A stretch of 55,067 nucleotides of DNA, taken from IMG/VR virus record IMGVR_UViG_3300027969_000130, positions 1 to 55,067 of that record; one strand, given 5' to 3'. Position numbers and translations under genes: made by a program. The stretch comes from a virus. Its lineage: Duplodnaviria > Caudoviricetes. Positions 1 through 55,067 of this stretch are shown piece by piece. Under the pieces are notes generated by a model. The model had not been told where the DNA came from. It searched no databases and saw only the letters and a list, made by a program, of their open reading frames with translations. The first letter of the stretch is position 1; each line of letters starts with the position of its first letter.

Positions 1-144
1 CAATTTGCCGAACCTCGTTATTGAAAGGCCTGGCTTTTTTAGCTACTTCATTCAGCAGCTGAATAAATTCTTGATCGGTCATTAGTCCACCATTTGTACA
101 AATCGTTGAGCCCAACTACGCCAGTCAGGAAAGTCAAATGGATT
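1..144. repeat. Terminal direct repeat (left copy); contig circularisation overlap
   Basis: 1-144 matches 54924-55067 except position 18 (T) vs 54941 (C); the 75-aa ORF and the ACP gene run continuously across the join. Confidence 0.95.
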
Positions 145-309
145 AGGAACGTTTTTCTGGCTTAGTCCTGAAATAACGCAGAACTGTAGCGCCCACTCCT
201 GCCATTTGTCTTCATTGTCCAGCCTTGAAAGTGCGCCATAGTTTGAAAGGTCGAGTACGACACAATCCGCCCAGTCGCGCAATCCTATTATAACAGGTTG
301 CGTGATCAC
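82..309 (-). CDS. Small Trp-rich hypothetical protein in tail operon (75 aa)
   Basis: Overlaps the stop of the upstream tail gene by 4 nt; its TAA overlaps the ACP ATG (TAATG) across the circular join; repeated W-x-x-W-A motifs. Confidence 0.75.
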   Translation of the reverse strand: MITQPVIIGLRDWADCVVLDLSNYGALSRLDNEDKWQEWALQFCVISGLSQKNVPNPFDFPDWRSWAQRFVQMVD

Positions 310-1952
310 GTGGAACCCTCTGCTAATCCGCCAAGTACATCTCCATCTGCCTCACCAATATGGGCAATGACCTGGCCCATCTGATAAGTGCCGTTGATTG
401 TGTTTGAAGTAAACTTAAAGCGCAGTTCGCGGCGAGCTTCTTTAAAAGACACAACTTGCTCGTAAGGAGTAGTTGGATTAGCAAAGATGACGCGCTCAGG
501 ACCAGGAACTTCAAGGGACTTGGCATTTGCCCGACCTGTCAACTGAACGGTCATGTTTTCAGACTGCACAAAGTCCGGCTCTATGGATTCAACCCTGATC
601 CATTTATTCTTAGATCCACCTTGAGGAGTCAACATGCTCATGTCAGCTGTCTCGAAGTAGGAAGGAACAGCTGTGATGAACTGGCCGTCAATCTCGTTCA
701 CGTCGTGCTCGTGCTGCCAGACCTTAAATCCCTCTTCAGGAACCACAATGCGCTGATCGTTGTCTTGAGTGACGCGAAGATCTCCGGCTTCTGTGATCCT
801 GTTATTTGGCACAAAAGTAGATGTTTGTAGGCCGCACAGAAGTGGCGCAGCGTACAAAGGAGACCACTCCCCAGCGGTCCGTCCACTATTAGGCAACTCG
901 GTGTCATACCAAGTGTTCTCACGAACGTTGTAGATGATGGCGTGGGTGCATTCGGTGGCTGTTCCGCGTGGATAGCACCACCAGATCTCGCCGTAACGAG
1001 GAACCTTGAAAGCCCAAACTCGTTGGGCAGCTTCCCTGTTTAGACCGTCATAGAAGTAGTTGATGTTCAGGTTGTTGGGGATCTCACGAACCACGCCGTT
1101 GAACATTAGCATGCGGTCTGTTCCCAACCAGAAGTACTGGCCGTCATACTCAATCACTGAGGCGGCAGACAAGATACTGGAATATGGGCTGATCGTGTCA
1201 AACTGGAAGACCTCCTGGCCTCCCACAAAAGATCCACGGATAACAGCATCAGCACTCCAAAAGATGCCTGATGGGGCGTTTCCTGGACCACCTCGAAGAG
1301 CAACTCCACGCACGATCTTTTGACCTGCTACTCGTGCACTTCCTGAACCCAAACCGGTCAAGTCAGTAGGAGCTCCCGCAACAGACCATCCGATGACACC
1401 GTCGTTGCCAAAGTACATCAGATAAGGATGCAAGGCAACCACGCCTCCGGTGACGCTTACGCCAGCAGGAAACGTTGTGACCTCTGTCAAGGCATCAGTC
1501 CCAGTCATGGAACCAATGAACAACTGGCCGCCATCCGTGTTGCAAAGACAATTGGCATTTGGAGCCACTTGGCCAACAATCATATTTGCAGCAGGAATAG
1601 ACTGGCTGTCATAGATGACGTCAAACTGCCAAAGATTATTGTCATCGACAACGTACGTAATTGGAGTCCTGTCTGTAATCAGGCTTGAGTTTCCGCTGGC
1701 GTCAAGAGTGAATCGCTGCACAAAACCGGCACTTCCTGAATGGAAGTAAGTCTGCCCATTTTGCGTAAAAGTCTTGACCCCACGGCTGACTTCAGTCAGG
1801 TATCTGTTGACAACGGTGTAGCCTCCAACCTTACGAGGAAGGCCCCTCTGCCAACGGACCCATTGTCCATCAACATAGTAGTCGCCCTCGTACCTGGTGC
1901 CATCACGCTTGATGCCAGGCAGCGACTTAAGGACGATTGGGGTTGTGGTCAT
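306..1952 (-). CDS. Tail tubular protein B / nozzle-like (P22 gp10-like) protein
   Basis: 548 aa, beta-rich propeller-like pattern (YGEIWWCYP...IIYNVRENTWY); sits after adaptor and fibre genes and before internal proteins, as in podoviruses. Confidence 0.7.
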   Translation of the reverse strand: MTTTPIVLKSLPGIKRDGTRYEGDYYVDGQWVRWQRGLPRKVGGYTVVNRYLTEVSRGVKTFTQNGQTYFHSGSAGFVQRFTLDASGNSSLITDRTPITYVVDDNNLWQFDVIYDSQSIPAANMIVGQVAPNANCLCNTDGGQLFIGSMTGTDALTEVTTFPAGVSVTGGVVALHPYLMYFGNDGVIGWSVAGAPTDLTGLGSGSARVAGQKIVRGVALRGGPGNAPSGIFWSADAVIRGSFVGGQEVFQFDTISPYSSILSAASVIEYDGQYFWLGTDRMLMFNGVVREIPNNLNINYFYDGLNREAAQRVWAFKVPRYGEIWWCYPRGTATECTHAIIYNVRENTWYDTELPNSGRTAGEWSPLYAAPLLCGLQTSTFVPNNRITEAGDLRVTQDNDQRIVVPEEGFKVWQHEHDVNEIDGQFITAVPSYFETADMSMLTPQGGSKNKWIRVESIEPDFVQSENMTVQLTGRANAKSLEVPGPERVIFANPTTPYEQVVSFKEARRELRFKFTSNTINGTYQMGQVIAHIGEADGDVLGGLAEGST

Positions 1953-3142
1953 TAGTAAGTTCCACCTTGGATGGGATCAAGACCGATGGCCACTTGAGCA
2001 GCAGCTTGCGAGGCAGCCGTAAACAAGGCAATACCGGTTGCTGTTCCACCTAAATTGATCAATGCGTTTCCTGCAGTTGTGGCTCCAGTACCACCATCAG
2101 AGATGCTGATAGGAACTGCAACGCCGCCGGTATCGGCAGCAACTACGTTGGTTCCGTCAGAATACAAGATGGCTCGTGAGCCTTGGTTGACGGCGTAACC
2201 GGAAGCAATCGAAGTCTTTACGGTAAGGGTGTAAGGACCAGTTGTATTGTTAGCCACCCAGTATTGCTGGACAGTTTGAGGCACAATGATCGTACGGTTG
2301 CCGGTTAGAACGCCTGTGAAGTTGTAGGCAATCCTGTTTAGCTCGCTACCAGACAAGGTGTAGTTGCCTGTTCCTGCAACGCTGATTGATGTGTAGTCAA
2401 ACGCAAAGACAGGAGATTGTCCGTAGCCAAGGGTATAAAAATTGCTGCCGTCCGTAAAGATGATAGCAGAATCGCCTGGCTGAAAGCTTAGCGTAGATGA
2501 GCCATTGATTGTCTGAGATCCTGGAGGATCTACTAAGATGGCACCAGTACCTTCATTGCGAAGCTGAATGAACCAGTTGTTTCCAAGGGTTCCAGCAGCC
2601 GTCATGGTAAGGGTGCCGGCTCCTCCATTCCAGATAAATGTTTTTGCCCGATCGTCAATACCTGCCGAGTAATTGCTTCCAAAAAACGTAACTGGCATGG
2701 CCAAGGACAAAAGAGATCCAATTGCGACTAGCCCTGTTCCAGCTAAAGAGGCAGCATTTGCAGTAGACACTGCTGCACCAAACTGGAATGCAAGCCAAGT
2801 ACCACCAGCTGTTGTGTTGTCAGTCAGGTAAATTTGCCAAACTTGACCAGCTGCAGGAGCAGCAACTTGAGTGCCACTGTTGTTCCTGATGATAAAAGAA
2901 TTTGATCCAACGTTGTTGAACAGGATTGCTTGGCCTGTCGATGCTTCAAGGGCACTTGGCAGAGTCAAGCTCCAAGGACCTGAAGTAGCAGTGACATCCA
3001 TGATGCCCGCAATCAAGTTCGTTGATGGAGCTGTCTCAAGGGCCCAATCAAAAGTTGTGTTGGCCGTCAGCGAAACTTCTGCGTAGCTGATCTCTGCAGG
3101 AGAGATATTGCTTCCGCCAAAGATATTGGTGTATGTGGTCAT
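1952..3142 (-). CDS. Virion structural protein (tail fibre/collar-like)
   Basis: 396 aa, G/T/A/S-rich, three repeated 'TLTLP...NN' units and a 'ISDGGTGAT' fibre motif; tail operon context. Confidence 0.65.
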   Translation of the reverse strand: MTTYTNIFGGSNISPAEISYAEVSLTANTTFDWALETAPSTNLIAGIMDVTATSGPWSLTLPSALEASTGQAILFNNVGSNSFIIRNNSGTQVAAPAAGQVWQIYLTDNTTAGGTWLAFQFGAAVSTANAASLAGTGLVAIGSLLSLAMPVTFFGSNYSAGIDDRAKTFIWNGGAGTLTMTAAGTLGNNWFIQLRNEGTGAILVDPPGSQTINGSSTLSFQPGDSAIIFTDGSNFYTLGYGQSPVFAFDYTSISVAGTGNYTLSGSELNRIAYNFTGVLTGNRTIIVPQTVQQYWVANNTTGPYTLTVKTSIASGYAVNQGSRAILYSDGTNVVAADTGGVAVPISISDGGTGATTAGNALINLGGTATGIALFTAASQAAAQVAIGLDPIQGGTY

Positions 3143-3143
3143 G

Positions 3144-3797
3144 TTATGCCTCGTTTCTCACGGCGCCACGGTCTAGGATTTTGCTCATGTCTTCACCTTG
3201 CAGCGCTTGCGCAGCTGATTGGTACATGGCCTGCCAGACTGGGATTCGTTCGTCGTTTTTCAGGAAGGGAGTAGCTTCCAACAGGGTTGCATACAGCAGC
3301 AAGTTGGGCGCATATTGGGTCAGCCAGTTGGTCTGAGTGTTCTCATCTAGTAAGACAGGCAATTCGTAGTACAAGATCTCAATTGGATAAGCCGCATCAG
3401 GTGTTGGTGCAATGATCCAATTGGTGTAGTTGTAGTCGCCGTAGAACACAGGCTCATCAACTAAGGTATCATTGGGCCAGTAGCTTCTGATGTACTCATA
3501 GGCTCTAGTAAACAGCTGAACGCGCGTATTGTTACCAGTACCTGTTCCAATGTTCATGGAGATGGTGTCACGCCAGCGGTCTGGCTTAGGAAGCACTGCA
3601 ACTCCGGCTTGTAGGTTTGTCACTACGGCCACTTGGAAGCCTTGAATCTTAAGGTCGCGGCTGATGCGGCGCTCTGCAAAGTTGATCAGGCTTGGAATCT
3701 GGACATAGACCAATGGATCCGTGACAGCAGATGCCCCACGTTCTAAATAGCTGCGGACGTCGTTTTGAAGCGACGTAAAGGTCATTGCCTGTGGCAT
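3144..3797 (-). CDS. Head-tail adaptor / tail tubular protein A-like
   Basis: N-terminal MTFTSLQNDVRSYLER...INFAERRI, central APTPDAAYPIEILYY, C-terminal NWL...PNLLLYATLLEA pattern typical of podovirus adaptor proteins. Confidence 0.65.
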   Translation of the reverse strand: MPQAMTFTSLQNDVRSYLERGASAVTDPLVYVQIPSLINFAERRISRDLKIQGFQVAVVTNLQAGVAVLPKPDRWRDTISMNIGTGTGNNTRVQLFTRAYEYIRSYWPNDTLVDEPVFYGDYNYTNWIIAPTPDAAYPIEILYYELPVLLDENTQTNWLTQYAPNLLLYATLLEATPFLKNDERIPVWQAMYQSAAQALQGEDMSKILDRGAVRNEA

Positions 3798-4135
3798 TAC
3801 ACATTCCTCTCAAAGTGCGGGCAATCCACCAGGCTTTTAAAGTTTCCGCCCCAACGATTCTTGGGGTATAGGCTTTCCCAGTAGGCGCCCAATGGAGCAA
3901 GGATTGCCTTGTCCCAGATGATCTGTCCATCCTTGAAGAAGTTCAGGTCGATTGCGCAACGCTTCAGATGAATTGAGTTCATGGTCATGCTGCGACCAGT
4001 CTTGACATATATGGCCTGCTGTTCAGGAGTCCGCTGCAATTCACCGCCTGTCACCATGAAACCCTGTTCTGTAGCATACTGGATCAGCTTGCAAGCATCC
4101 AACAAGAATGCTGCTTGTTCTTGACTTAGGCTCAT
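3797..4135 (-). CDS. Endolysin, M15-family Zn peptidase (L-Ala-D-Glu peptidase-like)
   Basis: R-T-x-E-Q-Q, S-x-H-x(4)-A-I-D and WGGNF...D-x-P-H-F-E motifs; next to holin. Confidence 0.88.
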   Translation of the reverse strand: MSLSQEQAAFLLDACKLIQYATEQGFMVTGGELQRTPEQQAIYVKTGRSMTMNSIHLKRCAIDLNFFKDGQIIWDKAILAPLGAYWESLYPKNRWGGNFKSLVDCPHFERNV

Positions 4136-4650
4136 TCTTTGCCTCCCTTACGCATCTCCATGACCTTCTCAACGGTGCGCCCGCCAAAATAAGCCGTCAT
4201 CACTAACATGCCCCACTGACCCAGCAGGTTGACATAGGCTTCTTGAACCTGTATGCCTGCAGCGCTCAAGCCGGCAAAGATTAGGTAGGCCGTGAGGATA
4301 TAGAGCAGGGTACCAGGGCGGATGTTCTTAGACAACCAAGAATCGGAAGCCATGTCAGCTTGCCAACGTTTTGACACATTGTCTTCTTGATTGGCTTGGG
4401 CTGCCAACAAGACTTTCAATTCTTCTTGTTCAATTCTTGCTTTTTCTATGCCGAGTTCAAGCAAGCGCTCTTCATGGTCATACTGCAGCTGGCGAAGTTT
4501 GGCCACTTCGGCATCTGTAGGATTGTCGCTGATCTTCACGCCAAGCGCGTTCTCAACAACTTCTTTGCCTTTTGCTTGGATTGCAGATGACAAAAGGCCC
4601 AGACCATTTTGAGCCAGCGTACCTAATAGGGATGCAACTATTGGAATCAT
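4132..4650 (-). CDS. Holin-like protein (3TM, gene-transfer-agent holin family-like)
   Basis: RWQADMASDSWLSKNIRP followed by two hydrophobic helices and YFGGRTVEK; ATGA-coupled to endolysin. Confidence 0.75.
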   Translation of the reverse strand: MIPIVASLLGTLAQNGLGLLSSAIQAKGKEVVENALGVKISDNPTDAEVAKLRQLQYDHEERLLELGIEKARIEQEELKVLLAAQANQEDNVSKRWQADMASDSWLSKNIRPGTLLYILTAYLIFAGLSAAGIQVQEAYVNLLGQWGMLVMTAYFGGRTVEKVMEMRKGGKE

Positions 4651-4651
4651 G

Positions 4652-5005
4652 TCAATCCTTTCCGGTTAAAGTCTTGATGTGCTTAGACACAGGCACTTTT
4701 TCTTCTAAGATGGCAATGTGCATCCTGTTTTCTGCAATTTGGTCGCGGTTGCGTTGGATCTCTTTTTCAAGGTCTTGACGCAGTTTTTCACGGGCTAGTT
4801 CAGCCCCAGTATTTGAGGCTTGTTTGTTGTCCGAAGTGACAACAAGCGAAATTTTGCTGTTGAGGATGGTGACCTCATGCGCCAAGTTTGACAAGGCACT
4901 CATCAAGTAGACAACGCAGGAAAATAATAGAGGGAGAAGAGCAAAGGTAATCTTCTCGATCAACTGGCCCTTAGTCTCCATTGCATGAATCTTTTCTTCA
5001 CTCAT
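4652..5005 (-). CDS. Membrane-anchored coiled-coil protein (lysis/spanin-like?)
   Basis: N-terminal TM helix (FALLPLLFSCVVYLM) then coiled coil; lysis region. Confidence 0.5.
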   Translation of the reverse strand: MSEEKIHAMETKGQLIEKITFALLPLLFSCVVYLMSALSNLAHEVTILNSKISLVVTSDNKQASNTGAELAREKLRQDLEKEIQRNRDQIAENRMHIAILEEKVPVSKHIKTLTGKD

Positions 5006-5217
5006 CCCCTAACTCCTTGAAGCCAGTGAGTGATGTATCCGGTGACGGAAGAGACCGCAGACACGATCATCATGCCGGCCCAAAAGCCGCCACGTCCCTT
5101 GTTTGCAAGGGCTAAAAGTTCTTCCATTCCTGCTTCAAGTTTGTCGACCTTCTTGTCAAGGTCTTGAACTTTCTGCAGGAGTGAACCGTACTCCACTAAA
5201 TCGATGTCTGCGCTCAT
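5002..5217 (-). CDS. Small coiled-coil plus C-terminal TM protein (holin/XhlA-like)
   Basis: Likely start MSADIDL at 5217; coiled coil then ANKGRGGFWAGMMIVSAVSS hydrophobic helix. Confidence 0.6.
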   Translation of the reverse strand: MSADIDLVEYGSLLQKVQDLDKKVDKLEAGMEELLALANKGRGGFWAGMMIVSAVSSVTGYITHWLQGVRG

Positions 5218-5227
5218 ATCCACTCTT

Positions 5228-5398
5228 TTAGTTAACTGCCTCGGCTGCAACCTTTTCAACGGGTGCGGCTTTAGGCGCTTGTTCTGCAGCTGCCTGCTGA
5301 ATTGCCTGAATCAGCTGGGCAACCTCAACAAATTTTTGGTTTCCCAAGTATTGCAAAATTGCGTTCACCAAGTCGGTTTTTAGTGTGACTTCGTCCAT
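5228..5398 (-). CDS. Small hypothetical protein (tail-fibre associated)
   Basis: GGAG RBS upstream of ATG at 5398; LQYLGNQKFVEVAQLI helix; follows tail-fibre genes. Confidence 0.6.
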   Translation of the reverse strand: MDEVTLKTDLVNAILQYLGNQKFVEVAQLIQAIQQAAAEQAPKAAPVEKVAAEAVN

Positions 5399-5415
5399 GT
5401 TTTTCTCCAAAAGTT

Positions 5416-5444
5416 GCCATCAAAATGGGGTGATGGCTTCCCCA
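5416..5444 (-). promoter_or_regulatory. Putative H-type RNA pseudoknot upstream of an RBS
   Basis: Minus strand UGGGG-AA-GCCAUCA-CCCCA-UUU-UGAUGGC gives two interleaved perfect stems (5 and 7 bp). Confidence 0.4.
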
Positions 5445-5449
5445 AAACA

Positions 5450-5797
5450 TTATGCCGCAGGAGTGATCCAAGGCAAAGGTGGTGTGGTAACTGGCGGATT
5501 GATTTGCTCGTCAATCTGTGACTGCACGGAAGCCTCCGTGTAATCTTTGTTTACACCGTCTGCCCAGCACCAACCCAAAACTTGAGCCTCGGTCAGTTGG
5601 TCATAAGGCGTAAACGAGCCTTCGGGCATTTTAAATATCGCTGTACCATAGTTTGAGGCGGTATAGGCAACAGCAGGCGTACCAGACGTTTCAGTACCAG
5701 TGCAGTTCCAGCTAGCAGTGACTACAACGTCAGTGTACGAACCTTCGGTGGGTTTGCACTGCATGGATAAAATTGCCCAAGTAATAGTTGCTGACAT
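5450..5797 (-). CDS. Tail-fibre assembly/accessory protein
   Basis: Directly after the chaperone-bearing fibre; FTPYDQLTEAQVLGW and C-terminal PPLPW motifs typical of this position; likely start MSATITW. Confidence 0.6.
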   Translation of the reverse strand: MSATITWAILSMQCKPTEGSYTDVVVTASWNCTGTETSGTPAVAYTASNYGTAIFKMPEGSFTPYDQLTEAQVLGWCWADGVNKDYTEASVQSQIDEQINPPVTTPPLPWITPAA

Positions 5798-5815
5798 GAT
5801 TTTTCCTTTCAATGA

Positions 5816-8227
5816 TTAGGGGTGTGATGCAACATACGCATCAAATTTGGCGTTGAGTTCTTGGATAGCCTTAGTGAGCAAGGCAGTTATCTGAGAATAT
5901 CCAACAGAGTCCGGAATATTTTCTCCGTCGTACTCAACAAACTCCGTCAAGCCAAGTGCATGAATTTCTTCGGCAATAAAACCAGCAAACACCTTGTCTT
6001 TATCGCTACCGTTTATTGAATTAAAACTTACAGCGCGAAGATTCATAACATCTTGTAGGCCCCTGCCGTAATCCACTATATTTGTTTTATAGCGCAAAGA
6101 CGATGTTGACCTAAAAAATGCTCCAGTCGAGGCTTCCCAATAACAATTTGCCGAATTAGCCGCAGTTCTATAATTTGGGTTTAAAGCCAAACCGCCCATA
6201 AAAGTATCGGCAGTAGATGTTGGAGGGTAAGCCCCAGCCGCTTGCCCCACAAGAAAAGCGCCTCCAGATGTGAATCTACCGCGAGAATCAGCAGTTGAGC
6301 CACTTGGTCGGGTAAAGAACACCAAGTCACAGCCGTAGTCGCCCGTTCCTGCGACAACCTTGCTTGCCATGATTGACGCGCCCCAAGTTGCACCTGAACC
6401 TTGAGGAGTCATGAAACTGATTGCACCACCAGCACCAACCGCAGTGCCTTGATCCATTACAGCAAGTTGGCCTTGTGGAAGACCAGTAACGCCAGCGTAG
6501 GCGGACTTAGTTCCAGAAAACCATCCAGATTGATTGCCAGCCGTAGCATCGTTCACTGTACCTACGGCAAATATTGCATTATTAAAGGTTGTAGTACCAA
6601 TGCCAACCTTGCCAGCGAAGTAGTTGCTGTCGTTACTGCCTGCCTGATACAAGGCCCATTTGTTTGTAACCGTGCATCCAGTGTAATTTCCAGCCTCTAA
6701 ATATAAGCCAAAGACGCTTGTAACAGTTGTGCCAGACGTTAAATTGGGGCCAGCGTAAATGTTGTAAATACTTGTTGTGGGGGTGGTAGGGTACGTTGGG
6801 TTTAGCACAATACCAAACTGAGTTGCGCCAGCCGTAGTCGCGCCTGAAAACGACATATCCATAAGACGGTCGCCGCTTACTCCAGTTGAGCCAAATCCAA
6901 AAAGACCGCTTGAGTTAATTGCAAACCTGTTCACCCCACCAATTTGCGTAAGAGTGCCAGCACTTCCACCCATTGTGTAGAGGTAGCCGTTGGAGTTATA
7001 TGTAAAACCTACGGTTGGAAAATTACTAGATGTTGCTATTTCAATCTTTCCAGTAACTGCAAGGCCGGTGGTGGAAAAAGAACCTATTTTGGTTTGGTTA
7101 ACCCCTATTTCTACAGGTTGCGAGTTGACTGATGTAAGTACAGTTGCGTAAGCAGTTCCGTTAGTTAAAAGAGAACCTCCACTAGAACCTTCAAGTCCAA
7201 ATAAAAGAATACCGCTAGTATTCTGAATTTGCATGTACTGATAGCCAGTAGTCGCTGATGCACTACTAAAGATTTTTGCGTTGTTTCCTATCGTGCTAGT
7301 TATCAGCCCGCTCACACCCAGCGTTCCAGTTACTGCAAGACCAGCGGAGGTGGCGGTAGCAATGTTTCCTCCAACCACAAGATTTACAGCACTTGCTCCT
7401 GCAATATCAGCATGGTTTGGCTTTGTTGAGTGTGTACTTGGGTAAAGTAAAACGTAAGCGCCTCCCGTATTGTTTTGCAAACCACCATTACCCGATGTGG
7501 TTGCATTTGAATAAGTAATACGAGCAGACGTGCTTGACTGCGTTATGTCCCCTGTTAGACTAGCCGCCCCAGTGATTGCAAGCGTTGAACCATTAAAAGT
7601 AAGCGCAGAGCCAGTAGCCAATGCACTAGAACTAGATGCGTAAACCACACCGCCTGATGTAAATGATGTTAAGCCAGTGCCGCCGTTGGTTGTTGCTAAC
7701 GTACCAGCCAAAGTAACGGCTCCAGCGGTTGCGCTAGAAGGTGTAAAACCAGTCGTGCCAGCAGAGAAAGTTGTTACTGCAACACCAGACAACGTAGACC
7801 ACTGGGGGGCAGTTGCTCCTGAATTGACAGTCAAAATCTGTCCTGCAGTACCAATTGCTAGGGTGCTAAATGCGCTTGTGCCTGCGCCATAAGACAAAGA
7901 ACCCGTGGCAAGAGTTGTAAGACCCGTGCCGCCGTTTGGAACCGTCAGGGCTGTTCCTAGAGTTGCAGCTCCAGATAAAAACAGGTTACGAGGACGCGTG
8001 GCTCCAGAGGCTCCTATGTCGTAAGTTGCGTCCGGACTAAATAGCAAGTTAGTTGTCAAGGCGCTTGGGTTTGTGCCAACCTCAACAACCGTTCCGCCGC
8101 TGTCTTTTGTGTAGATGCGCTTGGTAGCCGTGTTGACGGCAATTTCAGCACCGCCGGCTGCGTTGGTCAGGTCACCAGGAGCTGGTGCTCCAGCCGTGTC
8201 CTTTTTCTTGATCAGGATCGTGGTCAT
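5816..8227 (-). CDS. Tail fibre / receptor-binding protein with C-terminal intramolecular chaperone (peptidase S74-like)
   Basis: 803 aa, NGGTG repeats, VGIGTT motif, autocleavage signature [15 protein letters not shown] and terminal coiled coil [11 protein letters not shown]. Confidence 0.88.
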
Positions 8228-10425
8228 GCGTAAGTTCCTCCAGGGATTGTGTCAGTCCAGGTGGGCGAACCGGTACCCCCTGAGATTAAAAATTGGCCAG
8301 ATGTTCCAGCTGCGCTGAAGCCATAAGCCGTTCCAGTACCGTAGGCCACTGCTCCAGATGTTGGAGTGGTTGTGGCATTTGTACCGCCGTTTGCAATTGG
8401 CAAGGTTCCTGTCACGCCAGTCGTCAAGGGCAAGCCAGTTGCGTTGGTCAAGACACCGCTTGATGGAGTTCCCAAAGCTGGCGTGACCAACGTCGGAGAT
8501 GTTGCAAACACTAAGGCTCCGCTGCCAGTCTCGTCGGTTACTGCAGCAGCTAAATTTGCGCTTGTTGGCGTGGCCAACCAAGTAGCAACTCCTGTACCCA
8601 AGCCGGTGATTGAGCCAACCGCTGGGGTGACCGTTGTGTTGCCAGCTAAGGTCAACTGGCCTTGGGCATTTACTGTAAACGTGCCAACCTGCGTTGCTGA
8701 GCCGTAGGCTCCTGCAGCGACTGCCGTATTGGTGATGCTAAACTGCGTTCCCGTAAGGGTCAGTCCAGTACCTGCTGTGTAAGAGCCTACGCCAGCAAAT
8801 TGAACCCAAGTGATGGGGGTTGTGCCTAAAGTGCCGCCTGCATTGGAAGTACAAACCCAACCGGTGTCGGCGTATACGGTTCCTTGCTCGATGAAGGTGA
8901 ACGCACCTGGAACTTCAGCCCATGTGTCCATATCAGTTGCACGAGTCCAAGCACCTGCCGCAACCAAATAAATTCCGTTGTTTTGACTCAATGTCTGATC
9001 TTTAACCAAACACCTGTCTCCAGCAATCAGTGCTACACCATCAATGGTTTGGGTTCCAGACAACGTAATGTTCGCCGTTGTTGCCGCCACACAAGATGCC
9101 TTGGGGTCTAACCCTTGAGCCACAGAATCCACATACTGCTTAGTGGCTAATTGCAGGGCCGACGTTGGATCTTGCGTCACAGCAACTGAAGTCAGGCCAC
9201 CTAAAGTAAGGCTTGCTGCGCCTAGGGCAATTGCTGTAGTGCCCACCGTGACCGAGCTATTCGTCAACGAGGCATTTGCAATATTGCTTAGCGTGTTGCT
9301 GCTGCCGCTGATGGTCTTGTTTGTTAGGGTTTGAGATCCAGTTAGCGTAGCAACAGTCGAATCAATCGCAATGGTCACTGCAGCAGAGCCGTTGTAGCTT
9401 GTGCCAGACAAGCCTGTTCCAATTGTCAAGGCATTAGTTGCCGTAGCCGTAATCGTTCCTGAAGCTCCTAAAGCAACATTGACACCGTTAAAAGTAACGG
9501 AATAATTATCTAAAGCTACGTTTGGAATATTGCTAAACGTGTTGGCCGCACCACTCATGGCCTTGCCAGTCAGGGTACCAGGAATGTCGGCGTTTACAAG
9601 CAAGCGAAAAGCCGTTGTAGCATTTGGTCCTGATGCTGGGCCAGCATATACATAATTTGCAGGTTGGGCAGCTACGACCAGAGCAGAGCCCCAAGTTGGA
9701 GCAGAAGCTCCACCTGAAACCAAAACTTGGCCGCTGGAACCCTGAACAGATTGCAAAAAACCGCTGCTGCCGTCGGTGTACCAAACTGCACCAGCAGTCA
9801 GGCTGTTGATCTGCTTTCCTGTACCACCATTTGTTAGCGGCAGCAAGCCGGTATATTCTGTCGAGTTGGCAAAATTAAGGGCTGGGTGAACGTGGTCACC
9901 TTGCGCTGCATTGTTTTGGGTGCCAACCGCGGCAGTCCCCAGGGCAGTTGGCGTAGTTGTCGAAAAGACCATCGATATGGTCCGATTGGCCTGCAAGTTA
10001 CCGCCCCCGGTCAAACCGGTTCCCGCAATGATCTGGCGGGTATCAGGAACATATCCAGAGATGACTAGGGCTGTCGTAGAGACACTCGTGACCAGGCCCT
10101 TAGCATCTACTGTGACTACTGGAATCAATGAGCCAGAACCATACGATCCTGCCGTGACGCCATTATCGGCAAGCTTGCTGTTGGTCACGCCGCCTGTGGC
10201 AATGCTCAAGGTGCGGTTTTGGGAAAGATCGCCGCCTCCTTGGAGTCCGCCGCCTGTGTTAATCTCGCGAGATGCTGGTACAGAGACCGTCGATTGCAGA
10301 TCCAAGAATGGAATCTGGTAGGTGACGCCCTGAATAACGCAGATCATTGTCGCCGACGAAGTCGGATACGGAGCGACAGGCAGCTGCGTTATCGAGGTAG
10401 GTACAAGGTTTGATGGTGCGCTCAT
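8224..10425 (-). CDS. Tail fibre protein
   Basis: 733 aa; [12 protein letters not shown] repeats, ATKQYVD...TIDGV...[13 protein letters not shown]...WTRATD phage fibre domain, AGTGLT motifs. Confidence 0.85.
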
Positions 10426-10721
10426 GGTATCATGTACTCGTCATTTTGGCCAAGAATGAAGCTGTTGTCATCTTCAGTAACGATACCCGCTGGGCTGGTA
10501 CTGAGTGGCAAATCAGGCCTCACAAATGGCAAGGTGATAGTGTCAGGCTGACGAGGAGGCAAGCGGTAAGGATCTAGTTGATCTAAGTCTTCGCGGCATA
10601 CTCTCAGCCCGGGTGAGTTTGGATCGGAGAACAGCTCATCGAGGCTCATCTTGCGGCTGCAACGGGCACACAGGCCAATGCCTAATGTGCTGCGTCCGCG
10701 AGTATCAAGCCAGATGCTCAT
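10422..10721 (-). CDS. Small Cys-containing (Zn-binding?) head-completion protein
   Basis: CARC...GLRVC..D.D...P and RPD motifs; ATGA-coupled on both sides. Confidence 0.55.
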
Positions 10722-11710
10722 CGTGTGTACACCGCAATGTTTGGAGTCAGGTAGATTGGAGAATCATCGCGTTCTTCGTTTTCTGCCTCAAGCAATGAAC
10801 GTTGAGCCTTCTGATCCAAGATAGCAATCATCTGAGGATCCACGCTTGGAGTCTCTTCAGCCAATCTTGAAGCAAGCACATAGACGATGGCGTCATACCA
10901 GCGCTGCGGAATCTCAATCTCTTGAGTCATCGTGCCCACGTCCATGATGTAGCGCTTGACCCATACGACCACTTGGGCAGTGACAAATTGCGCTGATGGA
11001 ACCGGCCATAAGTACAGTACAGGAGCATTGAGCAAACGATCAACCCAGAACTGCAGCGGACGGCCTTCAAATGCCTTATTGGGCAAGTTGACGTAATCGT
11101 CGCGGTTCAAGCGAGCCATAGGGATCTCGTTTGGCGTGTTTGCCAGTATCACCTGTGTTTGATTCAACGTTCCTGATGTAGCTCTCACTCTAAAATAGGA
11201 GGTCGCTAGGGAACCTTGAATGTCTACCCATGTTACCACATTGGCTGTGGCATTTGGGTTGTCCTCGGTTGCAACGGTGAGCCAGGTGGTACCATTTGTA
11301 GATGTTTCCAACGCATAGCTTGTTGAGGCACCAGACCACTCAATTCCAACGGTCGTGACTTGCGTGTCGGTTGGAAAGACGGTTGTGTAAGTGGTTGAGC
11401 TTGTTGTGTTGTTCGTATTCTCATTCACAACTCCAATCGTGCGCAAGTTGGTGTTGAGGATGTCAACAACTCCATTAGGCAGCGTGATCAGCCCTTGCGC
11501 TTGATAGAGAGGCATCAAATAACTCTCAATGCACCAAAGCTGCAAGCCGCGATTGGCTAGCATGCTCAAGATAAGATAAAGAGTGTCTAGAGCAAAGCTG
11601 ATTTGCTCAGACGAGATGCCTTCGGCAGGAATACGGCAACGACGATACGCGTGGTCGATGACCTTACGCGTATTGAAAACTGTCGTGCTGACTGTACCTG
11701 AAACTGCCAC
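10718..11710 (-). CDS. Second adaptor/gatekeeper-like virion protein with inserted beta-sandwich domain
   Basis: GTG start with GGAG RBS; N-terminal IDHAYRRC...LANRGLQLW and C-terminal LPNK...GRP.QFW...LYLWPVP flank a beta-rich insert (WSG...YALETS.NG.TW). Confidence 0.55.
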   Translation of the reverse strand: MAVSGTVSTTVFNTRKVIDHAYRRCRIPAEGISSEQISFALDTLYLILSMLANRGLQLWCIESYLMPLYQAQGLITLPNGVVDILNTNLRTIGVVNENTNNTTSSTTYTTVFPTDTQVTTVGIEWSGASTSYALETSTNGTTWLTVATEDNPNATANVVTWVDIQGSLATSYFRVRATSGTLNQTQVILANTPNEIPMARLNRDDYVNLPNKAFEGRPLQFWVDRLLNAPVLYLWPVPSAQFVTAQVVVWVKRYIMDVGTMTQEIEIPQRWYDAIVYVLASRLAEETPSVDPQMIAILDQKAQRSLLEAENEERDDSPIYLTPNIAVYTR

Positions 11711-11777
11711 CGGGTCTGCTCCTATTTGTTAAGTTTCGGCTTGCCGTCAGTGGCAAACCCGGGGGATTGCTTTTATT

Positions 11778-12437
11778 TTACTTCATTTGTCCAAATTTTG
11801 GAACTTTTGAGAACGTTGGCACGCCGCCTTTTGCCAGCTTGTTGCCTGCTCCTGGACCGTGAGCCTTGGCAGCAGGCATATTGGCATGTTTTTCCAACTT
11901 TGCCTCAACGCCGCCGCCTTTTGCGTACTTTTGGGTCTCAGTACCAAACTTCTTGGACATCTTGTTCAAGGCTTTGCCCTCGGCTGCCATCTTTGGACGG
12001 GCTTCTGCTGCAAATTGGCCGCCTTCAGCATAACAACCTGCTTTTCCGCCCCTTTTCATGCCAGTTGGCTCCATCATCTCTTCTTTGATCATGGTCAAAG
12101 GTGCTTTTGCCTTGCGCATCATGCCCACTTCAGCCCGTTTTGTGGCCGGAGTGTCCATTTCACCAGACATTTCACGCACTTCGTGACTTATCAGGGCTTT
12201 TGGGGCACCAGACTTGCGCAAAAGAGCTACTTCCTTGCGGACCATGGCTTCTGGTTCGCGTTTTGCAGTCATTTTCTGACCGCCTTTGGCGTATCCACCA
12301 TCTTTCATGGCATGCGGTGCATCATACATGGCCTTCGGGATGCCCTTTGTTGACCTTGCAGTCGATACTGGACGAGCAGATGGCCTAGCTGTTGAAGCCG
12401 GGAACGTAAATTCCCCGTATTGAATATTTTTTCCCAT
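11778..12437 (-). CDS. Basic low-complexity internal (core) protein with repeated [YM]AKGG motifs
   Basis: Lys/Met/Ala rich; MKDGG, YAKGG, MKRGG, YAEGG, YAKGG, LAKGG; likely start MGKNIQ. Confidence 0.6.
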   Translation of the reverse strand: MGKNIQYGEFTFPASTARPSARPVSTARSTKGIPKAMYDAPHAMKDGGYAKGGQKMTAKREPEAMVRKEVALLRKSGAPKALISHEVREMSGEMDTPATKRAEVGMMRKAKAPLTMIKEEMMEPTGMKRGGKAGCYAEGGQFAAEARPKMAAEGKALNKMSKKFGTETQKYAKGGGVEAKLEKHANMPAAKAHGPGAGNKLAKGGVPTFSKVPKFGQMK

Positions 12438-12438
12438 A

Positions 12439-12636
12439 TTATTTCCTTTTCGCGGCTGCCCGCATATTGTCGACAAGGTTGGGATAGGGGCGTCCGGCTG
12501 CTTCCGCTGCTGCCTTGGCGCCGGCTTTTGCAGCAGACGATAGTTTTTTTGGCTTTGGCAGATCCTTTGGCCTTGGCTTATCCCAAGGTGCTTTTACTTT
12601 GCCTCCTTTTGCGAAGGCCATTTTCTTTCCCATCAT
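12439..12636 (-). CDS. Small basic protein
   Basis: FAKGGKV then KAAAEAAGRPYPNLVDNMRAA; tightly packed between neighbours. Confidence 0.6.
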   Translation of the reverse strand: MMGKKMAFAKGGKVKAPWDKPRPKDLPKPKKLSSAAKAGAKAAAEAAGRPYPNLVDNMRAAAKRK

Positions 12637-12637
12637 A

Positions 12638-12949
12638 CTAGCAGTCCCATTTGTTGAGGGCAAGGGCTTTCCTGGTAGGTCTGCCTTTGTCGTCTTTCAT
12701 CGGACCCGGCATGCCAGACATTCGCGCGCAAAAACTGTCACGACGTCCAGCTGCTGTGGGGCTCTTTGCTGCCTGCTTTGCAGAGACCGGAGGCTTTAGA
12801 TCACCGCCGGTTTGTCTGTTGTAAGCATCTCGACCTTTTTGGTTCAAGCCGCCTTTAGGATTTTGTCCCTCTTTGCGCGCCCAGACAGCTCCGCCCTTTG
12901 CTACAAACAAAGTGCCTCCGCCTTTTCCAAATTTGTGATCGTTTACCAT
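12638..12949 (-). CDS. Basic phage protein, DUF6321-like
   Basis: PKGGLNQKGR...LKPPV...RRDSFCARM...WDC pattern; likely start MVNDHK. Confidence 0.6.
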   Translation of the reverse strand: MVNDHKFGKGGGTLFVAKGGAVWARKEGQNPKGGLNQKGRDAYNRQTGGDLKPPVSAKQAAKSPTAAGRRDSFCARMSGMPGPMKDDKGRPTRKALALNKWDC

Positions 12950-13503
12950 GTTGTGATCGCCGTACGTTTCCACGTATTTGTTGCAATGCAGACGTAGATG
13001 TAGCTTGTGTCCCAGCAAATATCACCCTTGGTACCAGAATCAGCTGCAGTAGCAGGAGTCTTGATCGTGGGAATATTGATGGCATTGCCAGTGATACTGA
13101 AATTTCCGGCACTGCTAAACTTTGCAACCATAGTTGCAGCAGCTCCTGCAGCCATCAACAAGACTTGAAGATCAAAAGCTTCTGTTCCTGAACCTACGTT
13201 TGTGGTCACTGCAGAAAGCAAGGCCCCAATCTCAACGTTACTGGCTGAAGTCTCGCACTGAAAAGCAAGACGGGTTCCAATACCAGCAGCAGCTGTTGCT
13301 GAAGTCTGATGTGAAAGAGTTGCCGCAGTGGCCGGTGTATTGGTGTTTGCCGTCTCAACCAACAAGGTCGGTGCAGAGTTAGCAAAAGCCTTAATCAGGT
13401 CTGAGGTGAGCTTAACGGAGGAGGCCGATTGGACCGACTCAAAAAGCTCGGTGCCAACAAGCGTAGTGCCTGAGGGTAAGTCCGTGATCTTTAAGTTTGC
13501 CAT
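12943..13503 (-). CDS. Virion structural protein (head fibre-like)
   Basis: KITDLP N-terminus and C-terminal GTKGDICWDTSYIYVCIATNTWKR fibre-tip motif. Confidence 0.6.
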   Translation of the reverse strand: MANLKITDLPSGTTLVGTELFESVQSASSVKLTSDLIKAFANSAPTLLVETANTNTPATAATLSHQTSATAAAGIGTRLAFQCETSASNVEIGALLSAVTTNVGSGTEAFDLQVLLMAAGAAATMVAKFSSAGNFSITGNAINIPTIKTPATAADSGTKGDICWDTSYIYVCIATNTWKRTAITTW

Positions 13504-13505
13504 GA

Positions 13506-13928
13506 TCAGAGCGTATCAAAAGGGTTAGCGTAGTGCTTGACCATCTCAAGGACCACTGTATAAGTATCACCATTCGATGCATCAGACGTAGTAAAAAGGA
13601 TGTTGCCGTTTTTGCCAGCGCCTGAGTTGTTTGTAATGCCACCAATACTAGAAAAATCATTTTGATAGTTGGTGTTGACAGCTGCTAAGAAAAACGGAAC
13701 GTCAGTCGTTGCATCCCAAAGCATACGCACTTCCATGCCATGACAGACAGAAGTGATCTTGGTCACTGTAACGCCATTGCAGGCGATGCCAAGGTTGTTG
13801 GGATTGAGTGAAGCCACGTTGACTTTGGTCACCGCGCTTTCACCAGTGCCATCACTGATGTTTGTAAATTTCATAATGGCCAAGCGCTCACCATCCATAA
13901 GCGTTTGACTCGTAACTGCGTCAGCCAT
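13506..13928 (-). CDS. Virion structural protein
   Basis: 140-aa beta-rich ORF with RBS, in head operon. Confidence 0.6.
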   Translation of the reverse strand: MADAVTSQTLMDGERLAIMKFTNISDGTGESAVTKVNVASLNPNNLGIACNGVTVTKITSVCHGMEVRMLWDATTDVPFFLAAVNTNYQNDFSSIGGITNNSGAGKNGNILFTTSDASNGDTYTVVLEMVKHYANPFDTL

Positions 13929-13948
13929 ATCAATCTCCTATTAAGAGT

Positions 13949-13964
13949 GGGGGCCTAAGCCCCC
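13949..13964 (-). terminator. GC hairpin (weak terminator or processing site)
   Basis: GGGGGC-TTAG-GCCCCC between genes; poor U-tract. Confidence 0.35.
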
Positions 13965-13971
13965 TGGTTAA

Positions 13972-14949
13972 TTAGGCCTGAGTTACGCCAAGAGCGCCAA
14001 CGCGGGTTGAGTTAGGACCAACGGCTATGCCTGGCAGCAAGATGCCCATGACCGTACGAACGATGCCGTTCGAAGCAGTTGCAGGGGTATAAGTGCCGCG
14101 AACATCACCAGTAGCGTTTGTTGCAGTTGCTGTATCAGCGGCCACAAAAGTGCCTGCGTCTTGAGCTAATGTGCTGTTGCTCTTCACACTCGCAACGTAA
14201 GCTACGTTGGTCACGCGAACAGGGATACCAAGCACATCGCTTGTACCAACAACAACGGCAGTTGCAGAACCTGAAATTGTCACGCCAGACACTTGGTAGA
14301 ACGCTTTCAAGCCTGTTACGGCGGTGGCAGCTGTTACTACAGTGATTACTTCAGTCATGGCTTGGCCGTAGTAGTCATAGCCAGACACTGTAAACGCACG
14401 TGCAGTTGTGGAGCTGTTCACTTTAATGGCACGAGGCACATCAAGTTGAATCACAGATACGCCGCCAGCAGTTGTGGTTGACTTGGCTGAAGTGCCAGCA
14501 GTCAAAGTCACTGCTTGGCCAGCAGTTGTGGTTGTCTGCGAGGCAGCAATGTTGTTAGTCACAGCAGCCTGAGGAACAACGTCCCATACATAGATGCGGC
14601 CAAGAGGACCAACACCCAAGTCCATGGGAGCTGGGTTGCCGTAAGCTACGTTGCCGTGCAAAGTCAAGGCTACGGTGTTGGCAATGTTGATTGCTTGGTT
14701 GAGGGTGTAAGTACCTGCGCCACCGTTACCGGAGACAAAGGCAGTGATGTATGTACCATCGGTCACACCCGTACCGTCGACATACATACCAACAACAATC
14801 GGTGAGCCAAAGCCAACACTTGTAATTGTTAGGGTTGTGGATGAAGTGCTGCCTGTACCGCCAATTGCGGTAGTAGAGTAAGCACGAAGGCCGGTACCCA
14901 TGAATGTTTGGGCGCCGCCGAGGAATAGGTCGTCAGAATATTGAGGCAT
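13972..14949 (-). CDS. Capsid decoration / minor capsid protein
   Basis: 325 aa T/G/A/V-rich directly after MCP; DVRGTY C-terminal motif. Confidence 0.55.
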   Translation of the reverse strand: MPQYSDDLFLGGAQTFMGTGLRAYSTTAIGGTGSTSSTTLTITSVGFGSPIVVGMYVDGTGVTDGTYITAFVSGNGGAGTYTLNQAINIANTVALTLHGNVAYGNPAPMDLGVGPLGRIYVWDVVPQAAVTNNIAASQTTTTAGQAVTLTAGTSAKSTTTAGGVSVIQLDVPRAIKVNSSTTARAFTVSGYDYYGQAMTEVITVVTAATAVTGLKAFYQVSGVTISGSATAVVVGTSDVLGIPVRVTNVAYVASVKSNSTLAQDAGTFVAADTATATNATGDVRGTYTPATASNGIVRTVMGILLPGIAVGPNSTRVGALGVTQA

Positions 14950-14980
14950 GGTGTCTTCTCCTTGAAAAGCTAGACAAATT

Positions 14981-15017
14981 AAAAAAATGAAAAGAAGGGG
15001 ACCAAAGGCCCCCTTCC
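14981..15017 (-). terminator. Rho-independent terminator after major capsid gene
   Basis: GAAGGGG...CCCCTTC stem followed by TTTTCATTTTTTT on minus strand. Confidence 0.75.
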
Positions 15018-15021
15018 TTGA

Positions 15022-15936
15022 TTACAGACCTGCTGTACCGTAAACAGTACGCCAGTCAGTCCAACCTGGAATGTAACGCTCGGTTGCTTTATAGCGCATA
15101 GAGTCGGTTTCGAAATCACCTTCCATGCTCTTTTCAAGCTTACGACGCATCATCAACTGCAAGCCGACTTTAGCGTCTGTCTGCACCCACCAAGCGGTAG
15201 TTGAAGTCAAACGTGACAAGTTAGCTTGGCCGCCGTCGATCATGCCCATCGAGTTGATCGGGTTGATGTCGTTGTTACCAGTACCTGCACGCAGGACAGA
15301 TTTCAACAGCACTTCACCTTGGAACACGTTGCTAGGGCTCAACACCAACTTGGTAGGAGTCAAACGGATACGCTTACCATTGTTGTCAATGGCGTTGCGG
15401 ATCTGGACGAGCATCTGCTCAAGAGATGTTTGCGACAAGTTGGCTGCAGTAGTCAACACGTTGCTTGCGTTACCAGAAGCGATAGGGTGTGCGGAGTTAA
15501 CCAACGACACGCCATCACCACCCGTGTACGAGCTATTGAAAGCGCGGTTCAGGATGTTGGCACACAAGGTTTCTTTTGTTTCGATCAAGGACTGTGCCAA
15601 GTGTTTGGCGTAAGTCTGGCCGATCGAAATGTGGTCGCCGTCTTCTACGAGGACCTTGGTCAAGGCAAAAGCCAAACCATAGACCTTGTAGACGTAACGA
15701 GCATTGAACAGGACACCACCAGATTGGTAGGTCACTGGCATGCCGTCAGGCAACTCAGGAGCCGCTCCGAAACCGTACAAGACGGGTTCTTCGTGGTAGT
15801 TACGGGGAATACCGTTGCGCTCAGTGAAAACTTGTTTCCACTCATCGGCGCGCTGGTTATACAAGCCATCGAACTCTTCGTTCAGAATTGGCTCAACGAT
15901 GGACCTAAAGTCCGTACTGCGCATTGGGACAGCCAT
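15022..15936 (-). CDS. Major capsid protein (HK97 fold, Mu gpT-like family)
   Basis: 304 aa after scaffold and cement genes; GFGAAP, GGDGVSL...HP, DFETDSMRYKATERY..GW.DWR motifs; strong RBS and terminator. Confidence 0.85.
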   Translation of the reverse strand: MAVPMRSTDFRSIVEPILNEEFDGLYNQRADEWKQVFTERNGIPRNYHEEPVLYGFGAAPELPDGMPVTYQSGGVLFNARYVYKVYGLAFALTKVLVEDGDHISIGQTYAKHLAQSLIETKETLCANILNRAFNSSYTGGDGVSLVNSAHPIASGNASNVLTTAANLSQTSLEQMLVQIRNAIDNNGKRIRLTPTKLVLSPSNVFQGEVLLKSVLRAGTGNNDINPINSMGMIDGGQANLSRLTSTTAWWVQTDAKVGLQLMMRRKLEKSMEGDFETDSMRYKATERYIPGWTDWRTVYGTAGL

Positions 15937-15947
15937 TTTTTAGCTCC

Positions 15948-16514
15948 TTAGTAAGCGTTGATGGTTGCAACGTCCTGATGCTCAGAGATCTGAACTTGGA
16001 CAATCGTATAAGCATCACCCCATGCATTATCGGGACCGGGTGTGATACCGATCACGCGCATTTGGGCAGTGCCACCTGAAGCTACAACTGAAGCGGTATC
16101 CAATGTAGCAGTGCTAAGACCAACCACGGTAGAACCGGAGGTGATCGAACCAAAGTCATATTGGTTGCCGATGTTGCTAATGTTCACAGAGCCATTTGCT
16201 TGGATCTGATAAACGATAGCAGGATCACGCGTGATGTACGCGGTCACATCAGTTGCAGGGGTGTTCGCAATGAACTTGTTGGATACACGACGACGGCCAT
16301 CGCTGTCGGTGAATTCAACACCCATGAAAGTGCCGACGAAAGCATCGCCAGCAGCGGCCGGAGTCACAACACCAGTGGAAGTATTTATCTTCACAGGCTG
16401 ATATTGCAACAAGGTCACTGCCGCGTTGTTCGCCAACGTAAAGGCTGCCGGACGCACGAAACCACTTGCGTGGTAAACGGGCTGGAAGCCAAACGGTGTG
16501 CTAGAAGTAGACAT
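15948..16514 (-). CDS. Capsid cement/decoration protein
   Basis: PFGFQPV...GTFMGVEFTD...DPAIVYQIQ; immediately upstream of MCP. Confidence 0.6.
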   Translation of the reverse strand: MSTSSTPFGFQPVYHASGFVRPAAFTLANNAAVTLLQYQPVKINTSTGVVTPAAAGDAFVGTFMGVEFTDSDGRRRVSNKFIANTPATDVTAYITRDPAIVYQIQANGSVNISNIGNQYDFGSITSGSTVVGLSTATLDTASVVASGGTAQMRVIGITPGPDNAWGDAYTIVQVQISEHQDVATINAY

Positions 16515-16545
16515 GTTTGCTTTTCCTCATTGAGAAAGTTATGGA

Positions 16546-17082
16546 CTAGTCGATCTCTTCAAATTTAGATCGACCAGGATTTTCGCGCAATGCCGCAATA
16601 CCATCACCTTCAATCACACGCCCGCCTGCAGCTGCTGCAGCTTCCTTGATGCCGTCCAAAACTGCTGTCAGTTTCTCATCTTCGCGTGCTGGAGCATCGT
16701 GGTGTGCTTCGTGCATGAATCGCTTGTAGAGAGATAACGGCAACTTGAAGGCGAGCATCTCGTTGACACCAATAAACCCTTGCCATTCGCCTGTCTTAAT
16801 GGTTACATATTCCCAGCCAGGCACGTCTTCGGCTTTAATCGGTTCATAACCCAGCCGGATCCGCTGTTGAATGGAATCTCGGGGGTTAGTAGTGGTCAAC
16901 CAGCATGTGTGAAAGCCAGGAATCTTTGGTAGATCTGGCAATGCGTCTTGGAAAAATTGAGATCTAAACATCTCAACACGATCATCGTCGCTAATAGCAC
17001 GTTCTTCAGTCACATTGCGGTCTGTGGCTCCACGTGATTGGCGGACAAGATCAGGGGATTTTTTTAATCGTTCATCAGTCAT
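16546..17082 (-). CDS. Conserved head-morphogenesis protein
   Basis: LPKIPGFHTCWL...RLGYEP motif; between scaffold and capsid genes; AAAGGAG RBS. Confidence 0.55.
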   Translation of the reverse strand: MTDERLKKSPDLVRQSRGATDRNVTEERAISDDDRVEMFRSQFFQDALPDLPKIPGFHTCWLTTTNPRDSIQQRIRLGYEPIKAEDVPGWEYVTIKTGEWQGFIGVNEMLAFKLPLSLYKRFMHEAHHDAPAREDEKLTAVLDGIKEAAAAAGGRVIEGDGIAALRENPGRSKFEEID

Positions 17083-17096
17083 TTTTCTCACTCCTT

Positions 17097-18086
17097 TCAG
17101 CGAGTTGAATTGTGTTCACGGTCCCACTTAGCGTACTGTTTCAAGTAGCGTTGGCGTAGGACGGGGTCATCCCAAACTCCAGCATCAGTCATAGCTTGCT
17201 TTCGTTCGGGGGAGATGTATACTTCACGGCGAGAAGACTGGGGAGCCTGGTCCCTGCTGGAACCAACGGGCGGACCTCTACGCTGTCCGCGGCGATCGTC
17301 GTCTTGACTGTCGTCATAGTTACCGCCTCCTTTGATGTCTGGCAATCGTTTGGCCACTCGCTTGTCTAGCTCGCGCCAATATGCCTCTGTCTTTGGATTA
17401 TAACCTGATTCTACAAGAGATTGATCTATCGCTAGAACTATCTTCGATGCCTCGTCACCAGCGTTCGGATCGTACCAGCTGTTCTTGGACACCCATTCTT
17501 GGGCAAAGCCCGCGACTTCGGGGTCTGGACCAGGCTGGGGAGCCGGCACCTGAGACTGCTGGTGCAGGTTCTGGGCGACTTGGTTCTGCTGGTGCTTGTG
17601 AACCTGTAGCTGCTGGACCTTCTGCATGGCCTGGTCGCGGATGCGCATGGCTTTGGCAGCATCTTCACCGTTACCGGCTTCGATGGCCTGGGCCATGATT
17701 CTTTCTGCGGCCTTAACTTCTGCAAAGGTGTCAGCAATACGGTCATCGATGGTTGAGATCGTATTCCCTACAACAGACTTCTCGACTTGGAACATGCGCT
17801 TTTCAAGCGACTCGTTCCGTTGCCTCAGGAAGTTGAGCTCGGTTTTATCCCGCTCAATTGCCTGCTTTCTACGCGCTGCGCGATCTGCTTTCTCCTCGCG
17901 ACGTTTGCGACGTATCTCTTCGCGGTCCTCATTGTCTTCTGAGAGACGCGAATCCTCGGGGTGGTCATCGTCTTCGTCATCATGTTCCTCACCTTGTTTG
18001 GTGGTTACAGGGACAAACTCGACTTCCTGAGACTTACCGCCTTTTTGGTCCTCATCTTCTTCGATGAGCATTGTTTCTCCGGCCAT
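17097..18086 (-). CDS. Capsid scaffolding protein
   Basis: Acidic N-terminus, long coiled coil, WVSKNSWY motif, C-terminal ISPERKQAM...YAK; between portal and MCP. Confidence 0.7.
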   Translation of the reverse strand: MAGETMLIEEDEDQKGGKSQEVEFVPVTTKQGEEHDDEDDDHPEDSRLSEDNEDREEIRRKRREEKADRAARRKQAIERDKTELNFLRQRNESLEKRMFQVEKSVVGNTISTIDDRIADTFAEVKAAERIMAQAIEAGNGEDAAKAMRIRDQAMQKVQQLQVHKHQQNQVAQNLHQQSQVPAPQPGPDPEVAGFAQEWVSKNSWYDPNAGDEASKIVLAIDQSLVESGYNPKTEAYWRELDKRVAKRLPDIKGGGNYDDSQDDDRRGQRRGPPVGSSRDQAPQSSRREVYISPERKQAMTDAGVWDDPVLRQRYLKQYAKWDREHNSTR

Positions 18087-18105
18087 TTCCCGCTCCTTTC
18101 AGCAG

Positions 18106-18525
18106 TTAGATAAAAGCTCTGATCGCTGTCGGATCTCCAGTAACCTTGGCAAGAATGTCTAGGTCATTGAACATCACAAATTCGATCTCATCGTCACCGG
18201 ACCTTACGGTCCAACGATCACCGCCGTATTTAGGTGCACGGACGTAGGCACCAACTTCACACCAGGAACCTTCAGGCCACGGTTCCATAGTGTTTCGATT
18301 CTTGTAAGCCAATGAGCCGATTGCCACTACTTTGGCGATCTGGGTATTGCTGGCTTCTGTCTTTCTTGCTTCTTCCGGGATGTAGATACCGCCAGCCGTT
18401 TGATTCTTGGCTTTGCGGACCTGGACGATCACTCGTGAACCCAAGGGCTCGTGGCAGCAATCGACGGTTGGGAAGGCCTCGTCCAATGAGGCGTAGTTGA
18501 AGGACATGGGGGTTTCAAGTAGCAT
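18106..18525 (-). CDS. groES: Co-chaperonin GroES homologue
   Basis: EPLGSRVIVQ...TAGGIYIPE...AKVVAIG...KYGG...NDLDILA matches Cpn10 pattern. Confidence 0.88.
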   Translation of the reverse strand: MLLETPMSFNYASLDEAFPTVDCCHEPLGSRVIVQVRKAKNQTAGGIYIPEEARKTEASNTQIAKVVAIGSLAYKNRNTMEPWPEGSWCEVGAYVRAPKYGGDRWTVRSGDDEIEFVMFNDLDILAKVTGDPTAIRAFI

Positions 18526-18546
18526 TCGCTTCTCCGTATGCTGGGG

Positions 18547-18747
18547 TTAAAGATCTCGACTATCATTCTCAATATCACGATGAATCCGTTCAATCAGCTG
18601 GATGGCACGGTCAAGGCCAGCGTAGACGCCCTGACGTTTCCCATATTCAAAGCTGATGTCCTTGCCTTCTGCTGTTTGCACCTTGATGGCTTCAATAGCC
18701 AGTGCGTGCTGCTCGGCTCGGATGGTCGTGATGATTTTTGCTAACAC
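18547..18747 (-). CDS. Small hypothetical protein (portal-GroES intervening gene)
   Basis: GTG start; FEYGKRQGVYAGL helix; typical position. Confidence 0.6.
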   Translation of the reverse strand: MLAKIITTIRAEQHALAIEAIKVQTAEGKDISFEYGKRQGVYAGLDRAIQLIERIHRDIENDSRDL

Positions 18748-18981
18748 TTAACGGCGTCCACCCATAACGGTAGAGATCTGGTTAGGACCTTTGCCGCGTT
18801 GGCTGTTTGTGCCGCCATTGCCGCCGCCTTCGCCTGTGACCTTCTCAGTCATCATCTTGGGCACGGTCTTGTAATTAGCATCTGGCATGCCAGGTGTTGG
18901 TGAAGGATCGCTAGCGATCTTCTTGGCTTTTGGGTAACCTTTACCCATGGCCATCTGTTTGTGTAAACTGATTGCTACCAT
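18748..18981 (-). CDS. Small basic hypothetical protein
   Basis: AGGAG RBS; fills the gap between portal and next gene. Confidence 0.55.
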   Translation of the reverse strand: MVAISLHKQMAMGKGYPKAKKIASDPSPTPGMPDANYKTVPKMMTEKVTGEGGGNGGTNSQRGKGPNQISTVMGGRR

Positions 18982-18990
18982 GATTGCTCC

Positions 18991-21522
18991 TTATCTGCGT
19001 GGTGAGGGGTTTATTCCGGTGCCTGTTGACACCGAAAACTTTTCGCCTGTTGCTACCTCTAAGGCAGCAAGCTGCTTGGCTGTTTGGTTGTCTGACTCGT
19101 TCATCTCCAAGCGAGCCTCGATCTGGGCGCGAGTACGTTCGTCTTCTGCTTGTTGGCGCAGCTGCTCGATTTGAAGCTGGTTCTGCAACTCTTGGATGCG
19201 AGCTTGAATCTGAGCCTGTGTGTCTTGGCTGCGAGCCTGGATCTCGGCTTGTTTGAGCTGAGCATCTTGGGCAAGCTTGGCCTGCTGAGTTTGTGCCGTT
19301 GCCTGATCCTTGGCCTGCTGGTTCTGAAGTTGCTGCTGAGCAATCTGAACAGAAGGATCTTGTGGGGGCGGCGGCTGCATCTGCTGCAAGGTCTGAATAG
19401 CTTGCTCGATGATCTGCGGGATCTGACCAAAGGCTTCCTGGCTTTGCTTGGTCACGACCTGGCTGGTTGTTGCAAGCAGCTTGTCAAGCGATTGCTTCTC
19501 TTCCATCGTTGCATCTTTTTGGATCTCGCCAATGTCAACTTGAGCTGCGTCTGAAGCTTCTAGGTAGATCTGAGTTGCATACCACAGGACCATGTGCTCC
19601 TTGATGTGATCAAGCATGGCTGGAATGAATGCAGGACCGATGGCCTTGTTGTTGCCGAACATCGGATTGGTCAGGAAGTCAAGGTGAACCTGCAAGTGGG
19701 CCAGGTGATCTTGCTCAGGGAACGCGACGATTGGTCTGCGCATTGTTGCAGCGATGTTCTCGTTGACAGCATTCAGTTCCAATGGCTTAGGTGCTGGCAG
19801 CAGCAGGTCCTTACCTTGAGGAACCTTCAAGCGCTCAAGGAACATGATCTCAACCTTGCGGAGATCGTACAGCTGAGGCATCTCTTTGGCCCGCTGCATG
19901 ACGGCTTGTACTTGAGCAAACCGTTGCGCTTCACTAAAGATGTTGGGGTCACTGACTGGCACGACATTCATCGGGCCATCGAAGTCGCTGCGCTTGACCA
20001 GCAACTCGCCTGTCTCGTCGTAGACTTCGGCTTCGGTCAAATAGGTCTTGTTCAGGCGGAACAGCAGCTTCAGCACACGGCCCATGGAGTCATGCAAGCG
20101 AGCATGAATCGCCGAGAACACAACCATGCCTTGTTCCATACGAGCCAGGGTTGTGCCGACTGGTGTGTTGGCATTGCTGTCAGCCAAGTCTTCAAACGTT
20201 GTGCGGACCACGTTCTGGCTAGCATCAACCAAGAAGCCAAGCAACTGGAACAGGACTGCGCTTGGTGGGTTGTAAGGCATTGGCATGAGCATCTTGCGGA
20301 TGTCATCTTGGCCAAACGAACCTTCAATCTCTTTCACTTCTGTTGGATCAACACGGTCTGTCTGACCGCCTGTTCCTGACTTAAGCTTCAGCAAGCCTGG
20401 GAAGTTGTTGATGTGGGCAGAGTCAAGCAAAGCTCTCAATGCACCTGTTGCAGCGGCACTTAGACCGCCAATCATGTGTGTCAGGCCAATCGGATAAGCA
20501 CCACGCCAGGGCACAAATGGGAATTCAACCATCCACTGCATCTCTTGCTTGGTGTCGTCGTCTTCTTCCCAGTTGCGATAGATGGACAGCACGTTCTGAG
20601 TTGCCTTGTCCAAGCTGATGATGTATGGAGCCAAGCCGTATTCGTCACCGAAGTCATGAATGATGTAGCACTCGTAAGTTGTGCGCAGACCATCGATGTT
20701 GTAGCTGTCTGTCGTTCGGCCTTCAATCTTGTTGTTGGCCGTCTCGGCCTTTGACTCTGTTGGTGGCAGCGGACTGGCCATCAGGTCGACGTCCATGTAC
20801 ATGCCAGACTCAACACGCTTCTGATATTCGATGCGCGTCAAGTACTGCACATGAGTCTTGCGCTCGGCTGAATAGAAGTTAGTCGCTGCAAACGGCAGGT
20901 AGACATCGTCGATGGCGACGAACTGCGGCATTGGCCGCTTCTTGTTTGCATCCCAAGTGATCTTGAGATATTGACCGCCGCCCAATGGCAACTGTGTGGA
21001 CAGCTGCTCAAGCTCAGACCTAAACTCAGGCATCTGTTCCGTCATTTGCCAGTTCATGAACTTGACAAGACGTTCTGCTTTTTCTTGCTTCTCGAGGGTT
21101 TGCTCACCGATGATCTTGTCTTTGGCTGGACCATCAGGTGGGAAGAGTTCCTTCATGACGCGGGCTGAGAAGTCCACGCATCCTTGAGTCAGCATTGGGT
21201 GCACGACCTTGCTGGCTCCGGTAAACGATGCGCCGCCTGGGGCATCATCACCAAGGCCTGTACGACGCAGACCTTCTTCATACTGTTCATCCCGCTTCTT
21301 GCGGGCTTCTTTGTCTTTTTCTAAGATGTCGCAGAGTTCTGAGCCAAGGTTCGATAGTTCCCAACTGGGCATTGTCTCAGCAAGGTTGGCATAAAACTCT
21401 GAGTCGGCTGGTGTTGGTGAGTCATCAAGCGTAACCATTGCACCACCGTCATCGGTGTCACGGACCTTGGAGTCGTCCTCAACCTCGTACATCTCGCCGT
21501 ATTCTTGTTCGTTTTCAGCCAT
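18991..21522 (-). CDS. Portal protein
   Basis: 843 aa directly after TerL; GASKVVHPML, PVGTTLARMEQG, VPVSDPNIFS motifs; Gln-rich C-terminal barrel as in P22-type portals. Confidence 0.85.
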   Translation of the reverse strand: MAENEQEYGEMYEVEDDSKVRDTDDGGAMVTLDDSPTPADSEFYANLAETMPSWELSNLGSELCDILEKDKEARKKRDEQYEEGLRRTGLGDDAPGGASFTGASKVVHPMLTQGCVDFSARVMKELFPPDGPAKDKIIGEQTLEKQEKAERLVKFMNWQMTEQMPEFRSELEQLSTQLPLGGGQYLKITWDANKKRPMPQFVAIDDVYLPFAATNFYSAERKTHVQYLTRIEYQKRVESGMYMDVDLMASPLPPTESKAETANNKIEGRTTDSYNIDGLRTTYECYIIHDFGDEYGLAPYIISLDKATQNVLSIYRNWEEDDDTKQEMQWMVEFPFVPWRGAYPIGLTHMIGGLSAAATGALRALLDSAHINNFPGLLKLKSGTGGQTDRVDPTEVKEIEGSFGQDDIRKMLMPMPYNPPSAVLFQLLGFLVDASQNVVRTTFEDLADSNANTPVGTTLARMEQGMVVFSAIHARLHDSMGRVLKLLFRLNKTYLTEAEVYDETGELLVKRSDFDGPMNVVPVSDPNIFSEAQRFAQVQAVMQRAKEMPQLYDLRKVEIMFLERLKVPQGKDLLLPAPKPLELNAVNENIAATMRRPIVAFPEQDHLAHLQVHLDFLTNPMFGNNKAIGPAFIPAMLDHIKEHMVLWYATQIYLEASDAAQVDIGEIQKDATMEEKQSLDKLLATTSQVVTKQSQEAFGQIPQIIEQAIQTLQQMQPPPPQDPSVQIAQQQLQNQQAKDQATAQTQQAKLAQDAQLKQAEIQARSQDTQAQIQARIQELQNQLQIEQLRQQAEDERTRAQIEARLEMNESDNQTAKQLAALEVATGEKFSVSTGTGINPSPRR

Positions 21523-21534
21523 TCAATACTCCGG

Positions 21535-23010
21535 TTAGATCGCGTATGGGTTCACAGGCTTCGGCCTATGTTCCCGTTCAACTCTGTCTTCAGCTTTCCT
21601 GGTGACTGAGAGACTGTTGCGATCGGCAAGCAATCGGAGTGCTTGAGTCGTTGAGTCCACAAAGTCGTCATGCTTTATTGATCCTTCACCATGAAAGCTG
21701 CACAGCTGCGAGATTAAAGGGTCAGCCCAGGAACGAGGATTCCCAGGCCGTTTATCAGATTCTACCACCCAAATGAATCCGTGTGCAAATAAATGCGAGA
21801 CCGCGTGCAGCCGTTGGAGCTTATCCGCGCGGCCAGGATTGTAGGGGTATGCCAGGATGTCTTCGCGGGCCAGCATCTGACGCAGACTGATTCCTGATCC
21901 TTTGTCCTCGATGATCATCAGGTCTGGTGACTTGCCACCGAACATCGATTGCTTTGGGCCAATCAGCGGCTTGATCATGGGCCTAAAGTCCTCATCGCCG
22001 TACCTGACAACCCATTCTTTCTTGACCCGTTCGATCAAGGCCGGCAGCCCAAGATGGTCCTGCCAGCAGTCAAGTAGAAGGAACGCGGGCTTTTTCTCGT
22101 GCCGGAATACGCCCCAGACTGAGCAGGCAGTGGGGTCGGGATCGTGGCTCTTGCGGTCAATCGACTTCTCGGTGAACGCCGTATCAAGGCTCATGACTAT
22201 GTAGTCAAGAGGCGGCAAAGCTTTTTCTGCGGGCCAAAGTTTGAACCAGCTTCGCTTGATGATGCCGGTCTCTTCGGGGTCAATAACTTCGGCGTGGATC
22301 TCTTGTCGTCCGAGTTGCGTGCCTTCGTACTGTGTGATCTCAGCAAGGAAGGACTTGGCAAGGTTTGCAGCGTTGTCATAGGTGGATCCCCTGGTGATGT
22401 GAATTCGGCTGGACTTCTTTTCCGCGTCTTTGATAAGCTTGCGGACCAAGTCAATAGGCTTTGGGGTTGTCGTGATGATGACCCGTGGATCATCGCCCAA
22501 GCGCAAACCGAATTTCATCATGTCCCATGTCTCGTCGACGTACTGCCAAGCAGCCAGCTCATCGCACCAGACTCGATGAAACTGTGGACCGCGCAAACGA
22601 CTTGGCTCCTCAGCCGAGAAGCCTCGGATCGATGACCCGTTCTTCAGGGTGATCTCGCCAATGGATCTGTTGTAGTTGTCAATCAGGTAGTGAGGGACCA
22701 CGTTCATGATACCAGACTCACCCTCAAAGCAAACGCCTCTGATGTCACCTGATGTTGGTGCAATGACCCCACAGCGAACGCCAGGGTTGTCGGCAGCATA
22801 GTTGCCAATGTCCTCGGCTCCTGTCCTGGTCTTACCAAAACCACGTCCTGCGAGGATTAGCCAAACGCCCCAATCACCATCAGGCGTCATCTGCTGCTCA
22901 CGAGCAGTGGCTTTCCATTTGAGCTTCCAAGCAAGATGAGCTAAGTCCTCCAGGTCCAGCACCGCAAGGTTAGACTGGATGGTGGTTAGCTCGGCCTTGG
23001 ATAGGATCAT
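21535..23010 (-). CDS. terL: Terminase large subunit
   Basis: Walker A AGRGFGKT, LRGPQF, Walker B WCDE, TTTP coupling motif; nuclease DTA, IEDKGSG, HDDFVDS. Confidence 0.95.
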   Translation of the reverse strand: MILSKAELTTIQSNLAVLDLEDLAHLAWKLKWKATAREQQMTPDGDWGVWLILAGRGFGKTRTGAEDIGNYAADNPGVRCGVIAPTSGDIRGVCFEGESGIMNVVPHYLIDNYNRSIGEITLKNGSSIRGFSAEEPSRLRGPQFHRVWCDELAAWQYVDETWDMMKFGLRLGDDPRVIITTTPKPIDLVRKLIKDAEKKSSRIHITRGSTYDNAANLAKSFLAEITQYEGTQLGRQEIHAEVIDPEETGIIKRSWFKLWPAEKALPPLDYIVMSLDTAFTEKSIDRKSHDPDPTACSVWGVFRHEKKPAFLLLDCWQDHLGLPALIERVKKEWVVRYGDEDFRPMIKPLIGPKQSMFGGKSPDLMIIEDKGSGISLRQMLAREDILAYPYNPGRADKLQRLHAVSHLFAHGFIWVVESDKRPGNPRSWADPLISQLCSFHGEGSIKHDDFVDSTTQALRLLADRNSLSVTRKAEDRVEREHRPKPVNPYAI

Positions 23011-23333
23011 TTGCCGCCGGCGTTCAGTCGACCAATGAGGTCGGTGATCTGACCAACAAGCTCGAGCCTTGCTTCAATGGGACCTCCATCAGGTCCAGTG
23101 ATCTCAACGGACTTCTTCTTGGCGTGACCATACTGAACCAATTCCTTCAAGCAATCCTTACGGACCAAGAGGTCGTGATTTGGGTTGAAAGCCATCTCTG
23201 CCAATGCCTCGAGAGGATCTCCGTGCTTCTCGACGATGCGGTCGAAGATCTCTTGACGCTCAACGTTGCGCTTATTGGGCGTTCCAGCCTTGCGGCCGGA
23301 TCCAGTAGGTTTCTCACCTTTCTTGAATGCCAT
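23007..23333 (-). CDS. terS: Terminase small subunit (probable)
   Basis: Start MAFKKGEK with AAGGAG RBS; GRKAGTPNK and EITGPDGGPI motifs; ATGA-coupled to TerL. Confidence 0.75.
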   Translation of the reverse strand: MAFKKGEKPTGSGRKAGTPNKRNVERQEIFDRIVEKHGDPLEALAEMAFNPNHDLLVRKDCLKELVQYGHAKKKSVEITGPDGGPIEARLELVGQITDLIGRLNAGGK

Positions 23334-23363
23334 TGCAGTGCTCCTTGATTCTATGTTCCTTCT

Positions 23364-23393
23364 ATTGTAGACCGAACTGCGGGATCGCGTAAA
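23364..23393 (-). promoter_or_regulatory. Putative sigma70-type late promoter upstream of terS
   Basis: Minus strand TTTACG/TTACGC-N17/18-TACAAT about 30 nt upstream of the terS ATG. Confidence 0.4.
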
Positions 23394-23400
23394 CAAGGGC

Positions 23401-23571
23401 CTCAAAAACGCTATAGAGTGTTTTCTAGTCGTTAACAGAGTGTATTGATACATTTAAAAACTATTTATACTATCGTTCGTTCGTCTTCAAAAGAGGAGAT
23501 CCCCGTGTCTGCTAAAAGGTTGTATTGATACACTCTGTTATGGGTAAAAATATCATCTATAGCTTTTTTGG
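23401..23571. repeat. Palindromic element A (about 44-bp imperfect inverted arms; homologue of element B)
   Basis: Left arm CTATAGAGTG...TAACAGAGTGTA (23401-23444), right arm TACACTCTGTTA...CATCTATAG (23529-23571); AT-rich core. Confidence 0.8.
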
Positions 23572-23590
23572 TCTCCCTGACTCCCGAACA

Positions 23591-23620
23591 TAGCATAACT
23601 TGCACAGAATGCTGTATAAT
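23591..23620 (+). promoter_or_regulatory. Putative promoter for the plus-strand two-gene unit
   Basis: Perfect TATAAT at 23615-23620, weak -35; RBS AAAGGAG downstream. Confidence 0.45.
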
Positions 23621-23653
23621 CTAACTTCAACCACTTAGAAAGGAGAAAGCGCC

Positions 23654-23740
23654 ATGTTTGACCACTTAACAGAGTACCAAAAGAGGTTTTACAACCTCAT
23701 AAAATCGATCCAGTCCTTTTTCAACAGATTTAAAAAGTAA
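23654..23740 (+). CDS. 28-aa cationic amphipathic peptide (not in ORF track)
   Basis: AAAGGAG RBS, MFDHLTEYQKRFYNLIKSIQSFFNRFKK*. Confidence 0.5.
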   Translation: MFDHLTEYQKRFYNLIKSIQSFFNRFKK

Positions 23741-23753
23741 AGGAAACTCAATC

Positions 23754-24194
23754 ATGAGCAGACCAATCGAAGCAACATCGCCCTTAGACCTTGATACGGT
23801 CAAGATCATCGTATGGGCCAGCGAGTATGGAACAGGGCAGCCGAACATCAGTCGGTTGTACGACAAGGAAGCCGACGATGGTTTAGACCTTAGTCGCGGT
23901 ACCTTCTTCAATGCCGTCAAGGGACGTAAGGTCACGCAGCAAGTCATTGACAAGATCGATGAGTTGATTGCTATCAGGGGCTGGAGGTCCAAGTGGCTTG
24001 AGCATTGCCGTGAAGAGCACAAGAAGCGCGTCATCCGGGCATTTGAAAGTCCACCGGCTTTTTGCTCGGTGTGCGGACACGGCTGTCCCAACTGCGGCTC
24101 GTCTAAGTCCGAGCAACGTCGGAAGGCCGTCTTCAACTACCTCAGGATGGACCCAACAGACCTTGGATGCAAGGTGCGTGATCACGAGGAATAA
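23754..24194 (+). CDS. Putative transcriptional regulator (HTH-like plus Cys4 Zn ribbon)
   Basis: AAGGA RBS; LSRGTFFNAVKGRKV XRE-like recognition helix; CSVCGHGCPNCG; one of few plus-strand genes; ends at a terminator. Confidence 0.55.
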   Translation: MSRPIEATSPLDLDTVKIIVWASEYGTGQPNISRLYDKEADDGLDLSRGTFFNAVKGRKVTQQVIDKIDELIAIRGWRSKWLEHCREEHKKRVIRAFESPPAFCSVCGHGCPNCGSSKSEQRRKAVFNYLRMDPTDLGCKVRDHEE

Positions 24195-24220
24195 AAAAAG
24201 AGGGCTCAAAGGCCCTCTTA
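24193..24220. terminator. Terminator between convergent units
   Basis: AAAAAAAGAGGGC-TCAAAG-GCCCTCTT; U-tract on the minus strand. Confidence 0.75.
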
Positions 24221-24241
24221 AACTATGGCAACCGGCAACTG

Positions 24242-24517
24242 CTATTGTCGGCTGTTCATTGTAGCGTCTCTGAGAGCAGATGTCAAGACTTCTACATCCA
24301 TCTTGAGCTTTCTGTTCTCAACTTCCATATTACCTAGTAGAAGATCTAGCTCCCTGGCGTCAGTGGATAGCTTCCTGCTGCGCAGTTCGTGGAGTTCATC
24401 CATTATGGCGTTGAGATCCTTCTTGTTCACAATGACATAGTCATCAGTCGCGTTAATCTCCGTGCTGCTAACCTCCTCAGGCTTATGGCCTAGGATTTTC
24501 TTGATCCAAGTCTTCAT
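24242..24517 (-). CDS. Hypothetical coiled-coil protein
   Basis: Likely start MKTWIKK with GAGGAGG RBS. Confidence 0.55.
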   Translation of the reverse strand: MKTWIKKILGHKPEEVSSTEINATDDYVIVNKKDLNAIMDELHELRSRKLSTDARELDLLLGNMEVENRKLKMDVEVLTSALRDATMNSRQ

Positions 24518-24713
24518 CGTCTTCCTCCTCAGGTAGTTCGTCAAGCAGTTCTTCTTCGCAGCAATCACTAACCTCCACAAGCTGGATGTCCACGCCAGTG
24601 GCTCCCCAATACTCGTAGCTGCCGATTCCTTCGTCAATTGTAATGGTCCCGCATTCCTGCAGGCAATGTGCGCAGTACTTTTCCATGATCTGTCGTTTCC
24701 TCCAGCCGCTCAT
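24483..24713 (-). CDS. Small Zn-ribbon-like acidic protein
   Basis: CAHC...GIGSYEYWG...SDCC; ATGA-coupled to upstream gene. Confidence 0.6.
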   Translation of the reverse strand: MSGWRKRQIMEKYCAHCLQECGTITIDEGIGSYEYWGATGVDIQLVEVSDCCEEELLDELPEEEDDEDLDQENPRP

Positions 24714-25021
24714 AGTTCTTCTTCGAAGTGGCGCTCCAGTCCGTGCGCCCTGACGAAGCCCATGTAGTCATACGAAGTGAAGCCAACTCTATTAAAGCCA
24801 CCGACCACGGCCGTTGTGAATAGCATCATGATCCAGCCAGCTTCTTGCCCCGTCATATCTTCTTTCGGGGCAAACTTAAAGTACCGCGTGCCTTCATACA
24901 CTTTTAGATCTCCAACTGGCAGCTTGGTTTCTGTAAAGGTATAAGTCTTGCTGCTTTGTGCAGTCATCTTGACCAAGTCATCTGCTGACAGTCCGTTGAA
25001 TCCATCTTCTATGCTCATCAT
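24710..25021 (-). CDS. Hypothetical protein
   Basis: Start at 25021 forms an ATGA overlap with the upstream membrane peptide. Confidence 0.6.
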   Translation of the reverse strand: MMSIEDGFNGLSADDLVKMTAQSSKTYTFTETKLPVGDLKVYEGTRYFKFAPKEDMTGQEAGWIMMLFTTAVVGGFNRVGFTSYDYMGFVRAHGLERHFEEEL

Positions 25022-25164
25022 AAGTCCTTGTAAATAGCCCAAATGCTCCAAAGGAGCAAACAAATACCGACTGCTGCCAGCCAGTGCGTATGGAGGATCC
25101 AGCCATCTGCTAAGACAGCGACCCATCCAAGTCCGTTCAAGACACCGTGCTGGAAGACATTCAT
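25018..25164 (-). CDS. 48-aa membrane peptide (not in ORF track)
   Basis: MNVFQHGVLNGLGWVAVLADGWILHTHWLAAVGICLLLWSIWAIYKDL; ATGA overlaps at both ends. Confidence 0.6.
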   Translation of the reverse strand: MNVFQHGVLNGLGWVAVLADGWILHTHWLAAVGICLLLWSIWAIYKDL

Positions 25165-25331
25165 CGGTTGATGAACAGGCATTCATGCTGGTGCCTGATC
25201 CCCTTAGAGTCTACATAAGTCTCGCCGCAGCCAGCCGACCATTCAAGCATCATGAAGACCATGAAGCCAATAAAGATCAGGCCAATGATGGCTTGCAGCA
25301 GCCATGCCCCAAACATTTTCAAGTATTTCAT
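25161..25331 (-). CDS. 56-aa membrane peptide (not in ORF track)
   Basis: MKYLKMFGAWLLQAIIGLIFIGFMVFMMLEWSAGCGE...HECLFINR; AAGGAG RBS; ATGA overlaps at both ends. Confidence 0.65.
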   Translation of the reverse strand: MKYLKMFGAWLLQAIIGLIFIGFMVFMMLEWSAGCGETYVDSKGIRHQHECLFINR

Positions 25332-26098
25332 GCTGTCTCCTTGTGAAAAACTACTTTCAACAGATGCTTCAACTCGCTGACACCGCCATTGCAGTAATGC
25401 AGGTTGGGATGCTTGCGGTACTTACCTTGCACAGAATGGTTGATGAACTTAGTCATAAGGAACGTATGGTCCTTGTTGAATGTATAGTGGCTCAGGGCTT
25501 GTTCTGCCGTGACAAATGTGTAGTCAAGGTCAGGCTTGAAGGTCTTGATGGCCTCCATTTGGCAGCCATTCAATCCAACGACCAGAACAGTCGGACGCTT
25601 CTTGACCGGTGGCTTACGGATCGTGAGCTTCTCAAGATGAGCATCTAGCCAACCTCTTTCAAGTATTGGCTGCGTTTGCTCAACCTTGGGCTCTGGCTGC
25701 TCAACCTTGGGCTCTGGCTGCTCAACCTGCTGCTTAGCTGCTATCATCTTGTCCATGATCCGGTCAGCCAGTGCATCAATGAACAGTTCAAATACATCTC
25801 CAAGCGTGTCTATTTTACGGACTGGCTCCGGCGTAGGCTCAGGCAGCGGTGCAGCAACCGGCTTTGGCTTGCTTGTCTTGGCGCGATGCTCTTCAGCCTT
25901 GGCACGAGCCGACTCGATCAAGGTCTTGTAGTTGAAGACACGTTGGTCGGTAATCTTTGACCGCCGCTCGTAAGGTATGACCTCCTCTTGTGCGTTAAGC
26001 AGCAAGCCTTTGCTGGTCATCATTGGCGTCACGTAGCAGATGTCGATCATGCAGTCGTGAAGCGCGCGCTTTTCTTCTTTTGTCCAAACGATTCTCAT
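25328..26098 (-). CDS. Hypothetical two-domain early protein (C-terminal small Rossmannoid, DUF2325-like)
   Basis: Pro/Glu linker; C-terminal TVLVVG...FLMTKFINHS...GGVSELK. Confidence 0.6.
   Translation of the reverse strand: MRIVWTKEEKRALHDCMIDICYVTPMMTSKGLLLNAQEEVIPYERRSKITDQRVFNYKTLIESARAKAEEHRAKTSKPKPVAAPLPEPTPEPVRKIDTLGDVFELFIDALADRIMDKMIAAKQQVEQPEPKVEQPEPKVEQTQPILERGWLDAHLEKLTIRKPPVKKRPTVLVVGLNGCQMEAIKTFKPDLDYTFVTAEQALSHYTFNKDHTFLMTKFINHSVQGKYRKHPNLHYCNGGVSELKHLLKVVFHKETA
25677..25728. repeat. In-frame 21-bp tandem repeat (2.5 copies)
   Basis: TGCTCAACCTTGGGCTCTGGC x2 plus partial; encodes VEQPEPK units. Confidence 0.9.
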
Positions 26099-26475
26099 GC
26101 TGTCTCCAATTTTCTAAAGTAACCATAGGGAAGGCCAAGGCAATAGCAAAGATATTCATCGTCGCCATTGGTTTTTTCAGCCTCGTGGAACCAACGGATC
26201 GCTGCCTCGCGATCATTAGCTCCCATCGTGATGAAAGACTTGACTTGCTCTTCGAAGCGAGCGACTGCGGCAGCTTCTGCCTGCTTGCGCTGCTGGTACT
26301 CTTCTTCGATGATCTTGCCAAGGCGATCAAACTCTGCATCAAAGGCAGCCAGTGTCCAGCTGCTTGTGTCAATACCGCGTGGACGGTGGCCATAGGCGTC
26401 CTTGTACATGTCCCAATAGGTGCACTGCGCTTGCTCCAAGGGAGACATGTCCTCCCAGCTTGTTAGTTCGGTCAT
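26095..26475 (-). CDS. Hypothetical early protein
   Basis: DMYKDAYGHRPRG...GANDREAAIRW...GLPYGYF; RBS AAAGGA. Confidence 0.7.
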   Translation of the reverse strand: MTELTSWEDMSPLEQAQCTYWDMYKDAYGHRPRGIDTSSWTLAAFDAEFDRLGKIIEEEYQQRKQAEAAAVARFEEQVKSFITMGANDREAAIRWFHEAEKTNGDDEYLCYCLGLPYGYFRKLETA

Positions 26476-26477
26476 GA

Positions 26478-26687
26478 TTATCCTTTCAGGTAGAAGCCGT
26501 TGAGTTGGTCTGCAGAGTCGTAGAACGCCTCCTTTGATTCGTAGAGGCCGGCGTACTCGTCGCTGATGACAAGGACGTTGCCGTTACGCAACTGAATGAA
26601 GTCAAGCATGTTTCCACCGCCAGAATTCTCAGTCTCGATAGACACGACGTTGGTGCCGTCAATGATGTTGCTTAGTTCTAGTTTCAT
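26478..26687 (-). CDS. Hypothetical early protein
   Basis: GAGG RBS, tightly packed in operon. Confidence 0.6.
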   Translation of the reverse strand: MKLELSNIIDGTNVVSIETENSGGGNMLDFIQLRNGNVLVISDEYAGLYESKEAFYDSADQLNGFYLKG

Positions 26688-26689
26688 GA

Positions 26690-26863
26690 TTAGATTTCCT
26701 CTTGCTGCACGACGATCTTGTAGCCAAGAGCTTTGATCGAGTTGATGGTAGTTGGCTTGAGAGTCTTGGCGCCAGCGATGTCGGCGAAGATCTGAGCAGT
26801 CTCGCAGACTGGATAGACGGTCTTTGCGCCGTAGACGGATGTGATGCGGACGATGATTTCCAT
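26690..26863 (-). CDS. 57-aa hypothetical early protein (not in ORF track)
   Basis: AAGGAG RBS; MEIIVRITSVYGAKTVYPVC...LGYKIVVQQEEI. Confidence 0.65.
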   Translation of the reverse strand: MEIIVRITSVYGAKTVYPVCETAQIFADIAGAKTLKPTTINSIKALGYKIVVQQEEI

Positions 26864-26873
26864 GATCATCTCC

Positions 26874-27056
26874 TTAAGCAGCAGCTTTTTGTTGTTGCAC
26901 GACGAGCTTGAAGCACTCTTTCATGCAAGCGTTGAATGCACGTTGCGAGCATTCGCTGTAGTCGAGACCGGAGCAATCCATCTCGTATTGAATCTTGAGT
27001 GCGGTGTCTGCATCGACCTTGCACTTTTCCATAATTTCACGAGTAACGTAGTTCAT
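26874..27056 (-). CDS. First gene of leftward early operon, hypothetical
   Basis: Start MNYVTRE after AGAAAGAAGAAAGGT leader shared with the DUF932 gene. Confidence 0.65.
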   Translation of the reverse strand: MNYVTREIMEKCKVDADTALKIQYEMDCSGLDYSECSQRAFNACMKECFKLVVQQQKAAA

Positions 27057-27108
27057 GATGTAACCTTTCTTCTTTCTTAGCGCGGCGAGATTGCCGTGCA
27101 TGATTAGT

Positions 27109-27138
27109 ATTCTAGTGCGAAACTACGCACTGCGCGCA
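27109..27138 (-). promoter_or_regulatory. Early promoter P1: TGCGCGC-N17-TAGAAT
   Basis: Same architecture as P2 and P3; AT-rich upstream tract; dyad in spacer. Confidence 0.65.
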
Positions 27139-27310
27139 TTCCTCTAAAAATATTTACTGGGACATGTACTAGCATCTAGAAGCTCATGTGTCGTTGGCCT
27201 AAGTGTTTCTATTAGGAACCAATTCTATGAGCCCAGAGGATCACCTGGTGAGCTTGTGGCATGTTCTTGTGTCCTACCATAAACTTAAAAATGGATGTTG
27301 TAAACTTATT

Positions 27311-27340
27311 TGCGCGCACTGCTGCACTACGAAGTAGAAT
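27311..27340 (+). promoter_or_regulatory. Early promoter P3: TGCGCGC-N17-TAGAAT
   Basis: Divergent from P1; followed by AAAGGAG RBS and ATG at 27364. Confidence 0.6.
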
Positions 27341-27363
27341 ACTCCATTGAAAGGAGCTTCCCC

Positions 27364-27555
27364 ATGCGAGTAACTGTAGCTAAAAAGATTGCCCAAGAGA
27401 ACGGAATGTCCTTGGAGTACAACAACGACATGCGTCTATACATCCTAAAGGACCAAGAACAAGGATGGCCCGACCAGTTCTTCCCTGGCAGTGCGCTGCG
27501 TACGATGGACAACGACATCTTCATGTCCTTCTTCCTTCGGATCAAGGCCGACTAA
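27364..27555 (+). CDS. Small hypothetical protein (63 aa)
   Basis: Own promoter and RBS; converges on the helicase stop. Confidence 0.6.
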   Translation: MRVTVAKKIAQENGMSLEYNNDMRLYILKDQEQGWPDQFFPGSALRTMDNDIFMSFFLRIKAD

Positions 27556-28988
27556 TTCAGCCATTCCTTCCACTCATCGCCCAACACCTGGGATGAGAGC
27601 ATCTTCTTTTCCCTAAGAGCCTTGACGATCTTCTCGTCGACGCTCTTTCGGCAGATCAAGTCCACGTAGGTCACGGTGTTCTTCTGGCCAATCCGGTGGG
27701 CTCTATCTTCAGACTGCAGCCGATGTTCTAGGTTGTAGCTGTTGGAGTAGTAGACCACGTTGGTTGCAGCGGTGAGCGTGATACCAAAGCCGCCGGTCTG
27801 AGGGTTTCCCACGAAGTACGTGCATTCAGGGTCTGTCTGGAAGCGGCGGACTGCCTCCTGTCTATCCTCATTGGAGGTGTCGCCAAAGTAAGACACGATC
27901 GACTGCTTGCCGTACTCTTCTTGCAGCTTGGCAGTGATGTCCTTGATGTCTGATCTGTAGTTGGCCCAGATGATGACCTTGCCAGAGGCTTCGTCAAGGA
28001 CTTCCATCAATGCCTTCATCCGATTGTTCTCGATGGGAATAACCTCTCCATCGTCCGTTGTGAGGTGGCCGCACACCAGCTGGTGGAGCCGAAGCAGCTT
28101 TGTAAGAACGATCGGTGCCGAGACCAGTTGGCCATCCAGTTCAGCCATAGCCTTCTCGCGAAGTGACTTGTAGTGCTTCTTCTGCTCGTCCGTAAGCTCC
28201 ACCTCGTAGTATTGGTAGATCTTCTCAGGTAGATCGAGACACTCAAGCTTGGTTCGCCTTGACGACCACCTCTTAATCGAATAGGTAAGTTCATCGAGGT
28301 TCTTGAAGCCTTTGACCTTAGTGAACGCTCTGTTGCCTGCCGTGATCTTGACCATCTCTGCATACTTTGCCCTAAATGTGTAAAAGCTGGTGAAGCCCAG
28401 CAAATGTGGATTGAGGAACCAGGCCTGACTGAACAGGTCTAGCGGATTATTGGTTACCGGAGACCCCGTCAGGATCCGTCGGTAGTCGGCCTTGCGGCCA
28501 ATCTTCACTGCTGCCTTGGTTCGCTTGGCGTCCCTGTTCTTGATGGTCGTAGATTCGTCGATCACCATCAGCGTATTGTGGCAGTTAACAAATGACTCGG
28601 CAATCTTGTAGCTGCGGTCAAAGGCCAAAGCTTCAATGTTCATGACAAAGATCTTAAGCGGCTCCATTGGAGTCAGCAGCAGGTCATAGCTTTTCTTAAG
28701 TTCGGTATTCGCTGCGCTGTCCCAATAGGTGCCGACCCATTGAACGTAGTCTGGCATGTGCTCAGGAAGTTCTTTGGTCACCCAGTTTCTGTAGGATCCC
28801 TTGTTGCCCAAGATGAACATGGCGTTGATCTTGCCTGTCGCATATAGCCAAGCAGCAGTATCGACCGTGGTCTTAGACTTGCCAAGGCCCATCTCCCAAA
28901 ACAAGGCGTATTCATCCATGTCCCTGCTGAGTTTGAAATCCTCGTCTTGATGCTCGAACGGCTTGGTCTTGTATTTGTAGTCAATCAT
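27552..28988 (-). CDS. SNF2-family (SF2) helicase
   Basis: EMGLGKS, IDES, LTGSP, GFGITLT, QSEDRAHRIGQ motifs. Confidence 0.92.
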   Translation of the reverse strand: MIDYKYKTKPFEHQDEDFKLSRDMDEYALFWEMGLGKSKTTVDTAAWLYATGKINAMFILGNKGSYRNWVTKELPEHMPDYVQWVGTYWDSAANTELKKSYDLLLTPMEPLKIFVMNIEALAFDRSYKIAESFVNCHNTLMVIDESTTIKNRDAKRTKAAVKIGRKADYRRILTGSPVTNNPLDLFSQAWFLNPHLLGFTSFYTFRAKYAEMVKITAGNRAFTKVKGFKNLDELTYSIKRWSSRRTKLECLDLPEKIYQYYEVELTDEQKKHYKSLREKAMAELDGQLVSAPIVLTKLLRLHQLVCGHLTTDDGEVIPIENNRMKALMEVLDEASGKVIIWANYRSDIKDITAKLQEEYGKQSIVSYFGDTSNEDRQEAVRRFQTDPECTYFVGNPQTGGFGITLTAATNVVYYSNSYNLEHRLQSEDRAHRIGQKNTVTYVDLICRKSVDEKIVKALREKKMLSSQVLGDEWKEWLN

Positions 28989-29179
28989 GACTGTTCCTTG
29001 GTTGGCGGCTCAATGATGTCTTGCATGATGTGAGCCCTACCCGTTGGCGTTATAACGATGCCGACGACGAGAATCTTTCCGTCATCAGTCCAGTGAGCCC
29101 TCATCCCGTAGGTTGGAAACTCAAATGGAGGTTCTCCAACCTCATTGGCCTTAAGTTGAAGCGTGATCTCTTGTTTCAT
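28985..29179 (-). CDS. Small hypothetical protein
   Basis: ATGA-coupled on both sides. Confidence 0.6.
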   Translation of the reverse strand: MKQEITLQLKANEVGEPPFEFPTYGMRAHWTDDGKILVVGIVITPTGRAHIMQDIIEPPTKEQS

Positions 29180-30684
29180 AGGTCAAAGTACCTTTGCGTG
29201 CGTGGTGTGATGATGTGTAAGTTCTTCTTGGTTCTGGTGGCTGCAACATAAAACACTCGAAGCTCGTCGTCTTGATTCTCTTGATAGCCGATGTAGGTCT
29301 TGGGGCTCATGTCAGTGATGAGCAGCACGTTGTCTGCCTCACCGCCCTTGGATCCGTGGATCGTGCTGATGGTAATGCGGGGGTCGCCACTCAAAGATTC
29401 GCCCTGTCTTAACGCTGCGAGAAAATATTCCTTTTCCTCATCGCTGATGCGGTCCAAAGCCTGATGCCAGATCGCCTTGGTCTGCAGCCCGTACTTCATG
29501 TGCAGCAGGTCCATGTTGACCATGTCTTCTGTCAGCGTCTTCAAGGACAGGTGACCGTGATCGACCATCCGCTTTGACATGTGTGAGTAGACCAGCTTCA
29601 ACTGATCGGCTTGAATGAATTCTCCCTTGCGAAGCTTCTCCCAAGACCTGATGGCAAGCAAAGCCTCAGACTTACGAGGACTCATTCCTTGACACTCGTA
29701 TGCGTAGCCCTCACGATGACATAAGTCAACCAATTCCTTGAGCATGTAGACATTCCTAGCAAGCAGCAGCCATGTTCCTTGGCTCATATCAACGTGCTCG
29801 ATGTCGTTGTGGTACGTTATTGATCCTTGATGCGCAGCAGGTTTGAAAGTCTTCTCACGCCGCCGAGTGACAGATCTAATGATGTCAAAGCTGAGGTTGT
29901 GCACAACCGCCGGTATTCGGTACGACTGGTCAAGAACGCGCACATCCCCATCCAAGGATATGAAATGATCGACGTCAGCTCCTGCCCAGCGAAAGATTGC
30001 TTGGTCATCATCTCCAGCAATATAAGTTTCATCAGCCTTCTCCATCATTCGTTCTACTACCATCCACTGCAGCTTGGATAGATCTTGTGCTTCATCCACT
30101 AGCAGGGCTTTTAACTTAGGCACGAAGCCTTCTGACCGCATCAACTCAAGCATGTCGGTGTAATCGATCAGACCTTGATTGTCTTTGTACTCCTTCAGCG
30201 ACTTTCCAAACTGTTCTAATTCAAACCATCCTAAGTCGTCGTCATTCAAGTCTTCCCACTGCTGCTTGAGAGGTACGCAGCGGATCCTAGCCATTCCTTC
30301 TGCAAAGCGTAGCTTGTCGCCTTGCGCCATACCAACCAAGGTACCATCCTCACCAGTCTGGCGTCCAGTGATCTCAACGCCAAGTTCATCACACAACTCT
30401 TGATAGTGGTTGTGCTGCATGACCTGCTGGCGGCTAAGACCCAGCTGCCTGAACGCTAGGCTGTGGATCGTTCTGAAGAATGGCATCTGCTCAACAGAGA
30501 ATCCAAAGCGGGCCCGCGCCTTGTCTCTGGCTTCTGTCGTAGCCTTCTTGGTAAAGCTGATGAAACCAATCTCATCAGGCTTCACACCCTTCTCCAGCAA
30601 AGACTCGACGATGTTCATGAGTGTCGTAGTCTTGCCGGTTCCTGGCGGACCAAGGATAATCTGCGGCTTAGATGAGGCTGCCAT
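29176..30684 (-). CDS. UvrD/Rep-like (SF1) helicase
   Basis: GPPGTGKTT, FTKKA, TIHS, VDEAQD, GDDDQAIF, QSYR, TIHGSKGGE, FYVAATR; likely start MAASSK. Confidence 0.93.
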   Translation of the reverse strand: MAASSKPQIILGPPGTGKTTTLMNIVESLLEKGVKPDEIGFISFTKKATTEARDKARARFGFSVEQMPFFRTIHSLAFRQLGLSRQQVMQHNHYQELCDELGVEITGRQTGEDGTLVGMAQGDKLRFAEGMARIRCVPLKQQWEDLNDDDLGWFELEQFGKSLKEYKDNQGLIDYTDMLELMRSEGFVPKLKALLVDEAQDLSKLQWMVVERMMEKADETYIAGDDDQAIFRWAGADVDHFISLDGDVRVLDQSYRIPAVVHNLSFDIIRSVTRRREKTFKPAAHQGSITYHNDIEHVDMSQGTWLLLARNVYMLKELVDLCHREGYAYECQGMSPRKSEALLAIRSWEKLRKGEFIQADQLKLVYSHMSKRMVDHGHLSLKTLTEDMVNMDLLHMKYGLQTKAIWHQALDRISDEEKEYFLAALRQGESLSGDPRITISTIHGSKGGEADNVLLITDMSPKTYIGYQENQDDELRVFYVAATRTKKNLHIITPRTQRYFDL

Positions 30685-32191
30685 TGCTGAAGTCCGGAGT
30701 CTGATGGCCTTTATCCTGGAAGGAGAAGGCTGGCACAGACCAGACAGTGGCACGTTTCCCGTTCAGCTTATAGGTATGCGTTTCACCGCCGTAGTCACGA
30801 ATAGCAGAACTGATCTGATTGAGCTTGAATTCCTTAAACTTCTGCTTGTCAAGGAAGTTGATGAAGTCTGCCAGCCTAAACAGGTGGCGGTTGTCATCAC
30901 GGTCATGGAATGGTTTGCCAAGAAGGATCTCGTCAAGATGCTTGGCCTGCGCCTTGCCTGTGCAATAACGTTCTAACAGGTCGATGAACTGGCCCTTAGG
31001 ACTAGCATCCTCAGGAGCCTCAATGATCACTACGTCTTGCAGCAGCGCCTGTATCATTTGATTCCATTGCATCAGGTTCATCTTTGGCGGCATGTAATTC
31101 ATTGCCTCCATACATCTCTTTTGGAAGCCCGCCTGATTCTGCAGATCTTCTGTAGACAGTGACAAGCGCATTCCGTTGTCCATGTCAAGGAACCAGATGG
31201 GAGGTTCCGTGTTGTACTTGCTCAGTGATGATAGTCGTGGCGTTCCTGATTGCTGGCCCACGCCAAACTTACGCATGCGGCACATTCCAGCGTTGCAGTT
31301 GGGTCGTAGTGGCGGCCTGCTGCATGTGTACTGGTAGTCACTGTTCTGCATCGATTGAATGACCCCCATTGCTTCTGACTCAGGCAGCGGAGGATCCATG
31401 ATGTCTATATTCATCTGCATGACTAATGGCTGCCAATCATCTGGTTTCATCTTTCTTGCTAAGACGCATAGGTTGAACAGACCATTGTTTCGTGTACCTT
31501 CAGGGAAGCCTGTTTGAGCTAACTTCTCGATGCATGGAGGAGCGTCCTTATATGCTCTCTTCTTGCTCTTAGATTCTGCAAACTTAAGACGTACAAAGTT
31601 GGCTCTTGTAAGTTTAAGACCTTCAGCAAATGCTAGGAAATCATCTATCTGCATCGGGCCGCCGTTCTCAGCAACCCCGTATCTGGATGTTTGGTCGCCT
31701 TCAAAGTAAGGCATGTTGATCCAGTTGCCGACGTCACCGCGTTCAGACAACACTTGATCTTGTTTGGGAAAGATCTCGCAACTTGGATGGCCAATCACGC
31801 TGGCCAACTCACCGAGCTTTCGTTTGACATCAGCCGCCGGTATAGGCTCGCTGAAAAACATGTAAATGTGAGCGCCTCCCGACTTGCTGCGGCAGACCGC
31901 TACCGGAGCCTTGGCTTTGGCGCAAGCTTCAACGGCATCCTTAAGGTCAAAGTTCTTATATTCATCAATGTCAATCGCACCAAAGAGGCATGTGTTGTCC
32001 TCTCTGATTGGCACAATACCGATTCCTTTTGTCCCTGCTAGGTGCGCATCCCATAGCTGCTCCGTTACCGGCGCCCTCTTTGTGATTGCTGTCCCCTGAA
32101 CCTTTAGGCCAGTATTCTTGCCATCGATGTCATAGGTCCCGTAAGCACCTGTGTGCCCGGAAAATAGCGCCATGAATCTTTGTGCAAGCAT
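30668..32191 (-). CDS. Primase, AEP (prim-pol) type with PriCT-like domain
   Basis: AIDID, SKSGGAH, EIFPKQ, GNWINMPY, then PPC...EGTRNNGLF; no helicase domain. Confidence 0.82.
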   Translation of the reverse strand: MLAQRFMALFSGHTGAYGTYDIDGKNTGLKVQGTAITKRAPVTEQLWDAHLAGTKGIGIVPIREDNTCLFGAIDIDEYKNFDLKDAVEACAKAKAPVAVCRSKSGGAHIYMFFSEPIPAADVKRKLGELASVIGHPSCEIFPKQDQVLSERGDVGNWINMPYFEGDQTSRYGVAENGGPMQIDDFLAFAEGLKLTRANFVRLKFAESKSKKRAYKDAPPCIEKLAQTGFPEGTRNNGLFNLCVLARKMKPDDWQPLVMQMNIDIMDPPLPESEAMGVIQSMQNSDYQYTCSRPPLRPNCNAGMCRMRKFGVGQQSGTPRLSSLSKYNTEPPIWFLDMDNGMRLSLSTEDLQNQAGFQKRCMEAMNYMPPKMNLMQWNQMIQALLQDVVIIEAPEDASPKGQFIDLLERYCTGKAQAKHLDEILLGKPFHDRDDNRHLFRLADFINFLDKQKFKEFKLNQISSAIRDYGGETHTYKLNGKRATVWSVPAFSFQDKGHQTPDFSNGSLI

Positions 32192-32218
32192 AATTCTTTC
32201 TCGTTTTAGTTGATAGGC

Positions 32219-32237
32219 GGAGTGGCCGAAGCCACCC
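32219..32237 (-). terminator. Stable CUUCGG hairpin upstream of primase
   Basis: GGGTGGC-TTCG-GCCACTCC; no strong U-tract. Confidence 0.4.
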
Positions 32238-32243
32238 CTTGAC

Positions 32244-32429
32244 TTAACCGCCTCGCGCGGCAGCTTTCAACGGACTATTCGTCACGTGATCTGTCTGCTT
32301 TGCGACCTTGACCTTGGTATTCACCGCAGCGCGTTTAAAGGTAGACTTTGAAGCCTTGCCTTTAGACACGCCTTCTTTATGGTAACGACCAGGGCCTTTT
32401 TTAGTTGCCGATGGGTTCTTGTTACTCAT
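32244..32429 (-). CDS. Small very basic protein
   Basis: 61 aa Lys-rich; fills the gap in the replication operon. Confidence 0.5.
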   Translation of the reverse strand: MSNKNPSATKKGPGRYHKEGVSKGKASKSTFKRAAVNTKVKVAKQTDHVTNSPLKAAARGG

Positions 32430-32440
32430 GACCGTCCCTG

Positions 32441-33211
32441 TTAGTAAGGAACATCGTCATCAGCAGCTGCAACACCTTCTTGCGGAGGCTCAGCAACTTT
32501 CACAAGTCCAGCGGTTACGTCTGAACCAAACTTTTTAGCTGCGTCGTAAACGCCACGATCTTGAACCATGCTTGGATCGTTGATCAACCAACCATACCAG
32601 CTGTTGGCATCCTTAGTCTCCATGCCTGTTCCCAAGTGGTAGCTATGGCTAAACGGTGGAGGCGTGAATGACTTGTCGCCAACCTTGACTTGCAAGGCCA
32701 TCATCTGACCAAGCCAGCGGCGTGACTTCTTAAGCTGTGTCGAAGACATTGCAATCAGGGCACGTTCAAAGCCGCCTTCAGACAACACCAACACGTAGTG
32801 ATACGCAGTAGTGACGATCAGGTTGCCGTTGGCCAAGACATCTTGGTTGCGTTCGTTCTTCTTGGTCTTTTCGAGGATCTTCTCGTCAGTCCATTCTTTG
32901 ACCAAACCGCCGCCAGCTTCACGAGGAGTCCATTCAACATAGCTCTTCTTAAAGGCGCAAGGGATGACGCGGACTTCTTTCATCAGCACACCAGTGACGG
33001 TGTTGATGATCAAGCCCTCTTCAGCACCAGCAACTTTGGTGACTCCACGAAGTTCAGGCGATAAAGCCTGCAGCACCTTGAGGTACGGGATAGCGACATC
33101 GTTTGCTGACACGTTCTCGAAACCGAGACCTGCGTCTGCCATCATGTCGTCTGCAAATGCCACTAGGGCGGTCGGCTGCTGTACAGCCACTTCAGTTTTC
33201 TTAACCATCAC
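32441..33211 (-). CDS. Single-stranded DNA-binding protein (probable)
   Basis: IPYLKVLQALSP, MSSTQLKKSRRW, acidic C-terminal DDDVPY tail. Confidence 0.7.
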   Translation of the reverse strand: MMVKKTEVAVQQPTALVAFADDMMADAGLGFENVSANDVAIPYLKVLQALSPELRGVTKVAGAEEGLIINTVTGVLMKEVRVIPCAFKKSYVEWTPREAGGGLVKEWTDEKILEKTKKNERNQDVLANGNLIVTTAYHYVLVLSEGGFERALIAMSSTQLKKSRRWLGQMMALQVKVGDKSFTPPPFSHSYHLGTGMETKDANSWYGWLINDPSMVQDRGVYDAAKKFGSDVTAGLVKVAEPPQEGVAAADDDVPY

Positions 33212-33756
33212 TTACTCCTTTTGATTTTGGCAATTTGGCCGATATAAACGTTGAAAAGTTCAAGAGGAAATTCGGCTCCGCTTTCCACTTGCTCTTTGAC
33301 GAATGCTGTCAAAGTCTGAGGATGAACACCCATCTTGCCAGAATAATCCATGCCTTGCTCTAACAGCTGGGCTTTGAATTCTTCGGCCTTCTCGTGCTCA
33401 CCGCGATTGAATGTCAGGACGACTTCGTCTTTGATTAGCGCCTCGTGGCCGTGGTCTTCCAACCAGCCAAAGCACTCTTCACGTTTCTCGTCACTGATCT
33501 TGGCGCTGTAATACGGTTTGACGGTCACTTCACTACCATCTGTAAGCGTAAACTTAGCCACACCAACTTCTGCCATAGCATCAGGCAACTGCTTCTCAGC
33601 AATCTCCCTAGCCTGTTCTTTCAAGAGCTTCAGACGCGTTTCCGTGTCCTTAATCTCTTCATCAAGATCTGTGTATCGCTCTGCAAGCGTACTGATCTTG
33701 CCCAAGCCTTGATCAGATGGCATCTGACTATCGGCCAACATCTCTTGTTCAAGCAT
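33208..33756 (-). CDS. Conserved replication-module protein
   Basis: LPDAMAEVG...LTDG...WLEDHGH.ALIK...VHPQTLTAFVKE; adjacent to SSB. Confidence 0.65.
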   Translation of the reverse strand: MLEQEMLADSQMPSDQGLGKISTLAERYTDLDEEIKDTETRLKLLKEQAREIAEKQLPDAMAEVGVAKFTLTDGSEVTVKPYYSAKISDEKREECFGWLEDHGHEALIKDEVVLTFNRGEHEKAEEFKAQLLEQGMDYSGKMGVHPQTLTAFVKEQVESGAEFPLELFNVYIGQIAKIKRSK

Positions 33757-34066
33757 TTCTAGCTCCTGTAAGGTCTGCCTCTAAGGCGTAGTAACGATGC
33801 TCTTGGCGATCCCATTTCAGCATCTTGATCTTGCCGCTATTGAAGCCAGCAGCAATTGCGACGGACATACCGATGGCGATGGGGTCTCCAATAGCCAGCA
33901 GAAAATCGCTGTCCGAAAAACTCCTAAGCTTGTCACGCAAGACGCGGATGGTTGGCGCAGTGGCCATCATCACTTGTCCTGGTGGCAGCAATGTTTGAAG
34001 GTCTCCATACTCCGCAGCGGGCAGCAGGTTAAACTTCGGCGATTCTTGTACGACATAGACTGTCAT
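33749..34066 (-). CDS. Conserved hypothetical protein
   Basis: VYVVQE...AAEYG...DFLLAIGDP...LKWD; coupled on both sides. Confidence 0.65.
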   Translation of the reverse strand: MTVYVVQESPKFNLLPAAEYGDLQTLLPPGQVMMATAPTIRVLRDKLRSFSDSDFLLAIGDPIAIGMSVAIAAGFNSGKIKMLKWDRQEHRYYALEADLTGARNA

Positions 34067-34470
34067 TGTTGTCCTCCAACTTGTGCATGACGCACGATAT
34101 ACTCAGTGCAAAAAGGTGGCACGTTAAAAAGCAGGTTGTTCATGTTCTCCCAATCGAATGGCTTGGTGCAAGTCCATATCTCATAGAGATCCATCTCTCG
34201 CTGAATCTGGAGTACCTTTAGGACATTTTCGTTGCGAGCGAGTACAAATACACGTCCTCCACTTTCCTGACGCTTACGGTGCCATAGGACCTGTTCAGGA
34301 CGCAACTCACATTTGCCTTTGGCATCCAAGACTTTTAACTCTAGCCAAAGCTCGCTGCCTTCATGGCACATGTTCACGTCTGGAGTTCCTCTTGTCAAGG
34401 CGTTCTCAACGCGTTCCACGTGGCCTGGCAGCTTGCCTTTGACCAGAGCCCAAAACTGGCTTTCCTTCAT
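34063..34470 (-). CDS. PD-(D/E)XK nuclease, Holliday-junction resolvase/VRR-NUC-like
   Basis: MKESQFW...RVEN...GTPDV...WLELK...Q..W; ATGA overlap with polA stop. Confidence 0.8.
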   Translation of the reverse strand: MKESQFWALVKGKLPGHVERVENALTRGTPDVNMCHEGSELWLELKVLDAKGKCELRPEQVLWHRKRQESGGRVFVLARNENVLKVLQIQREMDLYEIWTCTKPFDWENMNNLLFNVPPFCTEYIVRHAQVGGQQ

Positions 34471-36329
34471 AGCTTCACCTCCACCGCTTCTCCCCAATTG
34501 GGTCCAAGCTCGCAATCTACTTTCAATGGCACGACCAAGTCCACGCATGTCAACATCTCCTGACGAATCATTCGGGCATGATCCAAGTCCCGTACACTGA
34601 AGTCCAATTCATCGTGAATAGTCAGATGAGGAACTTCGCCTTTTTTGAACAAGTTGATCATCGCCATCTTGATCATGTCTGCCGACGAACCCTGGATCAC
34701 CGCGTTCATTGCCTTGTGGACAAAGTAACGCTTTAAGGGCAAGCCGTACTTCTCTTCAGCCAAGTCTTTCTTCAATGGAATAAGACCTGGGCTGTACTTT
34801 GGTGGACCAAACAACTGGAACCTACGGCGCCGTCCAAGGAATGTCTTGACATAGCCGCGATTGGTTGCAATCCGCGTGCATTCCTCACCAAGCGCCTTAA
34901 TGAATGGCACGTTGGCATGGTATTGCTCGTAGACGCGTTTGGCTTCTGCTGGCGGCAAGCCAAGCTGAGTGGCTGCCTTGGCTGCTCCCATACCGTAGGC
35001 CAATCCAAGGTTTAGCGTCTTCGCATTCTTTCGACTGATTCCAGCCATGTCTGCAACAAGCTGATGGTAGTCAGTATCAGGGTCATCAAGGTAACGGTTA
35101 CGCGCCGTCTCAGCTCCAGGAAAATTCCGTAGGTAGCTGTAGTGAACCGTGACACGAGGCTCTTGCTGCGAGTAGTCAAAGACGCCCCATTGGCAACCTT
35201 CTTCTGGTACAAAGATGCTTCGAATAAGAGGCGCGAGCACCGGATCTCGAGCTGGTACCTGTTGCATGTTCGGATTAGACGACGCAAAACGCCCCGACTT
35301 TGTGCCACCTCGATCGTCTCTGACCTGTCTGAATGTTGGGTAAATCTTGCCATCTTTTTCCATCTGAATGATCTTGCTGTCGATAAATACTCCACCGGCC
35401 CGGTCAAGCTTCCGGACCTTCGAAATCAAGGAGAAAAATTCATGTTCACTAGCTTCAAGAAACTCACTGGGAAAACTAGCATTCCCCTTTTCAGTCTTTG
35501 GGTAATCCAGCTTCAATGCGTCACTGGCTGCCTGTATATCGTCACCAGACCAGATGTCTACATCCCGCTCTGCAACCTTCTTCAATTGCTCCGTGAGCTT
35601 GCCTTGCTCATCAAGTAACTGAGCCTTGACTTTTTGGGCGCGGTCTAGATCGACAGGAACCCCACGTTGACGCATTGCTACCAGTACATCGACAAGCTGC
35701 GTCTCAATGTCAAAGACTTCCCAGAGCTTTTCGTCGTGCAGCAAGACTTCTTGTTGTGCAAAGATACGGATCGGCAGGTCTGCGTCTTTGCGTCCGTAAG
35801 GAGCCACTTCAGAAGCATGAAACTGCCAGAGGTTTTCTTTGACCTTACTAGGATGAATACCGCGTCTGACTGCTGCTGCAATCAAAGCCGTCTCGTCTTT
35901 TGTCTCGCCAAGGTAAGACTGCGCCAAGGCATCAAGCTTGTATGTGATGCGATCCTCATCAAGCAAAGGTTCTGCAATCTGCACGTCGTACTTAGGACCA
36001 CCGACCTTGACATTCTCTGTCAGCAACCATTCCAAGTCGTAAGGTAAATTCGCGCCCACCTTTGGAATGTCTGTTTTCAGCATGTCACGAAGCCAAGCAA
36101 ACGCATTGTCGGGGTTGAGGTTCCCACCTGCTGCATGACGGACAGGATAGTATTCAGCAAATCCATCGTCTGTAGCCACAGAGAATCCAACAATATAGCC
36201 GTCTTTTCGTACACCGCCAGGTCCTTTAGTCATTAAGTTCGGGTCGCGCGTCTCGCAATCGATAGCTATTCGCTTTGCTAGCAGCAGATTGGGAAAGTGC
36301 TTCGGCGGTTGATATGATGATTCGTCCAT
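34467..36329 (-). CDS. polA: Family A DNA polymerase (3'-5' exo plus pol, no 5'-3' exo)
   Basis: ExoI DCET, ExoII NLPYD, SGRFASSNPNMQQ, motif A DYSQQEPR, motif B KTLNLGLAYG, IQGSSAD, motif C IHDEL. Confidence 0.95.
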   Translation of the reverse strand: MDESSYQPPKHFPNLLLAKRIAIDCETRDPNLMTKGPGGVRKDGYIVGFSVATDDGFAEYYPVRHAAGGNLNPDNAFAWLRDMLKTDIPKVGANLPYDLEWLLTENVKVGGPKYDVQIAEPLLDEDRITYKLDALAQSYLGETKDETALIAAAVRRGIHPSKVKENLWQFHASEVAPYGRKDADLPIRIFAQQEVLLHDEKLWEVFDIETQLVDVLVAMRQRGVPVDLDRAQKVKAQLLDEQGKLTEQLKKVAERDVDIWSGDDIQAASDALKLDYPKTEKGNASFPSEFLEASEHEFFSLISKVRKLDRAGGVFIDSKIIQMEKDGKIYPTFRQVRDDRGGTKSGRFASSNPNMQQVPARDPVLAPLIRSIFVPEEGCQWGVFDYSQQEPRVTVHYSYLRNFPGAETARNRYLDDPDTDYHQLVADMAGISRKNAKTLNLGLAYGMGAAKAATQLGLPPAEAKRVYEQYHANVPFIKALGEECTRIATNRGYVKTFLGRRRRFQLFGPPKYSPGLIPLKKDLAEEKYGLPLKRYFVHKAMNAVIQGSSADMIKMAMINLFKKGEVPHLTIHDELDFSVRDLDHARMIRQEMLTCVDLVVPLKVDCELGPNWGEAVEVKL

Positions 36330-36723
36330 TTTTTATCCAAAGTTGTTTTGCTTCTTGGTGAGGGTAATCAGACACATACACGATGCGCCTGCAGCTTGTG
36401 TTCAAGAGCAATTTCATACAGGTCATGCATGGCATAGCCGTGACATACGCCGTATCTATTTGATCCACGTCTTTGCATTGGAGGAGGGCGTTCTGTTCCG
36501 CATGAATAGCTTCACATACATCCAAGCCAGTCCCCGAAGGCAAAGAAGCACCGGGACAGCGAACGTCAGTGCAATGAGTATGACCACGAGGCACCCCGTT
36601 ATAACCAGTACTGAGAACATGCCCACGAGAAGATATGAGAACGCAGCCCACACTCCGCCTAGCGCAAGTGGCTCTTCGAGCAACGAGTAAAGCCAATTCC
36701 GAAAAGTATTCATCTCTGTTCAT
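36226..36723 (-). CDS. dCMP deaminase-family protein
   Basis: TCARRSVG, TGYNG, HAEQNA, PCMTC zinc motifs; ATGA-coupled to TS homologue. Confidence 0.9.
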   Translation of the reverse strand: MNRDEYFSELALLVARRATCARRSVGCVLISSRGHVLSTGYNGVPRGHTHCTDVRCPGASLPSGTGLDVCEAIHAEQNALLQCKDVDQIDTAYVTAMPCMTCMKLLLNTSCRRIVYVSDYPHQEAKQLWIKNGRIIISTAEALSQSAASKANSYRLRDARPELND

Positions 36724-37514
36724 CCTTTCCATGTTGATAATTCCTTGAGAAAACCGTTCTTAGATGTTCCATAAGCCACGGCCCACAAGTGATTGACCAA
36801 GTGGTCGTAGTCATTAAAGTCATTCAGATTGATTGGCTCATAGTCGCCAAGAATCTCACCTGACAAGCAAGGTTCTACCTTGTCCCAATTCTCTTCATAC
36901 AAGTGTTGGCTTGCAGCATAGAAGTGCAAGGCACCAAGCTTGACAGTCATGCCCTTCTCACGCAGCATCAATGCAACGCCGGCTGACAGCATACTGAAGT
37001 TGAACCAGTCGTAAGGCACGCCAAGCCAAGCATCAGAGGAACGCATGTTCATGAAGCAATGGATCATGCCCATCCGGATAACGAACTGGCAGCTGATGGT
37101 ACATGGGATGTCTCTTGATGCACGAGGGTTTGGCCGCCAAATGGTGATGACAGCTTGACGCGTGTCTGGATCACCGAGTAACGACTGAACCACGTGAGAC
37201 AGTTGATCGCGTATTCTTGGTCCATAGGCGCCAAAGAAAAGGATACCGTCGTCAGAGAAGTTGCTGATCTGTTTGCTAAACGGGGCAATTGTGCTGACGC
37301 GGTTATCGCCAGCCATGATCCATGCTGCTTCAGCTGCCATAAACTTGTAGCCAAGATTGCGCTCCTTGATAGTGATGACAGGCTGGTTCATGTCAATCAT
37401 TGACTTGAAGCCCATTAGTTCCTTTGTACGTTTTCCACGTGGGCTGGTATCGATGCCACTGTTCATGATGACATCTAACAAGCCTTGCCAGTTCATGTTG
37501 GTTGTGTTAACCAT
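36720..37514 (-). CDS. Thymidylate-synthase-superfamily enzyme, probably dCMP hydroxymethylase/methylase
   Basis: AEAAW, GAYGPR, TRQAV, catalytic DIPC, MRSSDAWLGVPYD (Asp at the Asn177 specificity position), HLYE. Confidence 0.8.
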   Translation of the reverse strand: MVNTTNMNWQGLLDVIMNSGIDTSPRGKRTKELMGFKSMIDMNQPVITIKERNLGYKFMAAEAAWIMAGDNRVSTIAPFSKQISNFSDDGILFFGAYGPRIRDQLSHVVQSLLGDPDTRQAVITIWRPNPRASRDIPCTISCQFVIRMGMIHCFMNMRSSDAWLGVPYDWFNFSMLSAGVALMLREKGMTVKLGALHFYAASQHLYEENWDKVEPCLSGEILGDYEPINLNDFNDYDHLVNHLWAVAYGTSKNGFLKELSTWKG

Positions 37515-38499
37515 TGATGACCTCCTCAAGTTGTAGTAAAAACTCTTGACGCTTGTTGAAGCGCTTTGCATAAGATGGATGCATGACCTTATGAATCTTG
37601 CGAGTGAAATCGCTCATAGTGTCGTAAGCCTGATTGCCAAAGCAGATGACCTTCATGTAAGGCTTTGCACGTAAACAATCATTGACGTACAAAGGACCAT
37701 TGCCATCATGCGCATTGATGTAGATTGCTCTAGTCTCATCAAAGGACAATGAATGCAAAGCATCAGCAAAGAATTCGCTGCAATTGGCAAAGTCGTAAAA
37801 GGGCCAGCTGACTGCCCGCATCTTGCTGTTGGCTTTGTCACCTACAAAGATGATGTTGGCTTCATGCAAGTGACCTGCAAAGTTCTTGGTGTGCAAGTGC
37901 AAAGCAGGCTCATATTGCTTCATCAGTCGTGATTGAAGGACAGACATCACCATGTCAATGTAGACATCAAGATTGGTACCTTCAACGTCATAGCGATATG
38001 GCAGCACATCATCACGCATGCGCATACCAAACACAGACAGCTGTTGTGCGTAGTCATAGTCATGGCCAGACAAACCACCTTCAAACAACTCATCAAAGCG
38101 CTTGCGAACATGATCGACGTTGTCATACATCTCTTCGCGTTCACCTTTAAGCTGCTCAAACTTTTCAGCATGGTTAGCAGGTGATTGAGTCAAGATGTAG
38201 ACGCCACCAACCTTGCGGATGATGCGATCAATCATGCGACCCATGTGAGGCCAAGGGCTGCCATTACGATACACCTCTGCATAGATGGCTTCGCTCATCC
38301 AAAGGCGATCGATCACAACCAAACGTGAACGCGACAACTTCAATGCACGATGCAAGGCGGCTGTGTGATACAGCGGCATCTTTGAAGGCCAGCGATATGT
38401 GTTGTGAATGTAGACGCCATCGTGGCGTTTGCAAATAGCTTCAGCAAGCGTAGTCTTGCCTGTTCCATCACAACCGTCAATGACAATAATGCCTTTCAT
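37507..38499 (-). CDS. dNMP kinase (P-loop, TMK-like) fused to a uracil-DNA-glycosylase-like domain
   Basis: IDGCDGTGKTT and VIDR.W.SE kinase motifs; C-terminal IIFVGDKAN...PF...YIN...VICFGNQA...HPSY. Confidence 0.7.
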   Translation of the reverse strand: MKGIIVIDGCDGTGKTTLAEAICKRHDGVYIHNTYRWPSKMPLYHTAALHRALKLSRSRLVVIDRLWMSEAIYAEVYRNGSPWPHMGRMIDRIIRKVGGVYILTQSPANHAEKFEQLKGEREEMYDNVDHVRKRFDELFEGGLSGHDYDYAQQLSVFGMRMRDDVLPYRYDVEGTNLDVYIDMVMSVLQSRLMKQYEPALHLHTKNFAGHLHEANIIFVGDKANSKMRAVSWPFYDFANCSEFFADALHSLSFDETRAIYINAHDGNGPLYVNDCLRAKPYMKVICFGNQAYDTMSDFTRKIHKVMHPSYAKRFNKRQEFLLQLEEVING

Positions 38500-38885
38500 T
38501 CTTTCTCCTTTCTGATGAGGTCCGTAAGCGTTGGAGCCACGAATCCTGCAGGTTTCACTATATCATAGGTAGACCCGCGTTTGCTATCTTCTTGCCTTAA
38601 AGCGCGCACTTTTTTCATGTTTGCTTCATGCACCCTTTTGAAGCCCTCGTCAAAGGGCAAGCCTGATAAGTAGGCCGCCCCAAGAGCTACGTAGACCAAG
38701 TCAATCAGGCCGTCAAAATACTCTTCCAAGTTGCCATTGATTGCTGCTGCTCTGATCTCGTTCAACTCTTCTTGCAGATGAGCGTTCTTGAGCTCCCAGA
38801 TCTCCCTCACCGGAAAGTCAGGCTGGGCAGTCGGTTCCAGACCAAACTTCTGATGAAACTCTGCTACCATCTTTGACAGATCCAT
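38496..38885 (-). CDS. All-alpha NTP pyrophosphohydrolase (MazG/PRA-PH-like)
   Basis: FHQKFG, LQEELNE, DGLIDLVYVALG, VHEANMKK, IVKPAGF. Confidence 0.85.
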   Translation of the reverse strand: MDLSKMVAEFHQKFGLEPTAQPDFPVREIWELKNAHLQEELNEIRAAAINGNLEEYFDGLIDLVYVALGAAYLSGLPFDEGFKRVHEANMKKVRALRQEDSKRGSTYDIVKPAGFVAPTLTDLIRKEKE

Positions 38886-38887
38886 GG

Positions 38888-39742
38888 TTACTCTCCAAGG
38901 TAGTCAAAGAGTGGCTGCCAGGCTTCGCTGCTTGACAGGGGCTTTGTGAGGTCTGCAAATTTGCCTGCGCTAAACATCTCAGTATTTTTCGGCAGTTTGA
39001 CCCGCCAGAGCACGTTCCGAGAACGGTGAGGATATAAGGGGGCAAATATAGTTGCCAAGTAATTGCTGTCGTAGTAATCACGCAGGCGGCTGAACACTGA
39101 ATCGAGATCATCTTTGGCGATCATTTCCTTGTAGTCTTTGATTGAGGCAAAAGTGCCGAAGTGGTCGTCAACTTCCAAACCAACCTTGTGAAGCATCAAC
39201 TGCATCACTTCGTAGGTCATCTCGTTGACGTGGTTGTCTGCTGCACCGACTTGTGGGTCGTAGACAGGGGTGGACAAGAAGGCGACGCCGTCATCAGTCA
39301 AGCGATCACGGATACCTTCCAGCATCTTGTAAGCATGCAAAGGCTCAACGTGCTCAAGGACTTCAAAGCTTGTGATGACGTCAAACTTCTCATGAGGCAG
39401 CTTGCAGTCTGGGAAGGCCACGTTGCCAATCAGAGTGGGCTTGAACTTGGTGTTCTCAAAAGCCTTAGGCATTTCCAGCTTGTTGTAGTCAATGCCGATG
39501 TAGTCAAGACCATCTGACGCCATACGACTGGTCATCAGCATCTTTGCCAACGGTACGTCTTTGCCGCAGCCAATGTCAAGCAGCTTGCAATCCTTGCGGT
39601 GTTTAGGGTTGCCCATCCACTTTGCTACATGCGTCCAACGTAGACAGTGGGCGATGTAGTCTCTATGAATGAAACCACGTTCCTCAGCCTGATCAATGCT
39701 CAGGTGAGTGTTGTCGATAGACTTTCCTCTGGCGTTTGCCAT
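38888..39742 (-). CDS. Class I SAM-dependent methyltransferase (small-molecule type)
   Basis: LLDIGCG motif I, YIGID, FDVITSFEVLEHV, LSTP; no DPPY/NPPY/PC DNA-MTase motif. Confidence 0.85.
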   Translation of the reverse strand: MANARGKSIDNTHLSIDQAEERGFIHRDYIAHCLRWTHVAKWMGNPKHRKDCKLLDIGCGKDVPLAKMLMTSRMASDGLDYIGIDYNKLEMPKAFENTKFKPTLIGNVAFPDCKLPHEKFDVITSFEVLEHVEPLHAYKMLEGIRDRLTDDGVAFLSTPVYDPQVGAADNHVNEMTYEVMQLMLHKVGLEVDDHFGTFASIKDYKEMIAKDDLDSVFSRLRDYYDSNYLATIFAPLYPHRSRNVLWRVKLPKNTEMFSAGKFADLTKPLSSSEAWQPLFDYLGE

Positions 39743-39767
39743 AATTTTCTCCTAGAGTGGGAATGAA

Positions 39768-39783
39768 GGGGGCCGAAGCCCCC
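39768..39783 (-). terminator. CUUCGG hairpin after DUF932 gene
   Basis: GGGGGC-TTCG-GCCCCC followed by TTCATT. Confidence 0.5.
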
Positions 39784-39788
39784 AGGTT

Positions 39789-40775
39789 TTAGGCTGCTTC
39801 AGCGAACTCGACGGCTAAGTCAAGTGCTTGGCGTTTACGAGTAGCAGCTGAACCAAACCACGCGCTTGTCAGACGCTTGTCTTGATCAGTTCCAGCGACG
39901 TGATCGTAGTAGTACGTCACGGCGTTGAATGCGCCCCACCAAGTACCTGCTGAAGTCTTCAGATCAGCGCCTGGTTGGGTGTGCACGATGTCAATCAAAC
40001 GGTTGACCGTACGGCCAAGATCTGAACGATTGACTTGACCATCTTCAGAAGCAATCAATGCTGCTTGATATTGGTCTGGATTGACAAGCTTGGAAAAGAA
40101 TTCCATGACTTGTTGATCTTTAGCGCGTTTCTTAGACAGAAACTCTGCTTGCTGCTTGAACACGTCGAGCGATTTCATTGCAAGGCCAACTTTTTCCGCA
40201 GCAGTTTGCTTGATCTCGTCGTCAAATGCGCGATCGTGTGACATGCGGAATGTGTTCTCCTTGTTTTTATTATCGCGAAGAGCGGCCGTCAGCGTGTTAT
40301 TACAAACAACGCGGATTGGCGTGAACATGATCTGCAGGCTGCGACCCCAGATGTGTGGATTGTCGAGCAAGATGTAGCCTTCGACTTCGTCTTTGCCGCC
40401 CAACATAAAGCCGCCGTTGATCTTTGCAAGGCCCCAAACACGCTTGCCACCATGAAGAGAACCTGCAGTCTCCATCTTCATATCGCCGGCTTTGCAGAAC
40501 TTGTCAAAGAACTCAAAGACTTCTTGGTTTTGTGTGGGGTTGTAGTCGCTGCCGCAGACGCCAAGGATCTTGCTGTCTGTGTCGCGCACCAAAGCGTAGT
40601 GGCTGCTCAACACGTGGTCGAGTTCGTCGACGACCAAAGCTTTCTTCTTGACTTGCCAGTTGAGTCCAGCTGCTTCGAGCATCTGGGCAGGAGTCAAGTT
40701 GTCAGCGACAGGGGTACCAAGGCCGTGCCAAGGGGTCTCATTGGCGTAAGCCATCGTTTCAACTTCATGTGACAT
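39789..40775 (-). CDS. DUF932 (phage/plasmid-like protein TIGR03299 family)
   Basis: PWHGLG, AGLNWQV, ETAGSL.GG..VW.LA, TPIRVVCNNTL, GTWWGAFNAVT motifs. Confidence 0.88.
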   Translation of the reverse strand: MSHEVETMAYANETPWHGLGTPVADNLTPAQMLEAAGLNWQVKKKALVVDELDHVLSSHYALVRDTDSKILGVCGSDYNPTQNQEVFEFFDKFCKAGDMKMETAGSLHGGKRVWGLAKINGGFMLGGKDEVEGYILLDNPHIWGRSLQIMFTPIRVVCNNTLTAALRDNKNKENTFRMSHDRAFDDEIKQTAAEKVGLAMKSLDVFKQQAEFLSKKRAKDQQVMEFFSKLVNPDQYQAALIASEDGQVNRSDLGRTVNRLIDIVHTQPGADLKTSAGTWWGAFNAVTYYYDHVAGTDQDKRLTSAWFGSAATRKRQALDLAVEFAEAA

Positions 40776-40831
40776 GATAAATACCTTTCTTCTTTCTGTT
40801 TATGCTAGCAGGATTGCTGTGCATGGGATTG

Positions 40832-40861
40832 ATTCTAGTGCGTAAAACCACGCAGCGCGCA
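40832..40861 (-). promoter_or_regulatory. Early promoter P2: TGCGCGC-N17-TAGAAT
   Basis: Same architecture as P1/P3, A-tract upstream, dyad TGCGT...ACGCA in spacer. Confidence 0.65.
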
Positions 40862-40900
40862 CTTTTTTTAAAATAAATGCTATCACTTATACCAGCTGGG

Positions 40901-41068
40901 CTCAAATTCCCTATAGAGTGATTCTAGAGCCATAACAGAGTGTATCAGTTCAATTAAAAACTATTCTAACACTCGTTCGCTCGATAGCATAAGGCTGCGC
41001 GAAGCCAAAACAGAGAATACTAGTACACTCTGTTTTGGTCTAGAAAATCATCTATAGCGTTTTTGGAG
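40901..41068. repeat. Palindromic element B (homologue of element A)
   Basis: Left arm CTATAGAGTG...TAACAGAGTGTA (40901-40944), right arm TACACTCTGTT...CATCTATAGCGTTTTTGGAG (41024-41068); aligns ungapped with A for about 83 bp. Confidence 0.8.
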
Positions 41069-44000
41069 TTCTGCCAGACCGCCCCTGGCCTTGCGGGTCA
41101 AGGCTTCTTGGTCTGTTACGCGGAACCAGTTACCTACGCCGCCAGAACCACCGGCTGGTCTTTCATAGCCAGAGAATCCACCTGCCTTAGCAACACCTTC
41201 CATCACGAAGTCCTTGCCTTGCGCGGTATCGTAGATCTCCTCGCCTGTCATTGCCTTGCCTTCTGGCAGCTTGTTGAAGAACCTGCGCATCAGTTTTACA
41301 TCTTCAGGGCTGTAGGTCTCTTCAAAGCGAAGCAACTTGGCTGCAGGCACGTCAAACTTGTTGATCATAGGAGGGCCTTCTTGCCCCATCTGAGTCATCT
41401 TGTCTTGAGCCCGCTTGATTGCATAGCCTTGGTCAGTAGTTACGTCTAGATTCTTCTCCCTGTCTAAACGGATACGGCTAGGACCTCCATGGAGGACCCG
41501 TAGCAGGCCTTCTGCTGCATCCTTCATGTTGCCTACACGTCCACCACTCTGGAAGCCCTGGGGAGCCGTAGGAGGTTCCTTGGGTTGTTCTTCCTCAACT
41601 ACTGGTTCCTTCTCCATCATTCGCTTGCCTGTTTCCAGGGCAGCAGCGCCACCAGCCATAGGCGGAAGTAACGGAGGAGCCACAAAGCCGTACAGTTTTT
41701 GACCTTCCTTGTTGATCTTTTCCTTCATCTGAGGAGTGATGTCAACTGAGAATGCCTTGATTTTTTCTGCTTTTGGTTGCTCAAGTCGTTTTATTGCTAG
41801 TTCACGAGCAGCTGCTTCTACCCCGCGATCCTGGAATTCATCCATGACATTCCACCAAGCATCTTCCCATTCTGGGCTGTTTGGGTGAAGGCCTTGTTCA
41901 CGAAGCGCCTGATCAGTCAAAGCGTGGGTGCGCTCCATTGCCATTTCCATAAGCTCATCGTCATCTCCGTTAGCAATATCGTCCATCATTCTTTGGATTT
42001 GGCGCTCTGAGACTTTACTTTTGGTGCAGGGGTTCTCAAACTCCATATAACCGGTTGGTGCCTTGAATTCCTTGCCCGCGTAATTCTTGACATAGGAAGG
42101 CAAGCGCTGGTCATAGAATGACTTCATGCCTTCGCCGCCAATGGTCAAGTCTGGTCCGGTGATTTTGGCAAACGAGGCAAGGGGCGGATAAGTTCCTGAT
42201 TCTGGATTTCCTGCCTTGTCACGAACTACGTGGAATTCTTGCCATTGTTCAGGGGTGCGCTCTCCTTCAGGGATAGCCTCAAGCTCTTTCAGTCTTACTT
42301 CTTCAGGAGACAAGTTGCGAAGCTTGTTTGACTTGAGCCAGTTTGTATATTCGTCGACCATTTCGCTTGCAATACTTTCACCAGCAGGTGTTCCATCAAC
42401 ATCAAGTTCCCAACGTTCTTGGTAGTCACGCAGCCACTTCTTTTGGTCGGTGGTCATACGGTCGCCGTACTCCCACAGCAAGTCACTAACGTCCTTGTCG
42501 TCAGGCATAGCATCCGTGCGCTTAACTGGGCTCTTCAGAAGATCGTGAAGCTCAGGAGCCTTGTCTTCGATTTGCTTAGCAATCCCAGCTCCAAACACCT
42601 CTGTAAGAGTCTTGCCTTCGCCAGGGCCTGAGACAAATGTGTCGCCAACAAGCTTGCCATCAAAAACAGTACGGTCGCCTTTTTTGCCCTGAATCATCAA
42701 TGAGCCATCTTCTGCTGGGTTGTAGTTGATCGAGTCAACGGCCTGACGCAAGCCGCTTTCATATCGCTTGACTTGCTCAACACCAGGAGAGAACGCGACC
42801 TTGTCATAGCCTTCTTTAGCAGCCAGGTCTAAGATGTCCTTGGTAGCAAGCTCATGCCAGTTCTTCTTGAATGGGGCATCAGGAACTTTACTCTCAATTC
42901 CAGAGGCTTCTTTTCTTAGTTCATCAACGATATACTTTTCAGGAGAAGTTGTGTGAGTACGAGTATCCGCCCCCTTACGAGGTTGACCTGTCTTAGGATC
43001 AACTTCAATAACAGTCACAGACCAGTCGTACTTGGTTTCATCCGTTGCTTTTTTAGTTGCCCAACGCTCAGCGGCCTCACCTTCAATGCCGGCACTCTTT
43101 GCACGCTGAATGGCGTAGTCATAGGCCTTTTTATAAGCTGGGCTTCCTTCGCCTGAATTAAAAGACAACACCTTGTCCATACCGCCGTATCCAGGAACAA
43201 TCTTTCCTGGTGTGAAGTATTCCTTCAATTCTTCTTGGTTCATCCCAGTGTTCCGGAGACGCTCCATCTTAGAGTTCAGCTGATAGAGCTTTTCGTCGTC
43301 CTCAGCAGACCGATAGCCAAAATTCTCGTCAACCTGTTTTTCAATTTCGGCTTTGCGTTCTTTGTTTAAGCGATTAAAGACCGACCTAATCTTGTTCTCA
43401 TTTTCGTTAGTCACATCAGTCGAGCCAACCTCAGCAAGAGCCTTTTGACGAATGTCCGTGCGCTCAGACTCAAGGATCCTCTTGACTTCACGCTTGCGAG
43501 CATCACGAGCCTTTTGGTGCCAGTCTGATTGGATCTCGTCAACGTACAAGACTTTCTCACCATTAGGGCCAGTCATGTCAGAGACGCGGTAATGAGCCAA
43601 GACATCTGGATCGTCCCAGTGGCTGGCAGTAAACATCTGACGCTCGGTGGTGACCTTGTCAATCAGGGAATTAAGTTCCTTGTTGACTGCTGCCGCCTCT
43701 TCTTCAGTTGCTGGATTGCTTTTTAAAAGCTCATCGATGCGCTGGCTTATGGCAGCAGCTCCTGGAGCAGACCTGTCTTCATGCTGAAGCAAGATCTCAC
43801 GATAGTTGTTTTGGCCTTTGCTCTTGCTGTATTGACTAAACTTGGTATTTGTAGCACCCAAAGCCAAGTCAAACTGTTCTTCTGCTTCTACAACAGCCCG
43901 CCTTACGTTTTGAAGAAGATAAGCTGATTCAGAATCAAGCTTCCCTGTTGCAGGATCAACTGGAATTCCAAGCTCTTCTGGATCCATATTCCTGACTTGT

Positions 44001-45070
44001 TTTGCGTCAAGGATCTCACCTGTTTCGGGATGAAAAAAACCTAAGTTTCGTCCGGTTGCAGGATCAACAACAGGCTGAATGTTTAATTCTTCAAGCGCAT
44101 TTTCAAACCTTTTTTCAAGACGGGGTTGCCATTCCGGATCCAAGCCTTGTCCAAGCTTGATTCGCTTAGGGATTGGTGGCTTGTTTGCAGCAATAGTCTT
44201 TTGCAATTCTTCCTGAGTGATCTTAGGAGATGCTTGTAGCTTTTGCTTAATGGCTCTAGATTCAAGTTCTTCTGGCTTAATGCCTGGAGTGGTCTCAAGC
44301 TGCTTAAGGATCTGCTCGCCAGTTCCTTTTTTCTGCTTTAGCGTATTGATCGCCTTGTCAACAGCAGAGAAGAACGTAGCGACCTTGCCAACCTTGCCGC
44401 CTTCTTCGTACTTTTGAATCAGGCCGCCCAAGGCTTTTTTGTCTGGCTCGCTAAAAGCTTCAACAGCCGTGCCTATTGATCCGCCAAAAGCCGTTCCAAT
44501 ACCGTAGTTGATGGCTCTTGGATCGACTGTAGGAGACAGATATTCGATAGGAGCAGCAGCAACCTTGCCGGCCATTCCCATCTTCTTTGCTCCGCCAAGG
44601 ATCTTGTTCATCAAGGCGCCAGGAACCGGCAACTGACCGAGCATCTCGCCGCCAGCATAAGAAAAGTGCTCAAGAGCCCCTTTAGGCTCATTGATACCCA
44701 TGTCCTTACGGACGGCTTCCTTGATCTTGCCTGCCTTTTTATCAGCTGCAACCGCAAAGTCTGGAGCGTACTTTTCATCTACAATACCAGCAACTGCTGG
44801 AATAGCCACGGTGTTGTAGTAGATGCCAGGAGTTCCCTTGCCCACGCCAACTTCGCCTTTGTCGTCAAGGCCAGACCACTGGCTTCTAAAACCAGCAGTC
44901 GCTTGCTTGGCTGCCCTGACTACGGAGTCAAGAGTTTCCTTGCGGCTTTCAAAAGCTCTTTTGGTGTCTGGGTTAGAAGGAGTTTCCTTGAGCTTTGAGA
45001 TGGAGTCTCTAATCTCCTGAGCCTTGTTCCCTTTTTCGTACTTCTTTTCGAGTTTGTCGAGGTCACTCAT
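41048..45070 (-). CDS. Large polyvalent internal virion/ejection protein (1340 aa)
   Basis: Last gene of the ejection cluster; central HYR...LYVDEIQSDWHQ / APFKKNW / GYDKVAF domain; C-terminal ART-PolyVal-like segment; domains separated by xxxGG motifs. Confidence 0.65.
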   Translation of the reverse strand: MSDLDKLEKKYEKGNKAQEIRDSISKLKETPSNPDTKRAFESRKETLDSVVRAAKQATAGFRSQWSGLDDKGEVGVGKGTPGIYYNTVAIPAVAGIVDEKYAPDFAVAADKKAGKIKEAVRKDMGINEPKGALEHFSYAGGEMLGQLPVPGALMNKILGGAKKMGMAGKVAAAPIEYLSPTVDPRAINYGIGTAFGGSIGTAVEAFSEPDKKALGGLIQKYEEGGKVGKVATFFSAVDKAINTLKQKKGTGEQILKQLETTPGIKPEELESRAIKQKLQASPKITQEELQKTIAANKPPIPKRIKLGQGLDPEWQPRLEKRFENALEELNIQPVVDPATGRNLGFFHPETGEILDAKQVRNMDPEELGIPVDPATGKLDSESAYLLQNVRRAVVEAEEQFDLALGATNTKFSQYSKSKGQNNYREILLQHEDRSAPGAAAISQRIDELLKSNPATEEEAAAVNKELNSLIDKVTTERQMFTASHWDDPDVLAHYRVSDMTGPNGEKVLYVDEIQSDWHQKARDARKREVKRILESERTDIRQKALAEVGSTDVTNENENKIRSVFNRLNKERKAEIEKQVDENFGYRSAEDDEKLYQLNSKMERLRNTGMNQEELKEYFTPGKIVPGYGGMDKVLSFNSGEGSPAYKKAYDYAIQRAKSAGIEGEAAERWATKKATDETKYDWSVTVIEVDPKTGQPRKGADTRTHTTSPEKYIVDELRKEASGIESKVPDAPFKKNWHELATKDILDLAAKEGYDKVAFSPGVEQVKRYESGLRQAVDSINYNPAEDGSLMIQGKKGDRTVFDGKLVGDTFVSGPGEGKTLTEVFGAGIAKQIEDKAPELHDLLKSPVKRTDAMPDDKDVSDLLWEYGDRMTTDQKKWLRDYQERWELDVDGTPAGESIASEMVDEYTNWLKSNKLRNLSPEEVRLKELEAIPEGERTPEQWQEFHVVRDKAGNPESGTYPPLASFAKITGPDLTIGGEGMKSFYDQRLPSYVKNYAGKEFKAPTGYMEFENPCTKSKVSERQIQRMMDDIANGDDDELMEMAMERTHALTDQALREQGLHPNSPEWEDAWWNVMDEFQDRGVEAAARELAIKRLEQPKAEKIKAFSVDITPQMKEKINKEGQKLYGFVAPPLLPPMAGGAAALETGKRMMEKEPVVEEEQPKEPPTAPQGFQSGGRVGNMKDAAEGLLRVLHGGPSRIRLDREKNLDVTTDQGYAIKRAQDKMTQMGQEGPPMINKFDVPAAKLLRFEETYSPEDVKLMRRFFNKLPEGKAMTGEEIYDTAQGKDFVMEGVAKAGGFSGYERPAGGSGGVGNWFRVTDQEALTRKARGGLAELQKRYR

Positions 45071-48000
45071 TTTCTAGGCTCCGGACGATGCGTTGGACTT
45101 TGGCTTCATCGTCCTCTTCCTCATCAGCCGGAACGTCGGATTCAGGAGCCGCTTTGCGTGTTGTAGGAGCCGCTGCTCCGATGGTACCTGAGGTCGTCTT
45201 GAGGCGTCTGGCAGAGTTGTTCTTGTCTTCAATGAACTTGGCGCTGCTTGCTTCAAGGCGTTTCAAGGTATCATCAACCTCTTGGGTTGTTCCTGACTTC
45301 AGCATCTTGGCCACTTCGCCGGCTGTCTTCTCGTCAAGAGAGGTACGAGCCTGCAAGTATTTCAAGACGCGCCCAACCACCGAGCCAGGTGATCCTGCTG
45401 CTACGTCCACTGCTTCACCAGCAATGTCGAAGATGCCGTTGCCGGCTTTCAGGTCTTTCAAGGCTTCTGTCTTATTTGCTGTGCGGCTGCCGCGGACAAT
45501 GTCTTGGGCATTACGGAACAATTCAGACTCACGTTGGAGAGCTGCCTCAAACACAGTGTATTCGTTAGGATCCTTGAACAAAGCTTCTAGACGTTTACGT
45601 GTTGCAGGGGCTCCTATGATCCTCTGGGCCGCATTGATTTGCTGCGGAGAGTCCATAACCTTAGTCAGGAGTGACTGTGCAACGCCAGCACGCAAAGCAT
45701 CACGCTCGGCTTCTGACATACCGTCAACCAGTTTCTTGGCTTCGTTTGGCAGCATCTTAGGTGACAAGTAATCTGTACGGCCCATACGGAGAGCGTCTAA
45801 GACTTCCATGTCGCCAGCATACTTAGCCCTGGCTGCTGCATACTCAGGCACGTTTTCATCGATGACGCCAATGTAGGCCTTGCGAAGATCTTTGAGTGCA
45901 TTGGCTTCCGCCTTGCCCATACCTTCGCCTTTGTAGCCCTTGTCAATCAGAGCATCAATGCCCCGCTTGATGTAGTCAAGGGTTCTGACGTCAGGAATCT
46001 TGCCGACGCTGATCAGGTTGCCGTCTTTGTCTTGGCTGTAGATGTCATTCAGCTTGAACTTGCTAGCATCTTCGCCTCGAAGTTCTGCGGCTCTTGCTTC
46101 TTTGCTGGAGATAGCTTGAGCTTCCTTGAATGCCTTCTTGAAGGTATCATCCTCCAAAACCTTCAGGATGCGGGTATCATCAACCGATCCATGCGCGTAG
46201 GCGGTATCGTAGAGATTGTTGGCATTGGAACGCAAGGTTCCCATCAACTTGTCTTCTTGTGCCGTGTAATCAACACCCTTGCCGATGTCTTTCAGGGCAC
46301 GAGAGGCCGCTGCTTCCCGACCGCCTTCTAAGCGATCATTCAGGCCTTGACCAAGGATCTTGCGACCAGGTCCTGGGCGAGTCACTACTGCTTCGCCAAG
46401 GGTTGACAGAGATGGGGTTGCATCCATGATTGTGGATTGAACACCAAGCTTCTTGTCGGCTGCCATCCTTGCCTTAAGGGTTGTAGGGTCCATTTCGTCC
46501 CTGCCCATAGCTTCCAATACCTTATTGGTTGCGCGTTGCTCTACGGCCCCAGGAGATGGTCGGATTGCATTCTTAACAGCCTTGGCTGCCTGACCAGTGA
46601 GCTGGATGCCTTTGGCTACAGTTGGGCCAAGGACGGCTCCTGTTGCACCGCCTTCCAAGGCTCCCATACCGCGTTCGCCTTCGGTTGCAGAACCTGCTCC
46701 TGCAATAGAGCCCGTTGCCGCAGCGGAACCTGCCGCCTTGCCCATAGTGCCTGTCATAAACTTGGGCATGTATTGGGCCAGCTTGCTTGCAGCCATTCCC
46801 ATGCGGCCGGCTCCCATCACAGATCCGGCTGTTCCGGCTCCTGGGATCATTGCCATACCAATGGTTGGAATTGCGCCTGAGACTAGCTCAGTGCCCAAGG
46901 CAGCAAAGGGATGCTTCTCTTGGAACTGCTGATAGGCTTCACGTTCTTCACGGACAACGTCTTCATAAGGGCGACCTTCCATCTTGGCTCGAACACGGGC
47001 AACAGCCTCGTCGCCAAAGCCAAGACCTAAGCCCTGACCGACAGCGCGGCCAAAGTTGGCCATTGAATAATCGCCGCCATCGGCCATGTGGACCATTCCA
47101 CCGCCTGCTTTCTTGACAAGCTCATGGTCAAAAAACTTATGCTCTGCCGCAGACTTAGAGCCATATTGGCCGTAAGTTGTAAGCGCGTCAGGACCACCTA
47201 AGTATTTGCGCATCATCTCTATCATTTCAGGAGAGTATGTCTGCTTGGTTGGAGTGACCGGAGTCGTTGTTGTCTTAGTTACTGGAGTTGTCGTCTTAGT
47301 GACTGGTGTTGTTGTGGTTGGCTTGGTCGTCACAGTTGTTGGCTGAGACTGAGTACCGCCAGCGGCAGTATATCGCGTGCTGACATCTTGCCAAGGCAGG
47401 CCAGTTGTCTTAGACATCTGAAGCGTGCCAACACCAAACGTACCCATGGCTGCAGCTATGTCTTTGTCAGAGGCTCCAGGATGCTCTTGCAACCAAGCAT
47501 ATACGTCATGATTGGAATACTTAGGAGCCGCAGCGTCATAACGCTTTTGAACGTCTTCTAACTTAAGACCTGTTGCCCTAGCCATTTGAGTAGGATCAAC
47601 TCCGTACTCGTTCATCGCGTAAGCAATATCTTGGTCTGCCATTCCAGAACGCTCGCCCAACCAATCCTGGACCTGCTTGTCTGAGATCGGCTGAATTGCT
47701 GCATCATAACGACCTTGAACATTTCCAAGATCAAGGCCTGTTGCCCTAGCCATTTGAGAAGTGTCAACGCCGTACGTCTGCATGGCCTTAGCAATCTCTT
47801 GATCGGTCAAGCCAGGATTAGAGTTTAAATAGTCAAGAACCTGCTGGTCGGTGTATCCGCCATCAGCATAATGAGCAACCATGCCGCCGTCGGCGTAACG
47901 GCCAACAAAGCCACCGTCTGCATTAGCTTCGGGAGTGATCTTGCCGTAAGCACCCTTGCGGATGTTCTCCATCTTGGTTTGGCTAGTCTTTAAGCGACGA

Positions 48001-49214
48001 GCCGCTGCCTTGATGGCGCGATCGTAAATAGCCTGACGTTCGGTGTCACTCATGCTGAGCGAGCCCTGAATGTCTATCAGGATCTTACGTTCGCCTTCAG
48101 TTGGGTTACCACCAAAGATGGCTTTCAACTGGTCAAGTCCGTTTGACAAGACCAAGGTCTCAAGGTCAGTAGTTGCAGTCACGCCTTGCGAGTCGCCGAC
48201 TCCTGGAATGTTGCGGGCAATCGTGCGGCGGGCTCCTGCACCAAAACCAGAATAAGCTTGAGGGCTGATCTGTTTGGCCTTGGTCAAGTTTAAGATTGCC
48301 GTCTTGCTAGCGTTGACAACGTCTTCAGCTTCAAACAGCTCACTTTGTTCTTTTGCACTTAGGTTCAAGCCCTTGCCCTCACCAGCCAAAGCTTTCACTC
48401 GAGCGGTAAATTCAGGGGTCCCTGGAGTCAGGCCTTCATCCTTGGCAAGCTTACCGGCCGGAGATGACGGCTTATCAGCATCTCGCTCGGCTTTGGCTTC
48501 AGAAGGAATATAGTTGAGCTTGTTCAAGCGCTGCTTGTAAACAGACTTGTTGGCAGGTGACACATTAGGATCGTTGATCTTCTCAAGCAACTGATCGATC
48601 TCATTGGTCTTAACAGCCGATGGACGAGTGGTCAAGTAAGTGATGCGCGATTGCGCATTCTTCTTGGCATTTTCATTGGCTTTTGGATCGTCAATGATCT
48701 CCTGCATCTTCTCGATCTCAGTCAAGCGATCGCGAGGAGTTGAACGAGCCAGAGCAGAAAGGGCTCCAATCTGAGCTTTTTGACCTTCGCCTTTTACATC
48801 AGCTGCTGCCAACTGATACTTGAGGTTCAGGTCTTCTAGTTCTTGGCTGGCTTTACGGCGCTGCGAAAGAGCCTCGCCAGTCGTCTCGGCAAGATTACCA
48901 AGTGTTTCACCAAAGCCCCCAGTCCGAGTAGGCTTACCGAGAGCAGCCGCAATACGGAACGCCATCTCTGCCTGGTCCGGACCAGCGGACCTAGCCATGA
49001 TCCGTTCACGCGCCTTATCCAGCAGGGCCTGTTTATCAGTCGCCGATTTTTCAGTGTTTTCAAGATATTTTGTCAGTAAGGTTTGAAGTTGTCCAGTATA
49101 AGGATTGGAAGCGCCTCTTGACGAGGAGTAGCCAAATGTTTGCGCCCCGCTGGTTGCATCTTGTGAACCCGCTTCCAGGGAACCGGTTTCTTCGTCGTCT
49201 TCAAGCAATGGCAT
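45063..49214 (-). CDS. Large internal virion/ejection protein (1383 aa)
   Basis: Helical Ala/Gly/Lys-rich; GQGLGLGFGDE segment typical of podovirus DNA-transfer proteins; internal triple repeat and T/P linker. Confidence 0.7.
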   Translation of the reverse strand: MPLLEDDEETGSLEAGSQDATSGAQTFGYSSSRGASNPYTGQLQTLLTKYLENTEKSATDKQALLDKARERIMARSAGPDQAEMAFRIAAALGKPTRTGGFGETLGNLAETTGEALSQRRKASQELEDLNLKYQLAAADVKGEGQKAQIGALSALARSTPRDRLTEIEKMQEIIDDPKANENAKKNAQSRITYLTTRPSAVKTNEIDQLLEKINDPNVSPANKSVYKQRLNKLNYIPSEAKAERDADKPSSPAGKLAKDEGLTPGTPEFTARVKALAGEGKGLNLSAKEQSELFEAEDVVNASKTAILNLTKAKQISPQAYSGFGAGARRTIARNIPGVGDSQGVTATTDLETLVLSNGLDQLKAIFGGNPTEGERKILIDIQGSLSMSDTERQAIYDRAIKAAARRLKTSQTKMENIRKGAYGKITPEANADGGFVGRYADGGMVAHYADGGYTDQQVLDYLNSNPGLTDQEIAKAMQTYGVDTSQMARATGLDLGNVQGRYDAAIQPISDKQVQDWLGERSGMADQDIAYAMNEYGVDPTQMARATGLKLEDVQKRYDAAAPKYSNHDVYAWLQEHPGASDKDIAAAMGTFGVGTLQMSKTTGLPWQDVSTRYTAAGGTQSQPTTVTTKPTTTTPVTKTTTPVTKTTTTPVTPTKQTYSPEMIEMMRKYLGGPDALTTYGQYGSKSAAEHKFFDHELVKKAGGGMVHMADGGDYSMANFGRAVGQGLGLGFGDEAVARVRAKMEGRPYEDVVREEREAYQQFQEKHPFAALGTELVSGAIPTIGMAMIPGAGTAGSVMGAGRMGMAASKLAQYMPKFMTGTMGKAAGSAAATGSIAGAGSATEGERGMGALEGGATGAVLGPTVAKGIQLTGQAAKAVKNAIRPSPGAVEQRATNKVLEAMGRDEMDPTTLKARMAADKKLGVQSTIMDATPSLSTLGEAVVTRPGPGRKILGQGLNDRLEGGREAAASRALKDIGKGVDYTAQEDKLMGTLRSNANNLYDTAYAHGSVDDTRILKVLEDDTFKKAFKEAQAISSKEARAAELRGEDASKFKLNDIYSQDKDGNLISVGKIPDVRTLDYIKRGIDALIDKGYKGEGMGKAEANALKDLRKAYIGVIDENVPEYAAARAKYAGDMEVLDALRMGRTDYLSPKMLPNEAKKLVDGMSEAERDALRAGVAQSLLTKVMDSPQQINAAQRIIGAPATRKRLEALFKDPNEYTVFEAALQRESELFRNAQDIVRGSRTANKTEALKDLKAGNGIFDIAGEAVDVAAGSPGSVVGRVLKYLQARTSLDEKTAGEVAKMLKSGTTQEVDDTLKRLEASSAKFIEDKNNSARRLKTTSGTIGAAAPTTRKAAPESDVPADEEEDDEAKVQRIVRSLENE
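47355..47855 (-). repeat. Three tandem protein repeats of about 56 aa
   Basis: (Y/I)(T/S)D.QV..WL...PG..D.DIA.AM..YGV...QMARATGL...V..RY.AA x3. Confidence 0.85.
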
Positions 49215-49223
49215 TTTTTATCC

Positions 49224-51071
49224 TTATTTTCCAAACATCTTGCTGAGGCCGTATCCAGAAGCCAATGCAGAGCCGAATTGCGACAATGGAGATGGCTGGT
49301 AGACGCTTGCAGGTCCGTTTGAAGTAGAGGTTGTAGAAGTAGGCACAGTCAGGCCACGAACAGATGCATTCAAGAAGGCAATGTTGTTGCGGTCGTACTC
49401 GCGTTGGTTGAGGAAGTCTTGATAAGCCTGATCCATCGAGCGCTGCGCTTGCTGCTGCTGAGTTGCTCCAGCTGCATCCAAAGCGCTGATATTCTGCATG
49501 CCCATCTGCTGGGTTTGTTGGCCAAGGGCACCCATTGCCTGGCCAGATTGCAACATGCGAGCAAAGTCCTGATTGGACAATGTTCCCATTTGCTGAGCAG
49601 CCTGAAGATTTTGGGTACCAGCTGCTCCTGCCAAGTTTCCTTGCATTTGACCAAGGGCACCCATTTGAGCACCTGCTTGACCGTATCTTGCAAGGTCTGC
49701 ACCTTCTAAGCCTGCAGCTGATTGGCCCATGGCCGCTTGCTGTTGAGCACCAGCCAACATGCGCTGATAGTCTGCAGCAGTTAAACCGGCCGCTGATTGA
49801 CCCATGGCTGCAGACTGCTGACCAGCCGCCAACATACGTTGCTGGTCTGCTGAAGAAAGCCCAGCCAGACTCTGACCAATTTGAGCTTGTTGACCAGAAG
49901 CAGAAAGTAAACGTTGTTGGTCTGCTGCAGACATACCCGCCAGACTCTGACCGATTTGAGCTTGTTGACCAGAAGCAGACAACATACGTTGGTAATCTGC
50001 CGCGGACATACCGGCTGCTTGTTGACCAAAACCAGCTTGCTGTTGAGCCGCTTGCAACTGACGAGCTTTGTCGGCCTGAAGTTGTTGACCGGCTTGTGAG
50101 TAGCCTGCTTGCAAGGCTTGAGACTGTTGAGCCAGAGTGGATTCTTGAGTATCACGCAAAGCGCGTCCAATAGCCTCACCGCTGCGACTACCACCAAACG
50201 TACCAGATTGAATGGCACGGTCGTTGATACTCGGCAGCAAGTTTTCTTTCAGGTTGCGGCCTGCTAATTCACCAATACGGTTGACCACTTGGTCTTGGTA
50301 TGGGTTCATGTAGTCCTGGATTCCACCCAAACCTGTTTGAGCACCTTGGCTAGACAGTTGAGAAGCTTGCTGCATATATGGACTTGCCATGCCTGCAGTG
50401 TCTGCTCCGCCTGCAATTGCGGTTCCCATGGCCGCTTGGTTTAGATAAGGCATTGCCAAGCCTGCTGTATTAGCAGATCCGGCAGCTGCTGTTCCCAAAG
50501 AGGCTTGATTCAGGTATGGCTGTGCAAGACTAGCAGTTCCACCAGCACCTTGCTGCGTATACCTATTTGCCTGATCAAAATATGGCTGTGCAAGTCCAGC
50601 AGTTCCCTGCATGGCTTGTCCGGTCAGCTGGTTGGCCTGGTTGAAGTACGGTTGTGCCAAGGCGCTTGTGTCGCCGTAGCTTTGACCAATCAGATTGCTT
50701 GCTTGTCCAATAGAACCAGAGGCAGCATTGTACGGGTTGTATTTAAGGGCCTCTGAGATGTACGGAGATGCCGCATTGACAGAGCTGCCAGCACCGGCGT
50801 TGTATATCGCATTTTGCGACATTTCCATCTGGGGTTGATAGGTACTTGCTAGATTTGCCGTGTTAGTGTATGCTTGATTTTGAAGCGGGTCAAAACCAGC
50901 AATCCTAGCCTGACTATACGGCTGATAAGGCTCTGCTGCAATCGAGTTAGCTCGACTGATCAAGCCCTGCGTATAGTCAGAATACCAGGCAGGAACGTTA
51001 GAGGTTGTCTCACCATACGTCGTGACCGACGCAGGTGGAGACCCCTGGAACAGAAAGTCCAGAACTCCCAT
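49224..51071 (-). CDS. Internal virion / DNA-transfer protein (Gln/Ala/Gly-rich, repetitive)
   Basis: Starts MGVLDFLF; YMNPYQDQV and GTFGGSR motifs typical of P22 gp7/gp20-like ejection proteins. Confidence 0.7.
   Translation of the reverse strand: MGVLDFLFQGSPPASVTTYGETTSNVPAWYSDYTQGLISRANSIAAEPYQPYSQARIAGFDPLQNQAYTNTANLASTYQPQMEMSQNAIYNAGAGSSVNAASPYISEALKYNPYNAASGSIGQASNLIGQSYGDTSALAQPYFNQANQLTGQAMQGTAGLAQPYFDQANRYTQQGAGGTASLAQPYLNQASLGTAAAGSANTAGLAMPYLNQAAMGTAIAGGADTAGMASPYMQQASQLSSQGAQTGLGGIQDYMNPYQDQVVNRIGELAGRNLKENLLPSINDRAIQSGTFGGSRSGEAIGRALRDTQESTLAQQSQALQAGYSQAGQQLQADKARQLQAAQQQAGFGQQAAGMSAADYQRMLSASGQQAQIGQSLAGMSAADQQRLLSASGQQAQIGQSLAGLSSADQQRMLAAGQQSAAMGQSAAGLTAADYQRMLAGAQQQAAMGQSAAGLEGADLARYGQAGAQMGALGQMQGNLAGAAGTQNLQAAQQMGTLSNQDFARMLQSGQAMGALGQQTQQMGMQNISALDAAGATQQQQAQRSMDQAYQDFLNQREYDRNNIAFLNASVRGLTVPTSTTSTSNGPASVYQPSPLSQFGSALASGYGLSKMFGK
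49680..50050 (-). repeat. 25-aa (75-bp) tandem repeats in ejection protein
   Basis: GQQAQIGQSLAG(M/L)S(A/S)ADQQR(M/L)L units, about 5 copies, visible at DNA level. Confidence 0.8.
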
Positions 51072-51072
51072 A

Positions 51073-53139
51073 TTAAGCTCCTCTCAAATAGGACAGTGGG
51101 CTCTTGGCATTTGGGCTAATCTTGCCACCCGCAAGAGCTTTCCCTTTGTGTTGACGTAATTTTGATCTCATCTGGTCAAGCTTAGCTGCTCCTGCCTTTG
51201 AGGATCCATTGCCAAGCATTGCTACTGACTCTGCATCCATCACGTATTCGCCATCAGACAAGACAGCATTTACGTCATCAGAACGACCGTCCGCGCCACC
51301 ACCAATTCTCATGCTGTGCACTTGGCTAAGTCCGCCCATTGCTTTTGCTTGCATAGGAGGATTGCCATATTGATAGTAAGCCATCTTAGGATCACGAGGA
51401 CGTTGGGGCATCTGAGGACGTCCTTGCTGAGGCATTCCTTGAGGACCACCTTGAGGAGGCATTCCCTGTGGCATTCCTTGAGGACCACCTTGCATCATTG
51501 GAGGACGACCTTGAGCCATGCCTTGAGGACCACCTTGACCGGCAGCATGCTGCTGTGCCATGGCTTGCATCATTTGAGCACGACGAGGATCCTGCATTCC
51601 TTGAGCTTGACCACCCTGAGCAAAATGCTTCATTTGAATCAAGCCACCCATCTTGGCAGGTGTGGCAGGAGTCTGACCAGGGATTGGAACAGGCACAAAC
51701 TTAGTGTTCTGGAAGAATTGATGTTCTCCAGAATTTTGTTGACCTGCTTGACCATACTTAGAGATGTCTCCAGCATAGTTAGTCTTGTCGCGCATGTAGT
51801 TGTACAAGTCAAGGGACTTGGTGAAGTTCTTGTCTTGCGTGGAGCCTGGTTTTGGAGGAGTCTGATTAGGAGGACCGCCTCCGCCCCCAAGCAAGGTTGT
51901 TGCGCCAAGAGCTGCTGCTCCAAGAGTCCAAGGACTGGCTTCTTTAACCCAGTCAACCGCGCTTGTACCAACTTGCTTTGCCGCGTCAGTAAGGTTTCCG
52001 CTAGTGATGTTATCCCATACGCTAGGAATAGGAGGAGTTGTTGCTGGGTAATTTATTGGTTGCGGTGTTGGAGTGATACCACTTTGGCTCACTGTTACAT
52101 CTGGCGTTGGGCTGCCGTATGTGTTTCCATTTGCACCTTGGAAAGTGGTAGGAACACCATTCTCCATGTACTGAGGCAAACCAGGCATATCAACTGTTAA
52201 GCCTTGGCCACCACCCATACTAGCTAAGTTAGGAGCACTTGGAGGTTGCAGACCAGGGCCACCAGATGTACCTGGAGGAGTAAGGCTGAAGTCAGTCTGA
52301 CCCGTCAAATAGTTAGTGGTAGGAGCATCAATTCTAAATTCAGGAACCTTGAGACCAGGAGCACCATTACCACTTGACAAGCTGTAGTCAGGATTAAATG
52401 AGGTATCTAGGCCTGACTTAAACGTTGGCAATTCAGGTGCAGCTGGAGCATTAACCGTCTGCAAAGGACTAGGAGCTGGCGGCGGAATGTCAACAGTTGA
52501 CTGAGTTTGAAGCGGGGATGGAGGCGCAACTTCAGTAGTAACTGGAGGTAGTTCGTTTGCAGTAATTTGCGGACTTGGATTGGGTGGTCCAACTTCAGGC
52601 TGAATTGCCGGCAGATCAGTTGCAGTAATTTGCGGATTTGGAATTGGCGCGCCAACCTCAACACCAGGAGGGGGAATGTCAACACCAGGTGTTCCAATAT
52701 CCACATTTGAGAAGTTGTTATTCTGCGCAAGGAAGTCTCCAAGAACGTCTGTCTCAGGAGCAGGAATATCGCCTCCACCTGGGCCAAAGAATTCTGCACC
52801 AATGCCGGCTCCTGCGCCTGCCATCAAACCTCCCTTGATAGCCTCATCAAAGCTTTCACCTTGAACTAGGCCAGCTGCCGTGTTTGCCGCACCTGCAGCA
52901 ATACCAACACCAACAGCTGCAGACGTGCCAAAATAAGCTGCAGCCGCCGGTCCTAGGAACGTGGCAGCCGCTACCGTTGCAATTGCAGAAAGGGGATCAT
53001 CAAGAATAGGCTGGATGACATAATCATCAATTGCCTTACCAACGTCTTTGACAACGTCAATGACGCTTTCAACGACGCTACCAACGGCTTCAACTACGCC
53101 GCCAACAACGTCTTCAACAAAACTGGCTACTGCACCCAT
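51073..53139 (-). CDS. Internal virion/ejection protein with N-terminal amphipathic and hydrophobic helices
   Basis: Starts MGAVAS; hydrophobic Ala/Gly segment, long Pro-rich linker, GMPQG repeats, C-terminal DGRSDDVNAVLSDGEYV motif. Confidence 0.65.
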   Translation of the reverse strand: MGAVASFVEDVVGGVVEAVGSVVESVIDVVKDVGKAIDDYVIQPILDDPLSAIATVAAATFLGPAAAAYFGTSAAVGVGIAAGAANTAAGLVQGESFDEAIKGGLMAGAGAGIGAEFFGPGGGDIPAPETDVLGDFLAQNNNFSNVDIGTPGVDIPPPGVEVGAPIPNPQITATDLPAIQPEVGPPNPSPQITANELPPVTTEVAPPSPLQTQSTVDIPPPAPSPLQTVNAPAAPELPTFKSGLDTSFNPDYSLSSGNGAPGLKVPEFRIDAPTTNYLTGQTDFSLTPPGTSGGPGLQPPSAPNLASMGGGQGLTVDMPGLPQYMENGVPTTFQGANGNTYGSPTPDVTVSQSGITPTPQPINYPATTPPIPSVWDNITSGNLTDAAKQVGTSAVDWVKEASPWTLGAAALGATTLLGGGGGPPNQTPPKPGSTQDKNFTKSLDLYNYMRDKTNYAGDISKYGQAGQQNSGEHQFFQNTKFVPVPIPGQTPATPAKMGGLIQMKHFAQGGQAQGMQDPRRAQMMQAMAQQHAAGQGGPQGMAQGRPPMMQGGPQGMPQGMPPQGGPQGMPQQGRPQMPQRPRDPKMAYYQYGNPPMQAKAMGGLSQVHSMRIGGGADGRSDDVNAVLSDGEYVMDAESVAMLGNGSSKAGAAKLDQMRSKLRQHKGKALAGGKISPNAKSPLSYLRGA

Positions 53140-53594
53140 TATTGTGCTCCTTCACGTTTGTTTCCCAATTGCAAAGCAACTTGGTACTGCCCGTCTTTTA
53201 GCATTGTGACGTTATAGCCCATGCCGGGGTTAGGTGGTTGTTTAGCAACATTGCGGAAAATATTTATGAGGCTTTGGTCGCTGAACTGGGTGACCAGTGT
53301 GTCGAATCCTGCTTTATAAGCATCAACAACAAAAGCAAAACCAGAAGCTACAAAATTTGGGGCTGTATCTGCGTTTAATGCCCTGAACATGCCTTTGCGA
53401 GGTTCTGTTTTTGAACCATGCACAATGTAGACAGTATTGCCGTAGCGATAAAACTTGCTGTCAGGCATCTGCACCTCCTTTACAAAGGAAGCATACACGA
53501 ATTCCATCGGGTATTCAGATTTTGTATTCTCAGCGGCTACTTTAAGCACCTCGCCAAGATCTAGCATTTGTTGTCGGCTGTCTACGAGCGGCAT
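53139..53594 (-). CDS. Hypothetical protein, probable GNAT-fold acyltransferase
   Basis: 151 aa; alternating beta/alpha pattern resembling GNAT topology; occupies the usual GNAT slot before the first ejection protein; no Q/RxxGxG motif. Confidence 0.4.
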   Translation of the reverse strand: MPLVDSRQQMLDLGEVLKVAAENTKSEYPMEFVYASFVKEVQMPDSKFYRYGNTVYIVHGSKTEPRKGMFRALNADTAPNFVASGFAFVVDAYKAGFDTLVTQFSDQSLINIFRNVAKQPPNPGMGYNVTMLKDGQYQVALQLGNKREGAQ

Positions 53595-53596
53595 AA

Positions 53597-54718
53597 TTAG
53601 ATCCTCATGTTGAAAAGCGCAGCACTGAACACGTTGCCCATGCCAGCACTCAAGCTTAACACTGCCCCTTCAGGTGCTTCAATCGCCTCTGAGAGGAATA
53701 CATGATCCTCCTCACTACGATTCAAGATCCCAGGGACAGTTCCCTTTTCTAAATCATTGAACAGCAAGAGGGTCTCTAACAATCCGCTCGCTCCCATCGT
53801 ATGGCCGATTCGTTGCTTGTACGATGTTGCTACAAAATCACTCAAGAACCCTTCCAGCGCAGCTTTTTCAGCTTCGTTGTTAGATCTGGTACCGGTACCA
53901 TGAGTTTTTACGATTTTAATTTGTTCTGAGGAAATTTGACAAAGTTTGAGCGCGCCCTCGATAGCTCGTCTAAAACCTTGTCCATCTTCTCTTTGTCCAA
54001 TGGCGTTTTTTGCAACTTCAGTTGCTGTCCAGGCTGACAAAAGCTCTGCTCTTGCCCGCAATTTTGACCGCTTTAAAGCGTCTTCTGACTCAAATACGGC
54101 AAACGCGGCACCTTGACCTATATAGAACCCAAAGTTCTTGGAATCGAAGGCACTGGGGACCACCTGGTGAGTCTCGGCCATGCTTTCTGTCAGGGTTGCT
54201 TTAGCTTCTCCAAAGAATTGGAGGGTCATGTTGTTGACCTGGTCCTCAATAGCTAGTACAACTACCCGATCAAAGCCATAAAACTTGATCAGGGTCTGTA
54301 CGTCCATTAAGGCCTTGAGGCTAGATGTACAAGCGGTGGCATCCGTTGCTGTGTGATCAATCTCTCCGCACTGCGCAGCAACCCGACCAGCATAGATCTG
54401 GGTCAGGGACAATGGAAGGACCTTGTAGTTGTAGGTCCATTCATTTTCTCGATTGAGTTTGGCGCCTTCGTTGGCAAAATTGCTGTTGCCGGCGGCCAGA
54501 ATGAAGGCCGTTCGGCCTGGTTGTGTGTCTCGGAGGAGCTTTAAAAGCTCGGGGTCCAAGACCTTTTCAGCTACCTGATGGGCTGGATTGATCAAGCCTG
54601 TTTTGACCCTGTTGTAGGTCTCAGGAAACAGGTGAACCCTTTGGGGAAAGGTGTGATTCTCAAAAAGAGTCGTGTCCTCAGTGCACGCAGTGCGGCTTTC
54701 GGTGAGGAAGATTCTCAT
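53597..54718 (-). CDS. Beta-ketoacyl-ACP synthase (FabB/FabF-like condensing enzyme)
   Basis: Catalytic Cys in TACTSS, His in KTHGTGT, Lys/His in YKQRIGHTMGASG; FYIGQGA; ATGA overlap with ACP stop. Confidence 0.9.
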   Translation of the reverse strand: MRIFLTESRTACTEDTTLFENHTFPQRVHLFPETYNRVKTGLINPAHQVAEKVLDPELLKLLRDTQPGRTAFILAAGNSNFANEGAKLNRENEWTYNYKVLPLSLTQIYAGRVAAQCGEIDHTATDATACTSSLKALMDVQTLIKFYGFDRVVVLAIEDQVNNMTLQFFGEAKATLTESMAETHQVVPSAFDSKNFGFYIGQGAAFAVFESEDALKRSKLRARAELLSAWTATEVAKNAIGQREDGQGFRRAIEGALKLCQISSEQIKIVKTHGTGTRSNNEAEKAALEGFLSDFVATSYKQRIGHTMGASGLLETLLLFNDLEKGTVPGILNRSEEDHVFLSEAIEAPEGAVLSLSAGMGNVFSAALFNMRI

Positions 54719-55005
54719 ACGAACCACTCCCTTGCTTGGTCTAGGTCAGCCGGTTGTCGGCGTCCCCATTCCTTCAGGAAGTTGAAAAGATCTTGCGGGG
54801 TCTCGCCCAGCATCTCTTTGCTTTTTTCGTCTTCTACGTCATAGATCTCGCAAAGGTAGACTGTGCACATCAGCATGTCAAGGCTGTCTAAGCCAGTTTC
54901 CTTAAGGATCATGTCCATCGAGTCAATTTGCCGAACCTCGCTATTGAAAGGCCTGGCTTTTTTAGCTACTTCATTCAGCAGCTGAATAAATTCTTGATCG
55001 GTCAT
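54715..55005 (-). CDS. Acyl carrier protein
   Basis: 96 aa, acidic, GLDSLD phosphopantetheine-attachment motif followed by recognition helix; start MTDQEF. Confidence 0.85.
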   Translation of the reverse strand: MTDQEFIQLLNEVAKKARPFNSEVRQIDSMDMILKETGLDSLDMLMCTVYLCEIYDVEDEKSKEMLGETPQDLFNFLKEWGRRQPADLDQAREWFV

Positions 55006-55067
55006 TAGTCCACCATTTGTACAAATCGTTGAGCCCAACTACGCCAGTCAGGAAAGTCAAATGGATT
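54924..55067. repeat. Terminal direct repeat (right copy)
   Basis: Copy of 1-144 with one substitution. Confidence 0.95.

Follow-up and report, generated by a model that had tools for sequence, protein, structure and literature searches.

The virus genome analysed here carries a six-gene cassette which should replace the cytosine of the phage DNA with 5-hydroxymethylcytosine (5hmC). The proposed route is a pre-replicative cytosine replacement as in phage T4, found in a small freshwater tailed phage and with a SAM-dependent methyltransferase (MTase) in place of the T4 glucosyltransferases. The MTase probably methylates 5hmC and may thus yield a methylated base that has not yet been described in DNA. 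The leading candidate for its product is 5-methoxymethylcytosine, formed by O-methylation with the hydroxyl as the presumed acceptor site; no precedent for a SAM-dependent O-methylation of 5hmC was found in the literature.

Organisation of the gene cluster

The window, i.e. the whole stretch of 55,067 nt that was analysed, represents an entire IMG/VR virus record with a CheckV completeness estimate of 99%. Its cassette consists of six tightly packed ORFs on the minus strand (34467-39742), which are predicted to encode the MTase (38888..39742, 284 aa; Pfam Methyltransf_23, 9.4e-14), a MazG-like all-alpha NTP pyrophosphohydrolase (38496..38885, 129 aa; Pfam PRA-PH, 8.8e-14; phrog_671, 6e-24), a two-domain kinase fusion (37507..38499, 330 aa; Pfam Thymidylate_kin, 5.6e-6; NCBIfam P-loop matches to dTMP kinase), a thymidylate synthase (TS) homologue (36720..37571, 283 aa; Pfam Thymidylat_synt, PF00303, 7.9e-21), a zinc deaminase of the dCMP deaminase family (36226..36732, 168 aa; Pfam dCMP_cyt_deam_1, PF00383, 1.8e-21) and the family A DNA polymerase PolA with a 3'-5' exonuclease domain (34467..36329, 620 aa; DNA_pol_A, 1.1e-58; DNA_pol_A_exo1, 7.2e-8), the motifs of which were located. 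Neighbouring genes are spaced by +2, -4, -65 (-8 with the later TS start, see below), -13 and -104 nt.

An earlier note on this DNA, made from the sequence alone, had described these six genes as contiguous or overlapping and the genome as lacking a glycosyltransferase. The ORF coordinates and the concordant Pfam and PHROGs calls bear out the former. As to the latter, neither a glycosyltransferase nor DHFR or ThyX was detected by the Pfam scan of 51 ORFs, which covered all ORFs of 110 aa or more except three overlapping ones, or by the six-frame searches with PF00186, PF02511, PF00535 and PF00534. The interpretation put forward in that note is supported overall, since each test that was run agreed with it.

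The cassette is flanked downstream by a gene for a small nuclease-like protein (34063..34548, minus strand, 161 aa; phrog_2165, phrog_93, phrog_5702), whose counterpart in the syntenic phage MW202510 is annotated as VRR-NUC, and upstream by a gene for a DUF932 protein (39789..40775, minus strand, 328 aa; Pfam DUF932, 2.3e-46), which is regarded as context only. These neighbours were detected in 37 and 42, respectively, of 80 viral loci carrying the MTase.

Predicted dCMP hydroxymethylase

The likelier start codon of the TS homologue is the ATG at 37512-37514, giving a protein of 264 aa. Its alignment to E. coli ThyA placed the last residue of RSSDAWLGVPYD (TS residues 177-188; 37008..37043, minus strand) at Asn177 and thereby confirmed the Asp previously noted at this position; the Asp at ThyA D169 is retained in the same segment. 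The motif RDIPCT (37098..37115, minus strand) contains the catalytic Cys corresponding to ThyA C146, preceded by an Asp at a distance of three residues (ThyA L143) and followed directly by a Thr (ThyA H147). The resulting signature D143/C146/T147/D169/D177 (E. coli numbering) equals that of T4 gp42 at residues 143/147/169/177 (D/T/D/D), the corresponding residues being L/H/D/N in ThyA, N/P/D/D in the Xp12 enzyme and D/N/D/N in SPO1 gp29. The N169 of 5-hydroxy-dCMP synthases is not found in the TS homologue of the window, which has D169.

According to the literature (PMC13326640, sections 24 and 28; PMC8670742), N177D confers dCMP specificity, an acidic residue 143 leads to a hydroxymethyl product and D169N to 5-hydroxy-dCMP, the rule for residue 143 being a correlation in the words of its own authors (PMC13326640). 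The Xp12 enzyme has a polar Asn at this position and its product is still a methyl group.

Based on these residues the TS homologue is predicted to be a dCMP hydroxymethylase which uses methylene-tetrahydrofolate. Since D143 indicates a hydroxymethyl rather than a methyl product and D169 a folate-dependent enzyme rather than a hydroxylase, the conversion of dCMP to 5-(hydroxy)methyl-dCMP suggested in the earlier note appears, together with D177, well founded and can presumably be narrowed to hydroxymethylation.

The best solved relative is the CMP hydroxymethylase MilA (PDB 5b6d; 1.5e-22), while thymidylate synthases match eight orders of magnitude worse (about 1e-14). MilA likewise has an Asp three positions ahead of the catalytic Cys, a Thr following it and an Asp at the N177 position. 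However, its substrate is a ribonucleotide and it belongs to a Streptomyces antibiotic pathway (mildiomycin biosynthesis). Since its gene lies among those for a dNMP kinase, a deaminase of the dCMP family and a DNA polymerase, the substrate of the enzyme in the window is presumed to be dCMP rather than a ribonucleotide.

Kinase fusion, pyrophosphohydrolase and deaminase

The Thymidylate_kin match of the kinase fusion covers the P-loop only and reaches 26.6 bits, just below the cut-off of 27 bits. The N-terminal half, up to about residue 190 (approximately 37930-38499), represents a P-loop dNMP kinase. The C-terminal half (about residues 195-330, approximately 37510-37915) has a fold of the uracil-DNA glycosylase (UDG) superfamily and contains the motifs VGD..N, WPF and HPSY. 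A Foldseek search with the AF2 model (pLDDT 92.4) retrieved the T. maritima UDG (1l9g, 2.1e-5) and UdgX entries as well as YorR (2axp/3kb2) and TMP kinases, and the fusion is kept at full length throughout an alignment of 26 sequences. According to the model, the C-terminal half has the fold of a family-4 UDG, which is reported here for the first time; this domain probably recognises a pyrimidine base.

The MazG-like protein carries the acidic motif ELNE...EYFD, has DR2231 as its closest solved relative (3.4e-7) and is a candidate dCTPase/dUTPase. The deaminase possesses the motifs HAE (residue 77) and PCMTC (residue 101), and its solved relatives include the dCMP deaminases of S. mutans, human and T4.

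The methyltransferase and its association with the predicted hydroxymethylase

The MTase is a class I SAM-dependent enzyme with motif I (LDIGCG) starting at residue 55 and a conserved N-terminal extension. In line with the previous description, neither a (D/N/S)PP(Y/F/W/H) motif nor a PC motif nor a Pfam DNA-methylase match was detected in its sequence. Its family comprises 1728 relatives at E<=1e-5 and is virus-specific, the respective Atlas clusters being 95-100% viral; the similarity to UbiG and PKMT is restricted to the SAM-binding core.

Small-molecule and RNA MTases of class I make up the structural neighbours of the AF2 model (pLDDT 87). The top match was 4htf (Z 19.3; 210 residues aligned, rmsd 4.8), identified as CmoM (PMC10516636), with the next match at Z 17.7 and Trm9 at rank 4 (Z 17.0), but the fold is generic, as the scores of dozens of unrelated class I MTases are at most 3 Z units lower. 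Both CmoM and Trm9 methylate an oxygen on the C5 substituent of a pyrimidine, the wobble uridine of tRNA. On the other hand, they share only 14-15% identity with the MTase, and their acceptors are carboxylates on tRNA.

A co-occurrence of the MTase with Asp-type TS genes had been named beforehand as a check and turned out strongly positive. A TS gene was located nearby in 65 of the 80 MTase loci, the remaining 15 loci ending near the MTase. All 65 encoded proteins carry the hydroxymethylase signature D143/C146/D169/D177 with Thr (64) or Ser (1) at position 147. At >=40% identity they group into three clusters of 43, 16 and 6 proteins, and at least four gene orders occur. Conversely, in the clade to which the TS homologue of the window belongs, 69 loci could be evaluated and 61 of them have the MTase. 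It was detected in none of 57 loci with other TS types (18 Xp12-type, 39 SPO1-type), which were searched with the same HMM that recovered the MTase in 80/80 loci of the positive set. The loci are phylogenetically related and these counts hence overstate the number of independent events. Taken together, the co-occurrence suggests that the MTase depends functionally on the 5hmC pathway.

Alternatively, 5hmC may be the final base and the MTase may have its target elsewhere (a small molecule, RNA or a host factor), its link to the cassette reflecting only joint early expression or inheritance as a module. Neither fold nor sequence indicates a substrate of the MTase, cap and tRNA MTases are among its neighbours in such comparisons, and it is absent from 8 of the 69 clade loci; in pelagiphages of the HTVC200P type, just the TS and a short kinase are present. 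However, an association that persists in three TS clusters and through several gene orders (65/65) and missing from all loci of other types (0/57) is hard to explain without a dependence on 5hmC. Furthermore, the presence of the MTase within the clade tracks that of MazG (59/61 MTase-positive versus 2/8 MTase-negative loci) and of the deaminase (58/61 versus 2/8), so that this explanation seems unlikely.

The MTase may also modify 5hmC nucleotides or 5hmC-containing DNA at a site other than the hydroxyl, e.g. N4, or transfer a group other than methyl from SAM, as this kind of class I MTase comprises enzymes methylating N, C, S or O as well as those of the CmoA/CmoB type. This seems quite improbable, considering that the MTase was detected in none of the 18 Xp12-type (5-methylcytosine, 5mC) loci although an N4 acceptor would be available there too, that the nearest structural neighbours CmoM and Trm9 methylate an oxygen of C5 side chains, and that the carbamoyltransferase acting on 5hmC likewise targets the hydroxyl (PMC8670742).

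The cassette in cultured phages

The same five genes, the MTase included, are present in the same order in the Stenotrophomonas phage AXL3 (gp27-gp31) and the Pseudoxanthomonas phage PW916 (ORF58-63), where they were read as thymidylate synthesis genes in the respective papers. The cassette thus already exists in cultured phages under that annotation. The MTases share 33% identity with that of the window, the kinase fusion is full-length and the TS homologues (50% identity) have the D/T/D/D residues. In contrast to the window, both phages are Xanthomonadaceae siphoviruses, have a GC content of 63% and a non-adjacent PolA, and AXL3 additionally encodes ThyX.

AXL3 DNA was reported to withstand digestion by 35 of 37 restriction enzymes, each with a site that includes G/C and KpnI and Eam1105I among them, whereas the 5mC-substituted DNA of Xp12 is cut completely by KpnI and AhdI. 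The AXL3 genome contains 13 KpnI and 14 Eam1105I sites. Eam1105I and AhdI have a common recognition site.

These data bear on an Xp12-type pathway, in which the TS homologue would form 5-methyl-dCMP, the deaminase would provide dTTP from 5-methyl-dCTP and the DNA would contain 5mC. Asp177 by itself would also suit a dCMP methylase, and modified-cytosine contigs were reported to have just this neighbourhood of deaminase, TS, PRA-PH and PolA. In addition, five of seven deaminase-linked TS enzymes tested in an NEB preprint made 5mdCMP, and the deaminases of the window and Xp12 share 31% identity. Nevertheless, such a pathway is very unlikely, since residues 143/147 are D/T as in T4 gp42 and N/P in Xp12 and 18/18 relatives, the DHFR present in Xp12 was not detected in the window by the six-frame search, and AXL3 DNA is not cut by KpnI or Eam1105I, in contrast to the cleavage of Xp12 DNA by KpnI and AhdI.

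An ordinary thymidylate supply, in which deaminase, TS and kinase would deliver dUMP, dTMP and dTDP for canonical DNA, matches the reading of the AXL3 and PW916 papers and the domain families of dTMP synthesis, but is scarcely tenable given the replacement of both Asn177 and His147 of ThyA, the far better match to MilA than to any TS, the non-ThyA signature common to all 65 MTase-linked TS, and the ThyX and the restriction-resistant DNA of AXL3.

Proposed pathway

In the preferred pathway leading to methylated 5hmC, the MazG-like enzyme would hydrolyse dCTP (and dUTP) to the monophosphate and thereby remove the canonical precursor. Judging from its four diagnostic active-site residues, the TS homologue would convert dCMP to 5-hydroxymethyl-dCMP with methylene-tetrahydrofolate. 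The modified dNMP would be phosphorylated by the P-loop kinase domain, a host NDP kinase would complete the triphosphate, and the phage PolA would incorporate it. The putative deaminase activity may supply dUMP/dTTP, or hydroxymethyluracil nucleotides, from the cytosine pool. Finally, the MTase would most likely methylate 5hmC at the nucleotide or the DNA level to methyl-5hmC.

Comparison with known systems

The 5mC pathway of Xp12 resembles the window in the pre-replicative replacement of cytosine and in an Asp177 TS homologue adjoining a deaminase of the dCMP family. It differs in its N143/P147 TS, in the DHFR and HAD hydrolase beside the TS, and in having no MTase of the window's family.

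The 5hmC pathway of T4 comprises gp56 as dCTPase/dUTPase, gp42 as dCMP hydroxymethylase, gp1 as dNMP kinase, cd as dCMP deaminase and the alpha- and beta-glucosyltransferases. The cassette follows the same logic with the same four enzymatic roles, and the D143/T147/D169/D177 residues of gp42 are common to both systems. However, the identity between its TS homologue and gp42 is low, the genes form one contiguous cassette adjoining a family A polymerase, the kinase bears a UDG-fold domain, and glucosyltransferase, td and frd are absent, a SAM methyltransferase being present instead.

A further system to be compared is the 5-carbamoyloxymethylcytosine cassette from MetaGPA (eLife 2021, PMC8670742), which likewise combines a TS homologue, PRA-PH and a dCMP deaminase with one variable enzyme derivatising 5hmC. 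There, this enzyme is a 5hmC carbamoyltransferase acting on the CH2OH group, whereas in the window it is a class I SAM methyltransferase.

Organisation of the cassette and its genomic context

In this complete or nearly complete viral record of 55,067 bp, in which essentially all genes are located on the minus strand, six open reading frames (ORFs) are arranged head to tail between positions 34467 and 39742 with gaps or overlaps of +2, -4, -65 (or -8), -13 and -104 nt. The earlier note had described them as a nucleotide modification cluster that predicts a non-canonical cytosine. The cluster was confirmed at the level of ORFs and domains, and its interpretation is supported by sequence, structure prediction and comparative genomics. 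Domain searches upheld the functions proposed for all six genes: a class I SAM-dependent methyltransferase (MTase, 38888-39742; Methyltransf_23), a MazG/PRA-PH all-alpha pyrophosphohydrolase (38496-38885), a fusion of a thymidylate kinase-type P-loop kinase with about 140 additional C-terminal residues (37507-38499), a protein of the thymidylate synthase (TS) superfamily (36720-37571), a deaminase of the dCMP family (36226-36732) and a family A DNA polymerase with a proofreading domain (PolA, 34467-36329).

The other cassette enzymes, beside the TS homologue treated below, have intact catalytic motifs. The MazG-like protein belongs to the MazG/all-alpha NTP pyrophosphohydrolases (PF01503, 52.1 bits against a cut-off of 21.3) and carries the paired acidic motifs ELNE (residue 40) and EYFD (residue 55). 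The deaminase was assigned to the dCMP deaminase family (PF00383, 76.4 bits) and has the zinc motifs HAE (residue 77) and PCMTC (residue 101).

Pfam scans of 51 ORFs together with six-frame family searches detected no glycosyltransferase in the genome, in agreement with the earlier note, and no dihydrofolate reductase (DHFR), ThyX or DNA methyltransferase elsewhere in it. A nucleotide search of the phage collection with the whole cluster yielded five short matches only, covering 1-3%, and no close sequenced relative was found there. The stretch or part of it is contained in 20 sequencing runs from 11 studies, all labelled as freshwater, lake, aquatic or plain metagenomes and all available as assembled contigs. 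Promoter and terminator sites predicted in positions 33500-41500 were no more numerous than in shuffled sequences, and a tRNA scan of the genome found none.

Several genes outside the cassette were also recorded. Just downstream of it lies a conserved trio of consecutive genes (32441-34066, minus strand) matching the Pam3 gp34-, gp33- and gp32-like families (8.7e-61, 1.6e-33 and 2.5e-29). A protein of 507 aa (30668-32191, minus strand), whose archaeo-eukaryotic primase domain belongs to the "TOTE conflict system" type (PF22548, 1.1e-20), probably represents the phage primase. Two adjoining giant ORFs on the minus strand (41048-45070 and 45063-49214) encode proteins of 1340 and 1383 aa without a significant Pfam family and are followed by two further orphan ORFs (615 and 688 aa). 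A gene for a beta-ketoacyl-ACP synthase of 376 aa (53597-54727, minus strand), unusual for a phage of 55 kb, occupies the left end of the early region; this FabF-like protein matches Pfam Ketoacyl-synt_C (1.4e-16) and NCBIfam fabF (4e-33), the latter well under the equivalog cut-off.

The TS homologue as a predicted dCMP hydroxymethylase

The TS homologue has the TS fold (PF00303, 74.8 bits against a cut-off of 24.3) and a cysteine aligned with the catalytic C146 of E. coli ThyA, whose numbering is used for the diagnostic positions. Its best solved relative is the CMP 5-hydroxymethylase MilA (E-value 1.5e-22), true thymidylate synthases appearing from about 1e-14. The protein was aligned with its closest phage relatives as well as E. 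coli ThyA, T4 gp42, SPO1 gp29 and the Xp12 enzyme. At positions 143/147/169/177 it shows D/T/D/D, as does the dCMP hydroxymethylase T4 gp42, while the residues are D/N/D/N in the dUMP hydroxymethylase SPO1 gp29, N/P/D/D in the Xp12 enzyme forming 5-methyl-dCMP and L/H/D/N in E. coli ThyA. The peptide RSSDAWLGVPYD, on which the earlier note had based its prediction of cytosine specificity, is present at residues 177-188 of the protein, and its last residue, an Asp, does occupy the position of ThyA N177, VPYD being aligned with PFN of ThyA. The acidic residue at position 143 lies within RDIPC, three residues ahead of the cysteine, as in T4 gp42, SPO1 gp29 and MilA.

Since hydroxymethylases do not oxidise their folate, the lack of a DHFR gene fits such an enzyme; in Xp12, a DHFR gene immediately adjoins those encoding the TS and the deaminase. 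According to a 2026 study by the Weigele and Peters groups (PMC13326640), specificity for cytosine is conferred by Asp at position 177, hydroxymethyl products are associated with an acidic residue at 143, and the flavin-dependent 5-hydroxy-dCMP synthases are recognised by Asn at 169. The eLife MetaGPA paper independently identifies 177 and 147 as the two positions which best separate modified from unmodified contigs. Based on these published residue rules, the TS homologue is predicted to be a folate-dependent dCMP hydroxymethylase of the T4 gp42 type.

Among the alternatives, a dCMP methyltransferase of the Xp12 type would share D169 and D177 with the protein studied here, but Xp12 and 18 of 18 relatives carry N143 and P147, whereas D143 and T147 are found in the window. 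A pathway leading to 5hmU is at odds with the Asp at 177, and the MTase is missing at all 39 SPO1-type loci inspected. A 5-hydroxy-dCMP synthase of the RB69 gp48 type, either alone or followed by O-methylation to 5-methoxycytosine, would require Asn at position 169, where the protein retains Asp (RSSD). A canonical ThyA does not agree with the sequence, as Asn177 and His147 are replaced by Asp and Thr and the NCBIfam TS equivalog models score 17-64 bits against cut-offs of 108-427.

Linkage of the MTase family to predicted hydroxymethylase cassettes

The MTase belongs to a large family with 1728 relatives in metagenomes at an E-value of at most 1e-5, whose ESM Atlas clusters consist to 95-100% of viruses. 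Among 50,697 phage records four distinct relatives only were identified, namely in the Stenotrophomonas phage AXL3, the Pseudoxanthomonas phage PW916 and two metagenomic phages from Manatee Spring. All four phages encode the closest TS relatives, accompanied by pyrophosphatase and deaminase genes in an unchanged order, and in one of them (MW202510) this order extends downstream to PolA and a VRR-NUC protein, just as in the window.

A scan of IMG/VR with the MTase confirmed 188 relatives on viral contigs, the best 80 loci of which were analysed. By blastp, MazG was found at 73 of these 80 loci, the kinase at 51, the TS at 60, the deaminase at 60 and PolA at 42; a profile HMM raised the number of loci with a TS to 65. 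The remaining 15 all end 0-5 kb from the MTase on the side on which the TS is located in relatives, and in two cases the TS lies at the other end of the contig (L012 with L092; L035 with L118). All 65 linked TS proteins carry D143, C146, D169 and D177; position 147 is Thr in 64 of them and Ser in one. They fall into three clusters at an identity of at least 40% (43, 16 and 6 members), some sharing just 22-32% identity with the TS of the window, and the gene orders include MTase-MazG-kinase-TS-deaminase, TS-MTase-deaminase, TS-MazG-MTase and MTase-MazG-TS-deaminase.

Conversely, 80 loci were retrieved with the TS clade of the window, of which 69 were evaluable with at least 3 kb of upstream sequence. 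The MTase was present at 61 of these, MazG at 61, the kinase at 66 and the deaminase at 60. Of the eight loci without the MTase, L150 contains no detectable partner gene. At L158 a PLP-dependent enzyme (4063-4989) adjoins the kinase, and L165 (2291-4033) encodes a shorter, different Methyltransf_23 protein (25% identity) as well as a C5 cytosine DNA methylase. These two sister cassettes with other enzymes in place of the MTase suggest a variable "tailoring" slot.

As a contrast set, a search with the Xp12 TS supplied 57 loci, 18 of the Xp12 type (N/P/D/D) and 39 of the SPO1 type (D/N/D/N). The HMM of the MTase family, which matched at 80 of 80 loci in the positive set, matched at none of the 57. 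The co-occurrence of the MTase with Asp-type TS genes, which the earlier note had put forward as a check, therefore holds for every TS-bearing MTase locus and for none of the contrast set. On the evidence of these loci the MTase travels with the predicted dCMP hydroxymethylase chemistry, not with that of 5mC or 5hmU. The loci are interrelated and the counts do not represent independent events, yet descent alone hardly accounts for the recurrence of the MTase over three TS clusters and several gene orders.

A TS with the D143/T147/D169/D177 signature, annotated as thymidylate synthase, was also noticed in the Pelagibacter phage HTVC200P (L004, 4508-5786). The MTase-less loci L157, L160, L161, L163 and L168 resemble it in their sparse context of TS, PolA and at most a short kinase; their TS (48-49% identity) is assigned by clade, not by the diagnostic residues. 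Across HTVC200P and these five loci the short kinase occurs in most, and MazG, the deaminase and the MTase in none. Phages of the HTVC200P type may contain 5hmC.

The kinase fusion

The model of the fusion protein predicted with AF2 is very confident (pLDDT 92.4). Its N-terminal half is a dNMP/thymidylate kinase with the P-loop GCDGTGKT at residue 9; the Pfam score of 26.6 is slightly below the cut-off of 27, and Foldseek retrieved deoxynucleoside kinases, YorR and TMP kinases from vaccinia, yeast and bacteria. The C-terminal half (37510-37915, minus strand) adopts a uracil-DNA glycosylase (UDG) fold in the model, with Foldseek matches to many UdgX entries and to the family 4 UDG 1l9g (E-value 2.1e-5, target-normalised TM 0.55).

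Family 4 UDGs are characterised by the motifs GE(A/C)PG and HPS and by four cysteine ligands of an Fe-S cluster. In the fused domain the motifs are altered to VG(D/E)xxNP and HPSY, and an alignment of 26 sequences contains no invariant cysteine. Because of the changed motifs and the lack of a conserved cysteine, the domain is predicted to have a UDG fold without being a family 4 UDG. The full-length fusion occurs in most kinase-positive loci on dozens of viral contigs, including all 26 sequences of the alignment, and shorter, kinase-only proteins occur in a few loci. The domain may select the modified nucleotide or act on DNA. A fusion of a dNMP kinase with a UDG fold was not found described in the literature searched.

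Cultured relatives and restriction of their DNA

AXL3 (L170, 24050-28084) and PW916 (L003) are cultured phages with the cassette. In the corresponding papers, the cassette genes are annotated and discussed in terms of thymidylate synthesis; the residue pattern says otherwise and points to the predicted hydroxymethylase. The gene encoding the kinase fusion was left wholly unannotated in PW916 and MW202621.

The AXL3 genome contains 13 KpnI sites and 14 sites for Eam1105I, which shares its recognition site with AhdI. According to the AXL3 paper, only 2 of 37 restriction enzymes cut the phage DNA, namely TasI and Tru1I, whose sites consist of A and T alone; the other 35 failed, KpnI and Eam1105I among them. 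Fully 5mC-substituted Xp12 DNA is described as completely digested by KpnI and AhdI (PMC7653180). Because KpnI and AhdI cut the 5mC-containing Xp12 DNA, whereas KpnI and Eam1105I fail on AXL3, the restriction pattern argues against plain 5mC as the product of the cassette, but the pattern does not distinguish between 5hmC and one of its derivatives.

Putative function of the MTase

The MTase is a class I SAM-dependent enzyme matching five Pfam methyltransferase families, with motif I (LDIGCG) at residue 55 and a confident AF2 model (pLDDT 87). It does not resemble the DNA methyltransferases (N6A/N4C or C5): the protein contains neither a (D/N/S)PP(Y/F/W/H) nor a PC motif and matches no Pfam DNA methylase, and no DNA methyltransferase is among the matches listed in two structural searches with the model. 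Foldseek retrieved generic small-molecule and RNA class I MTases only (TM about 0.5), and searches for the acceptor by Foldseek against PDB and BFVD, a PDB profile search, NCBIfam and the ESM Atlas yielded only unnamed clusters of viral proteins or class I MTases of a generic kind.

In an exhaustive structural comparison, E. coli CmoM (4htf) ranked first (Z 19.3, 210 residues aligned, rmsd 4.8), followed by a second match at Z 17.7 and Trm9 at rank 4, with Z values of 15-19 to many class I MTases. According to PMC10516636, CmoM methylates a terminal oxygen on the C5 side chain of the wobble uridine. With many unrelated MTases close behind, this likeness of the modelled structure is a lead, not a proof. 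Furthermore, a carbamoyltransferase published from a cassette of this kind targets the 5hmC hydroxyl, both in 5hmdCTP and in DNA (PMC8670742). Judged from the model and by analogy, O-methylation of 5hmC would be the most economical reading for the MTase, ahead of N4 or other acceptors.

A far-reaching version of this proposal seems conceivable but on balance doubtful: that a methylated 5hmC, likeliest 5-methoxymethylcytosine, wholly replaces cytosine in widespread freshwater, marine and soil phages, that a SAM O-methyltransferase dedicated to this step and specific to viruses makes it by acting on 5hmC nucleotides or newly made DNA, and that the kinase-fused UDG-fold domain is a new base-recognition module which either picks out the modified nucleotide or excises unmodified pyrimidines from DNA. 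Nothing relevant on methoxymethylcytosine in phage DNA was found in the literature searched.

Significance and comparison with known systems

Hypermodifications of phage DNA determine the nuclease defences, restriction and CRISPR included, that a phage evades, and they have yielded tools for epigenome sequencing. With a large MTase family tied specifically to predicted dCMP hydroxymethylase cassettes, the proposed modification could be widespread among aquatic viruses. Some methods of sequencing or cloning may under-represent or misread the DNA of cassette phages, and the annotation of phage therapy candidates is concerned as well, in which cassette genes are now called thymidylate synthase or thymidylate kinase.

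The NEB deaminase preprint lists TS, MafB19-deaminase, PRA-PH, DNA_pol_A and its exonuclease as the five leading neighbours of dCMP deaminases on contigs whose cytosine is predicted to be modified, and reports that these deaminases favour 5mC and 5hmC substrates; a linked SAM methyltransferase is not discussed there. Nor was a description of an MTase-linked cassette found in the literature searched.

The core pathway, as supported by sequence comparison and structural models, represents a known type of synthesis in a new arrangement: 5hmC would be made before replication, as in T4. The tightly linked MTase and the UDG-fold fusion are undescribed within the literature searched. The 5hmC derivatives described in the literature surveyed bear sugars or carbamoyl groups, and a methyl ether or another methylated form of 5hmC would be new to this series.
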